Shown here: positions 1-64,000 of the stretch, one piece after another | How the letters are laid out: every line of letters begins with the position of its first letter | Position numbering within the stretch: the stretch's first letter is position 1 | Assembly (NCBI GenBank): GCA_002773095.1 | Contig: PFCG01000018.1 | Coordinates: 25,008-89,007 of the forward strand | Length of the DNA: 64,000 bases | Source of the DNA: Candidatus Moranbacteria bacterium CG10_big_fil_rev_8_21_14_0_10_35_21 | GTDB taxonomy: Bacteria; Patescibacteriota; Minisyncoccia; Moranbacterales; UBA2206 | Reading direction: 5' to 3' | The notes under the pieces: generated by a model | Databases searched by the model: none | Told to the model about the DNA's origin: nothing | The model's input: only the letters and a program-made list of their open reading frames with translations | Position numbers and translations under genes: made by a program

Positions 1-663
1 GCCACTAAAATATCTTTTATTAATGAAATTGCCAATTTTTGTGAAAAAGTCGGAGGGAATGTTAAGGAAATTTCCAAAGGAATGGGTCTGGATTCTCGCG
101 TAGGCAATCGCTTTCTTCAAGCCGGAATCGGCTATGGTGGTTCTTGTTTTCCTAAGGACATAAAGGCTCTGATTCACACCGGCAAACAAAATGACTATGT
201 CTTTGAAATTGTGACTGCCGTGGATAAAGTAAACCAAAAACAAAAATTAAAAGCTTTTGAAATTTTAAAAAAGCAACTAAGAACCTTGAGAGGTAAAAAT
301 ATTACTCTCTGGGGACTAAGTTTCAAACCACGTACTGATGATATCCGAGAAGCTCCAGCTTTAGATACGATTGAAAATATTTTAGCCTTAGGAGGAAATG
401 TTTTAGCCTTTGATCCGGTGGCGGAAGCCAATATGAAAAAGGTTTTTTCTTCTAAAAAAATAAAATACTACCCTAATCCATATAGCGCTTTAAAAAATTC
501 AGATGTATTAATTATAATGACCGAGTGGGACGAATTTCGCAATCCAGATTATCCGAAAATGACAAAATTAATGAGAGGGAAAATAATTATTGACGGACGA
601 AATATTTTGGATAAAACTGAATCGGAAAGTGAAGGATTTAGGTATTTTGGAATAGGAGTATAA
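1..663 (+). CDS. ugd: UDP-glucose 6-dehydrogenase, C-terminal part; the gene begins upstream of the window
   Basis: The frame is open from nucleotide 1 (ATKISFINEIANFCEKVGGNVKEISKGMGLDSR...). The catalytic-Cys motif GIGYGGSCFPKDIKAL of the UDP-glucose/GDP-mannose dehydrogenase family is present, as is the C-terminal UDP-binding domain. Confidence 0.8.
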   Translation, partial: ATKISFINEIANFCEKVGGNVKEISKGMGLDSRVGNRFLQAGIGYGGSCFPKDIKALIHTGKQNDYVFEIVTAVDKVNQKQKLKAFEILKKQLRTLRGKNITLWGLSFKPRTDDIREAPALDTIENILALGGNVLAFDPVAEANMKKVFSSKKIKYYPNPYSALKNSDVLIIMTEWDEFRNPDYPKMTKLMRGKIIIDGRNILDKTESESEGFRYFGIGV

Positions 664-723
664 CTCCATGAAACATAAAGCATATAGCATGTAACAAAAT
701 TAAAAATTGCATGCAAGTGTTAT

Positions 724-1905
724 ATGTTTCATGTTATATGTTACATGATTAGAATTTTATTCTTTAATTACGAGTATCCACCTTTAGGCGGGGGAGCGGG
801 CAATGCTACTGCCTATATTTTCAAAGAATTTGCTAAAATTCCCGATTTGGAAGTTGACTTAATAACTTCTTCCATCAATTCCGAATATCATTTGGAAAAA
901 ATCGGATCCAACATTACTATTCATCGCTTACCCATTGGTAAAGACAAAAACAATCTCCATTTCCAATCGCAAAAAGATCTTTTAATTTATTCTTGGAAAG
1001 CTTACCATTTTTCCCTCAAACTGGCGCGTCAAAATAAATACGATTTAACTCATGCTTTTTTTTCTATTCCTTGTGGCTATTTGGCTCAACGTCTAAGAAA
1101 AAGGTTTGAAATCCCCTATATAGTTTCCCTGAGGGGAGCGGACGTCCCTGGTTATTCAGAAAGATTTTCCTTGGTTTATAAACTTTTTACTCCTTTAATA
1201 AAAACTATTTGGAAGGATGCTTCCCGAATAGTTTCCAATAGTGAGGGTTTGAAAAAATTGGCTGAAAAAACCGAAAAAGTTAAATCTATCAGCGTAGTTT
1301 ATAATGGCATTGATACTCAAGAATTTTATCCTCTCAAAAATAATATTCGTAATGAAAATATTTTTAAAATTATTTGTGTTTCTCGCATTACACCTAGAAA
1401 AGGCATCCGTTATCTTATAGAAGCAGTAAAAATTTTAAGAGAAAAATACCCTCAAATTAGATTAGAAATAATCGGAGAGGGAAATGAAAAAGAAGAACTC
1501 ATTAAACTTTCCGCTCAATATAATCTTAGTGAACAAGTTGCTTTTCTGGGTTTAATTTCTCACAATCAACTGCCTCGCTACTACCAAAACGCCCATGTTT
1601 TTATTTTGCCATCCTTGAACGAAGGTATGAGCAACACTATGCTGGAAGCCATTGCCAGTGGCTTACCCATTATCGCTACCGATACCGGCGGAACCAAAGA
1701 ATTAGTTTCAGATGCAGAAAATGGCTTTATTATAAAAATGAAAGATCCAGATGATTTGGTCAAAAAACTAGAAATAATGATCAATAATCAAAAATTAAGA
1801 GAAACAATGTCAATTAAGAGTCGCCAACTATCGGAAAATTTTAGTTGGCAAAAAGTAACTCAAAAGTATTATAAAATTTATAACGATGTCATCGCCGACT
1901 TCTAA
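724..1905 (+). CDS. GT4-family glycosyltransferase (glycosyl transferase group 1)
   Basis: N-terminus YPPLGGGAGNA. C-terminal E-x7-E region EGMSNTMLEAIASGLPIIATDTGGTKELV. The start may instead be the ATG at 745. Confidence 0.8.
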   Translation: MFHVICYMIRILFFNYEYPPLGGGAGNATAYIFKEFAKIPDLEVDLITSSINSEYHLEKIGSNITIHRLPIGKDKNNLHFQSQKDLLIYSWKAYHFSLKLARQNKYDLTHAFFSIPCGYLAQRLRKRFEIPYIVSLRGADVPGYSERFSLVYKLFTPLIKTIWKDASRIVSNSEGLKKLAEKTEKVKSISVVYNGIDTQEFYPLKNNIRNENIFKIICVSRITPRKGIRYLIEAVKILREKYPQIRLEIIGEGNEKEELIKLSAQYNLSEQVAFLGLISHNQLPRYYQNAHVFILPSLNEGMSNTMLEAIASGLPIIATDTGGTKELVSDAENGFIIKMKDPDDLVKKLEIMINNQKLRETMSIKSRQLSENFSWQKVTQKYYKIYNDVIADF

Positions 1906-2827
1906 AAAATATTTAAAAATTTTTATTAAACTAATCATCAGCTTAGGATTTTTAATTTGGGTTTTTTTGGATGTTAATTGGAATGAAATTTTTTTCTATC
2001 TACAAAAAATAAGTCTAGGCGAAATAATGGTTTATTTTTCAATCATCTTGCTAGGTATGTTTATTTCATCCTACAAATGGCAGATTTTGGCCCAATTTAG
2101 AGGTATTCAAAGTTCTTATTGGAATTTCTTTAAACTTTATTTAACCGGAACATTAATTAATAATGTCATGCCCTCTTTTGTCGGAGGAGATACTTACCGT
2201 GCCTATCAAATCGGAAAGCCAGAACAAAAATATACCGAAGCCGCTTCAAGCGTAGTAATGGATCGCATTACCGGATTTGTGGGAGCTACTATTTTGTCTT
2301 TTGTTTTTGCTTTTTTTAATTACAAAAGCGTTTTAAAGCACGATATTCTTATTTTGGCCAATGTGTTACTTCTTTTGTCTTTTGGAATTGATATTGCCCT
2401 AGCTAAGATGAGAAGAATAAATTTATTCAAAGATCGCGCTAAGCAAATTTTACCCTTAAAGTTTATTGCTTTCTTAAGAGATTTATCTAGCTATAACGGA
2501 AATTCTCGTATTCTTATTCGCTCCATTTTATGGGGGAGTGTTTTTTCTTTTATTGGAGTAGCCGTTTCCAATGGAATCCTTTTTTGGGCCTTGGGCATTA
2601 AAATGAATATGTTGGACTATCTTTCGGCTATTTTTCTGGTCAGTATTATTTCAGCTATCCCTATTAGTATTAATAATATCGGGGTTAAAGAGTGGGCCTA
2701 CGTCACCTTTTTCGGCGTTTTTGGAATTAGTAGTTCTCTAATTATAACCGTGGCTTTATTAAGCCGATTTTTGCAAATGATTTTGAGTTTCTCGGCCTTA
2801 CCAATTTATCTAAAAAATAAAGATTAA
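1886..2827 (+). CDS. Flippase-like polytopic membrane protein (lysylphosphatidylglycerol-synthase TM region / UPF0104 family)
   Basis: About eight predicted TM helices. Motif PSFVGGDTYRAYQIGK is typical of the LPG_synthase_TM family that accompanies GT2 and GT4 genes. Overlaps the previous gene by 20 nt. Confidence 0.55.
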   Translation: MSSPTSKKYLKIFIKLIISLGFLIWVFLDVNWNEIFFYLQKISLGEIMVYFSIILLGMFISSYKWQILAQFRGIQSSYWNFFKLYLTGTLINNVMPSFVGGDTYRAYQIGKPEQKYTEAASSVVMDRITGFVGATILSFVFAFFNYKSVLKHDILILANVLLLLSFGIDIALAKMRRINLFKDRAKQILPLKFIAFLRDLSSYNGNSRILIRSILWGSVFSFIGVAVSNGILFWALGIKMNMLDYLSAIFLVSIISAIPISINNIGVKEWAYVTFFGVFGISSSLIITVALLSRFLQMILSFSALPIYLKNKD

Positions 2828-3092
2828 TCAGTTTTTTCTTCGGATTTTATTATTTTGACAAAATTATCTGGTCTCCCTCCGATATTAATCTTCCAAACTG
2901 ATGGAAGAGTATAATAGTCGAGACTGCCCTTTTTTACTAGTTCTGGATAGCGCCATTCGAATTTATGACGAATTTCTCCTCGTCGACTTATGACAAGATA
3001 ATCTGGAATAGTTTTTGAAAGATCTATTTTATAATCTCTGATGCACTTTCCCTTGATGAATTGGCAGATGGCACTTCTATCAGACCAGATGA

Positions 3093-4723
3093 TTATTTTT
3101 CTGGATTAGGAAGAGAATTTAAATATTGTGCCGCTTCATATTCTCCATAGCCCCAAGCATCAGTTACGACGTATTTTTTTGGTAAAAGAAAACTTTCATA
3201 ATTTAAATAAAAAGGTTTTATTTTCCAAAGAGAAAAAATTCCCGAAAAAATAATGATTATTAAAAACATCCAAATATTATTTCTTTGAAATAATATTTTT
3301 TTAATTTTAGTTAGATTACTGAATTCATAAATTCCTACCGCTGCTAAGAAAGCATAAAGAGGATAGAGGATAATACTGTATCTTGGATTAGCTAACACGC
3401 CGGAAAATAGGGTAGCCACAAAATATAATAAAGTAAAAAAGGTAATAATAAAAACCGGGAGTTGATATTGCTCTAACTTTCCAAATAGCATTTTTCCCCA
3501 GAGAAATAAGATAGCCATTATTATAATTGGGGTTAGAGAAAAAAGAAACGGCTGAATTTCAATAGCTACTTTGGTTATTAATTTTAAAATTGGATTATAG
3601 TCCGCCAACATTGGAAAGATAAGATCCTTATCAATAAAAGCTTCCTCTTTCACATCACTAAGGGGAACTATGGGATTTTTTAGATAAGGATTGATCAATA
3701 TAAATATAAAAAAACCCAATAAAACGAAAGCGGTTATTTTGAAAATAATCTGTTTATTTTTGCTAAAAAATTTAGCCATAGTTTCTATGACTCTGCTTTT
3801 TAATAAAAGCGCATCGGACAATAATATTCCTAAAAATGCGATTATTATGGAAAAGATTGATTCAAGAGCTGGCGAACCAATAGTTCCCCTATAAAGATAT
3901 TTAATTTTAATAAAGACCGCCGGCATAAACAGACTGAAAATAGCCACCGACGCAAGCGTAATTATCAAAAAATATTTTAACTGTTTCAATATATATTCTT
4001 TCACGCCCTGCTTATCTTTTATCGCCGAAAAATTAATCACTAAATCAGAAAAAAACATTAATATGAAGAGCGGAAAAAGAATATTAGCGGTGTATTTGGA
4101 GAGCAAACTAGCTCCCAAAAATAGGGCAGTTAATCTAATAAATTTACGCTCATCGGTTTTGAGAAGTGCAAAATAAGAAAAAATTGAAGCTGAAGAAAAA
4201 ACCCAAAAAAGAGCATCAGGGTTTATAATTTGTGACATACCCACTAAAATCGGGGAAAGCGCCATGAATACCATTGTTAATAACGCTAGCCAATCATTAT
4301 CTGTAATTTTTTTAATTATCCAAAAGAAAAAACTAAAAATAGAGCATTGAAAAGCAATATAGGAAAACGAAGAGAAAAATTTATTTTGTCTGTCTTATTT
4401 GAGTCATAAACCGTATAATTTTCATTTTCAGTAATTTTTGAATCGCGTATGCGATGTTCTTCTGGATTCGGCTCAGCCAATAGCCCTACACCCGAAATCA
4501 AGGCCACTGATACCCCCGGCTTATCATTAATATAGGTCTTTTTCCAATTTTGATTTTTTAGAGCTTCCCAATATTGTGGAACACGTTCACCTTTCCAAAA
4601 ATGTTCATCCACCGTTTCAAACTTCTCCAAATGATATAATCCAAAAACAAAAAATAAGATTGCTGACAAAAAAACAAACCCATAAATTACTACCTGCTGT
4701 TTTTTGGGATTTTTTAAAATCAC
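3093..4723 (-). pseudogene. PMT/ArnT-like GT-C glycosyltransferase paralog, split into two ORFs (4316..4723 and 3093..4274) by a frameshift in a poly-T tract
   Basis: The upstream ORF carries TM1 plus the loop-1 TVDEHFW (DE motif) and DKPGVSVALISGVGLL. The downstream ORF carries ALSPILVGMSQIINPDALFW. Both parts are collinear with the intact neighbour at 4736..7084. The frames meet at about 4322..4332 inside the coding-strand run TTTTTTCTTTT. Confidence 0.55.
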
Positions 4724-4735
4724 GGAATTTTATTA

Positions 4736-7084
4736 TTATTTTATATAACTAATATCAATATCTTCGGCTCTTATTATTTTAATATAATTACTTTTGCGAT
4801 TGCCTAAATTTATTTGATATTCCGGCTTTTCATAATCATAGAGCTTGTCAAAACGAACCAAATATTCTGCGTTATTATTTACTTTATTTAAAATATCACG
4901 AGTATTTTTAGCTCTTCTTCCCACTGAAACAACATAATAATCAAACTTTGTTTTATTGAGCATAAGTTTTTTGAAATCCATACTGACAGAGCAATTTCCT
5001 ATAAAAAATTCGCAAACCCCACTCTTGTCAGACCAGATGTTTAATTTATAGGCCTCAGGAATTTTATTGAGATATTCTGCCGCTTCATAGGATCCATCAC
5101 CCATATCCTTCAGGTTAAGCACATATTTTTCCGGAAGCAAAGAAATAGCGTAGCTAAAATATAAGGAATTTAATTTAAACAAAGAAACCAAGCTGACAAT
5201 TATAATTAGAGTTGCTAAAATAATTTCTTTTTTTGAATATTTTAGATATTTATTCATCCAAAGAAGAAAATTTTCTATTCCCATAGCAGACAAAATAAAA
5301 ATCAATGGATAAATAATGATTTGATAGCGAACAGTGGCGCCGACATGACTAACGGTGGAAGCAAAATAATAAAAAAGTGTAAAAGTAATTAAATAAATGG
5401 CTACCCTTAACTTTTCCGAAATCAGGTTATTTTTTTTGAGAATAAACATACCATAAAAAATCACCGAAGTTAAGACCAGCGGAGAAATTCCGAAGATCAA
5501 GGGATAAAAATTAGCTGAAAAAATCCCTAGAAAGCCATTTTTAGAATAGGCAGACTTTGGAGAGGCTAAAATTTCTTCAAAAGGAATAAAATGCATTCCG
5601 GAGTAAGTATTAAACAACGCCCAACCGATCCCCAACAAAAAAGAGAACGTGATTAAATAACCAAGTTCATACTTAATTTCTTCTAATTTATTAAAAGCCC
5701 ATTCAAAACCACGACTTTTAAAAATTATATAATCCGCTATAAGAAAAATAATAATACCCACGAAGATAGGCCAATTTTTTTCAAAGGCTTCACTATATAT
5801 CGTGGCAATTAATAATCTCTTCGGTTTCAACCAAACAGCCGGATAAAGAATATAGAAAAACGATAGCGCTATGAAAACAATGGAACCAAAATCAATTAAA
5901 GATTTTTTTATATAGGCTTGAATTTTTTCTGTATTATTTTTATTAAAAATATATTCTAAGAATATCATTCCGAGAAAAAAGGCTACTAAAATATTAGAAA
6001 CATATTTCGTCAAAAGAGACAACCCTAAAAACAATCCAGTTAGAAAAATATATAGTAGCTTACGATTTTTTAGAAAATTTAAGTGAGCCAGAAAAGATAA
6101 TGGTAAAAACAGCCAAAGTAAAGCGTCAGGATTTATCATACGTGACATTCCTAATAGAATAGGGGATAATCCTATAAATAGATATGAAAAGAGAGCTACC
6201 GTTTTTCCCAAAAGCCTTTCCGTCAAAAAATAAAATAATGGTAATGAGAAAACGATAAAAATAAAAAGTGGCACCCTCATGGCTCGATTAAGGTTCTCCA
6301 AATTTTTAGGATTTGAATAAATAAATCCTTGCCATTTTATAGATTTATATTCTTTGGGATTTTCCCAAAGAAGGCCAACACCAGAAAGATAGGCCACCGT
6401 TGTTCCGGGCTTATCACTCACACGAGTATTTAGCCAATCTTTTTCGGCTATATTTTTCCAAAATTTAGGAATACGTTTATAGAGCCAAAGTGGCTCATCG
6501 ACTAAAGCTTGTTTTTCTATATTATGAAATCCAAAGCTGAAAAAAATCGAGGTTATTATGGTCACCAAAAATAGATAAACCCACCCTTGCTGTTTAATCC
6601 ATTCCTTTATATTTATTTTCTTTTCGGAGCTTCGTATATTTTTAAAATAATATTTTCCCAAAATAAAAGCGCCTATTAAGATTATATAAACTCCTACTCC
6701 TAGGTGAATAAGATTGTTAAACTCTCCCTTGATTGAAATTCCCCATAAAAAAATTATTTCGGATGGTAGCCAAATAAGTATTACTGTGAAGATGTTATGT
6801 TTTATTTTACCCCATTTGGTATTGAAAAAAAGAAAAATTCCTATCCCTACGCAAAATAAGATAAAGAAAATTCCATAAATAACCTTATTGGAAATAATTG
6901 TCTCCGGTCCTAAAAAATGAGCTTTATTTTGAACATACATTATTGAGAGAACAGCCAAAAGGAAAGAAATTAAAAAATATAATTTTTTTTCTAAGATAAC
7001 TCCATATAGCTTATCGAGTAGTTTCATACAGATATATACAATATTACTTTTTTTTATTATAATATATATAAGCTCTATGTTCAA
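4736..7084 (-). CDS. PMT/ArnT-like GT-C fold membrane glycosyltransferase (GT39/GT83-like, PMT_2 type) with an extra N-terminal TM bundle
   Basis: Loop-1 ALVDEPLW (DE motif), DKPGTTVAYLSGVGLL, GLSPILLGMSRMINPDALLW, more than 12 TM helices and a C-terminal soluble domain. The start is more likely at 7027 (MKLLDKLY), which removes the overlap with the divergent gene. Confidence 0.7.
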   Translation of the reverse strand: MNIELIYIIIKKSNIVYICMKLLDKLYGVILEKKLYFLISFLLAVLSIMYVQNKAHFLGPETIISNKVIYGIFFILFCVGIGIFLFFNTKWGKIKHNIFTVILIWLPSEIIFLWGISIKGEFNNLIHLGVGVYIILIGAFILGKYYFKNIRSSEKKINIKEWIKQQGWVYLFLVTIITSIFFSFGFHNIEKQALVDEPLWLYKRIPKFWKNIAEKDWLNTRVSDKPGTTVAYLSGVGLLWENPKEYKSIKWQGFIYSNPKNLENLNRAMRVPLFIFIVFSLPLFYFLTERLLGKTVALFSYLFIGLSPILLGMSRMINPDALLWLFLPLSFLAHLNFLKNRKLLYIFLTGLFLGLSLLTKYVSNILVAFFLGMIFLEYIFNKNNTEKIQAYIKKSLIDFGSIVFIALSFFYILYPAVWLKPKRLLIATIYSEAFEKNWPIFVGIIIFLIADYIIFKSRGFEWAFNKLEEIKYELGYLITFSFLLGIGWALFNTYSGMHFIPFEEILASPKSAYSKNGFLGIFSANFYPLIFGISPLVLTSVIFYGMFILKKNNLISEKLRVAIYLITFTLFYYFASTVSHVGATVRYQIIIYPLIFILSAMGIENFLLWMNKYLKYSKKEIILATLIIIVSLVSLFKLNSLYFSYAISLLPEKYVLNLKDMGDGSYEAAEYLNKIPEAYKLNIWSDKSGVCEFFIGNCSVSMDFKKLMLNKTKFDYYVVSVGRRAKNTRDILNKVNNNAEYLVRFDKLYDYEKPEYQINLGNRKSNYIKIIRAEDIDISYIK

Positions 7085-8852
7085 CTTTATTGAAAAACTG
7101 ACCAGAAATAAAATATACCTAGTCGCCTTTGTTATTATTATTTTAATCGGCGCTTTTTTGCGTTCTTATCATTTCTCAGACTGGCTTCATTTTGAGATGG
7201 ATCAATCCCGAGACGCTAAAATTATATCTTTTGTAGTGGAAAATGGCATAGATAACCTTCCTTTATTAGGACCGCGAGCAGGAGGAACATTTTTACGACT
7301 AGGCCCAATTTTTTATTATATGGAATATGCTAGTGCGCTTGTTTTTGGAAACACGCCATCTGGCATGGCAGTTTTCAACCTAATTCTGGGAATAGCGGCT
7401 ATTCCAATTTTTTATTTTTTTTGCTTACGCTATTTCAGAAAAAAAATAGCTTTATCGCTAACATTGCTTTTTTCCGTTTCTCTTTTTATGGTACTGCATT
7501 CGCGCTTTGCTTGGAATCCTAATCCCTTAATGTTCTTTTCAATTTTAACTTTCTATGCGTTACTTCGCACAGTTGATCGTGAAGAAAAAAGAAAGGGCTT
7601 GTGGCTAGCCCTTAGTGTTCTTGCGTTAACAGTGAGTACTCAGCTTCATTTTTTAGCTTTTGTTTCTTATCCAATTATTTTTCTTATATTTCTACTTATC
7701 AAGCGTCCAAAAATTACGTGGAAATTTTGGATTATTTCTACCATAATAGTTTTATTTTTATATACGCCCTTTATTATAAATGAAATAAAAACAAAGGGAG
7801 CTAATTATGAAGAATTTATTGAAGCAGTTTCATGGAAATCATCCAAAAGCAAACGAACTTTTCCAGAAAAAATTCTCAGAGCCTATGAAGAAATTTCAGT
7901 GGGAAATTTTCTGATATTAAGTGGATCGGAAAATAATAATTTTTATCAAATTAAAAAGGTTAATCTTCCGGAAATCAAAGCTGGTTGCCCATCAAATTGT
8001 CGAAAGGCGATTTTATGGGGCATATTTCCTTTGTTTTTGTTTTTCGCATCCCTTATACTTTTTTTCAAAAGTCTAATTTCCGAAAAAGATCACAAAAGAA
8101 AAGACTTCTTGATCCTTGGGCTCTTTTGGTTTGGGCTGGTCTACTTAGTTCTTCTTTCACTGGCATTTGACATCTCGCCACGATTTTTTCTTCTAGCTGT
8201 ACCAGCGCCTTTTATTTTTTTGGGAATAGTTCTAGATTTTTTAGACAAAAAAATAAAATATGGAAAATGGGTTTGGATACTTTTAATTTTATTTTTAACT
8301 ATTAGTAACCTCAAATATACCAAGGAACGTTTTTGGCAATTGGAAAACACTCCTCGAGAATCTTTTAAGCCTACGTCCGACAGAATATTAAAAGAAAAAA
8401 ATAGAGTTACTCTGGAACAACAACTGATGATAATTGATTACGTCAAAGAAATTTATCAAAAAAATAAATACCCTGTGTATATCAATAGTGATGCCTATTA
8501 CAGAAGATCGTTTTTATATCATTTAGAGCAAATCAAAATACCAAGAGATGACTTTCGAGATGTTAAAATATATGAAAAAGGTAATTATTTTCTGATTTAT
8601 CCTACCCTTTCTAATTTTGATAAAGATATCGAAAAATATAATGTAGACTATAATCTTATTGAAAAAAAACAATTCGGAACGCTGCTAGTTTTACGTCTTA
8701 TTCCAAAACCAGAATCCATTCAGGCGATAATTCAGGAATTTAATGAAGAAAAAAATATCAGTACGGGCATTAATGTTCCCAAGCGCTATACCTGGGAAGA
8801 GCTATTTTCCGAAGAGACTGCGGGTGATAATGTTAATGAAGAAGATTTATAA
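7077..8852 (+). CDS. Polytopic membrane protein, probable GT-C-type glycosyltransferase (divergent PMT_2-like)
   Basis: TM1 is followed by an acidic loop HFEMDQSRDAKII. It has more than 10 TM helices and a C-terminal extracytoplasmic domain of about 200 aa, the same architecture as its neighbours. Confidence 0.45.
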   Translation: MFNFIEKLTRNKIYLVAFVIIILIGAFLRSYHFSDWLHFEMDQSRDAKIISFVVENGIDNLPLLGPRAGGTFLRLGPIFYYMEYASALVFGNTPSGMAVFNLILGIAAIPIFYFFCLRYFRKKIALSLTLLFSVSLFMVLHSRFAWNPNPLMFFSILTFYALLRTVDREEKRKGLWLALSVLALTVSTQLHFLAFVSYPIIFLIFLLIKRPKITWKFWIISTIIVLFLYTPFIINEIKTKGANYEEFIEAVSWKSSKSKRTFPEKILRAYEEISVGNFLILSGSENNNFYQIKKVNLPEIKAGCPSNCRKAILWGIFPLFLFFASLILFFKSLISEKDHKRKDFLILGLFWFGLVYLVLLSLAFDISPRFFLLAVPAPFIFLGIVLDFLDKKIKYGKWVWILLILFLTISNLKYTKERFWQLENTPRESFKPTSDRILKEKNRVTLEQQLMIIDYVKEIYQKNKYPVYINSDAYYRRSFLYHLEQIKIPRDDFRDVKIYEKGNYFLIYPTLSNFDKDIEKYNVDYNLIEKKQFGTLLVLRLIPKPESIQAIIQEFNEEKNISTGINVPKRYTWEELFSEETAGDNVNEEDL

Positions 8853-8872
8853 TTAGCTAATTTTTTAATTTT

Positions 8873-10453
8873 ATGGAATTTATCAAAAAAAATTTCTTAG
8901 TCATCTTTATCCTAATTTTACTTCTAGGCACGGCTTTGCGAGTGTATAATCTTTCTGGAACGTCTTTTTCGGCCGATGAATTTCTGGGCGTCAACACCGC
9001 CTACGGCTATGCTAAAACAGGCGAGTGGAGGCGCTGGGATTTTAATCTCAATAAATTATCCGAAGACCGATCTTATGCCTATACCATCTTTGACTTTGGA
9101 AACAAAAAAGACGCGGAAGAAGGTAACTATATCCGTGCTTGGATGTATAACGGTCAAATTGCAAAAGTTTTAAACTTTTTGCCAGCCTCCAAAGAATCAT
9201 CTTTTCGACTAGTCAGTGTCCTTTGGGGTATTGTTTCGCTCTTTTTATTGTATTTTATCGCAAAATTTTTCACCAAAAACAGAATTATTGGTCTTTTGAG
9301 CGCATTTTTGTTTGCCATTAGTATTTCAGGAATTATTTTTGACCGAAATATCAGAATGTATGCCATGCTTTTCCCATTCTATTTGATGTTTTCCTATTTA
9401 TTTTATCAATTCCTTGAGGGTGAGAAGAATTTTGGATACTCAATTATTGATAAATTGAAAAAAATAACTGGTCTTAATTTTGTTTACCTAATCCCTCTAG
9501 CGGTTATTGGATTGGTCAGTCTTCATCTGCATCTCCTTTCAGTTAATATTTTTCCGGTTGTTTTTGTTTATATCATAGCTAATGCGATTATTGAATTCAG
9601 AAAAACTGGAAAAAAGTTAAATCGCTATTCAAATTATATTATTCTTGCCGGTGCACTTTTTGTGATTTTCCTTCTGGCTTTTCCAAGACAATTTGCTCCA
9701 ATTTTAATGGGAATAGAATTTGAAAATCATTTCTCATATATTATTAGAGCCTTTTCGGATTATGCGAGCGCAATTCTAGCCTTTGGCACAATGATCTTAG
9801 GAATAATTTATCTCAATAAAAATCATAAAAAGGAATCACTGTTTTTGGTTTCATCACTTGTAGTGCCTTTTTTTCTCGCTATTTTTGTTTGGAATCGAAG
9901 TGTTGGTGATCAATACATATTTTTTATAAAATCCTTTTTAATTATTCTAATAGCTTCTGGAATTTATTTCTTGGCAGAATTTTTTGGAAAAACATTTTCT
10001 CAGAATAAACTAAAAATAGAACTAGCAACAATTATACTCGCCCTTATAATTATTCCCAACTATGCTTATTTTTTTCAGGAAAATAATACTTATCGTCAAA
10101 CTTCAAGCTCAGATAGCCCAAATTATAAAAAAGTTTTCGGATATTACTTAAAACATCAGCAAGATGGGGATGTTCTGGTGACTCGCTGGTTTAGAAATTA
10201 TTATTTTTCTGATGCTAATGCTAGGGTGGAAACTTTTGGTGGCGAAAGAGAGGATAAAGACATTAAAAAAATGACTGGGGAACGTTTGGCTGAAATTCAA
10301 AAAAACAACTCTTGCGGGTGGTTTATTTGGGCGGATAATGATGACGATTTTATCACGGCTGATGCTAAAGACTATGCTAGAAAGAATTTTGAGTTTATTA
10401 ATGACATCGCGGTGCGAGGCAAGATCACCGTTAATCATTGGTGTGATAAATAG
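8873..10453 (+). CDS. PMT/ArnT-like GT-C membrane glycosyltransferase
   Basis: TM1 is followed by the loop-1 FSADEFLGVNTAYGYAKTGEW (DE motif). It is polytopic and has a C-terminal soluble domain. Confidence 0.6.
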   Translation: MEFIKKNFLVIFILILLLGTALRVYNLSGTSFSADEFLGVNTAYGYAKTGEWRRWDFNLNKLSEDRSYAYTIFDFGNKKDAEEGNYIRAWMYNGQIAKVLNFLPASKESSFRLVSVLWGIVSLFLLYFIAKFFTKNRIIGLLSAFLFAISISGIIFDRNIRMYAMLFPFYLMFSYLFYQFLEGEKNFGYSIIDKLKKITGLNFVYLIPLAVIGLVSLHLHLLSVNIFPVVFVYIIANAIIEFRKTGKKLNRYSNYIILAGALFVIFLLAFPRQFAPILMGIEFENHFSYIIRAFSDYASAILAFGTMILGIIYLNKNHKKESLFLVSSLVVPFFLAIFVWNRSVGDQYIFFIKSFLIILIASGIYFLAEFFGKTFSQNKLKIELATIILALIIIPNYAYFFQENNTYRQTSSSDSPNYKKVFGYYLKHQQDGDVLVTRWFRNYYFSDANARVETFGGEREDKDIKKMTGERLAEIQKNNSCGWFIWADNDDDFITADAKDYARKNFEFINDIAVRGKITVNHWCDK

Positions 10454-10511
10454 TTACTAGCTAGCTAGTAGTTGGTAGTGAGTAGTTTGTAGTAAATTCA
10501 AATTATTTTTT

Positions 10512-12056
10512 CTAGGCTCCTGGTTCGTTTCCGGAAAGTTCTGCTTCCACTTCTTCTTTTTTTTGGCTCTTCAAGAGACCTCGGAAATATTCCAGGTCTT
10601 TTTTGGTGATGCCTTTCAAAAGATAAAGCACTCCCAGATAAATAACAAAAATAATAAACGAGTTAATTAAAAATAACCATCTTCCAGTTGGCAATTGGGT
10701 GGCAATTGCAAAACATAAGATTCCACCAAACCCGACTTTCAAAAATTCCCAAAAATTAATACCAGCGCCAAAGTCTCTTTTGATATAAAAAAGTGCAACG
10801 AGCATAATCAAAAAAGAAGTGATAGTAGTTGCCAATGCTGATCCGACAATCCCAAAACGCAAAATCAAGAAGTAATTTAAAATCACATTTACAATCACGC
10901 CGATGGTGGCAATTCCCATCGCTAGTTTGGTTTTTCCAGCACCGTTCAGAGCAAAACTTAAAACATAAAAAATAGTCAAAAAGCCAACGCCATATTCCAA
11001 GACTGACATCGCCATTGCGCCAGAGGCATAGTTTTTTCCATAAAGCAGAGTTAAAGTTTCGGTAGCATAAAAAGACATCAAAACAATCATCGGCATCAAA
11101 AGAATCAGCATCATTCGCAGAGCTTGCGCAATCAGCGGTCCAGCATTCTTGAAATTTCCGTTAGCACTAGCTTTGGAAACCATTGGCAACATAAAAATGG
11201 TCATGGCATAAAAAATATAATAAGGAATTCTTCCGGCAGTGAGTGCTGAATTATAAATTCCAGTCAATTCATCACTTCGAAGCAAGGCTTTCACTAAATA
11301 TAAATCAATACTGATAAGCAATTCATATGCCAAAAAGAAAATCACTACCTGCCAAGCATAGTTGACCAATTTTTGCCACGGAAACGACTTGTCGTCCCGA
11401 GCTTGCCCGAGGGATCTACCAGATTCTTCGGCTAATGCTTTTTGTTTAATCATTTTTCCAATCCAAAACCTATCAATCAAAACAGCAATAATAAAAGTCA
11501 TTAAAGGCGCTGCGAAATATCCTGAAATAGCTCCTTCCACACTCCAAAAATAAGCTAAAATAATAACTAGGATTATTCGAAAAATAGAGCGCACCGTCTT
11601 GAGGGTAGCTTGAGTATTAAATTGATGCAGACCAGTATAATAGGAGAAATAAAACGAAGCAGCCGCAAAGGCGGGAATAATAAGCGTAGAAAGGCGGAAA
11701 AGAGGGGTCAAAGTAGCATCATTGAGTAAATTAGCGATTAAAGGAGCGGATAGGTAAAAGAGAGCAGTAATTACCCCGATAATCAGGATTTGAAGCCTTA
11801 TAGACCGTTTTTTGATGTTCAAGACGGTCTTGGAACTGGACTCAAAAACCTCACTAATATACTTGGCCATAGCAGTCGGAATACCGTTCCCAATGAGGAT
11901 AATAATCATCGTAGTAAGAGTAATGACTAATCCATAACGTCCATAATCCGCCGGTCCCAGAACTCGCCCCAAAACAGCGTGGATAATAAATCCCGAGAGA
12001 TTAAAAACTATTTCAGAAATTGTAACCCAAAGGGCTGACTTGGCTATAGTTGACAT
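10512..12056 (-). CDS. MOP-superfamily flippase (Wzx / MurJ-like polysaccharide biosynthesis protein)
   Basis: N-terminus MSTIAKSALWVTISEIVFNLSGFIIHAVLGRVLGPADYGRYGLVITL and about 14 TM helices, characteristic of Wzx/RfbX/MurJ. Confidence 0.75.
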   Translation of the reverse strand: MSTIAKSALWVTISEIVFNLSGFIIHAVLGRVLGPADYGRYGLVITLTTMIIILIGNGIPTAMAKYISEVFESSSKTVLNIKKRSIRLQILIIGVITALFYLSAPLIANLLNDATLTPLFRLSTLIIPAFAAASFYFSYYTGLHQFNTQATLKTVRSIFRIILVIILAYFWSVEGAISGYFAAPLMTFIIAVLIDRFWIGKMIKQKALAEESGRSLGQARDDKSFPWQKLVNYAWQVVIFFLAYELLISIDLYLVKALLRSDELTGIYNSALTAGRIPYYIFYAMTIFMLPMVSKASANGNFKNAGPLIAQALRMMLILLMPMIVLMSFYATETLTLLYGKNYASGAMAMSVLEYGVGFLTIFYVLSFALNGAGKTKLAMGIATIGVIVNVILNYFLILRFGIVGSALATTITSFLIMLVALFYIKRDFGAGINFWEFLKVGFGGILCFAIATQLPTGRWLFLINSFIIFVIYLGVLYLLKGITKKDLEYFRGLLKSQKKEEVEAELSGNEPGA

Positions 12057-12628
12057 AAGTTTTTTATTTCCTCAAAAATTTCTTCTTTATTCCGATTACC
12101 ATCAATTATTTTCAATTCAACTTCTTGCGCAAATTTATCATATAAATCTTTTTTGGTTTTTAAATATTCCAAACCTTGATCTGGTTTTCTTTCTCTTTGC
12201 ATAATTTGCTCCGGATCAGTTTGCAAATAAAGTGCCACTTCCGGTTTCGGCACTATCCTTAAGCCCGGCTTAAGGATAGTAGGATTTTTTGTATAAGATA
12301 AGTATTCAATATTAATTATAGAATCATAAAAATAGCGATCGGAAATCAGATAATCATAGTTGTTACTTAACTTGTTCAGTAACATTTTAAATCTCCATAA
12401 ATCAATCTTAAGAAATATTTTTCGCAACCATATTTTGCCTGCACTCGCGATCACAACACTCGGAGCCGAACCAGAAGCTTTATGACCGATCAGTTTATTC
12501 GCCAAACTAAACTCAATCGCATGGAAATAGAAGGCTTTCTTTTCCTGCGACTCCAGATAATTTTTGAGCAATTGTATTTGGGTGGACTTTCCTGATCCAT
12601 CTAAACCAGAAATGGTTATTATTTGCAT
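12044..12628 (-). CDS. tmk: Thymidylate kinase-like P-loop nucleotide kinase
   Basis: P-loop ISGLDGSGKSTQ and the DRY motif LISDRYFYDS, both hallmarks of dTMP kinase. The 3' end overlaps the flippase gene by 13 nt. Confidence 0.55.
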   Translation of the reverse strand: MQIITISGLDGSGKSTQIQLLKNYLESQEKKAFYFHAIEFSLANKLIGHKASGSAPSVVIASAGKIWLRKIFLKIDLWRFKMLLNKLSNNYDYLISDRYFYDSIINIEYLSYTKNPTILKPGLRIVPKPEVALYLQTDPEQIMQRERKPDQGLEYLKTKKDLYDKFAQEVELKIIDGNRNKEEIFEEIKNLCQL

Positions 12629-12632
12629 ATTT

Positions 12633-14162
12633 TTAATACATTAAAACCGCAATGGGTTCCATTTTAGCTACGGCTTTGACGATTTTGTTTTCTTCCATAC
12701 CTTGAATTACTTCTTCCACGTCTTTATAATATCCACGGTCTTGCAGAACCACACCCTTTGATTTGGCATTAAAAAGCTTCACGTGACTAGCTTTCATTTT
12801 TTGCATCAGCGCTTCTTTATCTTGTACAGTATCTGTCAAAGGATCTTTTCTGCGACCGGTTCCATGGCTGGCTGAGAAAAAAGTAGATTCATTTTCATCA
12901 GTGCCGACGGCCAAATAGGCGGGGGTACTCATCGATGAAGGAATAAAAACCGGCTCACCTGTTTGCGAAAACAAAGGATGATCTGCCATTCTGGCTGGAC
13001 CATTGGCTCGCACGGTGCCGTTACGATGAACAAAAACATCACGGCCAAAATGATTTTCCTTGTGGATGAAAACATGAGGTTTATCATAAAGTAATTCGAA
13101 TTCTGGATTTTTCCAAAAAACTTTTTCAATCGTTTGGTCAATTTGATGAGTGAGAATGGAGCGATTGGCAAAACCTTGGTTCGCCGCCGCATTGTGTGAA
13201 GTCAGAAATAATTTTCCTTCAATACTATCCGCGTCATAAGCAAAATATTCTTTTTTGTCTTTGTAGCCCTCAATTTTTTTATATAACTCTTTGAATTCCT
13301 TTTTATATTCAGTGCCAAAAAACATTTTCCCCAATTCAAGAATAACTTTTTGGCTAAAATGTTCTTTTCTTTTTGGTGTGTAAAGATACGACGCATATTG
13401 TCCGAGCAATCCTGAACCAGTATGGAGCAAAAATATATATTGACCGACTTTAATCCCAAATTTTTCCGCCACAGCGTGATCTTTAATCTCCGTGATTTTC
13501 ATTAAATCCAAAAAATGGTTTCCAGCTGCACCTAAAATTCCGAGGCGATATTGGCCGATATGCAAAAATAATTTAGGGATGGCGTTGAGAATATCTTTTT
13601 CGATCGGAATTGTGTCGGTTCCGCCATAGGCGGATCCACCTTCGGTGGAGAAAAAATTTCCGCTTTGAAAAGTATTTTCAATTTCATTTTTAGTTCTAGT
13701 TTGAAAAAAATCTTTGACTGCTGCGCTACCTTTGCGACAAATATCCATCACTAAAGAATAGGGGATTTTGGTGCCAACATAGGTTTTAGTTGGAACGGCT
13801 TTGATTAATTCATTGAAAAGTAAATCAATTTTTTCCGGAGTCAAATCCGCGTCTGTCAGATTGGTTTTCAAAAACCGCATTCCACAGTTGGGAGAAGTGT
13901 CATTAATTTGGGGCAAAAGAAATTTTTCCGACGCTACCACGGTTCCGGTAGGATTTTTGCGTCCTTTTTTGCTGTGAACATCACTCAAGGCCACAACGTG
14001 GCGAAAAACATGCGGGTCCGAGGCTACACCTTCGATTTCCGCCAGGGTATCATCGTTAGGCATCAAATCATCAGAAACATGCAAAATAGCCGGCACTTTC
14101 ATAGTGTCGGTTTTCAATTCTTTTTTGTGAACGGATAAATTTTTTATATTATATTTGCTCAT
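12633..14162 (-). CDS. rtcB: RtcB-family RNA ligase (3'-phosphate/5'-hydroxyl RNA-splicing ligase)
   Basis: LSDVHSKKGRKNPTGTVVAS, GAAGNHFLDL (the GNHF metal site) and ASHGTGR (His-GMP site). Confidence 0.8.
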   Translation of the reverse strand: MSKYNIKNLSVHKKELKTDTMKVPAILHVSDDLMPNDDTLAEIEGVASDPHVFRHVVALSDVHSKKGRKNPTGTVVASEKFLLPQINDTSPNCGMRFLKTNLTDADLTPEKIDLLFNELIKAVPTKTYVGTKIPYSLVMDICRKGSAAVKDFFQTRTKNEIENTFQSGNFFSTEGGSAYGGTDTIPIEKDILNAIPKLFLHIGQYRLGILGAAGNHFLDLMKITEIKDHAVAEKFGIKVGQYIFLLHTGSGLLGQYASYLYTPKRKEHFSQKVILELGKMFFGTEYKKEFKELYKKIEGYKDKKEYFAYDADSIEGKLFLTSHNAAANQGFANRSILTHQIDQTIEKVFWKNPEFELLYDKPHVFIHKENHFGRDVFVHRNGTVRANGPARMADHPLFSQTGEPVFIPSSMSTPAYLAVGTDENESTFFSASHGTGRRKDPLTDTVQDKEALMQKMKASHVKLFNAKSKGVVLQDRGYYKDVEEVIQGMEENKIVKAVAKMEPIAVLMY

Positions 14163-15270
14163 AAATTTCTTGATATTTTTGGGCTATTTTATTAATATCA
14201 AAATTATCTTCCGTGAACTTTCTGGCTTTTTCGCCTAATTTTTCTCGCCCCTCTTTACTGTGATAGAGACCAAGAATGGCATCCATAAGCTGTTTTGGAT
14301 CATCCCTTTTTATAATAACCGAATTATCCGGATTGGCGAATTCGGAAAAAATAGACAAATCAGAAACCACTACCGGCTTTTGGCAAGCCATTGGCTCAAT
14401 AGCCGAAAGGGGAATATCAAATTTCCCTCTCATATCATTCACTGGAAAAATAATCACATCAGAAGAATTATATAAATCATTCATTTCAAATATGGTATCG
14501 GTAAAAACCGCCATCTCTAAAATTCCGGCTTGGTCCAGTTTATTTATTACTTCCTGTTTTTTCTTTTTATCTGCCTTATGCTTAATCCGACAAGCAAAAA
14601 TAATTTTTATTTTTTTCTCCTGAAGAATTTTAGAAAATTTCATCATCATTTCTAAAATTACGTCAATACCCTTCAGTCGAACATATTCTCCAGGATAAGT
14701 TATTACAAACTCATCCGGTTTTACACCCCAACGATTCAACAGATAGGTCTTTTTGGGAGCAGGGGAATAATATTCCAAATCAATACCTGGAAATATTTTT
14801 TCCACATTTTGAAATCCCATCCTATTTAGCCTTAATTTGGAATGTTCCGAATAAGTCACGATTAAATTGCCAAACATCATTTTTTTTATTTCATTTTCTG
14901 AATAAATATCTTCTCGTAAGGTGGCAATAGTTTGAATAGATTTGGTTTTTTCGTTTTGAATAAAATATTTAGCTAAAAAAGTGTTTAACTTAGTGGGAGT
15001 GAAAATATAATGCATTAACGGATATTTTTTCCGATTTAATATAAGATGTAGAAATAATTTAGTTTTTTGCAATAAACTAAAATGATTAGAAGAATAAATA
15101 GGAATTTGAGTAACATTCTCTGGAAGTTCCGGAATCGGACCATTGGTTAATAAATTAAAATTGAAACTGGCCAAATTTTTGGACAAATAAAAAGCGAAAT
15201 TTTTGGAAGCTTCATCCCAAGGGGGAGTAATTGGACGAGTGACTAAAAGAATTCTTTTATTATTTTCCAT
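14149..15270 (-). CDS. GT4-family glycosyltransferase
   Basis: C-terminal DIPLSAIEPMACQKPVVVSD (E-x7-E-like region) with Rossmann-like halves. Confidence 0.65.
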   Translation of the reverse strand: MENNKRILLVTRPITPPWDEASKNFAFYLSKNLASFNFNLLTNGPIPELPENVTQIPIYSSNHFSLLQKTKLFLHLILNRKKYPLMHYIFTPTKLNTFLAKYFIQNEKTKSIQTIATLREDIYSENEIKKMMFGNLIVTYSEHSKLRLNRMGFQNVEKIFPGIDLEYYSPAPKKTYLLNRWGVKPDEFVITYPGEYVRLKGIDVILEMMMKFSKILQEKKIKIIFACRIKHKADKKKKQEVINKLDQAGILEMAVFTDTIFEMNDLYNSSDVIIFPVNDMRGKFDIPLSAIEPMACQKPVVVSDLSIFSEFANPDNSVIIKRDDPKQLMDAILGLYHSKEGREKLGEKARKFTEDNFDINKIAQKYQEIYEQI

Positions 15271-15273
15271 TTT

Positions 15274-15630
15274 TTATTTTAAAATCTTATAAATTTCTTT
15301 CTTTTCAATACCATCAAAAACAACTACAGTTATTTTTTCTTTGGGTAAATTTATATTTTCTAAATTTATTGTTTTCTTTTCGCCTAATAAAACTTCAATT
15401 TCTCCTGATTCTATCTTACTCTCTCCAGCCAAAATTTCCCAATTAAAATTGTTTTGATTGCTGTGATTTTCAATTGCAAAACTTATTTCGGATTCCTTTG
15501 GATTTCCAAAATAAATTGACCACCAGCTAGATTGAAAATTTGGATTAAAATATTTTTTTTCTGCCCCAAAAAGCCAGAATGAGCTGACTACGAGGAGAAT
15601 AACTATTAATAAAATTATTTTTCTTTGCAT
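15274..15630 (-). CDS. Small secreted or membrane-anchored hypothetical protein
   Basis: N-terminal hydrophobic signal anchor MQRKIILLIVILLVVSSFWLF. Tightly packed between two other minus-strand genes. Confidence 0.35.
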   Translation of the reverse strand: MQRKIILLIVILLVVSSFWLFGAEKKYFNPNFQSSWWSIYFGNPKESEISFAIENHSNQNNFNWEILAGESKIESGEIEVLLGEKKTINLENINLPKEKITVVVFDGIEKKEIYKILK

Positions 15631-15638
15631 AAGTAAGA

Positions 15639-17513
15639 TTAATTGGTTTTATTAAAAATAGCTACTTCTGGGCTTAAATAAAGCAAATCAAAATTTCGAC
15701 TTCTTTTAAATTGGTCGCTATCAAAAGCCGGATTAACCGCCAAGAAATTAACGCCCGTCTCCTGAAAGCATTTTTGCCCTTTTTCTGATTCTGGGCTGGA
15801 AATCATCAATAATGTGCATTGTTCACGAGGATTAGTTGAATCTTCGTAGCGCTTAAAAAAACTGCGTGAAAGAGGATAACGATAACCGCGCATAAAAAAC
15901 AATTTCATCCACGCGTCGCCGGTTATATAATTATGATCTTTAAGCACATTATCGGTAGGAGTGGTATTCTTGGCTAAATATTCAGTAGCGTTAAAAGTTT
16001 GTATAAGTTCAGCGGTTTCCACCTTTCTTTTAAAAGCGGCGGCCGAATCATAAAGCCCTCCTACTAAAACAAAGGTTAAAATAATCACAAAAGTCAACTT
16101 GGCCAAAGTTCCGGAAACATAATTTTTAAATTGGGAAAAAATTATGAAAAAAGAATAGGCGCTTAAAATAGCCAGGGGATAGGAAAGATAATTACCAATT
16201 CGATTACTAGGCAAATCAAGAAGGAGCCATTGTGGCCTAGTAGCCATTAAAAATATAGCCAAAAACCAGGCCACTAAAATCGCATAACCAACATTTTTTT
16301 TCTTGAAATTAAGCACCATCAACAAAAGGGCAAATAATCCCAAGGCTAACCGAGGTTCGCCAACAGCCGATTTCAAGTTATTTAAACTTAATCCAGTTCT
16401 GGTTATTTTTTCTGGTGTGCCCACCGCCGTTTCAACGGAATTATTTTTTATATAATTAGGCGTAAAAACCAAAAGAAAAAAGATTAACCCAATGGCCAGA
16501 GCCGACAATACTGGAGGAGAAAAAACCAACTTCCTGATTTTAACAAATATTTCTTTTAGATTTTTGAGATTAACTGCCAAAAAAATCAGGATAGTAAAAA
16601 TAAAGACAAAAATGAAAATAAAAGCGGTCAAATGATGAGTATAGAATAATCCGAAGGTGATAAAAACTGCTAAAGCCAAAAATTTTCTAGCCAAGGAAAG
16701 GGTTAGGGATTCGTTTTGAAAAAAATCAAAGGCTCGAAAATAAAAATAAAGAGCCACTGGCATCAAAAAATTTCCAAAAATATTTCCAATTACTCCTCCA
16801 CTGACGAATTTTGACTGGGGAGAGGCAACCGCATAAAGAACACCCAAAAAAAGTAGTGACAGAATGGCAGTATTTTTATTTTTGAAAATTCGCAGCACCA
16901 AAAGAAAAACCGCTAAAATTCCCATCAAATTTATTAAGTGTAAGATAACCGTCGGAAAAGCAGAAAAAAAGCTCGCTCCACTAATGAGATTAACTATTCC
17001 AAAAACAATATGTTCGCCAATAATAAAATCTGGCATACCTTCATAGGTCGGTAGTTGTCCACTTTCAGCCATCCATTTGGCCCAATACATATGATGACCC
17101 ATATCGGTGGCGGTCGGCAAAATAGTTTGAGTAAGATAGGCTGTTTTTATAAAAAAAGTTAGAAAAAGCAGAACAGCTACCAACCAAAACTGGCGAGAAG
17201 AAAAATCAAAAATTTTCTCTTCTTTACTTTCAGAAAATTTGCGTAGCTTAAAAATAATCAAAAAAATAGCTGAAACCAAAACAATTCCGAAAATAGAAGA
17301 AGATCGAGTAATGGAAATTTGCAGTCGACTATAAACAAAAAAAATAAAATCAACCACCACTAAGCTCAAAGCAGGTGAGAGAATGAATTTTTCTATTTTT
17401 TCCAAACCGCCCTTTTTCCCAAAAATAGCCAACAGCAAAAAATACCCAGGCAAAAATAACACCAGAATTATGGCTAGATAGAATAATACTTGTGATTGAA
17501 TAAAAGTTAACAT
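15639..17513 (-). CDS. Large polytopic membrane protein of unknown function (possible GT-C-type glycosyltransferase or polymerase)
   Basis: About 14 TM helices and a conserved-looking loop TATDMGHHMYWAKW. It has a C-terminal soluble domain and is embedded in the glycosylation locus. Confidence 0.45.
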   Translation of the reverse strand: MLTFIQSQVLFYLAIILVLFLPGYFLLLAIFGKKGGLEKIEKFILSPALSLVVVDFIFFVYSRLQISITRSSSIFGIVLVSAIFLIIFKLRKFSESKEEKIFDFSSRQFWLVAVLLFLTFFIKTAYLTQTILPTATDMGHHMYWAKWMAESGQLPTYEGMPDFIIGEHIVFGIVNLISGASFFSAFPTVILHLINLMGILAVFLLVLRIFKNKNTAILSLLFLGVLYAVASPQSKFVSGGVIGNIFGNFLMPVALYFYFRAFDFFQNESLTLSLARKFLALAVFITFGLFYTHHLTAFIFIFVFIFTILIFLAVNLKNLKEIFVKIRKLVFSPPVLSALAIGLIFFLLVFTPNYIKNNSVETAVGTPEKITRTGLSLNNLKSAVGEPRLALGLFALLLMVLNFKKKNVGYAILVAWFLAIFLMATRPQWLLLDLPSNRIGNYLSYPLAILSAYSFFIIFSQFKNYVSGTLAKLTFVIILTFVLVGGLYDSAAAFKRKVETAELIQTFNATEYLAKNTTPTDNVLKDHNYITGDAWMKLFFMRGYRYPLSRSFFKRYEDSTNPREQCTLLMISSPESEKGQKCFQETGVNFLAVNPAFDSDQFKRSRNFDLLYLSPEVAIFNKTN

Positions 17514-17526
17514 AAAGTACTAATTT

Positions 17527-18642
17527 TTAATTAGAAATTGTCTTTTTTATTTCTTCCAAATATTTTTGGGAAATCTTATCCCAACTATAATTTTCGATAA
17601 TAAATTGCCGAGCCTTTTCTCCAAATTCTTTCCTCGAAAAATTATCTGACAAAGTTTCGTTAATTTTATTTATCCAGGCTTCGGCATTTTCCGATTCAAC
17701 CAAAAAACCATTTTGCCCATCTATTATAGCATCTTTTAGTCCTTCAAGATTGGAAGCTAGAACAACTTTTCCGCAAGCTCCGGCTTCAATGGCCGTAATT
17801 CCAAATCCTTCCATTGATCCTGCCACTTTTATGTTGGGGGAAACATAAAGGTCGCAAGTACTGAATAATATTTTCATGTCAGGACGCTGCAGATTAGTCA
17901 GCAAAATAACGCGCTTGGACAAATTCAAATCCTGAACTGCTTTCTCAATATTTTCATAATCATTAGTGTCTCCAGTTGTTTTTTTAGCTACCATTCCTCC
18001 GGCGACTACTAAAATATAATTTTCAGACAATCTAGGCATAACATTGCGCACAAACCAATCAACTCCTTTGTGTTTTACAAATCTCCCTCCTCGGAAAATT
18101 ATTTTTTTGCCTTCAAGATTTCTCCCTAGCAATTTTTCCAAATCAGGTCTGGAGTGATTTTCACAAACTTCATTCGCGTCCAATCCATTGGGAATAAAAA
18201 CGCACTTATCCTTCGGTATGCCAATTTTCACCGCTTCATTAATAGTCTCATTTCCCACCATTATTAATTTATCCATCTTTTTTTCAGAAGGAATATTCAC
18301 AAATTTATAAATTTTTCCAAAAAAAGAATTTTTTGAAGCATAAGTAATATCTAAACCATGAACGATACAAAAATATTTTTGCTTTCGATAAAAAAATTTC
18401 ATCACTGCGCCAATTGGAGACAGAACTCCGTCGCCGAAAACTATCGCATCATAGGACGGAATCAGAAAAAATAATTTCAATGTAAGCCACGGTAAAAAAA
18501 GAGGCAGAAATTTTTTGCCTTTTTTATTTGCGATTATTTTGGTTTCTGTTAGTTTTCCAAGAGCCTTGGCAATGCCATAATTTTGCATTTCAATTCCACC
18601 CACCACTGGAGGATAAGCCCGAGAAATGAAAAGTATTTTCAT
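17527..18642 (-). CDS. GT4-family glycosyltransferase
   Basis: MKILFISRAYPPVVGGIEMQ and SMEGFGITAIEAGACGKVVLASNLEGLKDAIIDGQNGFLVE (E-x7-E). Confidence 0.8.
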   Translation of the reverse strand: MKILFISRAYPPVVGGIEMQNYGIAKALGKLTETKIIANKKGKKFLPLFLPWLTLKLFFLIPSYDAIVFGDGVLSPIGAVMKFFYRKQKYFCIVHGLDITYASKNSFFGKIYKFVNIPSEKKMDKLIMVGNETINEAVKIGIPKDKCVFIPNGLDANEVCENHSRPDLEKLLGRNLEGKKIIFRGGRFVKHKGVDWFVRNVMPRLSENYILVVAGGMVAKKTTGDTNDYENIEKAVQDLNLSKRVILLTNLQRPDMKILFSTCDLYVSPNIKVAGSMEGFGITAIEAGACGKVVLASNLEGLKDAIIDGQNGFLVESENAEAWINKINETLSDNFSRKEFGEKARQFIIENYSWDKISQKYLEEIKKTISN

Positions 18643-18648
18643 AAAAAA

Positions 18649-19599
18649 TTATTTCTTGTATTTTTCCTTGCGCAGAAGATACATTTGGTCTTCCGATATT
18701 TTGCGATTGTTTTTAATCATATCCGCCATCAAAGCGAAAACTAAAAATTGCAGACCAACTAAAAGAAAAGTTATAGCCACTAAAAGAAAATTTTTATAGG
18801 GAGTGATTTTGAAATCCTGAAAATACATTAAAATAAAATAAATAAAGAAGCCCGCTGAAATCAAAATCATTATCAAAGAGGGGATACCGAAAAATTTCAT
18901 CGGACGCACATCACGCACCGCTTTTAAAATTATGCGAGCACTATTATTGACATAGTTGTAAACACTTTTTACCACTCGAGATTTTCTTCCGTCAAAATAA
19001 ATCACTTCTACCGGAACCCACTGAACTTTTAGATTTTTTCCAATGGCATCAATGATGGTTTCTTGGGTATAAGTAAAATTTCCCGGCAGGTTCAAGCGCA
19101 ATAAAGCCTCTTGGGAATAAGCGCGAAATCCGCAAGTCAAATCATTAATCTTATGATTCATAAACTTTCCGATAATCCATGCTGCCATGCGATTAAGATG
19201 ATATTTGGATCTGGGCATATTTTTTGCTTCATGATCTCCAAAGCGATCAGCGCTCACAATATCAGCCTTTCCCGCTAAAATCGGAGCTATTATTTTTTGA
19301 ATATCATTAGAATCAAATTGTCCATCCGCATCAATATTAACCATAATATCAGCCCCATTACGCAACGCCTTTCCAACCGAGGTTCTAAAAGTAATCCCGA
19401 TACCCCGATTAACCGGATGAGAAAAAACAAAATCAGCGCCAGCTTCGCGAGCTCTTTGAGCAGTTTGATCTTTTGATCCGTCATCAATAACCTGCATAAA
19501 AACCTCATTCACGCCTTCGATTTGCCGAGGAATTTTTTTAATGGTTTCGGCAATTTTATCCTCTTCATTAAACGCTGGAATATTAACAACTAATTTCAT
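18649..19599 (-). CDS. GT2 polyprenol-phosphate glycosyltransferase (DPM1 / GtrB / ArnC-like): donor-lipid synthase for the GT-C enzymes
   Basis: VVNIPAFNEEDKI...DDGSKDQTAQ, which is a GT2 DxD-type catalytic domain, followed by two C-terminal TM helices (LVAITFLLVGLQFLVFALMADMI). Confidence 0.8.
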   Translation of the reverse strand: MKLVVNIPAFNEEDKIAETIKKIPRQIEGVNEVFMQVIDDGSKDQTAQRAREAGADFVFSHPVNRGIGITFRTSVGKALRNGADIMVNIDADGQFDSNDIQKIIAPILAGKADIVSADRFGDHEAKNMPRSKYHLNRMAAWIIGKFMNHKINDLTCGFRAYSQEALLRLNLPGNFTYTQETIIDAIGKNLKVQWVPVEVIYFDGRKSRVVKSVYNYVNNSARIILKAVRDVRPMKFFGIPSLIMILISAGFFIYFILMYFQDFKITPYKNFLLVAITFLLVGLQFLVFALMADMIKNNRKISEDQMYLLRKEKYKK

Positions 19600-19666
19600 A
19601 TATTTTAGATCCTGAGACTCGTTTCGTCATTTAATAAAGACGAAATTGGCTCAGGATGACCAGAGG

Positions 19667-19897
19667 TCATTTTTTCTTAATGATTAATTTAGGATCCACA
19701 CAATTGATATCACACTGGGCATTCTTAGTTCCGTTCTCAATCAGATTTTGAGTGCAAATATCAAGATTGGTTTTGCATTTGGCTTTGCTCTGATTAAAAT
19801 AATCCATATTATATTCATAACCAAAATAATTCAAAACAAAAGCTGAAACCACAATCAGCCCAACAATCCAAACTATTAATTTAATTAATCTGAACAT
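19667..19897 (-). CDS. Small Cys-rich membrane-anchored hypothetical protein
   Basis: N-terminal TM (LIKLIVWIVGLIVVSAFVL) and six Cys residues in 40 aa (CKTNLDICTQN...CDINC). Confidence 0.3.
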   Translation of the reverse strand: MFRLIKLIVWIVGLIVVSAFVLNYFGYEYNMDYFNQSKAKCKTNLDICTQNLIENGTKNAQCDINCVDPKLIIKKK

Positions 19898-19964
19898 ATA
19901 ATTTTAATATTAATTTCAAAATCCAACATCCATACTTCGTAACTCATAATTCTTACTTCGTAAT

Positions 19965-21242
19965 TCATCTCCCTATCCCTTTATATATTATACCAAGTTT
20001 TCGGATTTTGTCCTTATCCAAACAATTCTTTCCATCTACAATAACTTTAATGCCAAACTTTTTAAAAATTTTTGGATTAATTTCCACAAATTCTTTATGA
20101 TCAGTCACTACCAAAACTGCGTCCGAATTTTCCAAAAGTTCTTCCAAAGATTTCACTGTGGATTTATTTTTAACATGCGGATCAAAAGAATTATATTTAG
20201 TTTTATATTCTTCCAATAATTTGATGATTTTAAAATAGGGGGATTCACGCATATCATCCACATTGGCCTTGTAGGAAATTCCCAACACTCCCACTCGCAC
20301 ATTTTTCATTGGCTTACCAGCCAAGTTTAATGCATCTTGTAACAATTCCACTGTATAGTTCGACATAGAATTATTGATTTTTCTAGCCAACTTTAAGAAA
20401 TCATGACTAAAACCAGAAAGTTTGGCTCGTTCAATTAGATAATATGGATCTACTGGGATGCAATGTCCACCTACTCCACAAGAGGGGAAATGAGCCATAA
20501 AGGCAAACGGTTTAGTGGCGGCACCTAGAATCACATCCTTCACATCAATATCCATTTTTTCAAACGATCTGGCCAACTCATTCACAAAAGCAATGTTAAT
20601 ATCTCGAAAAGAATTTTCCACAATTTTGACCGCTTCAGCTTCACGAATGGATTTCATCGGGCGAATAGCACCATCCACAATACTTTCATAAAATTCTTTG
20701 GCTATTTTTAATCCTTTAGCATCGAATGATCCAACCACGCGGGGGATATTAGTGACATTCCATTTTTTGTCACCGGGATTGATTCTTTCTGGACAGTGGG
20801 CCAGAAAAACATCTTTCCCAATTTCATATCCCGCTTTTTCAAATATTGGTTTAACCACTTCTTCTGAAACTCCCGGATTAACTGTTGATTCCAAAACCAC
20901 CAAAGCGCCTTTTTTTAAATTTCGTGCTACCGCTTCAGAAGCGCCAATAACTGGACTCAAATCTGGGTAAAATTTTTTGTCCACTGGGGTGGGAACGCAA
21001 ATCAAAACAATATCTGCTTCTTTAATTATTTTTTCGTCTGTTGAAGCCTTAACTTTAAATTTCGGCAAATTTTCTTCTAGAAATTTTTCTTCAATGGGAC
21101 TTTTTCCTTGATTAATCAAATCCACTTTCCGTTGATTCATTTCCAATCCTAGAATTTTATAGCCTTTTTCTGAACAACGCACTGCCAAAGGCAATCCCAC
21201 ATATCCCAAGCCAACAACGCAAACTGTTTTCTTTTGCTTCAT
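19965..21242 (-). CDS. Nucleotide-sugar dehydrogenase (UDP-GlcNAc / UDP-ManNAc 6-dehydrogenase, WecC/WbpA-like)
   Basis: NAD fold VCVVGLGYVGLPLAV. Catalytic Cys region CGVGGHCIPVDPYYL. C-terminal UDP-binding domain. Confidence 0.8.
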   Translation of the reverse strand: MKQKKTVCVVGLGYVGLPLAVRCSEKGYKILGLEMNQRKVDLINQGKSPIEEKFLEENLPKFKVKASTDEKIIKEADIVLICVPTPVDKKFYPDLSPVIGASEAVARNLKKGALVVLESTVNPGVSEEVVKPIFEKAGYEIGKDVFLAHCPERINPGDKKWNVTNIPRVVGSFDAKGLKIAKEFYESIVDGAIRPMKSIREAEAVKIVENSFRDINIAFVNELARSFEKMDIDVKDVILGAATKPFAFMAHFPSCGVGGHCIPVDPYYLIERAKLSGFSHDFLKLARKINNSMSNYTVELLQDALNLAGKPMKNVRVGVLGISYKANVDDMRESPYFKIIKLLEEYKTKYNSFDPHVKNKSTVKSLEELLENSDAVLVVTDHKEFVEINPKIFKKFGIKVIVDGKNCLDKDKIRKLGIIYKGIGR

Positions 21243-21378
21243 AAAAAATGGCCATTAATTATTATTTTATAATGTTTACAGTATATCAAAAAAACTTGTT
21301 CTAGTAAAATATCCTCCCTAAAGGAAATCCATATCCCTTGAAATTCGTTTTTCTAAAATTAAATCATTATTTCACCTG

Positions 21379-21422
21379 AAAATAGAGACTTCCATAGAGG
21401 CCTCTATGGAAGTCTCTATTTT
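21379..21422. repeat. Perfect 44-bp palindrome in a divergent intergenic region
   Basis: aaaatagagacttccatagagg|cctctatggaagtctctatttt is fully self-complementary with an A-run on one side and a T-run on the other. Confidence 0.9.
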
Positions 21423-21671
21423 AGTTGACATCTTCCTTTTGATGTGCTACTTTTCTCTATTAAAAAATAGCTGCTTTTTTATGGGAGAAACAGACAAACT
21501 AGAAATTGCCTTTCATCTATTTATTTTTTTGGCCGTAATCGTTACGACTGGAATTTTTGGATATTACGCCGTTTCTTTAGCCGTAATGTTTTTAGTATAA
21601 ATATTTCATTTCATTTAAGTCGCTTACTCTTGCAACTTTTTATTTTCCCAAAAATGATATAAAATAGAGTA

Positions 21672-22832
21672 ATGAAAATCGGAATTAACGCGTCGTTTGT
21701 GCGCAAGGAGAATACGGGAATTGGACAGGTAACGATTAATTTCCTCAGGAAATTAATCGTGCAACATGAAACATGCAACATGAAACATGAGTTTGTTTTG
21801 TATTTGGAAGAGGATTTTGATTTAGACTTACCAGAAAATATTACCAGGCGCGTATTTTTGCCAATATGGAAACGCGATGATTTGATCCGCAAAATTTGGT
21901 GGGAAAAATATTTATTGCCAAAAATTGTGAAAAAAGATGGATGTGATATTTTTATTAGTTTATACCAATGCACTACCATATTACCTAATAAGGTAAAGCA
22001 CTTGATGGTGGTTCAAGATATTATTCCGAAACTTTTTCCTGAATATCTCAATAATTCACGCAAGCGATATTATTGGAATTTAACAGAAAAAGCCATTGAT
22101 AAAGCAGATAAAATTGTAGCTATCTCTAAACGGACTGAAAAAGATTTGATTCAACACCTAGTTATTGAGGCAAAAAAAATAGCCACTAATTATCTGGATG
22201 TAGATGAAATTTACAAAAAAAAGGTTTCCATTGAAACCAACGCTCGGGTTTTAAAAAAATATAAATTAGCTCCCGGCTATATTTATCACGGTGGGGGATT
22301 GGATGTCAGAAAAAATACGGAAAGTGTTATTCGCGCCTACAAGATTCTTCGGGATAAATTTTCCAGAAGCTTCTATGGCCACTTTCCTAAATTGGTAATT
22401 TCTGGAAAGCTACGACCTGAAATGGCACCTTTGATCACTGACGTAAAAAAAATTTCCAGAGAGCTCAATTTAACCAAAGAAATAAAATTTATTGGTTTTG
22501 TTCCGCAAAAAAGTTTACCCGCTATTTATAAGAATGCTTCAATGTTTGTCTATCCTTCCAAATATGAAGGGTTTGGCCTACCAATTTTAGAAGCTATGAA
22601 TCAAGGCACTCCAGTTATTACAGCTAAAACTTCTTCCTTGCCAGAAGTAGGAGGCGACGCGGTGCTTTATTGCAATCCTGATGATATTTATGAGTTGGTA
22701 ATGATAATGAAAAATGTTTTGACGAATGAAGATTTGCGTCGAACTCTTTCCGAAAGAGGAAAAGAAAGAGCCAAAAATTTTTCTTGGAATAAATTTGTCA
22801 AAAAAGTTTTGAATATTGTGGAAAATTTATAA
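21672..22832 (+). CDS. GT4-family glycosyltransferase
   Basis: N-terminus MKIGINASFV...TGIGQVTINFLRKL and YEGFGLPILEAMNQGTPVITAKTSSLPEVGGDAVLY. Confidence 0.8.
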   Translation: MKIGINASFVRKENTGIGQVTINFLRKLIVQHETCNMKHEFVLYLEEDFDLDLPENITRRVFLPIWKRDDLIRKIWWEKYLLPKIVKKDGCDIFISLYQCTTILPNKVKHLMVVQDIIPKLFPEYLNNSRKRYYWNLTEKAIDKADKIVAISKRTEKDLIQHLVIEAKKIATNYLDVDEIYKKKVSIETNARVLKKYKLAPGYIYHGGGLDVRKNTESVIRAYKILRDKFSRSFYGHFPKLVISGKLRPEMAPLITDVKKISRELNLTKEIKFIGFVPQKSLPAIYKNASMFVYPSKYEGFGLPILEAMNQGTPVITAKTSSLPEVGGDAVLYCNPDDIYELVMIMKNVLTNEDLRRTLSERGKERAKNFSWNKFVKKVLNIVENL

Positions 22833-24435
22833 TATGTTTGAACGTTTAAAAAATATTAATAAAATTAAATTAGGGCTTCTGAACACCAATATTTTGTTGG
22901 TTTTCTTTTTGATTTTGCTTTCCAATCTGGGCGTTTTACCTTTCCAAAAAATGGGTGATTTTTTGTTTTTTGTTTTCCTAATTTTGGTTTTCGCTCTTTA
23001 CCGACCTGGTTGGGCCTTTTTATTCTTCATCGGGACCATCGCATTGGAAAATATCAATTTAGCTCCACGGGAAATTGGCATAATGATTCGGCCCTATCAA
23101 TTTTTTGGCACTCTTTCTATTTTGGCTATCGCAATCAGATTTTTGGCCAAGCGCCTTAATTTTCCATTGATTAAATTAAAATGGCCGGATTATTTAATTA
23201 TCCTTTTGGCTATTAGTAGTTTTATGAGTGCTTTCGCTTCACCAGATAAAATGGCTAGTTTAAAGCTGGCTGTTATTTTTCTTTCTTTTGTTTTTCTTTA
23301 TTTTTTGTCTCGGACTTTTATTCAAAATGCAGATGATTTGAAAAGAATTGTTCCTTTTTTCCTAAGTTCTTCCCTAATAATTATTTTTTATGGTATTTGG
23401 CAGAATATTCAATTTATTTTCGGCGGTAATGCCTTTGAAACTATGCCCGGAAGACCTAATGCCACGTTTTTTGAAGCCGATTGGCTGGGAATGTATTTGG
23501 TACTTTTATTAGCCACCCTATATTCTTTTATTTATTATTTCAATAAAAAATTATCGGCTATTTCTGGAATTATTAACGAAATTATAAATTATAAGCTACA
23601 AAAAATTATTTTATACACAATATATTTAGTACTCACGGCTTCATATATTTTATTAATTCTAACAGTTTCTCGAAGTGCTTGGTTGGGAGCGGCGACAGTT
23701 ACTTTAATTTTTTTGATAATAATTTTAACAAATTTAAAAAGTAACAATTGGAAGTGGAAGTTATTTACAAAAGTACTCCGAAATCTTGCTATAGCCGGAA
23801 TTTGTAGTATTGGGATTGTATATTTTTTCAATCTGACTAGTTTTCAGCTTTTTAATCGCGCACAAAGTACTGGAACAGGATTACAAAAAATTACTATCGC
23901 TTGCGAAAAACGGGTAGTCTTACCTGAAACGATTGCTGATATAGAGGAACTAAAGAAACATGATTGCAAACATATAAATTTAGAGGACATTGAATCAAAT
24001 AAAAGTGCTGGCAAAATAATTATGGAAGTTTACCGCCCGGATCCCAATGTGAATATTCGCCAAGAAATTTATCAAAAGTCCTTGGCAGAAATTAAGGATC
24101 ATCCAATTTTTGGAGTAGGATGGGGGAGCATCGGAAAAGTATTGGGAACTGACGAACGTGGAACAGACCTCAATTCCAGTAATATATTTCTGGAAATATA
24201 TTTAGGATCAGGCGTTGTAGGATTTTTAGCCTTTATTATTGTTTGGATTTATATTTTAGTATCCTCCATTAGAAATTTTTATTCCGCCAAAAATGAACTC
24301 TATAAAACTGTGGCAGCATTCATACTGTTAGGATTAATTGGATTGACTACTGCCAACTTGTTTAATGCCGGGATTCTGCTAGGCTTTATATGGGTCTTTT
24401 TGGCCCTTGGATTGATTAATAAGAAACCATCTTAA
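22816..24435 (+). CDS. O-antigen ligase / polymerase-like membrane protein (Wzy_C / WaaL family)
   Basis: LTVSRSAWLGAATVTL, a large periplasmic loop and HPIFGVGWGS, with about 12 TM helices. Confidence 0.65.
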   Translation: MWKIYNMFERLKNINKIKLGLLNTNILLVFFLILLSNLGVLPFQKMGDFLFFVFLILVFALYRPGWAFLFFIGTIALENINLAPREIGIMIRPYQFFGTLSILAIAIRFLAKRLNFPLIKLKWPDYLIILLAISSFMSAFASPDKMASLKLAVIFLSFVFLYFLSRTFIQNADDLKRIVPFFLSSSLIIIFYGIWQNIQFIFGGNAFETMPGRPNATFFEADWLGMYLVLLLATLYSFIYYFNKKLSAISGIINEIINYKLQKIILYTIYLVLTASYILLILTVSRSAWLGAATVTLIFLIIILTNLKSNNWKWKLFTKVLRNLAIAGICSIGIVYFFNLTSFQLFNRAQSTGTGLQKITIACEKRVVLPETIADIEELKKHDCKHINLEDIESNKSAGKIIMEVYRPDPNVNIRQEIYQKSLAEIKDHPIFGVGWGSIGKVLGTDERGTDLNSSNIFLEIYLGSGVVGFLAFIIVWIYILVSSIRNFYSAKNELYKTVAAFILLGLIGLTTANLFNAGILLGFIWVFLALGLINKKPS

Positions 24436-25580
24436 TGCACATAGGAATAGACATTAGAAATATAGGGAAAAAAAGAACCGGCGATGAGGTGGTGTTTTTT
24501 AATTTAGTAAAGCATTTGGCTTTAATTGACAGTATAAATGAATATTCACTTTTCACAGACATAACCGACACTACCATACTACATAGTATAGTAGTAAAAT
24601 TGGGAGTTGAGTTGAAAAATAATTTTAAAATTATTTCCTTGCCTTGTTCGAATAAATTTGTTTGGAATTTTTGGACATTACCGAAATATTTACGGCGTAA
24701 TCCGGTAGACATTTATCAGACGCAATACATTACTCCATTTTTTGTGCCAAAGAAAGTGAAAATAATCACCATTATTCATGATATTTCTTTTAACTTTTTT
24801 CCTCGATTAATCAAACTTCTTGATCTTATTTTTCTAAAAATTTTTATTCCTATCAGCCTCAAGCGAGCCGAAAAAATTCTGACCGTTTCTCAATTCACTC
24901 GTGATGAAATAATAAATTATTATCACATTCCGAATGAAAAAATAGATTTTTTTTATAATTCCATTTCTGACAATTTTTCCAAACTAGCCACTGATCAAGA
25001 AATGGCTTTGGCTGAGAAAAAATATAATTTACCGGAAAAATTTATTTTTTATATTGGAACTATGCAACTCAGAAAAAATTTATTTTTTTTAATTGAGGCT
25101 TTCGCTAAAATAAAAAATAGATTACCTGGAGTTAAATTGGTTTTAGCCGGAAATAAAGGCGCCCATAATTATGATTCTCAAATTGATATGGTAATAAAAA
25201 AGTATTCTCTGAAAAATGAGGTTATTTTTCCTGGCTTCATTGATGAACAAGATAAATCGGCTGTTTTTCGAAAAGCTCAACTTTTTTGCTTTCCCTCTTT
25301 ATATGAAGGTTTTGGCATTCCCCTTTTAGAGGCTATGAGTCAGGAAGTTCCAGTTCTAGCTTCAGATATTCCCAGCCTACGGGAAGTAGCGGAAAAAGGA
25401 GCTTTATTTTTTAATCCAAAACAGGTTGCTGATTTGTCAGAAAAAATATATAATATTTACAATGATGAAAATTTAAGAAATGCTCTTCGCCAGTCCGGTC
25501 GTGACCGGCTACGGTTTTTTTCTTGGGAAACTGCAGCCGAAAAAATTTTAAATATTTATAACAATTTAATTAAGAAATAA
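24435..25580 (+). CDS. GT4-family glycosyltransferase
   Basis: YEGFGIPLLEAMSQEVPVLASDIPSLREVAEKGALFFNP. Confidence 0.8.
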   Translation: MHIGIDIRNIGKKRTGDEVVFFNLVKHLALIDSINEYSLFTDITDTTILHSIVVKLGVELKNNFKIISLPCSNKFVWNFWTLPKYLRRNPVDIYQTQYITPFFVPKKVKIITIIHDISFNFFPRLIKLLDLIFLKIFIPISLKRAEKILTVSQFTRDEIINYYHIPNEKIDFFYNSISDNFSKLATDQEMALAEKKYNLPEKFIFYIGTMQLRKNLFFLIEAFAKIKNRLPGVKLVLAGNKGAHNYDSQIDMVIKKYSLKNEVIFPGFIDEQDKSAVFRKAQLFCFPSLYEGFGIPLLEAMSQEVPVLASDIPSLREVAEKGALFFNPKQVADLSEKIYNIYNDENLRNALRQSGRDRLRFFSWETAAEKILNIYNNLIKK

Positions 25581-25584
25581 AAAT

Positions 25585-26793
25585 ATGTATTTTACAGAAA
25601 AGTTTTCTGATTCCAATAAACCCGCCCAAGAAAAATTTTATAAAAAAAAGTGGTTTAAAATCGCCGGACCAATTATTCTTATTTTAATCATTGGGGGCTG
25701 TGCGATGGCTTTTAAGACTGGCCTAACTCTGAACAAAATAACTGGTGGAGGCCTTTTGCAGTCTGTCATTCACAATATTCCGGGAGTCAAAAACACTCTT
25801 AAAGGAGAAGAAGATGGTAGAATTAATATTTTACTTTTAGGTATGCGTGGAGAAAATGTCCCCGGAGGAGGACTTTTAGCCGACACTATTATGGTGGCTA
25901 GTATCCTGCCTCAAGAAAATAAGGTAGCTTTAATTTCTATTCCTCGTGATCTTTATGTAAACAATCCCGGTTGGGCCAATAAAAGTAAAATTAATGCTGT
26001 TTATGCGGCTGGGGAAGAAAAAGAGAGGAGTAAAGGATTAGCGGATATGAAGCAAGTGGTGGGTGATATTACTGGGTTGCCTATTTATTATGCTTCTAGC
26101 ATTAACTTTAAAGGTTTTTCTGATTTAGTGAATACTTTGGGCGGAATTGAAATAACTCTTAAGGAATCTTTTTCCGAGCCATTACAGTTTAATGAACCCC
26201 ACCCGTGTGATTCTAATGTTTTTACCAAGCCCACTGGAAAATATGAAACCAAAGAAGTGGTTACTAGCCGAAAGTTAGATGGAAGAAAAAGTTACAAAAC
26301 AGAAACTTTTTCTACTTGCACTAATCCGGATATAGAATGTGGTGGCAATTTTTCCCTTCCGGCCGGAACGCAAACTCTTGATGGAGAAACCGCACTCTGT
26401 TATGTTAGATCTCGTACTACTTCCAGTGATTTTGAAAGAGCTAAGCGCCAACAAATTGTAATTCAAAAAATTAGAGAAAAAGGTCTAAGCATTGGAACCC
26501 TGAGTGATTTTTCAAAGATTAGCGGAATGCTAAATAGCTTGGGAGACAACGTTAGAACAGATATGCAAATATGGGAAATTCAAAAACTTTTTGATATTTA
26601 TCGGGAAATGAATAATCCTCAAGTATTTCAACGGGTTTTGGAAAATAGTGGAGAGGAATTCCTTTATAGCCCCAAAGAAAGTAATGGAGCCGGTTATATC
26701 CTTTTGCCTATTGGTGATAACTACGACAAAATTCGTGAGATGGCTGAAAATATTTTCACTTTGCCGGCTCAATCGGATATTGAACCAAAATAA
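25585..26793 (+). CDS. LCP-family (LytR-CpsA-Psr) glycopolymer phosphotransferase with a C-terminal extension
   Basis: An N-terminal TM is followed by RINILLLGMRGENVPGGGLLADTIMVASILPQENKVALISIPRDLYV, the LCP signature. Confidence 0.8.
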   Translation: MYFTEKFSDSNKPAQEKFYKKKWFKIAGPIILILIIGGCAMAFKTGLTLNKITGGGLLQSVIHNIPGVKNTLKGEEDGRINILLLGMRGENVPGGGLLADTIMVASILPQENKVALISIPRDLYVNNPGWANKSKINAVYAAGEEKERSKGLADMKQVVGDITGLPIYYASSINFKGFSDLVNTLGGIEITLKESFSEPLQFNEPHPCDSNVFTKPTGKYETKEVVTSRKLDGRKSYKTETFSTCTNPDIECGGNFSLPAGTQTLDGETALCYVRSRTTSSDFERAKRQQIVIQKIREKGLSIGTLSDFSKISGMLNSLGDNVRTDMQIWEIQKLFDIYREMNNPQVFQRVLENSGEEFLYSPKESNGAGYILLPIGDNYDKIREMAENIFTLPAQSDIEPK

Positions 26794-26804
26794 ACTAAAA
26801 CCTA

Positions 26805-27620
26805 ATGAAGCTTTCCATTATCGTAACCAGTTATAAAAACCCGGGATTGCTTCGGCTTTGTCTTGATTCAATTAAAAATAATCTGACTTTGAGCGATTTT
26901 GAAATAATCGTAGCCGACAGTGAAACAGAAGAAGATACGGAAATCTTAATGAGAGAAAGTTATCCGGAAATAAAATTTTTGCCCAGCCAAAAGAATGTCG
27001 GCTTTCAATTTTTGGTTCGTCGCGGTTTTGAAACTAGTCAGGGAGATTATATTTTTATTCTAAATGGAGATATCATAGCCACTGAGCGATCAATTGAAAA
27101 ACTTCTAGAATATCTGGAAAATAATCCTTCCGTTGGACTAGTTGGACCGAAACTTTTAAATTTTAATGAAACTCTGCAATATTCCTGTTTCCGTTTCTAC
27201 AAACCTACCACCATTATCTACCGCCGAACTTTTTTGGGAAAATTCGGTTTTGCTCAAAAAACCCTTGATTATTTTTTAATGAAGGACTTTGATCGCCAAA
27301 ACACCCGCGAAGTAGATTGGATTATGGGTTCCGCTATTATGACTTCCAGAAAAGCCATAAAAAAAGTAGGTTTAATGGATCCGCGTTTTAAAATGTATTT
27401 AGAAGATACAGATTGGTGCCGACGTTTCTGGAAAAACAGCTACTCAGTAGTTTATTTCCCCAATTCCCAAATGTATCATTACCACGGACGAGGATCAGCT
27501 GGAAAAAATGCTATTCAGCTTCTACTTTCCAATCCTCTCACTTGGCTGCACATTTCTAGCGCCCTAAAATATTTTATTAAATACCTAGGTCAGCCATCTC
27601 CCCATAAAGAAAAACTCTAA
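26805..27620 (+). CDS. GT2-family glycosyltransferase
   Basis: KLSIIVTSYKNPGLLRLCLDSI and EDTDWCRRF, which are GT2 family A motifs. Confidence 0.75.
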   Translation: MKLSIIVTSYKNPGLLRLCLDSIKNNLTLSDFEIIVADSETEEDTEILMRESYPEIKFLPSQKNVGFQFLVRRGFETSQGDYIFILNGDIIATERSIEKLLEYLENNPSVGLVGPKLLNFNETLQYSCFRFYKPTTIIYRRTFLGKFGFAQKTLDYFLMKDFDRQNTREVDWIMGSAIMTSRKAIKKVGLMDPRFKMYLEDTDWCRRFWKNSYSVVYFPNSQMYHYHGRGSAGKNAIQLLLSNPLTWLHISSALKYFIKYLGQPSPHKEKL

Positions 27621-27630
27621 AAAAATACCT

Positions 27631-28896
27631 ATGGAAAATAACTTACCAGAATGCGGTTATAAAAAAACAGGAGAAAAATTTTTAAAAAAATATTTATCTT
27701 TATTTTTTACGCTTTTTTTAATTGTCGCTGGTTATGGTATTGGTTATGAAAAAGGAAAATCATCCATCGATGATTCTCCTAAGCCCATTATTTCTACTAA
27801 CATTGCCAATCAAAAGCCTACTCAAGAACAAAACCTTGATTTTTCCCTTTACTGGAAGGCTTGGGATTTAGTAAAAGAAAAATACGTTGGAAAAAATTCC
27901 ATAGACGCCCAAAAACTTTTGTATGGCTCTATTAATGGTATGCTAAAGGCCACCGGTGATCCTTATATGAATTTTTTTGATCCGGAAGAAACCAAAATTT
28001 TCAATCAAGATATGGAGGGCAGTTTTGAAGGTATTGGAGCAGAATTAGGTATAAAGGATGATATTCTCACCATTATTGCACCATTAGATGAATCTCCAGC
28101 TCAGAAAGCCGGCTTACGCGCAGGAGATAAAATACTAAAAATCGGAGAAAAATTAACTTCCGACACCTCTATTGATGAGGCGGTAGATTTAATTCGCGGG
28201 AAAAAAGGAACCGAAATAAAATTGACCGTTCTTCATCAGGGACAAGACGAAACTGAAGAAATTTCCATTATTCGTGATGTTATTTTAGTAGCCAGTGTCA
28301 AGCTGGAATTTAAGGAAGATAACTTAGCTTATTTAAAAATCAACAAATTTGGAGAAGACACCTTCAAAGAATTTTCCGAAGCAGTCAATAAAATATTATC
28401 TCATAATTCCCCAGGCCTAATTATTGATCTTCGAAACAATCCGGGAGGCTTTTTGGATCAGACAGTTAAAATTGCCGGATTACTTTTGCCCAGAAATTCT
28501 TCAGTGGTCATCGAAGAAGATTATGCTGGAAAAAAAGAAACATTAAAAACTTCCGGAGGAGACAAATTAAGTTCACTCCCAACCGTTATTTTAATTAATG
28601 AGGGCAGTGCCAGTGCCTCGGAAATTTTAGCTGGTGCTTTACACGATAATTTAGGCACTCAAATAATTGGCAAGAAATCTTTTGGTAAGGGAACAGTCCA
28701 AGAATTAATTAGTTTACCTACTAAAACTAGCATCAAAATAACTGTCGCTAAATGGCTAACACCCAAGGAAAATTATATCGATGAAAAAGGTATTAATCCT
28801 GATATAGAAATTGATTTAAGCCTAGATGATTTTAAAAATAATCGCGACCCACAGATGGAAAAAGCCCTAGAAATTCTTAAGGAGAAAATAAATTAG
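27631..28896 (+). CDS. ctpA: Carboxyl-terminal processing protease (S41 family, PDZ-containing)
   Basis: PDZ element GLRAGDKILKIG. S41 motifs TVILINEGSASASEILAGALHD and GKKSFGKGTVQ. Confidence 0.85.
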   Translation: MENNLPECGYKKTGEKFLKKYLSLFFTLFLIVAGYGIGYEKGKSSIDDSPKPIISTNIANQKPTQEQNLDFSLYWKAWDLVKEKYVGKNSIDAQKLLYGSINGMLKATGDPYMNFFDPEETKIFNQDMEGSFEGIGAELGIKDDILTIIAPLDESPAQKAGLRAGDKILKIGEKLTSDTSIDEAVDLIRGKKGTEIKLTVLHQGQDETEEISIIRDVILVASVKLEFKEDNLAYLKINKFGEDTFKEFSEAVNKILSHNSPGLIIDLRNNPGGFLDQTVKIAGLLLPRNSSVVIEEDYAGKKETLKTSGGDKLSSLPTVILINEGSASASEILAGALHDNLGTQIIGKKSFGKGTVQELISLPTKTSIKITVAKWLTPKENYIDEKGINPDIEIDLSLDDFKNNRDPQMEKALEILKEKIN

Positions 28897-28935
28897 CTTC
28901 TTGCCTGAAACTTTTTTTTCGGATATAATGAATAT

Positions 28936-29385
28936 ATGAAAGTTATCCTACTTCAAGACATAAAAAATATCGGTAAAAAATGGGAAGTTAAAGAGGTTTC
29001 TAACGGCTTTGCCATAAATTTTCTTTTGCCTAAAAAAATGGTGGCTATGGCTACTGATTCTGCTTTAAAAAAATCTGAAAAAGAAAAAACCAATATCGTT
29101 GAAAAGGAAAAGGATGATTTAGAGAAAAATCAGCTTCTAGCCGAAAATCTACAAGGCAAGGAGTTGTTAATTAAGGCCAAAGAAAAAGAAGGAAAACTTT
29201 TTGGATCTATCTCGGCTAAAAACATTGCCAAAGAGTTAGCTCGAGAAAATTTTCAAATCAAAGAGGAATCTATTATTTTATCAGAACCTATCAAAGAAAT
29301 AGGGGAGTATGATATTAAGATAGAGCTAGGCCATGGGTTGGAATCTTTTCTGAAATTGGTGATAGAAAGTGAAAACGAAAAATAA
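28936..29385 (+). CDS. rplI: Ribosomal protein L9
   Basis: MKVILLQDIKNIGKKWEVKEVSNGFAINFLLPKKMV. Confidence 0.85.
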   Translation: MKVILLQDIKNIGKKWEVKEVSNGFAINFLLPKKMVAMATDSALKKSEKEKTNIVEKEKDDLEKNQLLAENLQGKELLIKAKEKEGKLFGSISAKNIAKELARENFQIKEESIILSEPIKEIGEYDIKIELGHGLESFLKLVIESENEK

Positions 29386-29550
29386 ACCCCACACCCAAAA
29401 CATAAACACAAAAATTTTCAGTATAGAACATTATTCCCAATAAAAATATTTGGGTGTAGGGGTAAAGACATATTTTAATAACTAAATCGGCCAAAAAGAG
29501 TCGCAGGGGAAGCGACTTTTTATCGTAAAAATTAATTTTTTAATTCTAAT

Positions 29551-31182
29551 ATGAAAAACCGAAAATACATTTTTGTAGTCGGGGGAGTTATGAGCGGAGT
29601 AGGGAAGGGTATTACCACATCTTCCATTGGCACTATTTTAAAAGCTCGGGGGTTTAAAGTAACCGCCTTAAAAATTGATCCATACATCAATGTTGACGCT
29701 GGCACTATGAATCCCACTGAGCATGGAGAAGTTTTTGTTTTGGATGATGGAGATGAAACCGATCAGGATATGGGAAATTATGAAAGATTTTTAAATGTTT
29801 CTTTGACCCGAGATAACTATATGACTACTGGTCGAGTCTATGAAACAGTTATTCATAATGAAAGAAATTTAAAATATGGAGGTAAATGTGTAGAAGTAGT
29901 TCCGCATATTCCATTAGAAGTTATTCACCGCATTAAAAAAGCTTCCGAAAAAGCTAAATCCGATGTCACTATTATAGAGATTGGTGGCACCGTGGGAGAA
30001 TATCAAAACATTCTTTTTTTGGAAGCGGCTCGTATGATGAAAATAAAACACCAGGAAGATACTCTTTTTGTAATGGTTAGTTATTTGCCAGTGCCCTCCA
30101 AAGTCGGTGAAATGAAAACTAAACCAACTCAATATGCCGTTCGCACCCTCAATGGAACAGGGATTCAACCAGACATAATTATCGCTCGCAGTGAAAATTT
30201 TATTGATCAAAAAAGAAAAGAAAAGATTGCGATGTTTTGCAATATCCCAGAAAAATATGTCATCTCGGCTCCAGACATTGATAGTATTTATGAAGTGCCG
30301 TTAAATTTTGAACACGATGAATTAAGCAAATTAATTCTAAAAAAACTCAATTTAAAATACAAAAAAAGCAATTTAAATGAGTGGGGAAAGTTTGTGGAAA
30401 ATTTCAAAAGTTCACGCACCGAAGTTAAAATTGGAATTGTAGGAAAATATTTTGGAACCGGGGATTTCATTTTGTCCGATGCCTATATCAGTGTAATTGA
30501 GGCCATTAAGCACGCTGCTTACAAAAATGGCTCTCGACCAAAAATAGATTGGATTAACAGTGAAACTTTTGAAAAAAATCCAGAAAAATTAGAAGATTTA
30601 AAAAGTTATGATGGGATAGTCATTCCGGGCGGTTTTGGCGGCCGAGGCATTGAAGGAAAAATTAAAACTATCCAGTTCATTCGGGAAAATAAAATACCTT
30701 TCTTGGGCTTATGCTACGGTATGCAACTAGCTGTTATTGAATTTGCTAGAAATGTTTTAAATTTAAAAGATGCTCATACGACTGAAGTAGAAAGAGAAAC
30801 AAAAAATCCAGTTATTGATATCATGCCAGAACAAAAGAAAAATTTAGAGGATCAAAATTTTGGTTCCACTATGCGCTTAGGAGCTTACCCAGCTATTCTT
30901 ACTAAAGGAACCTTGGCCTTCCGAGCTTATGGAAAAAATAGAATTTCCGAAAGACATCGCCATCGCTGGGAAGTTAATCCGGAATACATCAAGAAATTAG
31001 AAAAAGGCGGAATAATTTTTTCTGGAAAATCTCCTAATCGAAAACTAATGGAGATAATAGAGCTACCTACCGAAACTCATCCTTTTTTTCTAGCCACTCA
31101 ATTTCATCCTGAATTTAAATCCCGTCCTATAAACGCTCATCCGCTTTTTGTTGAATTTATTCGAGCTAGTTTGCAAAAATAA
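29551..31182 (+). CDS. pyrG: CTP synthase
   Basis: KYIFVVGGVMSGVGKGITTSSIG, IDPYINVDAGTMNP and the glutaminase motif GLCYGMQLAVIEFARNVL. Confidence 0.95.
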   Translation: MKNRKYIFVVGGVMSGVGKGITTSSIGTILKARGFKVTALKIDPYINVDAGTMNPTEHGEVFVLDDGDETDQDMGNYERFLNVSLTRDNYMTTGRVYETVIHNERNLKYGGKCVEVVPHIPLEVIHRIKKASEKAKSDVTIIEIGGTVGEYQNILFLEAARMMKIKHQEDTLFVMVSYLPVPSKVGEMKTKPTQYAVRTLNGTGIQPDIIIARSENFIDQKRKEKIAMFCNIPEKYVISAPDIDSIYEVPLNFEHDELSKLILKKLNLKYKKSNLNEWGKFVENFKSSRTEVKIGIVGKYFGTGDFILSDAYISVIEAIKHAAYKNGSRPKIDWINSETFEKNPEKLEDLKSYDGIVIPGGFGGRGIEGKIKTIQFIRENKIPFLGLCYGMQLAVIEFARNVLNLKDAHTTEVERETKNPVIDIMPEQKKNLEDQNFGSTMRLGAYPAILTKGTLAFRAYGKNRISERHRHRWEVNPEYIKKLEKGGIIFSGKSPNRKLMEIIELPTETHPFFLATQFHPEFKSRPINAHPLFVEFIRASLQK

Positions 31183-31215
31183 AAAACCCCCTGACGTTCA
31201 GTCGGGGGATTTTTT
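31183..31215. terminator. Bidirectional intrinsic terminator shared by the convergent genes pyrG and rpmA
   Basis: aaaaaaccccctgacgttcagtcgggggatttttt is a GC stem with an A-tract and a T-tract on its two sides. Confidence 0.6.
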
Positions 31216-31230
31216 ATATCTTTTGAAAAA

Positions 31231-31512
31231 TTATTTAGTAGTCTCTACACTCACAAATCTGCGAGCCACTAACTTTCCAGTAAAACTTCTGACTTTCTTT
31301 AAACTAAATTTTACCAATCCTTCTTTTAAAGCAAAAAGAGTGTCGTCTTCTCCGCGCTTAACATTTTTTCCGGGATGATATTTTGTTCCTCTTTGGCGAA
31401 TAATAATTTGACCAGCCTTAACCGCCTGGTTACCAAAGATTTTTACCCCTAATCGCTTAGAAATAGAATCACGTCCTAATTGAGTTGATCCACCTGCTTT
31501 TCTATGAGCCAT
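31231..31512 (-). CDS. rpmA: Ribosomal protein L27
   Basis: [51 protein letters not shown]. Confidence 0.9.
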
Positions 31513-31580
31513 AAAATTGAAAATTTATATTTTTTTATAACAGGATTTATTGTAGCAAATCGTGCTATAATGTCAACCAT

Positions 31581-31997
31581 ATGCTGGAAAAAATAAAAGT
31601 TTTTTGGAAGAAAATACAAGAGCAAGAAAAGCCGATTATTCTTGTAATTGCTTTTATTTTAGTTTCAGCCATTTCCTTTGAAATAGGCTTATTACAAGGC
31701 CAGAAATGGGATAGGAGCCCACTCATTATAGAGAAGTCCGCTGTAGCTCAAAATCAAGCCCAGAGGCCAGCCACTTCAGCCAGCGCTTCTGAAGCTCAAA
31801 AATCCGCCCCAGAAGCCCAAATCGCACCCACCAGCACTTCAGACTGCGCTTTCGTCGGTAGCAAAAATTCCGACAAATATCACCTGCCCACCTGCCGTTG
31901 GGCCAAACAAATTAAACCAGAAAATATTGTTTGTTTTAAATCAGGAGAAGACGCTTCCATAAAAGGCTATCAACCAGATAAAAATTGCATCAAATAA
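31581..31997 (+). CDS. Membrane-anchored hypothetical protein with a C-terminal Cys4 Zn-ribbon-like (Ada_Zn_binding-like) domain
   Basis: TM anchor, an Ala/Ser/Gln-rich linker, then CAFVGSKNSDKYHLPTCRWAKQIKPENIVCF...GYQPDKNC. Confidence 0.4.
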   Translation: MLEKIKVFWKKIQEQEKPIILVIAFILVSAISFEIGLLQGQKWDRSPLIIEKSAVAQNQAQRPATSASASEAQKSAPEAQIAPTSTSDCAFVGSKNSDKYHLPTCRWAKQIKPENIVCFKSGEDASIKGYQPDKNCIK

Positions 31998-32018
31998 TAA
32001 TTTTTAATTAAATAAAAA

Positions 32019-32722
32019 ATGACTAAAAAAACTACCATCATATCGCTCGGAGGATCGTTAATTGTTCCAGAAGAAATTGATTGGAAATTTATTGGAAATT
32101 TATCAAAAAATTTAAAAAGACCATTGAAAAATATATTCAAAAAAAACATAAATTTATTATTATCACCGGTGGGGGAAGGATAGCCAGAAAATATGCCGAA
32201 GCTGCTAAAAAAATATACAAAATAGATGACGAGGATAAGGATTGGCTGGGCATTCACGCTACTCGAATGAACGCTCATTTCATCCGGACTATTTTCAAGA
32301 AAGAGGCTCACCCGCGAATTAATAAAAACCCTAACGACTTGGAAGATTTCTATAATTTCAAAGAAAATATTTTAGTAGCTGCTGGTTGGCGTCCGGGCTT
32401 TTCCACAGATTATGATGCCGTTCTTCTGGCCAAATATCTGGGCATAAAAAATATAGTTAATTTTTCTAACGTCAACTACGTCTACACTAAAGATCCCAAG
32501 AAATTTCCAAAGGCTAAAAAAATAAAATCCATCACCTGGAAGGATTTTAGGAAAATTGTCGGTACCAAATGGAAGCCTGGAATGAATATGCCTTTCGACC
32601 CCATTGATTCAAAACTAGCCGAAGAAGAGGATATCACCGTGGCGATTATGAATGGAAAAAATATGAATAATTTAGAAAATTATTTAGATGACAAGACTTT
32701 CAAGGGGACAATTATAAGCTAA
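32019..32722 (+). pseudogene. pyrH: UMP kinase-like (amino-acid-kinase family, archaeal-type PyrH-like) gene interrupted by an 11-bp tandem duplication
   Basis: N-terminus MTKKTTIISLGGSLIVPEEIDWKFI (ATG at 32019). The remainder begins at a TTG at 32081 in another frame (...FIIITGGGRIARKY...AGWRPGFSTDYDAVLLAKYLG). ttggaaattta is present twice in tandem at 32081..32102. Removing one copy restores a single 230-aa ORF. Confidence 0.6.
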
Positions 32723-32731
32723 CAAAAAAAA

Positions 32732-33856
32732 TTATTTTTTCTTCACAATCAGCGCTTTGGATTCTTTATTAACTACTTTGGCCTTTTCCACTTCTTTTTT
32801 TTGCGCGAAAGGAAGCGAATCTAAAATATTTTTAAGAGCAACGCCATCCACTTTTAAAACTTCTTCCCACTTATCCAAGGGCTCCAAAATTTCTCGGAGT
32901 TTTTTTTCGTCGTATTTATAGGTTTTTCTTAATGACCGAGCAATCACGCCTTTTTTTCCAAAAACCCTTTCTACCCCTTCTTGATCCATATATTGCATAA
33001 TGGCTTCCTGTAATTGCTTCAATCGGTCTTTGGTAATGGTAACCGCCGATCTAAGTTCTACGAATTCTTGAATGGCCTGATTAATTTCTTCCGTATCAAT
33101 ATGGCGCAATTCTTTGAATTTATGCTTCCACATCGGACAAAGATTTTGATAACCACACCAATCACAAAGAGGAGAGATGCTTGGTTCAAATTTTCCGGTT
33201 TCAATAATTTTTATCGTATCTAAAAATAATTGTTCGCTTTTATCCAGTTGCTCTTTGGTGCGTTTGGCAGAAAGTTTTACACCATGTTTTAAAAAATATA
33301 AACTTACGGTTATTTTGTCTAAATTATTTATTTCCTTGGGATAGCGCGAAAGAAAAGCCCTCAAATAAACCGACAACTGCAAATCATTATCCACCTTGTC
33401 TTGAGTAGGCATTTTTTTGGTAGTTTTGTAATCTATAATTTCATATCCTTCTTCGGTCTTATCAATCCGGTCAATAATGCCAGAAATAGTATGCGAATCT
33501 CCTTCCGGACCGATTTCAAACTGAAAGCGCGACTCCAAATCAACAATGTTGAAATCAGTTGGATTATTTTTCTTATAATATTCCTGAATTATTTTTATCC
33601 CTTGAGAAAAAGCACCTCGTTCTTCATCTGGATTTTCAAAAACCGCCGGATTCCAAGCATTGGCAAAATGTTCCATAGCTTGATCCAGAGTAGGGGAGAG
33701 GATGCTGGGAGTTTGAATAAATTTCATAGTATCGTGAATGACCGAACCAAAAACCGCCTCCTTAGATTTAGGAGTTTTGATTCTATCAATTACTTGAAAT
33801 TTATATTTCAGTGGACAGATTAAATAAGTGTCCAATGATGAATATGAAATACGCAT
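32732..33856 (-). CDS. PD-(D/E)XK nuclease superfamily protein (Cas4/RecB-like fold with C-terminal Fe-S Cys cluster)
   Basis: MRISYSSLDTYLICPLKYKF (N-terminal Cys), the catalytic core DRIDKTEEGYEIIDYKTTKK, and C-terminal CDWCGYQNLCPMWKH. Confidence 0.65.
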   Translation of the reverse strand: MRISYSSLDTYLICPLKYKFQVIDRIKTPKSKEAVFGSVIHDTMKFIQTPSILSPTLDQAMEHFANAWNPAVFENPDEERGAFSQGIKIIQEYYKKNNPTDFNIVDLESRFQFEIGPEGDSHTISGIIDRIDKTEEGYEIIDYKTTKKMPTQDKVDNDLQLSVYLRAFLSRYPKEINNLDKITVSLYFLKHGVKLSAKRTKEQLDKSEQLFLDTIKIIETGKFEPSISPLCDWCGYQNLCPMWKHKFKELRHIDTEEINQAIQEFVELRSAVTITKDRLKQLQEAIMQYMDQEGVERVFGKKGVIARSLRKTYKYDEKKLREILEPLDKWEEVLKVDGVALKNILDSLPFAQKKEVEKAKVVNKESKALIVKKK

Positions 33857-33978
33857 AGCTTAATCTTAGCAAATTTATAGAAAGAAACAAAATTATTCGC
33901 ACTTGACATGATTTCCATAATTTTCTATAATTCTAATGCATACTAAATTAGTATGAATAACAATTAAAATAATAAGTT

Positions 33979-34521
33979 ATGTCAAAACCTTCCCAAGTCC
34001 TAATGGATGAGCATGTTTATATTCTTAAAGTCATAGGGGCATTGAATCATGAGTGTCATGCTCTTTCTGCTAAAAAGCCTCTCAATAAAAAATTCTTTTC
34101 CGATTCCATTGATTTCATTCGTAATTTCGCAGATAAATTTCATCACGCTAAGGAAGAAAAAATTTTTTTCGTAGAATTTTATAATAATGCGCACAAGGCT
34201 CATTGTAATCCGGTGGATCAGATGTTAGTGGAGCATGATATGGGGAGGGGATACGTGAAAGGGTTAGCGGAAGCATTGGAAGCGGAAAACATGAGAGAGA
34301 TTATAGATAACTCTTTGCTTTATGCTAATTTACTAAAAGAACATATTTTTAAAGAAGATAGTATCCTTTACCCTATGGCAGACGAACTTTTTGATCAAAA
34401 AACACAGGATGAAATAGCAGAGAAATTTTCTAAGGTTGAGAAGGAGGAATTTGGAGAGGAATTTATAAATAAATACCTGGCTTTTGCTGAGGAAGCAGAA
34501 AAAAGAAAAAATAAAAATTAA
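33979..34521 (+). CDS. Hemerythrin-like (HHE cation-binding) domain protein
   Basis: Spaced His/Glu ligand pattern: HHAKEE, VEHDMGRGY and EHIFKEDSILYP. Confidence 0.6.
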   Translation: MSKPSQVLMDEHVYILKVIGALNHECHALSAKKPLNKKFFSDSIDFIRNFADKFHHAKEEKIFFVEFYNNAHKAHCNPVDQMLVEHDMGRGYVKGLAEALEAENMREIIDNSLLYANLLKEHIFKEDSILYPMADELFDQKTQDEIAEKFSKVEKEEFGEEFINKYLAFAEEAEKRKNKN

Positions 34522-34532
34522 TCAACAAAAAT

Positions 34533-34835
34533 ATGCATCAAGAACTCAAAAAATTAATAGAATATCCCTCCAGCGGAATCCTAAGTAAGGAAATCGATAA
34601 GAACGAAAAAGTAGAAATTTCCCTATTTTGTATGGCTAAGGGAACGGACCTTTCAGAACACACCTCTACTCGCGAAGGGCTTGTGGTAGTGTTGGATGGT
34701 GAAGGAGAATTTATTTTGGAAGGAAAAAATATTAAAATGACACCGGGAGTACTTATTCATATGCAGGCTAATGCTGTTCATTCCCTTAAGGCTCAAGAAA
34801 AAAATACAGCTTTTTTGCTTATATTATTCAACTAA
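34533..34835 (+). CDS. Cupin-domain protein
   Basis: GEGEFILEGKNIKMTPGVLIHMQANAVHSLKA is a cupin_2 beta-barrel signature. Confidence 0.6.
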   Translation: MHQELKKLIEYPSSGILSKEIDKNEKVEISLFCMAKGTDLSEHTSTREGLVVVLDGEGEFILEGKNIKMTPGVLIHMQANAVHSLKAQEKNTAFLLILFN

Positions 34836-34839
34836 AAAT

Positions 34840-35232
34840 ATGAAATTTTCTACCCGCGCTGAATATGGTTTAAAAGCGATGGCTAATTTGGCTGGATCTT
34901 TTCCGGAAAGAAAAAATTTAAAATCTATTTCGCTGGAAGAAAGACTTTCTATAAAATATCTGGAAGGATTAATTGGTAATCTTCGCCGACAAGGATTGGT
35001 CAAGAGTTTTAAGGGGAAAAAAGGTGGCTATGTTCTAAGTCGAGATCCCAAAAGTATTAGAGTAGGCGAGATAGTGGAAATTTTGGAGGGTCCTATCGCG
35101 CCTATGAAATGCTATGATAAGTTTTGTGCCATGAAAAACAATTGTTCTTCCAGTTTGGTTTGGGATAAATTGGGTACTCAAATCCGAAAAACTTTATATG
35201 CTATTAAACTAAATGAAATTATTAAGAAATAA
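34840..35232 (+). CDS. iscR: Rrf2-family transcriptional regulator (IscR-like)
   Basis: MKFSTRAEYGLKAMANLA is an Rrf2 winged HTH, and the three-Cys cluster KCYDKFCAMKNNCSSS is present. The start was reset from the ORF-track 34771 to the ATG at 34840. Confidence 0.8.
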   Translation: MKFSTRAEYGLKAMANLAGSFPERKNLKSISLEERLSIKYLEGLIGNLRRQGLVKSFKGKKGGYVLSRDPKSIRVGEIVEILEGPIAPMKCYDKFCAMKNNCSSSLVWDKLGTQIRKTLYAIKLNEIIKK

Positions 35233-35234
35233 TT

Positions 35235-36485
35235 ATGCCTAAGAAAAAAATATATTTAGATTACGCAGCCACTACCCCAGTATCCAAAGAAGTGTTGAAA
35301 GAAATGCTACCGTTTTTTTCTGAAAAATTCGGTAATGCGATGTCAGTTCATTCTTTCGGACAAGAAGCTTTGGAAGCAGTGGATTTGGCTCGCGAACGAG
35401 TAGCTAATTTTTTTGGCGCTCAAATAGGAGAGATTATCTTTGCTAGCGGAGCCACAGAGGCTAATAATTTAGCTATTAAGGGCTTAATAAAGTCTTATTA
35501 TGCCGATCCAAAGAATAAAATTAAACCTCATATTATTACCACAATTTTTGAACATCATTGTGTTCTAAATGCTTGCAAAGCAGTAGAAAAAGAAAATTTA
35601 GCTGAAATAACTTATCTGCCAATCGGAAAAGACGGAATAATCAATCCAACGCAATTGAAGAAGGCTATTAAGAAAAATACTATTTTGATTTCCGTAATGT
35701 ATGTCAATAATGAAATTGGCACAGTTCAACCAATTGAAACTATTGGAAAAATTATTCAAAAAATTCGCCAGTCCAAAACGGAAGGAAAAACTTTATACCC
35801 GCTATTCCACACCGATGCCGCTCAAGCGATAAATTATTTTGATTGTGATGTTAAAAAATTGGGAGTAGATTTACTTTCAATGTCAGCTCATAAAATTTAC
35901 GGACCCAAAGGCGTAGGAGTTTTATATATAAAGAAAGGCACTCCTATCAAACATATTCAGGATGGCGGAGATCAGGAATTTAAAATGCGCGCTGGAACAC
36001 ATAATGTGCCGGGTATCGTTGGGTTAGGAAAAGCGATTGAATTAATAAACTCGCAACTTGCAACCTTGCCTACCGGCAGGCAGGCTCGCAACTCGCAACG
36101 AATTTTAAAGTTAAGAAATTATTTAATTAAAAAAGTTTTAAAAGAAATTTCCAAAGCATATCTTAATGGATCTAAAATAAAAAGATCTCCCAACAACGCC
36201 AGCTTCCGATTTGATAATGTGGAAGGGGAGGGACTTTTACTTTCTTTGGACATTGAAGGTATCGCGGTGTCTACTGGATCGGCTTGTTCATCTGGAGCCC
36301 TGGAACCATCGCACGTTCTTTTGGCGCTTGGATTAAAACATGAACAAGCCCATGGTAGTCTACGCGTTACGCTCGGAAAAGAAACCACCAAAAAAGAAAT
36401 AGATTTTTTTATAAAAAAATTAAAAGAAATCATTCAGCGTTTGCGAAAAATTTCTGGGGGAGTTTTAAAGGATTTTAATTCATAA
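35235..36485 (+). CDS. iscS: Cysteine desulfurase (class I, NifS/IscS)
   Basis: IYLDYAATTPV. PLP-lysine region SAHKIYGPKGVGVLY. Active-site loop STGSACSSG. Confidence 0.9.
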   Translation: MPKKKIYLDYAATTPVSKEVLKEMLPFFSEKFGNAMSVHSFGQEALEAVDLARERVANFFGAQIGEIIFASGATEANNLAIKGLIKSYYADPKNKIKPHIITTIFEHHCVLNACKAVEKENLAEITYLPIGKDGIINPTQLKKAIKKNTILISVMYVNNEIGTVQPIETIGKIIQKIRQSKTEGKTLYPLFHTDAAQAINYFDCDVKKLGVDLLSMSAHKIYGPKGVGVLYIKKGTPIKHIQDGGDQEFKMRAGTHNVPGIVGLGKAIELINSQLATLPTGRQARNSQRILKLRNYLIKKVLKEISKAYLNGSKIKRSPNNASFRFDNVEGEGLLLSLDIEGIAVSTGSACSSGALEPSHVLLALGLKHEQAHGSLRVTLGKETTKKEIDFFIKKLKEIIQRLRKISGGVLKDFNS

Positions 36486-36509
36486 TTTTATAAATTTTTA
36501 TATACATAT

Positions 36510-36905
36510 ATGCCATTAAAATATTCAAAAAAAGTTCTAGAACATTTTACTCGACCTCATAATCAAGGTTCTATGAAAAAAGCGGACGCAACAGTCACCG
36601 TAGGTAATCCTAAATGCGGAGATTTAATGCGTTTCTATCTTAAAGTTGGAATCAATACTAAAGGTCAAGAAATCATAAAAGACCTCAAATTTGAGACTCT
36701 AGGGTGTGGAGCGGCCATTGCAACCTCATCTATGGCTACGGAATTAGCTAAAGGCAAGACATTAGATGAAGCGATGAAAATTTCTAAAGATCAAATTGCT
36801 AAAGAACTGGGCGGATTACCGAAAGTTAAAATGCATTGCAGTATGCTGGCAGATGAGGGACTAAGGAGGGCTATAGAAGAGTATCGAAAAGCAAAAAATA
36901 AATAA
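36510..36905 (+). CDS. iscU: Fe-S cluster scaffold protein IscU/NifU-like
   Basis: GNPKCGDLMRF, LGCGAAIATSS and KMHCSMLAD, giving three Cys plus a His ligand. Confidence 0.9.
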   Translation: MPLKYSKKVLEHFTRPHNQGSMKKADATVTVGNPKCGDLMRFYLKVGINTKGQEIIKDLKFETLGCGAAIATSSMATELAKGKTLDEAMKISKDQIAKELGGLPKVKMHCSMLADEGLRRAIEEYRKAKNK

Positions 36906-37234
36906 ATTAAAAAACACTTCTTTTTTAAATTCAGCAGGCTAGAGTAGAGTGGCTAAAAATAGGTGTTTTCTCTTGTTTGATGATGTCGCACAATATATCT
37001 TTCGCGACAGCGTCCATAGAATAAGAAATTACATCTGGGATTAACTTAAACAACTTTTATATTATTATATTATATACCATCATCCCCTTTTATATTTCTA
37101 TTAAATAAAAAACTCTGCCATCAACAGACTCTGTTATATAATTTAAATTTATTTTTTCTTTTTACTTTTTTATTTTTAACTTTCTACTTTTAACTTTTAA
37201 CTTTCCTATATCCCTCCCCCACCGATAGTCCTCA

Positions 37235-37298
37235 TCCCGCACTAACTTTTGGAATAATTTCGAACCGCATAGCGGTTCATCCAAAAGTTAGTACGGGG
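37235..37298 (-). terminator. Nested double hairpin immediately 3' of the M23 peptidase gene (candidate terminator or structured RNA)
   Basis: Outer stem ACTAACTTTTGGA / TCCAAAAGTTAGT of 13 bp encloses an inner hairpin GAACCGC-ATA-GCGGTTC. It starts 4 nt after the peptidase stop codon. Confidence 0.4.
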
Positions 37299-38603
37299 TT
37301 ATTTCAAATACCATCTCGGATTAACCGGATATCCAATGGGAATATAAAGACCGCTCACATATTTTGATTTGGCTACTTCAAAACTTTTGGCTGAAAAAAC
37401 GGAAAAATGAACATGTGGTCCGGTAGAATTTCCGGTATTTCCGGAAAGGGCAATTTTTTCTCCACCTTTTACGCTCTCACCTTTAGAAACTAATTGCTTG
37501 CTCAAATGGCCATACAAAGTCACTAAGCCATCTCCATGGTCAATGGCTATCCATTTTCCATAAGCATAGCGACCATTATTTCCCGATCCAATAATTTTGC
37601 CTGTGCGAGCGGCAAAAACATTACTCCCACTGCTAATACCAAAATCTATTCCGTTATGGGGGTTGCCTCCATAGGCACCTTTTTTAGCGTAGGAAGTCAT
37701 GCCATATTTTTGAGTGACCCTCACTGAAGCTACTGGATAATCCAGATATCCGTCTTTGGCCGGAGGTAAATTGGCATAATTAATCGTTTTTCCAGATTCC
37801 AAATCATAAATTTCGTCTTCAATCTTGTCTAGAAGATCTTCATATTTTTTTCTTTCCGATATGGTTTGCCCCAACAACTCTTGCTTTTTATTTTCCGTAT
37901 ATTGTAATTCATTTTTTTTAACCGCTAAATTACTTTTTATTCTCTCGTGCTCTTTCTTTTTTTCATCCAATTTATTTTTTTGGTTTTCTAATTCAGCTTT
38001 ATCATTTTTTATGGTTCCCAAAATATCTTTTAATTTTAAGCTAGACTGCTCTACATAGTCAGGATCGCTAAGAATTTCGGAAAAATCTTCATTGGCTAAA
38101 ACTATGCCCAGAATCCCACTTTGATCATATTCATAATAAGCCTGCATCATAATAGATAAAAAGGCCTTGCTTTTGACAATTTCTTTTTCCTGGACCGATA
38201 TTTTTTCGGTTAAATCTTGAATTTGATCATCTAGATTAAGCACTGTCCTTTGGGCTATTGTAAGCTCCGTTTGATTTCTCGCTTGTTCCTGATCTAATAC
38301 TACTAATTGTTTGTCTAGAGTTTTTTTTTGATTTATTTTAAGATCAATAATGTCTTCATAAGTTTTCTTTATTTCTTGTTTTAAACATAATTTTTTTTCT
38401 TCTTCATTTAATTTATTGCATTTAGAACTAGCTAATAAAATCTTTTCGTTAGTTATAAATGTTAAAAACATCAACAAAAAAACCAACCAAATCTTTTTCG
38501 TTAATTTTTTTCCTATTTTTTTATTTTTTTTCACAATAAAATGAATTAACTGCTGATAATCTCCCTGTGTTTTATTTAAACTATAAATCGTTATTTTTGT
38601 CAT
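37299..38603 (-). CDS. M23-family metallopeptidase (LytM/murein DD-endopeptidase-like) with an N-terminal signal anchor and a long coiled coil
   Basis: HNGIDFGISSGSNVFAARTGKII...WIAIDHGDGLVTLYGHLS, which carries the HxxxD and HxH motifs. The start was placed at MTKITIY (38603) rather than 38660. Confidence 0.8.
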   Translation of the reverse strand: MTKITIYSLNKTQGDYQQLIHFIVKKNKKIGKKLTKKIWLVFLLMFLTFITNEKILLASSKCNKLNEEEKKLCLKQEIKKTYEDIIDLKINQKKTLDKQLVVLDQEQARNQTELTIAQRTVLNLDDQIQDLTEKISVQEKEIVKSKAFLSIMMQAYYEYDQSGILGIVLANEDFSEILSDPDYVEQSSLKLKDILGTIKNDKAELENQKNKLDEKKKEHERIKSNLAVKKNELQYTENKKQELLGQTISERKKYEDLLDKIEDEIYDLESGKTINYANLPPAKDGYLDYPVASVRVTQKYGMTSYAKKGAYGGNPHNGIDFGISSGSNVFAARTGKIIGSGNNGRYAYGKWIAIDHGDGLVTLYGHLSKQLVSKGESVKGGEKIALSGNTGNSTGPHVHFSVFSAKSFEVAKSKYVSGLYIPIGYPVNPRWYLK

Positions 38604-38702
38604 CCCGAACTTGTTTCGGGATCTCAGATTATTTTCAGAATTGCCTAGATACTGAAACAAGTTCAGTATGAGACAATCTTCATTTAATTATAACACTACG
38701 AA

Positions 38703-40145
38703 CTAGAGCCGGCTAATGGCCGCCTCCAGTCTTTTTAGGCTTTCTTCTTTGCCTAAAACCCAGACCACTTCAAAGGGTGAGGGGGATTTTTTTTCTCCAG
38801 TAAGAGCCACCCGCAAAGGCCACAGCAACTCCCCTCTTTGGGCTCCCGCTTTTTCCATCATAATTTTTTCCAAACTATCTTTCCTCCATTCTAAACCGGA
38901 AACTTCTTCTAAAATTTTTTGCGCTTTTTCCAAAGAATTTTTAATCTCTTCTCCGCTCATATTTTTCCAAGCCAAAAGATTTTTATCATATTCCAAATCT
39001 TGAAAGAAAAATTGACTGCTCTCCCCTACTGAGAATAAATTTTCCAATCGATCTTGCTCAATTTGCAAAATCTTTTTAATATATTCTTCGGATTTTTTTT
39101 CAGTTGGCGCTTTTTGAAAAAATTCTTTCTGCTCCAAAAATTTTATCGCTTTCTGATAGAGCTCATCTATCGACAACTTTTTTATATATTGCGAATTAAT
39201 CCAATCCAATTTCTTGGGATCGAAAACCGCTCCAGCTTTATGAACTTTTTCCAATTCAAAATATTTAATCAGTTCTTGCAAGGAAAAAACTTCTTGGGTA
39301 CTACCTTGCCCTGGATTCCAACCAATCAAAGCCACAAAATTAAGTAAGGCTTCTTCCAAATAACCTTTAGCTAAATAATCTTCCACCGCCACATCACCTT
39401 GCCGTTTGGAAAGCTTGCTTTTGTCCGCATTAAGTAATAATGATAGATGCACGAATTTTGGTGATTCCCAATTTAAAGCTTCGTAAATCAAAACGTGTTT
39501 GGGCGTGCTGGGCAGCCATTCTTCTCCGCGAATAACATGAGTGATTTTCATTAAATAGTCATCCACCACATTGGCTAAATGATATGTAGGAAAGCCATCC
39601 GATTTCAAAAGCACCTGATCATCTATATTAGAACTTTCAATTCTTACTTTTCCCCGAATAACATCATCAAAAACAATCACTCTATTCTCTGGAACCTTGA
39701 GACGAATCGTATAGGGACAACGGTTTTCCATATTTTTTTTAATTTCTTCCGGCGTAGAGTTTCTGCGACAAAGCTGATCATACATCGGCGCTTTTTTCTC
39801 AGCGACTTGTTTTTTTCTTGATTCGTCCAATCTTTCTTGATCGCAAAAACAATAATAAGCGTCGCCACTGGCCACCATCTGCTCGGCGTATTTTTTATAC
39901 ACCTCCAGATGTTCTGATTGAATATACGGATCCTTGTCCCAATTTAAATTAAATTTTTTTAAAGTTTCCATTAAATATTTCACTCCTCCCGGAACATTTC
40001 GTTTTTGATCTGTGTCCTCAATGCGTAAAATAAAATCACCACCATTTTTTTTAGCGAATAAATAAGCATATAAAGCCGTTCGAAGCGATCCGATATGCAA
40101 AAGTCCGGTAGGAGACGGCGCAAATCTAGTGCGAATTTTATTCAT
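38703..40145 (-). CDS. gltX: Glutamyl-tRNA synthetase
   Basis: IRTRFAPSPTGLLHIGSLRTALYAYLFAKKNGGDFILRIEDTD (HIGH motif) and KLSKRQG (KMSKS motif). Confidence 0.9.
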   Translation of the reverse strand: MNKIRTRFAPSPTGLLHIGSLRTALYAYLFAKKNGGDFILRIEDTDQKRNVPGGVKYLMETLKKFNLNWDKDPYIQSEHLEVYKKYAEQMVASGDAYYCFCDQERLDESRKKQVAEKKAPMYDQLCRRNSTPEEIKKNMENRCPYTIRLKVPENRVIVFDDVIRGKVRIESSNIDDQVLLKSDGFPTYHLANVVDDYLMKITHVIRGEEWLPSTPKHVLIYEALNWESPKFVHLSLLLNADKSKLSKRQGDVAVEDYLAKGYLEEALLNFVALIGWNPGQGSTQEVFSLQELIKYFELEKVHKAGAVFDPKKLDWINSQYIKKLSIDELYQKAIKFLEQKEFFQKAPTEKKSEEYIKKILQIEQDRLENLFSVGESSQFFFQDLEYDKNLLAWKNMSGEEIKNSLEKAQKILEEVSGLEWRKDSLEKIMMEKAGAQRGELLWPLRVALTGEKKSPSPFEVVWVLGKEESLKRLEAAISRL

Positions 40146-40971
40146 TATTATATTCTTTATTTACTAAAATTATTTTTATCGGAAAAATTATTGTGGCGTT
40201 GAAAATGCGCTTTATCCGGCTTGGCTGTTGAATGAGACGATAAAGCCATTCTAATCCCATATTTCGCATAAAAATAGGCGCTCTTTTCCGCTTTTCGATC
40301 ATAAAATCAAAGCTTCCCCCTACTCCCATAGCTAATCTTATTTTACCCCCACACCTTTTACTAGGCAAGCTGTTGTTTTTAATTAAATTACCATTAATAT
40401 ATTCAGAATTATTACTTTGTATAATTTTATCAAAAAAAAGGTGTGGGGGTTTATCACTTTTTATATTTACTAGCGAGTGGATAAATTCTTCTTGAAAAGG
40501 AGCACCATAATTGCATAAAACGATCTCGCAACCCGCAACTCGCAACTCGCAACCGTAATTATTTTTATTTAGATCAGTCCCACTAATCTTAAGTTGCGGA
40601 TAAATTTTATTTATCGCTCGCGCGGTTTCTTCCCATAAACTCAACCCATCTTTATTAGCCGCCAAAAAAATACTTAAATTTTTTTCATCAGCCATTTTTA
40701 AAATTTCTTGCATCAAGTCCGCGCCAGCAAATCTATTTTTCAATTTTTTCCCTTTCCGCCAAAAAGCTAATTTAATTCCTATTCCATCCGCCACATTCAA
40801 ATCACAACTATTCAGAATGTTTTTGAATTTTTCATTTTTTTGCGCTTCCAAAACAAATTCCGGATTGATAGTCGCAATTTGATGAAATTTTTCCTCACTT
40901 AAAAAATCAGCGATTTTTTTTAATGCTTCTTCTCGGCTAAAATTATCAATTTTGACTCCTAAAATTTCCAT
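40138..40971 (-). CDS. WecB/TagA/CpsF-family (GT26) glycosyltransferase
   Basis: C-terminal MRNMGLEWLYRLIQQPSRIKR and GAPFQEEFI, which are GT26 signatures. Confidence 0.8.
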   Translation of the reverse strand: MEILGVKIDNFSREEALKKIADFLSEEKFHQIATINPEFVLEAQKNEKFKNILNSCDLNVADGIGIKLAFWRKGKKLKNRFAGADLMQEILKMADEKNLSIFLAANKDGLSLWEETARAINKIYPQLKISGTDLNKNNYGCELRVAGCEIVLCNYGAPFQEEFIHSLVNIKSDKPPHLFFDKIIQSNNSEYINGNLIKNNSLPSKRCGGKIRLAMGVGGSFDFMIEKRKRAPIFMRNMGLEWLYRLIQQPSRIKRIFNATIIFPIKIILVNKEYNNE

Positions 40972-41058
40972 AGTAAAAATGTTTCCTGCCTTTATTCTAG
41001 CAAAAATACGCTCTTTTTCAAACTTTCACAACTTTGCGTAAACTGCTAAAATTGGAAT

Positions 41059-43059
41059 ATGAAAAAAGCCGAAAAATTCATCATTGACGTTATTCCTCTC
41101 ACTCGGATTCCTATGACCAGAAATCATCATTTTTCCTATTTATCTAAGGAAAAAATTCCCTTTGGAACATTAGTTTCCATTCCTCTCTTCAAACGATCCA
41201 TCCGCGGCATCGTTATTCAATCTCGCTCCGATTTCCATCGTTTGGGCAATATAAAATTAAGAGAAATAACTTCTACCGATTTTACTAGCTTAATCACCGA
41301 GAATCAAATGAAAATTGCTGAATTTGTTTCTCAAAAATATTTTTGTTCTTTGGGGATCGTTCTAAAATCGATGGCACCAAAAATAATCAAAAAACCCAGA
41401 AAAGAAAAAACTATTGAAACTATCCATCCAGAGAAAAAAGAAATAATTTTAACTCCAGAACAAAATCAAGCTATTCAAAAAATATCCAAAACAACCAAGA
41501 AAGTTTCTTTGCTTTTCGGTCCATCTGGATCTGGCAAAACAGAAATTTATTTGGAACTGATCAAGAAAATAAAAAAAGACGGCCAAGCGTTAATCCTTCT
41601 ACCAGAATTAACTCTCACTCCCCAAGCGATTGAAGGATATGGCAGTCTATTTCCACCGGATAAAATTGCAGTTTTAAATAGTAAAATTTCCAAAGGCAAA
41701 TTTTATTCCGACTGGGAAAAAATCCGTTCTGGCGAAGCCCGTATTATTATTGGTTCGCGTATGGCAGTTTTTGCCCCTTTCAAAAATTTGGCTTTAATTG
41801 TGGTTGACGAAGAACAGGATATTTCTCATAAACAATGGGATATGGCTCCTCGCTATGACGCCCGAACTGTGGCCGAAGAACTGGCGAATATTTTCGGAGC
41901 TAAATTAGTTTTAGGTTCCGCTTCTCCTCGCTTAGAATCTTTTCATCTGGCCAACCAAAAGAAATATGCTTTAGCAGAATTACCCCCTTTAAAAATTTCC
42001 CCTCCTCTTTCCATAGAGTTGGAAGATATGAAAAAAGTTTATTGGAAAAAAAATAAGTTTCCTGGGGCATCTCCGATTTCTTTGATAATTTCGTCCAAAT
42101 TAAAATCGGAAATTATTTATGCCTTAAGAAATAATCTGCAAACTATTCTTTTCGTCAATCGGCAAGGTATGAGTAGTTTTTCCATTTGCACTGACTGCAA
42201 AGCTGTTCTGAAATGTCCCAAATGTGAACGCGCCCTCATCTATGCTCGTGATGGAACTTTCCATTGTCTCCACTGTACCTACAAAACATCCCCTACTCCC
42301 CGTTGTGAAAAATGCCAAGGATTAGCTTTTATTAATTTAGGAACTGGCACGCAAAAAGTAGAACGAGAAATTGAAAAATTATTTTCAAAAGCCAGAATTG
42401 CCCGAGTAGATCAAGCCACTATGCGAGTTCAAGGTGCTCAAGCGAAAATTTATGCTGAATTCTCCCAAGGCAAAATAGATATTTTAATCGGAACCCAAAT
42501 GATATCCAAAGGCTGGGATTTGCCAAGGGTAGCGCTTGTTGGTATTATTGATGCAGATAATCTATTGAGTTTGCCAGATTTTTGGGCTTATGAAAGGGCT
42601 TTTCAGAACATTATACAAGCTTCTGGCAGAGTGAGTCGACCAGGTGCTCGTTTCCCAGGAAAAGTAATCATTCAGACTTTTAATCCTGAAAGTAAGTTTT
42701 TTCAATCAGTTTCTCAAAGAGATTTTCTGGGTTTTTTTCAGAAAGAAATGGAAGAAAGAAAATGGCTGAAAATTCCTCCTTTTGGAAAAATAATCAAATT
42801 AGTTTTACAAAAAAATAATTTAGCCGAGGCTGATAAGGAAATTCGCCATATTTTTACGGAACTAGAAAAAAAATCAGATAAAAATACTATCATTTTTGAA
42901 CCCCAGGACGCCTTTATCGGAAAAATAAGAGGACGTTTCCGCAAACAAATAATTATCAAGATTCCTGCGAAGAAAAACTTAAATATCCCGTTGAAAAACT
43001 TTATTCAATCACTTTCTTCCGAATGGATAATAGACGTTGACCCAATTTCTATAATTTAA
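41059..43059 (+). CDS. priA: Primosomal protein N' (PriA helicase)
   Basis: Walker A GPSGSGKTEIY, Walker B LIVVDEEQD, and the Cys-rich Zn region CTDCKAVLKCPKCERALIYARDGTFHCLHCTYKTSPTPRCEKCQG. Confidence 0.85.
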   Translation: MKKAEKFIIDVIPLTRIPMTRNHHFSYLSKEKIPFGTLVSIPLFKRSIRGIVIQSRSDFHRLGNIKLREITSTDFTSLITENQMKIAEFVSQKYFCSLGIVLKSMAPKIIKKPRKEKTIETIHPEKKEIILTPEQNQAIQKISKTTKKVSLLFGPSGSGKTEIYLELIKKIKKDGQALILLPELTLTPQAIEGYGSLFPPDKIAVLNSKISKGKFYSDWEKIRSGEARIIIGSRMAVFAPFKNLALIVVDEEQDISHKQWDMAPRYDARTVAEELANIFGAKLVLGSASPRLESFHLANQKKYALAELPPLKISPPLSIELEDMKKVYWKKNKFPGASPISLIISSKLKSEIIYALRNNLQTILFVNRQGMSSFSICTDCKAVLKCPKCERALIYARDGTFHCLHCTYKTSPTPRCEKCQGLAFINLGTGTQKVEREIEKLFSKARIARVDQATMRVQGAQAKIYAEFSQGKIDILIGTQMISKGWDLPRVALVGIIDADNLLSLPDFWAYERAFQNIIQASGRVSRPGARFPGKVIIQTFNPESKFFQSVSQRDFLGFFQKEMEERKWLKIPPFGKIIKLVLQKNNLAEADKEIRHIFTELEKKSDKNTIIFEPQDAFIGKIRGRFRKQIIIKIPAKKNLNIPLKNFIQSLSSEWIIDVDPISII

Positions 43060-43063
43060 ACAA

Positions 43064-43516
43064 ATGCCAAAATTACCTATCATTACTTATCCCAACCAAA
43101 TTCTGGAAAAAAAATCCCAGAAAATAAAAGACGTTCAAGACCCTGCCATTCAGGAGTTAATTTTGAATATGTTGGACACGCTGGAGGAAAGCAATGGATT
43201 AGGGTTAGCCGCTCCTCAAGTAGGCAAATCACTGCGTCTTTGCATCGCCAAATTAGACGGCCAAACGCATATCTTAATTAATCCTAAAATTATTTCTAAG
43301 TCTTGGCGAAAATTTTATCCAGAAGAAGGCTGTTTATCCTTTCCTGGAAAATTTTTTATTACCAAAAGACACAAAAAAATTAAACTCACCGCCATCGATC
43401 GTCACGGAAAAAAGATATCCCTTTCAGCCGACGGATTACTCTCCCAGGCTTTTCAACATGAAATTGATCATCTAGATGGCGTTCTTTTTACCCAAAGAAA
43501 ATCCCGCAAAAAATAA
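43064..43516 (+). CDS. def: Peptide deformylase
   Basis: GLAAPQVG, EGCLSFPG and QHEIDHLDG. Confidence 0.9.
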   Translation: MPKLPIITYPNQILEKKSQKIKDVQDPAIQELILNMLDTLEESNGLGLAAPQVGKSLRLCIAKLDGQTHILINPKIISKSWRKFYPEEGCLSFPGKFFITKRHKKIKLTAIDRHGKKISLSADGLLSQAFQHEIDHLDGVLFTQRKSRKK

Positions 43517-43529
43517 AAATAAATTTACA

Positions 43530-44492
43530 ATGGAAACTGCTATTAAAAAAACTCGCTTACTTTTTGCCGGCACTTCTCCTTTTGCTGAAAAAATTTTATC
43601 CACTCTACTTGAGGAAAATTTTAATGTGGTTCTGGTTATTTTACGCCCAGAGAAAAAATCGGGACGCGAACAAAAAATAATCCAAAGTCCTCTGCGCCTC
43701 CTGGCGGAAAAAAATAATATTCCCTGCCTTGATCCAGAAAAAATAACCCCTGAAATTATAGCTGAAATAAAAAAATATCAACCGGATCTATCTATTGTAG
43801 CCGCTTATGGAAAGATATTGCCGGAAAGTTTTTTACAAATTCCGTCATTGGGCGCTCTCAATATTCATCCCTCTTTGCTCCCAAAATACCGAGGTCCATC
43901 CCCTATTCAAAGTGCTATCTTAGCCGGTGAACAAGAAACTGGGACAACGCTGATGTTAATGGATAAGGGTATGGATTCTGGAAATATAATTGCTCAAGAA
44001 AAAATCGCTATTCCTAAAGACGATCTTGGTTCAGAATTATCCAATCGCCTTTCAAAATTATCTTCTCACCTACTTCTGGAAACTTTACCACGGTGGATTA
44101 AAAAAGAAATTTCTTCTATAAAACAGGATGAGGCTTCGGCCACTCTTTGTTCGATGATTAAGAGTAGTGACGGAAAAATTTTTTGGAATAAAAAAGCCGA
44201 GGAGATTTATAATCGTTATCGCGCCTTCTCTCCTCGGCCGGGAATCTTTTCTTTCTGGCAAAAAGGAAAAGAATTAAAAAAGATTAATCTTAAAAAAATT
44301 AACCTTTCGGCTGAAATTTTGGGAAAAAATATTGCTCCTGGAACAATTGTGGAAAGAGACGGTCAAATATTAGTGGCTACCGGATTGGGAACAATTGAAA
44401 TTCAGGAAATTCAAATCGAAGGAAAAAAACCAGTGCCTATTAAAAATTTTATTAATGGCTATCCAAATTTTGTTGGAAGTGTGTTAAATTAA
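43530..44492 (+). CDS. fmt: Methionyl-tRNA formyltransferase
   Basis: LNIHPSLLPKYRGPSPIQSAIL. The start was placed at METAIKK (43530), which gives the classic def-fmt adjacency. Confidence 0.85.
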   Translation: METAIKKTRLLFAGTSPFAEKILSTLLEENFNVVLVILRPEKKSGREQKIIQSPLRLLAEKNNIPCLDPEKITPEIIAEIKKYQPDLSIVAAYGKILPESFLQIPSLGALNIHPSLLPKYRGPSPIQSAILAGEQETGTTLMLMDKGMDSGNIIAQEKIAIPKDDLGSELSNRLSKLSSHLLLETLPRWIKKEISSIKQDEASATLCSMIKSSDGKIFWNKKAEEIYNRYRAFSPRPGIFSFWQKGKELKKINLKKINLSAEILGKNIAPGTIVERDGQILVATGLGTIEIQEIQIEGKKPVPIKNFINGYPNFVGSVLN

Positions 44493-44496
44493 TCAT

Positions 44497-45315
44497 ATGC
44501 AACAAGAAAAAAACCAAAGTAGTTTACTCTTAACCATTGGAATATTTCTAATTCTTTTGGTAGCTGCTATCACGGTTTTTCGTTCTTTCAAAAATCCTCC
44601 CCCTTCCAATCAAACCACGTCATCTCAAAATAAAAGTTCTCAGACTGAATCCAAGAAAAGCATTTCCCCCGAAGAATTATCTAAAAAAATTCAAAATAGA
44701 GAACCGCTGTCAATTATTGATATTCGTTTCCCCGAAGAATTTCAGAAAGAACATCTAGTCGGAGCAAAGAATTACGATTTGGAAGCTATCGGGGAAAACC
44801 TAGATCAACTTTCAAAAAATCAAACCTTAGTCATCATTGATCAAGATGGCATATCCACCGCCAAAAATTTCGCTGAAATCATTCTGCCAGCTGGAGATTT
44901 GAACAATGCGGTTTATTTAACTGGTGGTTTTATTGCTTGGAAAAACCAATTTTACTCCACTATTTCCGATGGAGATCCTAACTCATTTGTTGATCAATCA
45001 AAAGTTTCCTATCTTTCCAGCGAGGCACTGAAAGAACTAATGACGAAAGAAACCAATTTGGTTTTTATAGATTTAAGAAATGAAAAAGATTTTCAGATTA
45101 GACATTTAACTGGCGCTCGCAATATCTTCTTGGAATCGTTGGAAGAAAAAAATAAAGAAATTCCCTTGGGCAAAAAAATTATCCTTTATGATAAGGATAG
45201 TTTTGGATCTTTCAAAGGAGCCGTGCGTCTTTTTGACTTAGGTATTTTTAATGTTTCCGCCCTTTCGGATGGATTTGAAACTTTAAAAGAAAAAGGATTT
45301 TCAATCGAACCTTAA
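44497..45315 (+). CDS. Membrane-anchored protein with two rhodanese-homology domains, both lacking the catalytic Cys
   Basis: TM anchor, an S/T/Q-rich linker, then LSIIDIRFPEEFQKEHLVGAKNYD...IIDQDG and LVFIDLRNEKDFQIRHLTGARNI...ILYDKDSFGS. Asp replaces the active-site Cys in both domains. Confidence 0.55.
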   Translation: MQQEKNQSSLLLTIGIFLILLVAAITVFRSFKNPPPSNQTTSSQNKSSQTESKKSISPEELSKKIQNREPLSIIDIRFPEEFQKEHLVGAKNYDLEAIGENLDQLSKNQTLVIIDQDGISTAKNFAEIILPAGDLNNAVYLTGGFIAWKNQFYSTISDGDPNSFVDQSKVSYLSSEALKELMTKETNLVFIDLRNEKDFQIRHLTGARNIFLESLEEKNKEIPLGKKIILYDKDSFGSFKGAVRLFDLGIFNVSALSDGFETLKEKGFSIEP

Positions 45316-46008
45316 CTAACCTTCTTTTTTATTATTCATATAAGCATAAATAAACAGTGCCTGCGAAGCTAGGGCCTTTATGATTCCCGTATTATTAGGA
45401 ACGCGTTCCTCTTTTTCGTCATAGCCTTTAACTAGCAAATAGCTTTTAATACCTTTGATTGTTTCCCGGGAGGTAATTATTAAAAAATCCTTCCGTTTGA
45501 AAGCATGAATCTCTTCGTCTAACTCAAAAAGTTCTGAATTTTTAAAATTACATCGACATTCATTTGCCTTGGATTCTTTTTCAATTCGATCGCTTTTGAT
45601 ATTGATAAATTTTAAGCAAGCACACTCGGCTTTCATAATAAAGCTGGCTGCATTGATAATAGCATTATAAATTTCTTTTTCTTTTCTTTTGTCCAAAACC
45701 GAACGATCCATTAACCCTAAAGAGATTTGAAGTAAAATATCCATTTTTCGATTAACCTCACCAATATAACTATAGGATTCAATTAAATCTTTGGAAGCTC
45801 TTTCTAGTTGCCGAAGACCTTTTTCTCTTTCCTCTTTTTGCACACTAGCCTGGCGCTCTTTAATTACGAACAAAATAAAACCAGTAATTCCCAACAGAAA
45901 GATGAAAATTTCCTCCACATTATTTTCAGAGAAAGAATAAGCACCCCGATGAACAATATCCGGAACCAGCACGGCTACTATAAAGATTACGAAATAAATC
46001 CAATACAT
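45316..46008 (-). CDS. Hypothetical two-TM membrane protein
   Basis: N-terminal hydrophobic helices, then a soluble domain with no motif I recognise. Tail-to-tail with the rhodanese gene with no spacer. Confidence 0.35.
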   Translation of the reverse strand: MYWIYFVIFIVAVLVPDIVHRGAYSFSENNVEEIFIFLLGITGFILFVIKERQASVQKEEREKGLRQLERASKDLIESYSYIGEVNRKMDILLQISLGLMDRSVLDKRKEKEIYNAIINAASFIMKAECACLKFINIKSDRIEKESKANECRCNFKNSELFELDEEIHAFKRKDFLIITSRETIKGIKSYLLVKGYDEKEERVPNNTGIIKALASQALFIYAYMNNKKEG

Positions 46009-46042
46009 ATTTTTTTAATATTCTATTACACTTTGGACTTCT

Positions 46043-47020
46043 TTATATTTCTTTTTTTAAAGCCTGCTTAATATTTGAACGCATTACCTTTTTTAGATTT
46101 TCTAAACTTTCAAAATCATGAATGGACGTGGCCACCACTTCAACGCCTAGTTTTTTTAGTTGATTTGTTTTTTCTTTTTTCTCTTTATCACTGATAATAT
46201 CGCTTTTGGTTAAAATAATAATTTCTGGTTTTTCTGTTAATTCAGGATTATATTTTTTTAATTCTTTTCTAACCGTTTGATAATCCGCTTTCAAGTTGGT
46301 TGATTCAGCCGATAAGCAATGAAAAAGAATTTTGGTGCGTTGGATGTGACGCAAAAATTTAATACCCAGTCCCCGTCCTTCAGAAGCCCCCTCAATCAAT
46401 CCTGGAATATCAGCAATGATCCAATCCTCAAAAGCACCTAGATTCGGTTCCAAGGTTGTAAAAGAATAATTACCCACCTTAACATCGGCCTTAGTCAGTT
46501 CATTTAATAAACTAGATTTTCCGGCATTTGGAAAACCAATCAATCCCAAATCGGCAATCAACCTTAATTCCACCAAAAAAGTAAAGCTTTCTCCAGACCG
46601 ACCTTTTTCTGATTCTAAGGGAGTGGTGTTAGAAGGAGAACGAAAGAAAAAATTTCCCTGCCCACCAACGCCTCCCTTAGCCGCCAAAATTTCTTCACCT
46701 ACTTTAGTAATCTCAAAAGATTTATTCGTATCCAAATTATTAATCACTGATCCAATTGGCACAGTCAAAAAAATATCCTCTCCGTTTTTCCCAGAGGATC
46801 GGTTACCCATTCCCTGGTTTCCATTCTGAGCCAGATATTTTCTCTTATTTCTATATTTATTCAAAGCCGTTAGGTTGGAAACACCTTGAAAAAAGACATT
46901 GCCACCATTGCCTCCCCGTCCGCCAGCCGGACCTAAGCTCATTTTATTTTTATCAAAAGACACTACTCCGTCTCCTCCTTTACCGGCCGAAGCGTTTATT
47001 TTAGCCTCATCTATCAACAT
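46043..47020 (-). CDS. obg: GTPase Obg/CgtA (short form without C-terminal OCT/TGS domain)
   Basis: Glycine-rich Obg fold (GKGGDGVVSF, GGRGGNGGN) and G-domain ADLGLIGFPNAGKSSLLNELT. Confidence 0.85.
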   Translation of the reverse strand: MLIDEAKINASAGKGGDGVVSFDKNKMSLGPAGGRGGNGGNVFFQGVSNLTALNKYRNKRKYLAQNGNQGMGNRSSGKNGEDIFLTVPIGSVINNLDTNKSFEITKVGEEILAAKGGVGGQGNFFFRSPSNTTPLESEKGRSGESFTFLVELRLIADLGLIGFPNAGKSSLLNELTKADVKVGNYSFTTLEPNLGAFEDWIIADIPGLIEGASEGRGLGIKFLRHIQRTKILFHCLSAESTNLKADYQTVRKELKKYNPELTEKPEIIILTKSDIISDKEKKEKTNQLKKLGVEVVATSIHDFESLENLKKVMRSNIKQALKKEI

Positions 47021-47151
47021 ACTACTTAAGTTATTCTTATATTTTAATCATAGCGACTAAAATCTAATTTAACAAGGTCTATTTGACAAAACACTAATTT
47101 TATGCTATAATTGAAGATAGTGCCTTCCTCTATTTTTTTTAAATAATATTA

Positions 47152-47192
47152 GAAAAGGACGTTGATAATAAATCTATCAACGTCCTTTTTAA
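47152..47192. terminator. Bidirectional hairpin terminator 3' of the PIN gene
   Basis: AAAGGACGTTGATA-ataaatc-TATCAACGTCCTTT is a perfect 14-bp stem with an A-tract 5' and a T-tract 3'. Confidence 0.55.
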
Positions 47193-47200
47193 GATTAAAT

Positions 47201-47734
47201 TTATGTCCGTGCACCTACTAGTGCGCGGAAGTCCTGCCGATGGGCACACCTTTTTTTCTTAATCGAACACTTATCCTTCTCTCTGGGTAAATAATCGCTT
47301 CCTACCCCAAAAGCAATAGCCTTAAGCGACAAGGCTCTGTCTAAAGTCGCTACACTTACCTTTCGATCTTCCAAATACTTTTGCGCTTCCCTATGAGCCG
47401 CTCTTATGATTTGGTCATCGACAGTTTCAGACAGTTCTTTTGGATTACCAGTATTTAGACAAAAGCAACATCCTGCTGGAAGTTTTTGTTCACCCTTGAA
47501 ATATTTTTCCAGAAAATTGATAACTTTTTTGGCCGTTCTTTTAACTCCATTTTTTGAGTATTTAGAAATACAATCCAGTTCGTCAATAACTCCTGTTGTA
47601 ATAACAATTATCTTTCTTCTCTTCAGGCCCCTGAGATATTTAGAAAATTTATGTAAAAATACATTCGTATCCCAGAATTCTACTTCCACATTTTTGTAAT
47701 CATATCTTCTGATTTGGCCGTTTGATTTACCCAA
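47201..47734 (-). CDS. PIN-domain protein (putative ribonuclease)
   Basis: Acidic residues in FWDTNVF and IIVITTGVIDELD match the PIN fold pattern. The C-terminal 40 aa are encoded by unusually GC-rich DNA. Confidence 0.45.
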   Translation of the reverse strand: MGKSNGQIRRYDYKNVEVEFWDTNVFLHKFSKYLRGLKRRKIIVITTGVIDELDCISKYSKNGVKRTAKKVINFLEKYFKGEQKLPAGCCFCLNTGNPKELSETVDDQIIRAAHREAQKYLEDRKVSVATLDRALSLKAIAFGVGSDYLPREKDKCSIKKKRCAHRQDFRALVGART

Positions 47735-48383
47735 AATTCTCTCCTTTCTGAATAATTAAAAAAGATGCCTCGGCGAAGACACTTTCAAAAAATTAAGGTA
47801 CTATCCTCCTTTCTTTTTATTTGTATTTTAATTATAGCATAACTTTAAAAATAAAAAAAACACCACATTCGACTATACAAAAATAAAACTTTCGCTCTAC
47901 TCTCTACACGCCAAATGTGGCTTGTCACCCCTCTCCTACTGGCCACACTTGCTTTATAGGAAAAAGGATTTAATTGTTTAAACTGTGGCCTGTTCTTGGA
48001 GCGATTATTGATAACCGTCCACTCTCTAATACAAAGAAAACACACAAATATTGCGGAAACTTTAAAAATGTTCCGGGACTAGGATTTTTACCCCATACCA
48101 ATTTGTTCCCAGACTAGGATTTTTACCCTGTCGGCTGACAGGGCGAACCCCAATAAACAGAACTCCGCCAAAGGCGGACAGGCGCCATCTGCTTTTATAT
48201 TTTGTTGACCACTCGGGTCTAGAACTTTATTTAATCAAGCCGTTGAAGGCTTTCTTGGATACTTTTGAGTATAGGCTCCGGAGGCCTCTAGGTCAAGGTA
48301 AATTCGGGCAAAACAAGACAAATGAGACACAGGACAGCCCATGTCTCATTTTAGCGAATAAGACAGTTCAATGTCTTATTGAG

Positions 48384-49898
48384 TTACCAGCCGCATCCCA
48401 ACCTCGGTGCCGGAGGCCCAGCTATCAAGACTCCCGGCGTTGCATGGCGGTTCTTTTCAATTGTTTTGAGGATCAGTATAGAGAATGAATCTGCTAGATC
48501 GTCATGCTTCTCTTTCCCGAAACCAACCAACTGTTCGATGAGCGCGTCTGCCCCCTGTCTTGGAAAAACAATTTGTCCCGACTGAATAAGGTTTGTTGTT
48601 AGATATAAACGCGACCGCTTGTCTGATCCGTGAGGCTTGAATCCTTCCGCCTTAATGCCCATAGCATCAAGTTGCTGGATAACCGAAGATTGGTATCCGA
48701 CCTCTTCAACATAAATACGGGAAGAAAATCCGCTGTTTACAAATGTTTCGTGAATGGATTTTATGCGATTTACTGTACCATGAAATTTAAGCTTCTCGTT
48801 AACAGGATTAGGTAAGATGTAAATTTTGATGTTTTCTCCTCTCCCATAAATGCAGGCCGAAACCATGGCGGTATAATCATGAGTAGCCCCTTGATAAACA
48901 GCCAAATCAACTGACGTTGCTACATACCTCAAATTTTCTTTCCACGGAGAGCCGTCATAATAAGATAGCATCTCGTGGAAAATCAGTTGATCGTCTTCCG
49001 GAACGATTCGGAGCATATATTCGCGTTGCCAGGCGTTCTCATTGGGGACAGTGAGTTTTAATTTATCTATATCCTCCATGCTTTTGAATTTCTCAGGCCA
49101 AAGAATCTCACCCTCTTCATTGACCAATGGATACTTCCGGTATATTCCGTTAAGTTTGCCATTTTCAATACACTCTTTGAGACGCATGAGCAAAGAGTCT
49201 TCGTGAAGCAAATTTCCAACAACGATAATCTTGGTGTTGTTGTCTCCGGTAGGAATGACCTCGCCAGTAAACCAATCATAAGTTTTATTGCGGCCTTCTC
49301 TTGTTTTTACAGAAGAAAGATCTTCCACATCATCGCAGATTATCAAATCAGGGCGGTAAGATCCATGACGAATACCCCGAATGCTCTGTTCGCTGGAAGC
49401 AACCGTAATTCTGGCATCGTGCTTCGGAATAACAATAGAAGTGGAACCCCATTCATTATTTTTTTCCTCAAAAGGGCCCATTTCTTGTTTGAGAAGATGA
49501 TTATTTTCAAGCTCCCGGCGAATATTGGCCAAGTGGAGTTTGGCCTGAGATTGAGTCTGGCTCAAAATCAAAACGAAATGCTTCTGTGGTTTTCCTACGA
49601 TCGCCCAAAGAGGATATGACAAAGTAACCAGCGTTGATTTAGCTGATCCTCGGAAAGCTTCAATTATCGCCATTCCTACATCATCATTTTCGGTAATCGC
49701 GAGTATATCTTTTTGAAACTCAGCTGTTCCATATTTGATATATGGAGCTAGATATACCGGGAAAAACCATTGATGACTCTGCCTTGTAACTGCGACTCGG
49801 ACACGCTTGTCTTTAACTAACTGTTGAAGAATCTGGCTCTGTGATTTTTTTACTGTCATCGTTGTGTTTCTGAACAGATGCAAGTCGCAGCGCCTCAC
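48384..49898 (-). CDS. terL: Phage terminase large subunit (ATPase plus nuclease)
   Basis: Walker A AFRGSAKSTLV, Walker B PDLIICDDVED, and a C-terminal acidic nuclease region (YVEEVGYQSS...DDLADSF). Confidence 0.75.
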   Translation of the reverse strand: MRRCDLHLFRNTTMTVKKSQSQILQQLVKDKRVRVAVTRQSHQWFFPVYLAPYIKYGTAEFQKDILAITENDDVGMAIIEAFRGSAKSTLVTLSYPLWAIVGKPQKHFVLILSQTQSQAKLHLANIRRELENNHLLKQEMGPFEEKNNEWGSTSIVIPKHDARITVASSEQSIRGIRHGSYRPDLIICDDVEDLSSVKTREGRNKTYDWFTGEVIPTGDNNTKIIVVGNLLHEDSLLMRLKECIENGKLNGIYRKYPLVNEEGEILWPEKFKSMEDIDKLKLTVPNENAWQREYMLRIVPEDDQLIFHEMLSYYDGSPWKENLRYVATSVDLAVYQGATHDYTAMVSACIYGRGENIKIYILPNPVNEKLKFHGTVNRIKSIHETFVNSGFSSRIYVEEVGYQSSVIQQLDAMGIKAEGFKPHGSDKRSRLYLTTNLIQSGQIVFPRQGADALIEQLVGFGKEKHDDLADSFSILILKTIEKNRHATPGVLIAGPPAPRLGCGW

Positions 49899-50274
49899 TA
49901 ATAACCTTTTTCTGTTCAGCTGTTAATTCCTGATTATCACTCCTATCTCTTTCCAAAACTTCAACTTTATTCGTATAGGCTTTATGGCGATTTTGGAGCC
50001 AGAACCGGACTGCTGAAAAGTTATTATTTTTGATAGCAGTAATAAGTTGTGATTCCGATAAATCATTGACCATCAGGACACCATCTGCAATTGCCTCATC
50101 AGCATCACTCACAAATTTTTTATCCTCGTTTCGCCAACGGTAATAGGTCGCCCGGCTTATGCCGGCTTTTTGACAGGCCACCTGGACAATAGGCAGTTTG
50201 GCTAACTGTTCCAATACTGCTTTCTTGTCTTCAGCTATCCGTTTTTTGGTTGTTGTGTTATTTCTCTTGCTCAT
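49813..50274 (-). CDS. terS: Terminase small subunit-like HTH DNA-binding protein
   Basis: HTH VACQKAGISRATYYRWRNE. It lies immediately 5' of terL and overlaps it. Confidence 0.5.
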   Translation of the reverse strand: MSKRNNTTTKKRIAEDKKAVLEQLAKLPIVQVACQKAGISRATYYRWRNEDKKFVSDADEAIADGVLMVNDLSESQLITAIKNNNFSAVRFWLQNRHKAYTNKVEVLERDRSDNQELTAEQKKVISEALRLASVQKHNDDSKKITEPDSSTVS

Positions 50275-51049
50275 CTTTTTGTGTATTAGTTTCTAATCTC
50301 TCGGCCTTCACTCCTGACATTTTTTCGAAACGATCAATAATTGTCTGACAATATTCCGGATCAAGCTCAACCATAAAACAGCTTCGCTTGGTCTGCTCGC
50401 ACGCCAAAAGCGTTTGACCCGATCCGCCGAATCCGTCAAAAACCACATCTCCGATTTTTGAACTATTGAGAATAATTCTGCGCAATAATCCAAGTGGCTT
50501 CATCGTAGGATGAGCTTTGCTTTTACTAGGTCGAGGGAAAATTAAAACGCTTTTATCCTTAGATCGCAAGAAATCGTGCTGACCAAACCAACCGTAGGCA
50601 ATCAGCTCATGTTGCGGTAAATAATCCATTCGACCGATGATGCTGTGGTTTTTGACCCAGATAATAAGCTGAGTGAATTTGAAGCCGGCTTTTTCCATTC
50701 CGATTTTCAGCGCGAATATCATCTTGTCTGAATTGAAAATGTAAACGGAATTTTTGCGCTCAAGAAATGGTTTAATGGCTTCCAGCGAATCAGCGGTGAA
50801 CTGGATATATTCCTCTTCGCTTTGCAGGTGATCATTGGCGATCGGTTTCCGTTTGGTTTTCGAAGAAGTAAAACCCTCCTTTCCTTCTACTACTGCAATT
50901 GCATAGGGCGGATCCTGACACAAAAGTTTAGCTTTTTCTTTTTCAAAGAGTCTGACTATCAGTTTTTTGTCTCGACAGTCTCCGCAGGCCAGGCGATGGT
51001 TTCCTAAGAGAAACACATCGCCAATTTGAATTGAATTTTCTTTAGTCAT
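50258..51049 (-). CDS. DNA methyltransferase (N6-adenine/N4-cytosine, beta class)
   Basis: Motif IV LCQDPPYAI comes before motif I VVFDGFGGSGQTLLACEQTKRSCFMVELDPEY. Confidence 0.8.
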   Translation of the reverse strand: MTKENSIQIGDVFLLGNHRLACGDCRDKKLIVRLFEKEKAKLLCQDPPYAIAVVEGKEGFTSSKTKRKPIANDHLQSEEEYIQFTADSLEAIKPFLERKNSVYIFNSDKMIFALKIGMEKAGFKFTQLIIWVKNHSIIGRMDYLPQHELIAYGWFGQHDFLRSKDKSVLIFPRPSKSKAHPTMKPLGLLRRIILNSSKIGDVVFDGFGGSGQTLLACEQTKRSCFMVELDPEYCQTIIDRFEKMSGVKAERLETNTQKDEQEK

Positions 51050-52334
51050 TATTTTTTATATTACTGATTAGTTTCGCGCTCTTTCCACTTAAACTCTCAT
51101 ACCTTTTGATAATCACCTCGCAAAAAACCGGGTCCAGTTCGGCCATAAAACAGCGTCTTTTCATCTGCTCGCAGGCGATGAGGACAGACCCCGATCCGCC
51201 GAACAAATCCAAAACGGTATCGCCTGGCTTGGTGCAGCGGCGGAGTGGCTTTTCACTTAATGTGACGGGTTTTTCGGTGGGATGGGTGTAGCTGGCGGTC
51301 GGCAATCTTTTGACTAACCAAATATCAATAATATCCAAAATGTCCTCCGACAATCTGTTGCCGCTCGTCGTTTCTTTGTTGAGAATCTCATTAAGATTGG
51401 TAACTCGCGAAGAAATGTAAGGTTTTCCGCGCGTAGCATAGACACAAGGTTCATATGCCTTATTAAACGCTATTTGCGGAGTGACATTTTGGTTATTTTT
51501 AATCCACAAGCAGACTCGCTTTGAATCCAGCCCGAGTTCGGCGTAAATACTTTGGAGCGTGCCAATGTATCGCTGATCGCACCAATAAAAAACATGGCAA
51601 TCATTTTCAGAGACCGCCAGCGCGTTTTCCATAGTGGCTTTCAAAAAGTTTCGGTATTCTGTTTCGGTTTTCTTGTCATTGGCCGTTCCTCCGTATTTTC
51701 CATTTTTTCCAAGTCCGGAATCGTAATCATATCCAATATTGTATACTGGATCGCAGGCGATCATATCAATCTTTTCTTTTCCGACAAGTTTTTTAACTGT
51801 TGCTGGATCGGTGGAGTCCCCGCAAATTAAGTGATGACTTCCAAGTTCGTAGAGATCGCCAAGTTTTACTTTTGGTTCCTTGATTTCAGCAACTGCTTTT
51901 TCAAGATCAAAATCATCTTGTTCTGTCTCTAAATTATCATCCCATATATTAGACAGATCACCGTCATCGAAGCCCACATTCAACAGCAAATCCAGATCGA
52001 ACTCTTTCAAAAGTTCATAGTCCCATTCGCCAGTATTGCGATTTAAGCGCAAATTGAGTTCCTTCTCCTTTTCTATGTTCGGTATGTTTACATAGACTAC
52101 CGGAACCTCCTTGAGTTTGAGTTTTCTGGCTGTAGCCAAACGGAAATTACCGCCGATCACGATATTTATTCTTTTGGGCGCACTATTAACGATAATTGGA
52201 TCGACCATCCCATACTCGTTTACGCTTTCCTCTAGATGTTGTGCGGCCGCTTCATCCCACTTCCGGGGATTGTATTCGGGCGCTTTTAAAGAATCGACTT
52301 TGACGAAAGTGATTCTTAATTTTTCCTTCTCCAT
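51042..52334 (-). CDS. ParB-like nuclease domain fused to a DNA methyltransferase
   Basis: N-terminal ParB/Srx fold (YNPRKWDEAAAQHLEESVNEYGMVDPIIVN). Then IACDPVYNIGYDY (DPPY-like) and VLDLFGGSGSVLIACEQMKRRCFMAELDPVFCEV. Confidence 0.8.
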   Translation of the reverse strand: MEKEKLRITFVKVDSLKAPEYNPRKWDEAAAQHLEESVNEYGMVDPIIVNSAPKRINIVIGGNFRLATARKLKLKEVPVVYVNIPNIEKEKELNLRLNRNTGEWDYELLKEFDLDLLLNVGFDDGDLSNIWDDNLETEQDDFDLEKAVAEIKEPKVKLGDLYELGSHHLICGDSTDPATVKKLVGKEKIDMIACDPVYNIGYDYDSGLGKNGKYGGTANDKKTETEYRNFLKATMENALAVSENDCHVFYWCDQRYIGTLQSIYAELGLDSKRVCLWIKNNQNVTPQIAFNKAYEPCVYATRGKPYISSRVTNLNEILNKETTSGNRLSEDILDIIDIWLVKRLPTASYTHPTEKPVTLSEKPLRRCTKPGDTVLDLFGGSGSVLIACEQMKRRCFMAELDPVFCEVIIKRYESLSGKSAKLISNIKNND

Positions 52335-52696
52335 TATTTTGGTCGGAGAAAAGAACTAAAGATTTTGAATTTCAGATTAAAGTAAAGAAGCTGTTTTATT
52401 CCCCAACAAAACAAAAAAGATCCCGCAGTAACCATTTAATCTTAAGCTCTTTCTCTCGAAAGATTAAAACTTAAGCTCTTGCCTTGTTATGGTTATTATA
52501 TGGATCTAATATGATGTAAATTTGATATTCTATTTTCTAATTTTTTCTGATATTTTTTCTATACCATTATTATGCTCTTTTTTAAGAATATGTCAAACTC
52601 GAGATTTTATGGGGCTTTCAAGGGCTTTTCAGGGGCTTAAGTTATCAACTGTTTGAGCCTGGACTAGTTTTGGGGGTTGCGTCATTCCTTAGATAT

Positions 52697-54059
52697 ATGG
52701 ATAACACAACAAACCAACAACTAAAAGAAACCGGCCAAGGCGTCCAAGTAGTTGCGGAACCGGCCAAAATTAAATACTGCTTATATGCCCGGAAAAGCAC
52801 AGAGTCTGAAGAACGGCAGGTGCTTTCCATAGACTCACAAATCAAAGAAATGCTTCAGATTGCCGAGCGGGATGGGCTGGATATCGTGGAAATGCGGCGC
52901 GAAAGTCATTCAGCCAAAAACTCCAACGAGCGTCCAGTCTTCAATAGTATTATCAAAGACATTCAAGGCGGAAAGTTCAATGGCATTATGACTTGGGCGC
53001 CGGATCGGTTGAGTCGCAATGCTGGCGACCTCGGAGCGCTGGTTGATCTCATGGATCAAAAACTGTTGATTAAAATCCGAACCTTCGGCCAACAATTCAC
53101 CAATTCACCCAATGAAAAATTTCTGCTGATGATTTTAGGATCGCAAGCCAAACTGGAAAATGACAACCGAAGCGTCAATGTGAAGCGTGGTCTTCGGACA
53201 AGAGTAGAAATGGGACTTTGGCCGGGAGTAGCGCCGACCGGATATCTTAATGAAAAAATGACGGATCGCAAATGCCAAGTGATTGTTGATCCAGATCCGC
53301 GCGCCAATCATTCGTCAGGTGTTTGAAAAAGTCGCCTACGAACAATGGAGCGGACGAAAGTTATATCACTGGCTAAAATTCGAAATCCACTTCACGACCA
53401 GATATGGAAAACCGTTGGCGCTGAGCAATATCTATCGAATGTTGCAAAGACCATTCTATCATGGCGTGTATGAATATCCGGAAGAAAGCGGACACTGGTA
53501 TACCGGGAAACATAAACCGATCATTACCAAAGAATTATTTGACAAAGTTCAGGAACAATTGAATCGCGATCAGATCGTGCGGGAAAATAGAGAATTCGCT
53601 TTCACTAAGATGATTACTTGTGGACTATGCGGATCAGGCGTGACCGCTCAGGAAAAATACAAGAAACAGAAAAATGGTAATGTCCACCGCTACATTTATT
53701 ATGGATGCACCTGGGCCAAGGATCTGAATTGCAAATGCGGATATCTTCGCGAGGACGCGCTGATTGAAAGTCTAATAAATCTGATTGATAAAATCGATCT
53801 AAATGAATTGGGGCTGAAAAATAAGTTTCATGATGAAGTGATGAGATATAACCGGTTTCAAAGAAATGTACTGAAAAGACCGGGCAATGAAAAATCGGAA
53901 AGCGATATTGATCTCAGAGTCTACGCCAAATATATTCTCAAGGAAGGAAGCATGGTGGAAAAGCGCGAACTGCTATCGTGCCTGCGAAGCCGATTGATAT
54001 TCAAGGATAAGGCACTAACACTGGAAAAAGCTGAAAATATCGACTCGAGGACTGCTTAA
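52697..54059 (+). pseudogene. Large serine recombinase (phage integrase type) split by a frameshift at about 53283..53326
   Basis: The catalytic domain has YARKSTESEERQ (the Ser nucleophile) and DRLSRNAGDL. The downstream frame carries the recombinase domain and Zn ribbon (TCGLCGSGVTAQEKY...YYGCTWAKDLNCKCG). The two ORFs are in different frames and overlap by 44 nt. Confidence 0.7.
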
Positions 54060-54137
54060 TGGTATTATAAGGATATAGAAAATAATCCAAATTAAATAAA
54101 CTTAGACATTCTGATTAATTTTTTTTAGCATTAGTTT

Positions 54138-54971
54138 ATGAGTAAAAAGATTTTAGTTTTTTCATTATCTTTCGCCGCTATCCTTTTGGTTTGGTATTTT
54201 TTATTTGATAAGGCTCCCCTACAAGGGGATTGGCAAGAGCAATTGGCAGTTATTTCTACAGCTGAGTTTAATGGTGATTTGGTGATGGTTAAAAATGTGC
54301 GAAACTTTCGCTATTATCCGACTGAAGCGGATATACATCCGGCCTATTATGACAAAACTTATGACCTTACCCAGATAAAAAAAGTCTGGTATGTGACTGA
54401 GCCTTTTAATGAAAATACAGTAGCGGCTCACACTTTCGTTTCTTTTGAATTCAATAACGGCGATTTCCTGTCGATTAGCATCGAAGCCCGCAAAACCAAG
54501 GGTCAAAAGTATAGCACTTGGAAAGGGATGCTTCACTCTTATCCGCTGGTTTATATTGCCGCGGATGAACGGGATGTTGTCTTGATGCGAGCCAATATGC
54601 GGAAAGACAAAGTATATGTTTATCCGGCGAAATTGGAAAAACCGGAAAACGCCCGATTGTTGTTTGTAGATATGCTCCAGCGAATGAATGAGTTAACTAC
54701 AATTGATCCGACTTGGTATAACACTCTTTTTGCCAACTGCACTTCCAGTATTGCTGATCATGTGAACAAACTCACCCCTGGACGCATCTCTATTTTTTCT
54801 TGGCAATTGTGGCTTACCGCTTCTGCAGATGAGTTGGCTTTACAACGGGGACTTTTAGATACCAATCTTCCTATTGAACAAGCTAGAGAAAGGTTTTCTA
54901 TTAATGAACTATCGGAAAAAATTGGAGACACTACTAACTATTCCAATGAAATTCGAAGAAAATCAAAGTGA
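54138..54971 (+). CDS. DUF4105-like (Lnb N-terminal domain-like) exported protein
   Basis: Signal anchor, then FRYYPTEADIHPAYYDKTYDL...SFEFNNGDFLSISIEARK. I recognise this as the DUF4105 family but with low certainty. Confidence 0.4.
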   Translation: MSKKILVFSLSFAAILLVWYFLFDKAPLQGDWQEQLAVISTAEFNGDLVMVKNVRNFRYYPTEADIHPAYYDKTYDLTQIKKVWYVTEPFNENTVAAHTFVSFEFNNGDFLSISIEARKTKGQKYSTWKGMLHSYPLVYIAADERDVVLMRANMRKDKVYVYPAKLEKPENARLLFVDMLQRMNELTTIDPTWYNTLFANCTSSIADHVNKLTPGRISIFSWQLWLTASADELALQRGLLDTNLPIEQARERFSINELSEKIGDTTNYSNEIRRKSK

Positions 54972-56158
54972 TGTCAACGAATGATACACTGCATATAATA
55001 ACCGGAGCTACAGGATTTTTAGGCAGAAGTCTAGTAAATAGATTATTAGATGACGGAGAAAAAATTTGCATTCTCATTAGAAATAATGGGGATGATTTTA
55101 AAACGAGGGCGGAAGTTATATTTCCCGGCTATGTTGTTAAATACGGCAATCGATTTAAAGTGATCAATGGTGATATAGTGAAAGAAAATCTAGGCATCAG
55201 CACCGAATTTTTGGAGGAGATCAAAAATGCAAAAATCAATCTCTGGCATCTTGCGGCAAATCTTTCTTTCAAGTGTGAACATAAAGAACAAATTTATCAG
55301 GACAATGTAAGAGGTGCTAAAAATGTTGTTAATCTTGTGAATACACTTAGCCCGGAATCGACTTTGTATTACACGAGCACTGCATATATATGTGGCTCAA
55401 AAAATAAGAAATGTAGCGAAGACGAAACAGATAGGGGGCAGATGCCGAGAAATTTGTATGAAAAGACAAAGCTTATCGCAGAAAAAATAATCAAAGATAA
55501 TTGCAAGAGAAAGCATATTGTTTTCCGTCCATCCATTATCATTGGGGATGCTTATGAGGGAAAAGCGGTAGGTTGCACGTTTGGATACTACAGGTTTACT
55601 TATGTATTTTATATTTTTAAGAAGTGGGCAATTGCCAAACTTCGTTATGGTGGCTTTTGGAAAAAGATACTGGAATTATTCGGAGCCGTCTATGAATCAA
55701 AAATAGACAAGCTTAAATTTAGCCGTTTAGCCCTTCCTTTTCCTAAAAATAGCCAGGTCAATCTAATACCGATTGATTTCGTGATAGATTCAATGGTAAA
55801 GATTTCCAAAGAGTGTCAAGGAAATAAAACTTTTCATATCGTGAACATTAATCCACCAAGCTTTATTTTTTTGTTCAGGGAGCTTCTGGATGATTTGGGA
55901 ATGAAAGGAATAAAATTAATCCCGGTTAATCCAGCTGTTTTTAATGGGATAATTAAGGTATGTTATTTTATCTTTGTTCCTCTTCGCAAATATTTTGAAT
56001 CAGCAATCAAATATAAACCATATATCACTATGAGATATGAGTTTAGCACTGACAATATGAGAACATTGGAATTAACCCCAACCGACATTTCAAGGGAGGA
56101 CATCAAAAGAATCAACAAATACGCTATCGATAGTATCTTCCCCAATATTAAGAGCTAG
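54968..56158 (+). CDS. SDR-family NAD(P)-dependent thioester/fatty-acyl reductase-like protein (NAD_binding_4 type)
   Basis: LHIITGATGFLGRSLV (TGxxGxxG), YTSTAYICG and YEKTKLIAE (YxxxK). Confidence 0.6.
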   Translation: MMSTNDTLHIITGATGFLGRSLVNRLLDDGEKICILIRNNGDDFKTRAEVIFPGYVVKYGNRFKVINGDIVKENLGISTEFLEEIKNAKINLWHLAANLSFKCEHKEQIYQDNVRGAKNVVNLVNTLSPESTLYYTSTAYICGSKNKKCSEDETDRGQMPRNLYEKTKLIAEKIIKDNCKRKHIVFRPSIIIGDAYEGKAVGCTFGYYRFTYVFYIFKKWAIAKLRYGGFWKKILELFGAVYESKIDKLKFSRLALPFPKNSQVNLIPIDFVIDSMVKISKECQGNKTFHIVNINPPSFIFLFRELLDDLGMKGIKLIPVNPAVFNGIIKVCYFIFVPLRKYFESAIKYKPYITMRYEFSTDNMRTLELTPTDISREDIKRINKYAIDSIFPNIKS

Positions 56159-56164
56159 AATCAT

Positions 56165-56737
56165 ATGGATTATATTTTGCAATGTTTATTGATTGCATCG
56201 CCCGTGCTTTTGGCGGGCATTGCTTTTATAATCTTTCTGAAGAAAGACTATTTTAGCTGGCTAAAAACTCCAGTGGATTTTGGAATGAAATTCAGGGGGA
56301 AGAGATTGCTCGGAGAAAACAAAACTTTGAGGGGCTTTGTCATCATGCCCCTGGCTACTTGGATTGCGGTGATTATGATCGGTTATTTAATGAAGTTTTT
56401 TAATTTTGAAAGTGGTAAGGCGTTATTTGATTATAGTTTGAGCGGTAGCTATAAAGCGCTAGCTTATGGAATGGCGTATCCGCTGGGAGAGCTGCCCAAT
56501 TCGTTTATCAAGAGGCAACTAAACATAAACCCGGGAGAAAGAGCTCACGGAGATTTGGCAAGAGTTTTTTTCAATTTTTTGGACAAGACAGACTCGCTAC
56601 TGATGTGCGGGATAGCAGTTTTCTTGCTTTACGGAATAAGTGCAAACTATATCCTTGGAGCAATTATTTTAGGCCTATTGTTTCATTATCTGACTGATTT
56701 TTTGATGTTAAAACAAGGCCTAAAGAAGGAAGTTTAA
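56165..56737 (+). CDS. Small CTP-transferase-family membrane protein (CDP-archaeol synthase CarS-like / CdsA-like cytidylyltransferase)
   Basis: 190 aa with five TM helices. FRGKRLLGENKTLRGF (GxxKTxxG motif) and KRQLNINPGERAHGDLAR (a relic of the C-terminal signature). The size fits CarS rather than the 270-aa bacterial CdsA. Confidence 0.5.
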   Translation: MDYILQCLLIASPVLLAGIAFIIFLKKDYFSWLKTPVDFGMKFRGKRLLGENKTLRGFVIMPLATWIAVIMIGYLMKFFNFESGKALFDYSLSGSYKALAYGMAYPLGELPNSFIKRQLNINPGERAHGDLARVFFNFLDKTDSLLMCGIAVFLLYGISANYILGAIILGLLFHYLTDFLMLKQGLKKEV

Positions 56738-57337
56738 AAGAAGGGCGGTAGAAACCGGAACGGTTAAGTTATCGGTTCCAAAATACGAATAATGTTCAAT
56801 GACAGAAACAACCATCGAAATGAGAATAATTTTAAACAAAGCTAGGGCGATCAGCTGATTATAAAAAATAGCATAGCTTGCAAGAACCGCAGTTGCTGTG
56901 ATAAGAAAAACTATAATACTTCCTTTCAGGGAGTTTTTATTATGCTTGAGATTGTAGAGTCCGGATATTCCATCTGCGAATCCCATTACGGCGATCGAGC
57001 TTATCATCACAAATGCATCTTCATAGAAGAAAGACGCAAGAATAATAAGGGAGAACGGATATAATATTTCTCCAATCGTTTTGCGTTTTTCCAGATGAAC
57101 AGATTTAAGAAAATTTGTCAGATATGAGATGATAAACAGGGCAGTAAAAAGAGAGGTTGCCAAAATAAACTCACTCTTAGACAGAAAGAAATAAAAAAAC
57201 ATTACAAGTATGGCACTTCCAATATGGGCAGTCTTGCGAGTGATTTCGCGCGAGATGCTTGTCTTTCTCTTTGTCCACTCTATGGCAAAATAGAAGCATG
57301 CGAATGACAGTATGGTAATTAAGGTTATTTGCGACAT
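56720..57337 (-). CDS. Polyprenol (dolichol/phytol) kinase-like CTP-dependent membrane protein
   Basis: Six TM helices. RKTAHIGSAIL and MGFADGISGLYN...SLKGS resemble the VTE5/dolichol-kinase/CdsA family. Confidence 0.4.
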   Translation of the reverse strand: MSQITLITILSFACFYFAIEWTKRKTSISREITRKTAHIGSAILVMFFYFFLSKSEFILATSLFTALFIISYLTNFLKSVHLEKRKTIGEILYPFSLIILASFFYEDAFVMISSIAVMGFADGISGLYNLKHNKNSLKGSIIVFLITATAVLASYAIFYNQLIALALFKIILISMVVSVIEHYSYFGTDNLTVPVSTALLLNFLL

Positions 57338-57855
57338 TCTTTTTTGAGGAGGATTAATTTTGAATTCTTTTTGTGTCTGAAAACTTCTTTTAGTCGGTGC
57401 AATTTAAAGCGTTGTTTTAGAAAGTTTATTTTTTCTCGGTAATTGAGGTAGCTTAAGCTAGTCTCTTTAAAACCATGAAGTTCTAGGATAGTTTTTATAT
57501 TCTCCAAAAAAGTAGCGGCAAAATAATTGTTCGCGGTATTTTTGGTGGCGTGTTCTATTAAAAGGGAGGATAAATTATTCTTCCTAAATTGGGGCTTAAC
57601 ATACAGTCCGTTAATTTCAATTATAGCATTACTTAACTTGTGGGAGATTAGGAATCCGGCCAGCGTGTTTTCTATAAACAAACAATTAATCATATCGTTT
57701 TCTAATAGTTTTTTAATTTCGTTCATTTTTCGAAAGGAGAGATTTTTTTCTCCCTTGATCAAATAATATATTTCGTTAGCAACAGAGACAATGCTGAGTC
57801 TATCAGTAAAGCTATTCTGAATGGTTATTTGTTTAAATTTATCACTGCTAAACAT
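57325..57855 (-). CDS. GNAT-family N-acetyltransferase
   Basis: INGLYVKPQFRKNNLSSLLIEHATK, which is an acetyl-CoA motif-A-like element. Start uncertain. Confidence 0.45.
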   Translation of the reverse strand: MFSSDKFKQITIQNSFTDRLSIVSVANEIYYLIKGEKNLSFRKMNEIKKLLENDMINCLFIENTLAGFLISHKLSNAIIEINGLYVKPQFRKNNLSSLLIEHATKNTANNYFAATFLENIKTILELHGFKETSLSYLNYREKINFLKQRFKLHRLKEVFRHKKNSKLILLKKECRK

Positions 57856-58445
57856 ATAATGAATAGTGTTAATATATACCAGAGCCAATAATTTTTAGGT
57901 TTTTTGAATTTAATATTTGATATCATCAAAAATGATGTCAGTATAATTATTAAAGGGGTAAAATAGATAATTTCAGGAAAAAGCAATGACGAGCTTATAA
58001 ACAATACGATTACTGATAATTGTGCAAATGGAACCGGTAGGCCGATGTAATATTGTTCGTTGTTATCTTTGACTAGGCCAGCGAGGTTGAATCTAGAAAG
58101 CCTTAGTATCCCGGCGGAAATCATAATAAAGACACTTACAATGGTAATCGCTTTGTTGAAGCTAAGGAAGTTGAGGGTAAAAATTGAAGTGAATGTTAAA
58201 TAATTTAGAGCATCAACGAATGAGTCCAGTTGTCGGCCAAACTCGCTTTCTATTTTTAACTTTCTGGCAACATAACCATCTAGGGTGTCCAGAAAGAAGG
58301 CAAAGGAAGCGGCAATAATGGCTTGGTTCGGCTTTCCGTCGAGGATAAAATAATAGCCTGTGACGGTAGGTAAAATAGCCGATAGAGAAATGATATCGGC
58401 AACACTTAGTTTTTTCAGAATAGATAGATGTTCTTTTATGCTCAT
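57825..58445 (-). CDS. CDP-alcohol phosphatidyltransferase (PgsA / phosphatidylserine- or archaetidyl-head-group synthase class)
   Basis: Signature DTLDGYVARKLKIESEFGRQLDSFVDALNY, which is D-x2-DG-x2-AR...G-x3-D-x3-D, with six TM helices. Confidence 0.8.
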   Translation of the reverse strand: MSIKEHLSILKKLSVADIISLSAILPTVTGYYFILDGKPNQAIIAASFAFFLDTLDGYVARKLKIESEFGRQLDSFVDALNYLTFTSIFTLNFLSFNKAITIVSVFIMISAGILRLSRFNLAGLVKDNNEQYYIGLPVPFAQLSVIVLFISSSLLFPEIIYFTPLIIILTSFLMISNIKFKKPKNYWLWYILTLFIICLAVINLNK

Positions 58446-61036
58446 TCTTTTATTACTTTTATTAGTCCTTTGTTGCCGTCAACTTCAATTAGCTCATTAT
58501 CTTTAATCCTATTAACAACATCTTCAACTCTAACAACAGATGGAATTCCTAATTCCCGGCTCAATATAGCAGCATGAGAAAGAGAGTTTCCTTTTTCCAG
58601 CACGATTCCTTTTATGAGCGGGAAAATTAATGACCATCCCGGATCAGTCTGATAAGTAATGACAATCTTATCTCTAACATCAATATTAGCATCGAATTTC
58701 TTAAGAATAACAGCCCTCCCCCTGACTATTCCCTGGGATGTGGGTAGTCCCCGGTATTCATTTTTGGCCAATAACACCTCAGTGTCATTAATAATTTGAG
58801 CAGTCTTTCCGATTCCTATTAGTTTAAGGCGTTGAGGCAGGTCTTCTTCCTGTTTGTATTGCGAAAAGGTTTCTTTCCGCTTTTTTATTATCTCTCTGTA
58901 GTCTGATTCAAAATTATTGGAGTTTGAAATGTCCATTATCTCATTAGTGGTAAGATAAAAAATATCTTCTTTCGCGTCTATTATTTTTGCCAAAACAAAC
59001 TTATCGGCTAAAACCAAGAAGCAGTCTCTGGCGATACCATAAACGATAGCGCGCTTAATTCTAAAGAGTTCTCTGAATCTGATTGAAAGCCGGGTGTAGT
59101 GGGCGATCCATTTGGCAAAAAGACTGTAAATATGTCCCCGAACCATCCCGTGTTTATTTTTTATGGCCTTTTCCAGTTCATTGATATTTTGATTCACCCT
59201 CTCTGGTTTTTTAATAGCAGTATTCGTTTTGGAATAATATTTTATTAGGGTTATCAGAATATCAGGATCATCGCTAATTCTTGGGCTTTCCAAAATCAAT
59301 TCGTCCGGCCTTCGGTCGCCAAATTTATCTATATATGCGTCCAACATAGCTTTAAATTTGGAAAGCTCAATATTATCTGAGTCCAGAAGGTGTGCATATA
59401 TTAATCGGGGATTTTGTTCCTGGAATAGTTTAGTAAGTTCTGTTTTTCTGTAAATATATTCAGAAAGCTTATTTAACTCGTGGATTATTTCCAGGTCATC
59501 GTGACCGGAAAAATTAGTGATCAGTTTGTTAAGGTATATTTGCGAATCCTCCTGGATATTTTGAAAAACAATTTTTTTAAGGACTCCATGAAAAATCATC
59601 AAGCGGAAATCATTTAGTATCGGAACCTTCCAGTCATCTAGGAATGATTCTTTCAGCTTAGCGTAATAATTACAAAGCTCTCTCGCATTCATTGACTGCA
59701 ATTCAGTTTTCTTGTGGTGTTTGTTTTTTCTTTCAAATTCTTTCAGGAATTTATGATTCAGTCTTTTATAAAAAACAAGCTTATGGGCAAACTTCAAAAT
59801 CAGAGGAAGGTTTCTTGCGAGGGATATTAGCTGGACACCTCCCTCTTGTTTTTTTATTTCTGTAATTTTCTTTTGCGGTACCAGCATTGACTCAAAAAAA
59901 TCCTTATTGTAGCCATAGCCGGGGAGAATTTTTATCATTTCGTACCAATTGGAAATTTTGTAATAGACCCGGCCTTTTATATATCCCAAAAGATTGTTCA
60001 ATTTTTCTTGCTTTGCATTTATCTTTTTGTTTTCAACTCCAACTAGTCGGAAAAAATTGGCATAGACTTTGGAATAAGCAAATTGAATGAAGGAGTAAGT
60101 GAGAGGAGAGATGACTGAAGGATAGCTTTCGGAGATGTTGGTACAATCGAATATTTCTTCTTGAGTATCAGTAAATATATTTTGGGTAATATTTCTCGTT
60201 TGCAAAATAGCGACATCTTTTTCTGAAATTGACCATTCGATATCCTGCCCGACGCCCTTGAGGTAAGCTATTTTTTGGATTTGAGAAAGCATTTTCTGAA
60301 AAGGTGCTTCCAGATGGTTCTGTTTTATGATTAGTGGTGTTTCCAATTTATTTTTATCTGTAACTTCAATTTCATGGGCATTGCTTCCGTCCACTATATT
60401 TTTACCTATACCATGATTAAAAACAATTTTTGCGTTAAGTGGATATCGGACAAAAGCAACTCCTGAAAATTTGGCTGGAAACATTTCCTGAACAATGACG
60501 GAAAAGTTCAGGGCATCTAGCTTTATGTCGTTTGATCTAATATATTGGAAGACCCTTGGGGAAAAAATGCTACGGAAACACTTTTCGAGATAAGTTCGGA
60601 AATTTTCTTCAGTGAAGGTAATGTCCAGATATGTCTCATAAAGTCCGGCAAAGGAATAATCGGCTAAATCCTCAAGGGAGGCCGACGTTCTGAAGCTAAT
60701 TGATTTTGGAAACAAAGATTGCAATCTTAAAAAATCATTACTAAGCTTCCCTGCATCCCATTTCAATCCAGAAAATAGATCGTCTATATTTTTCTGATTG
60801 CCTTCTCTAAATTCTTTTATGAGCGACCGTGCGACATCGGTATAATTTACAAAGTAATCGCTTAGCAGAACAATCTTAAAACTGGGCGTTGGAAGTCCAT
60901 TTTTTTCAAGCCATATTAAATTATCGGATTTGTTTCCGATAATATTTTCTTCAATATCAATCTTTGACTTATCTAAAATCATAACAAGTAAAAGTTGAGA
61001 ATAATTAATCCATACATCCCAAGCGCGATGCTCCAT
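58442..61036 (-). CDS. PEP-synthase-like swivelling phospho-His kinase (PPDK_N ATP-grasp plus PEP-utilizer mobile domain, no TIM-barrel PEP domain; rifampicin-phosphotransferase-like architecture)
   Basis: N-terminus GNKSDNLIWLEKNGLPTPSF and SFRTSASLEDLADYSFAGLYETYLDI. C-terminus GNSLSHAAILSRELGIPSVV (phospho-His). Length 864 aa. Confidence 0.7.
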   Translation of the reverse strand: MEHRAWDVWINYSQLLLVMILDKSKIDIEENIIGNKSDNLIWLEKNGLPTPSFKIVLLSDYFVNYTDVARSLIKEFREGNQKNIDDLFSGLKWDAGKLSNDFLRLQSLFPKSISFRTSASLEDLADYSFAGLYETYLDITFTEENFRTYLEKCFRSIFSPRVFQYIRSNDIKLDALNFSVIVQEMFPAKFSGVAFVRYPLNAKIVFNHGIGKNIVDGSNAHEIEVTDKNKLETPLIIKQNHLEAPFQKMLSQIQKIAYLKGVGQDIEWSISEKDVAILQTRNITQNIFTDTQEEIFDCTNISESYPSVISPLTYSFIQFAYSKVYANFFRLVGVENKKINAKQEKLNNLLGYIKGRVYYKISNWYEMIKILPGYGYNKDFFESMLVPQKKITEIKKQEGGVQLISLARNLPLILKFAHKLVFYKRLNHKFLKEFERKNKHHKKTELQSMNARELCNYYAKLKESFLDDWKVPILNDFRLMIFHGVLKKIVFQNIQEDSQIYLNKLITNFSGHDDLEIIHELNKLSEYIYRKTELTKLFQEQNPRLIYAHLLDSDNIELSKFKAMLDAYIDKFGDRRPDELILESPRISDDPDILITLIKYYSKTNTAIKKPERVNQNINELEKAIKNKHGMVRGHIYSLFAKWIAHYTRLSIRFRELFRIKRAIVYGIARDCFLVLADKFVLAKIIDAKEDIFYLTTNEIMDISNSNNFESDYREIIKKRKETFSQYKQEEDLPQRLKLIGIGKTAQIINDTEVLLAKNEYRGLPTSQGIVRGRAVILKKFDANIDVRDKIVITYQTDPGWSLIFPLIKGIVLEKGNSLSHAAILSRELGIPSVVRVEDVVNRIKDNELIEVDGNKGLIKVIKE

Positions 61037-61842
61037 TTATCAGAAGTATCAATAATCATTTTTCTTTTGATGAAATAAAGGATGGCAATTATTACTATTG
61101 CGAGCATTTGCAGAATGACAAGAAAATCAAGTCTATGTATAACAAGGGATATGGATAATGCCTGAAGGCAATAAAGAAATAACAAAAAAGCATATGACCG
61201 CTTTTCTCCCCAGCGGTAAATATAGGTATCGTTAGTCGCGTAGCCTTTTGGGGAAATCCTGTGTTTTACCTTCCTTCCAACTTCATAGATGAGCGTGGGA
61301 AGAAACAGGGCAAGAATGATCCAGATATCTTGCGAAGATTTAGGGATAAAAAAGTAACTCGATCCTACTGATAGCGTATAAAGTATGTAAATGATGAAAA
61401 TTATCTGATGCGAGAAGAGAAAAAGAACAAAGCTTTTATTCTCTAAGTCTTTTATGTAGAAATTTTTAAACATTAAAAACGAATATGCTACGGCCAGTAA
61501 GAATAATGGAAGAGTTTGGAAGGGTAGAAATAATTGCATGGATATTTCGACAAAAAGGATGACAAGGGCGACTCTTTTAATTATCGAGAGGGATAAAATT
61601 CCTTTTTGAACCGGTCTTGACTCGTGATGTTTTGAATCATACTGGAAATCTTTGAGTTCGTCCCAAAGGCGAATCCTTAGCAAAAACAAAAACATCATTA
61701 AAGAGACAATCAATATCTTGCCGAAATTATTGCTGTCTTCGTTGGCGTAGGCTATTCCCGCAAAGCCAAAGAGAAACGAGAGCAGCAGGGCGGGAATAAC
61801 TGGAAATCGTTCTTTCGTGTAAGTCAGAATGTTTTTAATCAT
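60979..61842 (-). CDS. UbiA-superfamily prenyltransferase
   Basis: Eight to nine TM helices. First Asp-rich motif LWDELKDFQYDSKHHESRPVQKG, which is D-x3-D...RP-x3-G. Confidence 0.5.
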   Translation of the reverse strand: MIKNILTYTKERFPVIPALLLSFLFGFAGIAYANEDSNNFGKILIVSLMMFLFLLRIRLWDELKDFQYDSKHHESRPVQKGILSLSIIKRVALVILFVEISMQLFLPFQTLPLFLLAVAYSFLMFKNFYIKDLENKSFVLFLFSHQIIFIIYILYTLSVGSSYFFIPKSSQDIWIILALFLPTLIYEVGRKVKHRISPKGYATNDTYIYRWGEKRSYAFLLFLYCLQALSISLVIHRLDFLVILQMLAIVIIAILYFIKRKMIIDTSDKWSIALGMYGLIILNFYLL

Positions 61843-61945
61843 TTCGTTATTTTTCCTTTTTTATGGTATATTTTATAAGTCGGCAGGGCTTTAATAATTC
61901 CCCAAGGGGATATACTGATGTTATCATAAAAAGCCTTATTTAGAA

Positions 61946-62725
61946 ATGAAGATAAATCTAAAAAAATTATCCTACATTATTACGGCTGTTGTTTTAATAA
62001 TAGTCATTTTTGGGGTTGGATTGTATTTTTGGGCAGAAAAGAATCGTCAGCAATTTTGTTTTTATAGGCATCTGTCGGACGCGGTCAAGATCAACAATGA
62101 AAGGAAGTCATACTATTCTAAAATCACCGCGGGGATATCTGAAGGTACTTCCAATAATTTGATCAGAAACGAGAGAATGCTGATGCCCGTGGCTTTATGG
62201 CTAGACATCCGAGCTCAGAAATTTATAAAAAAGGGTGTGCCAATCGTTTGTAATGATTTTGTTGAAATGAACGGTATAGAGAGCAAAGAAGGAAAGCCAT
62301 TTTATGCCAATATTGCCAATGAGTCAGTTTTTGAAAGGTTAAATTCAGATTTTGAAAATACAAAAACAGAAATGCGGAAATACAATCAGCAAAATGATTT
62401 TAAAAAAGTTAGCGAAATGGCGTATAGCTTGTTACTGAAAGTTGAGAACATTGAAAAAGAAACAAAAAGCAATTTTTGCATGGCTAGGCATGTAATTGAT
62501 TCTCTTGGGTTAGCAGCTGTTCATGCTGGCGGATATTCAAAGAATAGTCGTGGAGAAATAGATTCTTTCGCTCAGTCTTTTGTTGGGACGCAAATATCTG
62601 GACTTTCCAATTCTATCCTTGATATCGATAGAGGTGCCCAAAAAGCTCATCAATTGGGTGTTGGGATCGTTTGCAATGATGTGCCAAAGATTCCCTTTAA
62701 GGAAGAACACGAAAATAATTTATAA
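61946..62725 (+). CDS. Hypothetical signal-anchored protein
   Basis: N-terminal TM (LSYIITAVVLIIVIFGVGLYFW). It contains CNDxxxxxxE-like duplicated segments (VPIVCNDFVE and VGIVCNDVPK). Confidence 0.35.
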   Translation: MKINLKKLSYIITAVVLIIVIFGVGLYFWAEKNRQQFCFYRHLSDAVKINNERKSYYSKITAGISEGTSNNLIRNERMLMPVALWLDIRAQKFIKKGVPIVCNDFVEMNGIESKEGKPFYANIANESVFERLNSDFENTKTEMRKYNQQNDFKKVSEMAYSLLLKVENIEKETKSNFCMARHVIDSLGLAAVHAGGYSKNSRGEIDSFAQSFVGTQISGLSNSILDIDRGAQKAHQLGVGIVCNDVPKIPFKEEHENNL

Positions 62726-62730
62726 TTTTT

Positions 62731-63897
62731 TTGATTAATATGAATAGTAAAGTTTTGAAAAACATCCGATTATTTTGGGCAACCATGATTAAGTCACCTG
62801 GCTATTTTGGTCAATTTACCAATCAGATATATCAGGTCTATCTCAATCATCACAAAATAGTTCATTTTAGAGATGGTTACCCGGTTTATTCGCTTTCTAC
62901 TCCCGCGCTCTATAGTAAGCCAGCAGCTAATTTTTTTGCTCGCTCGCTATATAGAATCATTCAAAACAGGAACCTGCCAAACCTGATGAGCTTTGCTGTT
63001 TCTAAAACCTGCAATGCGGATTGCAAGCACTGCAGTTTTTTCGATAGTGAGAGTAAAAGGGAAGGAAAAATGCTGACGTTGGAGCAGTGCAAAAAAGTAA
63101 TTAAAGACGCACAGGAATTGGGCGTTTCAATTATCAATCTTTTGGGCGGAGAACCATTGATGAGGGAGGACATATTGGATGTCATTAAAAGCATCAATAA
63201 GGATTTGTCCACCGTTATACTGTTTACGAATGGCTGGTATCTCGCCGGAAAAGCAATGGAGCTGAAAAAATCTGGCCTTGATGGTGTTTATGTTAGTATT
63301 GATTCCGCTGATAAAGAAGAGCACGATAAAATTAGGGGTAAGCAAGGGATGTTCGATAGAGGAATGGAAGGTTTAAGAAATGCCAAAAAAGCAGGTCTAA
63401 CAGTTGGAATCTCCTGTTGCATCACAAAAGAAGATTATCAAAACGGAAAACTAAAAAGAATAATTGAGCTTGGGAAAAAGGTTGGTGTTCATGAGGTGCT
63501 TGTCTTTGATGCTATTCCCACAGGCAGAATGAGTGGTTGTGGAAATTTGGTTGATGATAATGGCTGGATCAATGAGATGATAAAATTCACTGAAAAATAC
63601 AATAAAGATGATAGTTACCCGGGGATATTGGTCTATGCATATGCTACCAGCTATCGAAGCACTGGGTGCTCCGGCGGGACGAGCTATTTTTATGTCTCTC
63701 CTTATGGCGATATTTCTCCATGTGATTTCAATCATGCAACTTTCGGCAATGTCCTGGAAGAGCCTTTGTATGAAATTTGGGGCAGGATGTCGTCATTGGA
63801 TTTGTATGAGCAAGCCACCTGGGGCGGATGCAAGATGAAAAGCTCAAAATATAGGGATAATGAACATGTGTCAGCCGAAGGATATAAAAGAGGATAA
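62731..63897 (+). CDS. Radical SAM enzyme with C-terminal SPASM/twitch-like Cys cluster
   Basis: CNADCKHCS (CX3CX2C). Glycine-rich SAM motif INLLGGEPLM. C-terminal CSGGTSYFYVSPYGDISPCDFNHA...GGCKM. Confidence 0.7.
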   Translation: MINMNSKVLKNIRLFWATMIKSPGYFGQFTNQIYQVYLNHHKIVHFRDGYPVYSLSTPALYSKPAANFFARSLYRIIQNRNLPNLMSFAVSKTCNADCKHCSFFDSESKREGKMLTLEQCKKVIKDAQELGVSIINLLGGEPLMREDILDVIKSINKDLSTVILFTNGWYLAGKAMELKKSGLDGVYVSIDSADKEEHDKIRGKQGMFDRGMEGLRNAKKAGLTVGISCCITKEDYQNGKLKRIIELGKKVGVHEVLVFDAIPTGRMSGCGNLVDDNGWINEMIKFTEKYNKDDSYPGILVYAYATSYRSTGCSGGTSYFYVSPYGDISPCDFNHATFGNVLEEPLYEIWGRMSSLDLYEQATWGGCKMKSSKYRDNEHVSAEGYKRG

Positions 63898-64000
63898 CTT
63901 TTCGTATAGCATCTTGCGGGCTGGTGGCAGATGTGCTATATTCTAAGTGTCAGTAGTAAGTGCTGGCAATATAAAAATAAAGATAATAAAAACAGATGAA

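What the first reader, a model, noticed from the sequence alone, without database searches (positions are those of the whole stretch)
58442..61036. PEP-synthase-like phospho-His kinase without a PEP domain inside the lipid module
The protein has the ATP-grasp PPDK_N domain and the C-terminal swivelling His domain (GNSLSHAAILSRELGIP). Like rifampicin phosphotransferases it lacks the TIM-barrel PEP/pyruvate domain, and its central region of about 450 aa is of unknown specificity. In this context it may phosphorylate a lipid alcohol or head-group precursor. That would be a new substrate class for this enzyme family.
Basis: partly seen in the sequence, partly recalled or inferred. Interest (0 to 1): 0.6.

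Follow-up and report, generated by a model that had tools for sequence, protein, structure and literature searches.

The report
Lipid-pathway dikinase paired with UbiA transferase
This gene encodes an ATP-driven phosphate-transfer enzyme of the rifampin-phosphotransferase/PigC type (not a PEP synthase) that sits directly after a UbiA-type membrane transferase gene in hundreds of genomes, marking a widespread lipid-building pathway that has not been characterised.

Summary
Window 58442-61036 (-) encodes a soluble three-domain enzyme: ATP-grasp, a ~450-aa helical substrate-binding domain, and a C-terminal phospho-His swivel domain (GNSLSHAAI). It has no PEP/pyruvate TIM barrel. The real start is probably M19 (60982; 846 aa), in an ATGA overlap with the upstream UbiA gene. 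The host is a Candidatus Moranbacteria (CPR) MAG.

At fold level it matches Listeria rifampin phosphotransferase over its full length, but identity is only ~20% and it fails the Rph and PigC family cut-offs.

The pairing with UbiA is strong in both directions. UbiA lies directly upstream in 70 of 90 dikinase-retrieved loci from many phyla. The dikinase lies directly downstream in 60 of 60 testable UbiA-retrieved loci. The surrounding genes are interchangeable:
- a thioester reductase (FAR or HMGR-like);
- one accessory hydroxyl kinase (polyprenol-kinase-like, APH or DAGK_cat);
- a head-group module (CarS plus CDP-alcohol transferase, or a BtaA-like DUF3419).

Best reading: the dikinase phosphorylates a lipid alcohol-derived intermediate, most likely a monophosphate to a diphosphate, to make the donor for UbiA. 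This step is inferred from context only. Novelty: new variant of a known kind.

The parts
58442..60982 (-). Rph/PigC-type small-molecule dikinase gene (846 aa from M19; the longest ORF extends to 61036)
   Evidence: ORF; ATGA overlap with the UbiA stop; homologues of 846 aa; Pfam and NCBIfam; structure model; Foldseek match to Rph
60179..60982 (-). N-terminal ATP-grasp (nucleotide-binding) domain, about aa 1-268
   Evidence: PPDK_N hit. The profile aligns with the Rph/PEPS/PPDK ATP-grasp over positions 4-259, including the DIEW...LQxRPIT motif. Invariant or nearly invariant residues include K18, R98, E249, Q261, R263.
58838..60160 (-). Central, mostly helical substrate-binding domain, about aa 275-715. 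It carries the family motif FDCTNISESYP and the catalytic block R637-E638...R641...R644.
   Evidence: Secondary structure of the model. The C-terminal half aligns with the Rph RIF-binding domain and the N-terminal half does not at sequence level. PF27448 Rph_4th is precomputed on the identical protein P0001. Invariant residues. Rph catalytic residues R666/H825 (PMC13534948).
58445..58837 (-). C-terminal phospho-histidine swivel domain; catalytic His803 codon at 58574-58576
   Evidence: PEP-utilizers hit; translation GIVLEKGNSLSHAAILSRELGIP; H803 invariant in 60 homologues
60979..61842 (-). UbiA-family membrane transferase, translationally coupled and directly upstream of the dikinase. Atypical clade: R58, D61-E-x-K-D65-xxx-D69, then E187-xx-R190-K191 in place of the second DxxxD motif.
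   Evidence: Pfam UbiA E 7.7e-10; NCBIfam PRK13592; conservation over 79 sequences; adjacency statistics
57825..58445 (-). CDP-alcohol phosphatidyltransferase, (archaetidyl)serine-synthase-like; 4-nt overlap with the dikinase stop
   Evidence: Pfam PF01066 E 1.8e-16; NCBIfam archaetidylserine synthase/pssA, below cut-off; PDB phosphatidylserine synthase 7B1K E 2e-14
57325..57888 (-). Small GNAT acyltransferase (the true start is probably further downstream; homologues are 158-172 aa)
   Evidence: Pfam Acetyltransf_1 E 8.4e-5; conserved position in syntenic loci
56720..57337 (-). 205-aa polytopic membrane protein of the polyprenol (phytol/dolichol) kinase / CTP_transf_1 superfamily
   Evidence: Alignment A2 motifs TRKxVH, DxxAAxxG, KTxxGS, GxDNLT(I/V)P; 5 of 25 members hit PF01148; family named phytol kinase/dolichol kinase by sources; present in 48 of 90 loci
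56165..56737 (+). CarS-like CTP:lipid-phosphate cytidylyltransferase, convergent with the core operon
   Evidence: Pfam CarS-like E 6.5e-11; PDB CDP-archaeol synthase 5GUF E 0.011; co-occurs with the CDP-OH transferase in 18 of 19 loci
54968..56158 (+). FAR-type (NAD_binding_4) thioester reductase
   Evidence: Pfam NAD_binding_4 E 5.2e-36; conserved in close relatives; mutually exclusive with HMGR-like reductases across loci
61946..63897 (+). Divergent pair: a 259-aa single-TM protein and a radical SAM/SPASM enzyme. Conserved beside the cluster only in close CPR relatives; membership in the pathway is uncertain.
   Evidence: Pfam Radical_SAM/SPASM; synteny in L001-L004 and L010

Best explanation
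The gene encodes a soluble, three-domain small-molecule dikinase of the rifampin-phosphotransferase/PigC superfamily. The shown or family-established part is the mechanism. The ATP-grasp domain binds ATP, His803 on the C-terminal swivel domain picks up the beta-phosphate (with AMP and Pi released), swings to the helical substrate-binding domain, and delivers the phosphate next to the conserved R637-E638 block. The inferred part is the substrate. The enzyme is the dedicated partner of the UbiA-family membrane transferase encoded immediately upstream, within a modular lipid pathway. In that pathway an acyl thioester is reduced to an alcohol by the FAR-type reductase (an HMGR-like reductase in other clusters). 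The alcohol is then phosphorylated by the polyprenol-kinase-like 205-aa protein (an APH or DAGK_cat kinase elsewhere). The dikinase adds the second phosphate, giving an alkyl or prenyl diphosphate. UbiA transfers that group onto a glycerol-type acceptor. The resulting lipid phosphate is CDP-activated by the CarS-like enzyme, given a serine-like head group by the CDP-alcohol transferase, and N-acylated by the GNAT. The logic parallels phytol salvage in plants and cyanobacteria (VTE5, then VTE6, then a UbiA-family transferase), with the dikinase in the VTE6 role.
For: Architecture and catalytic residues; the Rph/HapC mechanism is from PMC4844700 and PMC13534948.
Coupling to UbiA: there is an ATGA start/stop overlap. 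UbiA is directly upstream on the same strand in 70 of 90 dikinase-retrieved loci from many phyla, and near-adjacent in 9 more. The dikinase is directly downstream in 60 of 60 testable UbiA-retrieved metagenomic loci.
The dikinase also occurs in clusters whose head-group enzyme is a BtaA-like DUF3419, which needs no phosphate. Its role is therefore not simply to supply the phosphate for the CDP route.
Interchangeable accessory hydroxyl kinases never co-occur: polyprenol-kinase-like in 48 loci, APH in 8, DAGK_cat in 6 (Fisher p 0.0015 and 0.008). In Photorhabdus the APH domain is fused to the HMGR-like reductase, which points to reductase followed by kinase as consecutive steps and leaves a second phosphorylation for the dikinase.
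HMGR-like (38 loci) and FAR (9 loci) reductases are mutually exclusive.
The UbiA clade keeps the first Asp-rich phosphate/Mg motif. To my knowledge UbiA enzymes use diphosphate donors.
The dikinase has no TM segment. In Sulfolobus the second prenol-phosphorylating activity was cytosolic, and its gene is unknown outside plants and cyanobacteria (PMC9782597).
One locus fuses the 205-aa domain to a UbiA domain.
Against: There are no biochemical data, and the substrate is inferred from gene context alone. No characterised member of this superfamily phosphorylates a phosphate monoester; the known acceptors are hydroxyl or carbonyl oxygens (rifampin, phenols, the MBC aldehyde). In 12 loci the polyprenol-kinase-like protein is fused to an extra membrane domain with weak, partial similarity to DUF92, the VTE6 family (5 of 12 members, best E 0.002). 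If that domain is active, those clusters already have a second kinase. In 28 of 90 loci no accessory kinase was detected within about 7 kb, although 13 of these are short contigs. The linked UbiA clade has ExxRK where the canonical second DxxxD motif sits, so its donor may not be a standard diphosphate. Saturated alkyl diphosphates would be poor electrophiles for UbiA-type chemistry (general knowledge). Co-occurrence statistics are not corrected for phylogeny, and the UbiA-retrieved set covers a narrower clade (49-95% identity).
Confidence: 0.45

Rival explanations
1. The dikinase acts after UbiA, or on a scavenged lipid. It phosphorylates the free hydroxyl of a diradylglycerol-like lipid to make the phosphatidate analogue that the CarS-like enzyme converts to the CDP-lipid.
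For: In the window the gene lies between UbiA and the CDP-alcohol transferase, and the CarS-like enzyme needs a lipid phosphate. All characterised superfamily members phosphorylate an oxygen of an organic acceptor (PMC4844700, PMC12167813). CPR bacteria are thought to depend on scavenged lipids (general knowledge).
Against: Most dikinase-UbiA clusters (57 of 90 loci) have a BtaA-like DUF3419 and no CarS/CDP-OH pair, so no lipid phosphate is needed for their head group, yet the dikinase is retained. The clusters already carry a dedicated lipid hydroxyl kinase of one of three types. The tightest and reciprocal linkage is to UbiA, not to CarS.
Confidence: 0.2
2. It is a PigC-like activating or condensing enzyme. 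It transiently phosphorylates a carbonyl or enol oxygen (for example of an aldehyde released by the reductase), so that phosphate serves as a leaving group for bond formation. The bond forms either within its own substrate domain or when the intermediate is handed to UbiA, and no stable phosphorylated lipid accumulates.
For: NCBIfam scores for PigC and RedH (205 and 204 bits) slightly exceed the Rph score (188), and their alignments extend into the N-terminal half of the central domain (aa 243-861), which Rph alignments do not reach. NAD_binding_4 reductases can stop at the aldehyde (general knowledge). The atypical UbiA second motif would fit a non-standard donor.
Against: All scores are far below the PigC/RedH cut-offs of 1300 and 1350. 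No pyrrole or prodiginine genes are nearby. HMGR-type reductases give alcohols, and the APH fusion implies an alcohol product that is then phosphorylated.
Confidence: 0.12
3. It phosphorylates a small polar molecule rather than a lipid. One candidate is the acceptor or backbone for UbiA, such as glycerol converted to a specific glycerol phosphate stereoisomer. Another is a head-group precursor.
For: The enzyme is soluble. Two-component relatives act on small phenolics (PMC12167813). The nearest solved or curated relatives of the cluster partners are archaeal-type enzymes: DGGGP synthase (E 1.8, not significant), CDP-archaeol synthase (E 0.011) and archaetidylserine synthase. No glycerol-1-phosphate dehydrogenase is present in the cluster.
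Against: There is no specific evidence for it. Most host lineages make glycerol phosphate by standard routes (general knowledge). The large ~450-aa cleft-forming domain in Rph and PigC accommodates bulky hydrophobic ligands (PMC4844700, PMC13534948). The recurrent reductase and ligase genes point to a dedicated lipid-tail precursor.
Confidence: 0.1
4. It is a rifamycin (or other antibiotic) phosphotransferase, that is, a resistance gene.
For: It has the same three-domain architecture and gives a full-length structural match to Listeria Rph. It carries the Rph_4th domain and keeps the catalytic Arg-Glu block and His.
Against: Identity to Rph-Lm is about 20%, against more than 42% for validated Rph enzymes (PMC4844700). 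The NCBIfam Rph equivalog scores 188 bits against a cut-off of 999. The N-terminal half of the central domain does not align with Rph. A distant Rph homologue tested by Stogios et al. gave no rifampin resistance. The operon with lipid enzymes is conserved across phyla.
Confidence: 0.02
5. It is a genuine PEP synthase (pyruvate, water dikinase), as database names for relatives state.
For: Relatives are named 'phosphoenolpyruvate synthase' or 'pyruvate, water dikinase' by NCBIfam and JGI.
Against: There is no PEP/pyruvate TIM-barrel domain, and the domain order is wrong because the His domain is C-terminal. The true PEPS models score 127-133 bits against cut-offs of 598-740.
Confidence: 0.01

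Closest known systems
Rifampin phosphotransferase (Rph; Listeria monocytogenes, PDB 5HV1/5FBS)
   Same: Same three-domain order (ATP-grasp, helical substrate-binding domain, C-terminal phospho-His swivel domain). Full-length structural alignment. Conserved catalytic His and Arg-Glu block. Presumably the same dikinase chemistry (ATP to AMP + Pi + phospho-substrate).
   Different: Identity is about 20%. The N-terminal half of the substrate domain is unalignable by sequence and carries a different invariant motif (WD-TNISESYP). It fails the Rph family cut-off. The genomic context is a lipid operon, not a stand-alone resistance gene.
Prodiginine ligases PigC / RedH / HapC
   Same: Same architecture. 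The sequence match is slightly better than to Rph and reaches further into the substrate domain. They set the precedent that the phosphate can act as an activating or leaving group for a biosynthetic coupling step (PMC13534948).
   Different: Scores of ~205 bits against cut-offs of 1300-1350. No prodiginine genes nearby. Here the partner enzyme is a membrane UbiA transferase.
Two-component phenol dikinases (HpeHI, PpsAB phenylphosphate synthase, CreHI)
   Same: Rph-type substrate and swivel domains plus an ATP-grasp component; ATP to AMP dikinase chemistry on a hydroxyl acceptor (PMC12167813).
   Different: Those are split into two proteins, act on small aromatic catabolic substrates, and are not linked to UbiA or lipid genes.
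PEP synthase / pyruvate phosphate dikinase
   Same: Homologous ATP-grasp and phospho-His swivel domains.
   Different: They have a C-terminal PEP/pyruvate TIM barrel and a central His domain. The window protein has neither.
Phytol/prenol salvage pathway (VTE5 phytol kinase, VTE6 phytyl-phosphate kinase, UbiA-family VTE2/ChlG)
   Same: Functional analogy only. An alcohol is phosphorylated twice and the diphosphate is used by a UbiA-family transferase. The 205-aa cluster protein belongs to the VTE5/dolichol-kinase superfamily, and PMC9782597 describes the two-kinase logic.
   Different: The dikinase is unrelated to VTE6 (a DUF92 membrane protein). The alcohol here appears to be made by a dedicated reductase rather than salvaged. 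The end product carries a polar head group.

Membership tests
PEP synthase / PPDK | N-terminal ATP-grasp (PPDK_N) nucleotide-binding domain | tested here: met
   PF01326 E 1.2e-27; the profile aligns with PEPS/PPDK ATP-grasp domains
PEP synthase / PPDK | C-terminal PEP/pyruvate-binding TIM barrel, with the His domain in the middle | tested here: not met
   No PEP-utilizers_C hit. The protein ends 43 aa after the His. The model and Foldseek show an Rph-type helical domain instead. PEPS equivalogs score 127-133 bits against cut-offs of 598-740.
PEP synthase / PPDK | GGxT(S/C)H motif with a regulatory Thr two residues before the His | tested here: not met
   The motif here is GNSLSH, with Leu at -2. 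The criterion is taken from PMC12167813.
Rifampin phosphotransferase (Rph) | ATP-grasp + central substrate-binding domain + C-terminal swivel His domain | tested here: met
   PF27448 Rph_4th on the identical protein
Rifampin phosphotransferase (Rph) | More than 42% identity to Rph-Lm (validated clade A), or reaching the NCBIfam equivalog cut-off | tested here: not met
   18-20% identity; NF041857 scores 188 bits against 999, and NF000283 scores 123 against 1700; criterion from PMC4844700
Rifampin phosphotransferase (Rph) | Conserved RIF-binding-domain sequence blocks and RIF-contact residues | tested here: inconclusive
   Only the C-terminal half aligns, including the block-9-like R637-E638...R641. 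Profile positions 260-485 do not align with Rph. Individual contact residues were not mapped.
Rifampin phosphotransferase (Rph) | Phosphorylates rifampin / confers resistance | not testable with these tools
   Needs an MIC test or enzyme assay
PigC/RedH/HapC prodiginine ligases | Reaches the family cut-off and lies in a prodiginine (MBC/MAP) gene cluster | tested here: not met
   205 and 204 bits against 1300 and 1350; the neighbours are lipid enzymes
UbiA-linked PRK06241.2-type dikinases (uncharacterised; named 'phosphoenolpyruvate synthase') | Central-domain motif [WFL]D[NSC][TS]NIxE[SN]Y plus the invariant N457-D458, R557/E561 and R637-E638/R641/R644 | tested here: met
   FDCTNISESY is present; invariant columns in 60 homologues; the motif retrieved at least 595 genomic relatives
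UbiA-linked PRK06241.2-type dikinases (uncharacterised; named 'phosphoenolpyruvate synthase') | UbiA-family gene directly upstream on the same strand | tested here: met
   ATGA overlap in the window; 70 of 90 and 60 of 60 loci in the two directions
UbiA-linked PRK06241.2-type dikinases (uncharacterised; named 'phosphoenolpyruvate synthase') | Reaches an NCBIfam PRK06241.2-x equivalog cut-off | tested here: not met
   Best is NF004881 at 479 bits against 883. The Photorhabdus member passes NF004883 (1932 against 1063). The window protein is a divergent CPR member.
Polyprenyl-phosphate kinase (VTE6 / COG1836 / DUF92) | DUF92 integral membrane protein | tested here: not met
   The dikinase is soluble and unrelated. 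The comparison is functional analogy only.

The most novel reading that the evidence does not exclude
The enzyme is a lipid-phosphate kinase that makes alkyl or prenyl diphosphates, or it transfers a pyrophosphoryl group from its His to a lipid alcohol. Either way it would be the bacterial counterpart of the long-sought 'polyprenyl-phosphate kinase'. Together with its obligate UbiA partner it would define a previously unrecognised route from carboxylic acids (acid, thioester, alcohol, diphosphate) to ether-type membrane lipids carrying serine-phosphate or homoserine head groups. The route would be present in hundreds of species across more than 20 phylum-level lineages, including CPR bacteria. 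It would also explain orphan HMG-CoA-reductase-like genes in bacteria such as Photorhabdus, which to my knowledge make isoprenoids through the MEP pathway.
Probability: 0.3. Interest if true: 0.85.

Novelty: new variant of a known kind. Interest (0 to 1): 0.66.

Why it matters
The Rph/PigC superfamily is recognised as a large, mostly unexplored group of small-molecule dikinases (PMC4844700). Its known substrates are an antibiotic, phenolics and a bipyrrole aldehyde. A clade that is reciprocally locked to a UbiA-family membrane transferase would add lipids as a substrate class. That clade sits among interchangeable reductases, lipid kinases and head-group enzymes. It would also expose a complete, modular lipid pathway that databases currently label 'phosphoenolpyruvate synthase' and 'prenyltransferase'. 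The pathway is directly testable because it occurs in cultured strains (Photorhabdus, Agreia pratensis, Desulfosarcina variabilis, Rhabdobacter roseus, Bacteriovorax). For CPR bacteria such as this Moranbacteria MAG, which are generally thought to lack lipid synthesis, it suggests a self-encoded way to build membrane lipids. It also bears on which enzyme carries out the second step of prenol salvage outside plants and cyanobacteria (PMC9782597).

Tried and rejected
- A single-protein scan of genome contigs found no relatives. The alignment-based scan worked.
- The broad 27-sequence UbiA alignment was too divergent for pattern extraction. A tighter type-B subset was used instead, so the reverse test covers a narrower clade.
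- The AFDB50 fold library was unavailable.
- Rfam found no RNA family in the window that could help identify the organism. Identification came from a 100%-identical protein in a Candidatus Moranbacteria MAG.
- A PDB profile search for the 205-aa family returned nothing.
- Literature searches for this operon found no description of it: UbiA + PEP synthase + CDP-alcohol transferase + Patescibacteria; Photorhabdus + HMG-CoA reductase + prenyltransferase; DUF3419 + UbiA; UbiA + ether lipid + fatty alcohol + kinase. The Lipocone paper mentions other UbiA neighbourhoods only.
- Rejected readings: genuine PEP synthase (no TIM barrel) and a rifampin resistance gene (fails the identity and cut-off criteria; conserved lipid operon).
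- Considered but unsupported: an enol-phosphate/vinyl-ether (plasmalogen-like) route, and a DPPR-synthase-like reaction on a lipid-phosphate acceptor.

Full report
**Observation**

Pfam finds PPDK_N (aa 109-236, E 1.2e-27) and the PEP-utilizers mobile domain (aa 789-857, E 2.3e-19), and nothing else. The quoted motif GNSLSHAAILSRELGIP is present, with the His codon at 58574-58576.

The start needs one correction. The upstream UbiA gene ends ...TTG TTA TGA, and an ATG (M19) shares the ATGA tetranucleotide with that stop. The close homologues are 846 aa and show the same 4-nt overlap. The gene is therefore most likely 58442..60982 (846 aa). Residue numbers below use the 846-aa numbering.

An identical protein is annotated 'hypothetical' in a Candidatus Moranbacteria (CPR) MAG.

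**Anatomy**

- A 60-sequence family profile aligns with Listeria rifampin phosphotransferase (Rph) over a complete ATP-grasp (profile positions 4-259) and over positions 485-829 (E 1e-112). The ~225 positions in between do not align.
- The AlphaFold2 model is confident (pLDDT 87.2, pTM 0.71). It has an alpha/beta ATP-grasp, a long all-helical middle domain and a C-terminal beta/alpha swivel domain.
- Foldseek aligns the model with Rph 5HV1 over its full length (E 2.7e-35, ~925 columns, 20% identity). The TM-score of 0.49 is what differing domain poses would give.
- There is no TIM barrel, and the chain ends 43 residues after the catalytic His.
- Invariant residues in 60 homologues include H803 and R637-E638. 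These correspond to Rph H825 and R666-E667 (PMC13534948).
- The family also has its own invariant set in the substrate domain: D279, N282, E285, Y287 (motif WD-TNISESYP), N457-D458, R557, E561, E565, R641 and R644.
- The protein has no predicted transmembrane segment.

**What it is not**

- It is not a PEP synthase. It lacks the PEP domain, the domain order is wrong, and true PEPS models score 127-133 bits against cut-offs of 598-740.
- It is not an Rph. The Rph equivalog scores 188 bits against a cut-off of 999, and identity to Rph-Lm is ~20%. Stogios et al. report more than 42% identity and 12 conserved RIF-binding blocks for validated Rph enzymes. They also report that distant clades keep only the catalytic Arg-Glu/Lys block, and that one tested distant homologue gave no resistance (PMC4844700).
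- It is not a PigC or RedH (205 and 204 bits against 1300 and 1350).
- The precomputed Pfam domain PF27448 'Rph_4th' and the full-length fold match show that the central domain is homologous to the Rph rifampin-binding domain. That scaffold is common to the whole superfamily (PMC13534948, PMC12167813).

**Context in the window**

The minus-strand operon reads:
- UbiA (60979-61842);
- the dikinase;
- a CDP-alcohol phosphatidyltransferase (57825-58445, serine-synthase-like);
- a GNAT (57325-57888);
- a 205-aa membrane protein (56720-57337).

A plus-strand operon converges on it: an Lnb_N protein, a FAR-type reductase (54968-56158) and a CarS-like cytidylyltransferase (56165-56737). A 259-aa protein and a radical SAM/SPASM enzyme diverge from UbiA.

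The core arrangement recurs in relatives from 60% down to 31% identity, including Saccharibacteria and Actinomycetota.

**The coupling with UbiA**

The family motif retrieved at least 595 relatives from species-representative genomes. I analysed 80 of them, spanning more than 20 phylum-level lineages and one archaeal MAG. Cultured strains among them include Agreia pratensis, Photorhabdus spp., Desulfosarcina variabilis, Ruegeria profundi, Bacteriovorax, Calothrix and Rhabdobacter roseus.

I built HMMs from the cluster proteins and scanned all 90 loci.
- A UbiA homologue was present in 80 loci.
- It lay directly upstream on the same strand in 70, and within 200-460 nt in 4 more.
- In 5 Photorhabdus/Pseudomonas loci a single gene separated the two.
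- Four of the 10 loci without a UbiA hit have no upstream DNA.

These loci were all retrieved with the dikinase, so I also ran the reverse test. Of 80 metagenomic loci retrieved with a UbiA alignment, 60 had at least 400 nt downstream, and all 60 carried the dikinase directly downstream. That UbiA set is a narrower clade (49-95% identity).

The linked UbiA clade conserves R58, D61-E-x-K-D65-xxx-D69 and RPxxRG. In place of the canonical second DxxxD motif it has E187-xx-R190-K191.

**The surrounding modules**

- Head group. CDP-OH transferase and CarS travel together (18 of 19 loci, p 5e-18) and are anti-correlated with DUF3419 (57 loci, p 4e-9). [quoted passage not shown] To my knowledge that enzyme type transfers a homoserine-type group to a free lipid hydroxyl.
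- Reductase. HMG-CoA-reductase-like (38 loci) and FAR-type (9 loci) never co-occur (p 0.009).
- An AMP-binding ligase (53 loci) and a GNAT-like protein (53 loci) are frequent.
- Accessory kinase. The 205-aa protein (48 loci) has the motifs TRKxVH, DxxAAxxG, KTxxGS and GxDNLT(I/V)P. It weakly matches PF01148 (5 of 25 members). Sources name its family phytol kinase, dolichol kinase or diacylglycerol/polyprenol kinase family. It never co-occurs with an APH-type kinase (8 loci; fused to the HMGR-like reductase in Photorhabdus) or with a DAGK_cat/YegS lipid kinase (6 loci; next to FAR in Bdellovibrionota). Fisher p values are 0.0015 and 0.008, not corrected for phylogeny.
- APH-fold kinases can phosphorylate lipid alcohols. 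ACAD10 is a 1-O-alkylglycerol kinase (PMC13596139).

**Mechanism proposed**

Inferred: the acceptor is a lipid intermediate on the donor side of the UbiA reaction. The most economical scheme is:
1. acid to thioester (ligase);
2. thioester to alcohol (FAR or HMGR-like reductase);
3. alcohol to monophosphate (205-aa kinase, APH or DAGK_cat);
4. monophosphate to diphosphate (the dikinase);
5. transfer by UbiA to a glycerol-type acceptor;
6. head-group addition (CarS plus CDP-alcohol transferase, or DUF3419) and N-acylation (GNAT).

Four observations favour this scheme.
- The dikinase-UbiA pair also occurs in DUF3419-type clusters, whose head group needs no phosphate. That argues against a role limited to feeding CarS.
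- The HMGR::APH fusion implies that a different kinase acts on the reductase product.
- To my knowledge UbiA enzymes use diphosphate donors.
- A two-kinase prenol activation with a soluble second activity has biochemical precedent, and its gene is unidentified outside plants and cyanobacteria (PMC9782597).

One locus fuses the 205-aa domain to a UbiA domain, and one database protein fuses it to a CdsA-type domain.

**Caveats**

- No member of the superfamily is known to phosphorylate a phosphate monoester.
- In 12 loci the 205-aa domain carries an extra membrane domain with weak, partial DUF92 (VTE6-family) similarity (5 of 12 members, best E 0.002). The domain has few invariant polar residues. 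If it is active, those clusters already have a second kinase.
- In 28 loci no accessory kinase was detected nearby, although 13 of these are short contigs.
- The UbiA clade's unusual second motif may mean a non-standard donor.
- The chemical identity of the tail, the acceptor and the final lipid is unknown.

I therefore put 0.45 on the donor-activation model. The rivals are phosphorylation of the UbiA product (0.20), PigC-like transient activation (0.12), a small polar substrate (0.10), Rph (0.02) and PEP synthase (0.01).

**Novelty and verdict**

The fold and chemistry are those of a known superfamily, and the family is annotated in databases as 'phosphoenolpyruvate synthase'. I found no description of its coupling to UbiA or of this modular lipid cluster in the searchable literature. 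I rate it a new variant of a known kind, with an interest score of 0.66.

Noticed in passing
window 48384-54059: A GC-rich island (0.41-0.425, against ~0.33-0.36 for most of the rest of the window) lies immediately beside the lipid cluster. It carries a terminase large subunit, an HTH protein, two DNA methyltransferases (one with a ParB_N domain) and a serine recombinase. It is probably a prophage or integrative-element remnant.
   Followed up: no
window 52670-53326 and 53283-54059: The serine recombinase is split into two overlapping ORFs, one with Resolvase and one with Recombinase + Zn_ribbon_recom. This suggests a frameshift or pseudogene. A full-length 517-aa serine recombinase also lies beside the homologous cluster in locus L005 (10982-12535), which hints that the cluster may be mobile.
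   Followed up: no
window 61946-63897; L001-L004, L010: A radical SAM/SPASM enzyme and a 259-aa single-TM protein with no family match are conserved next to UbiA, but only in the close CPR relatives. They might modify the lipid tail or be unrelated.
   Followed up: partly
window 54138-54971: An Lnb_N (lipoprotein N-acyltransferase Lnb, N-terminal periplasmic domain) protein heads the plus-strand operon with the FAR reductase and CarS. It is also present in L002/L003.
   Followed up: no
L060 4219-6804 (Photorhabdus akhurstii); also L019, L023, L073, L087: An HMG-CoA-reductase-like domain is fused to an APH/EcKL-type kinase, between UbiA and the dikinase. The HMGR-like proteins score below the TIGR00533 cut-off (306-345 bits against 442). 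They may explain 'orphan' HMGR genes in bacteria that, to my knowledge, use the MEP pathway.
   Followed up: partly
L034 11339-12037 and 11 other loci (alignment A3): A ~220-aa extra membrane domain is fused to the polyprenol-kinase-like protein. It shows weak, partial DUF92 (VTE6-family) similarity in 5 of 12 members and has few invariant polar residues.
   Followed up: partly
L026 10713-12404; protein P0215: Two fusions of the 205-aa domain were found: to a second UbiA domain in a gammaproteobacterial MAG, and to a strong CdsA-type cytidylyltransferase domain in Flavobacterium silvaticum.
   Followed up: no
L012 (Thermoplasmatales archaeon MAG): The UbiA-dikinase pair, together with a DAGK_cat kinase, DUF3419, a GNAT-like protein and an AMP-binding ligase, also occurs in one archaeal MAG. 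This could be horizontal transfer or a binning artefact.
   Followed up: no
window 1-64000: No Rfam family reached its gathering threshold anywhere in the 64-kb window, so no tRNA, rRNA or riboswitch was detected.
   Followed up: no
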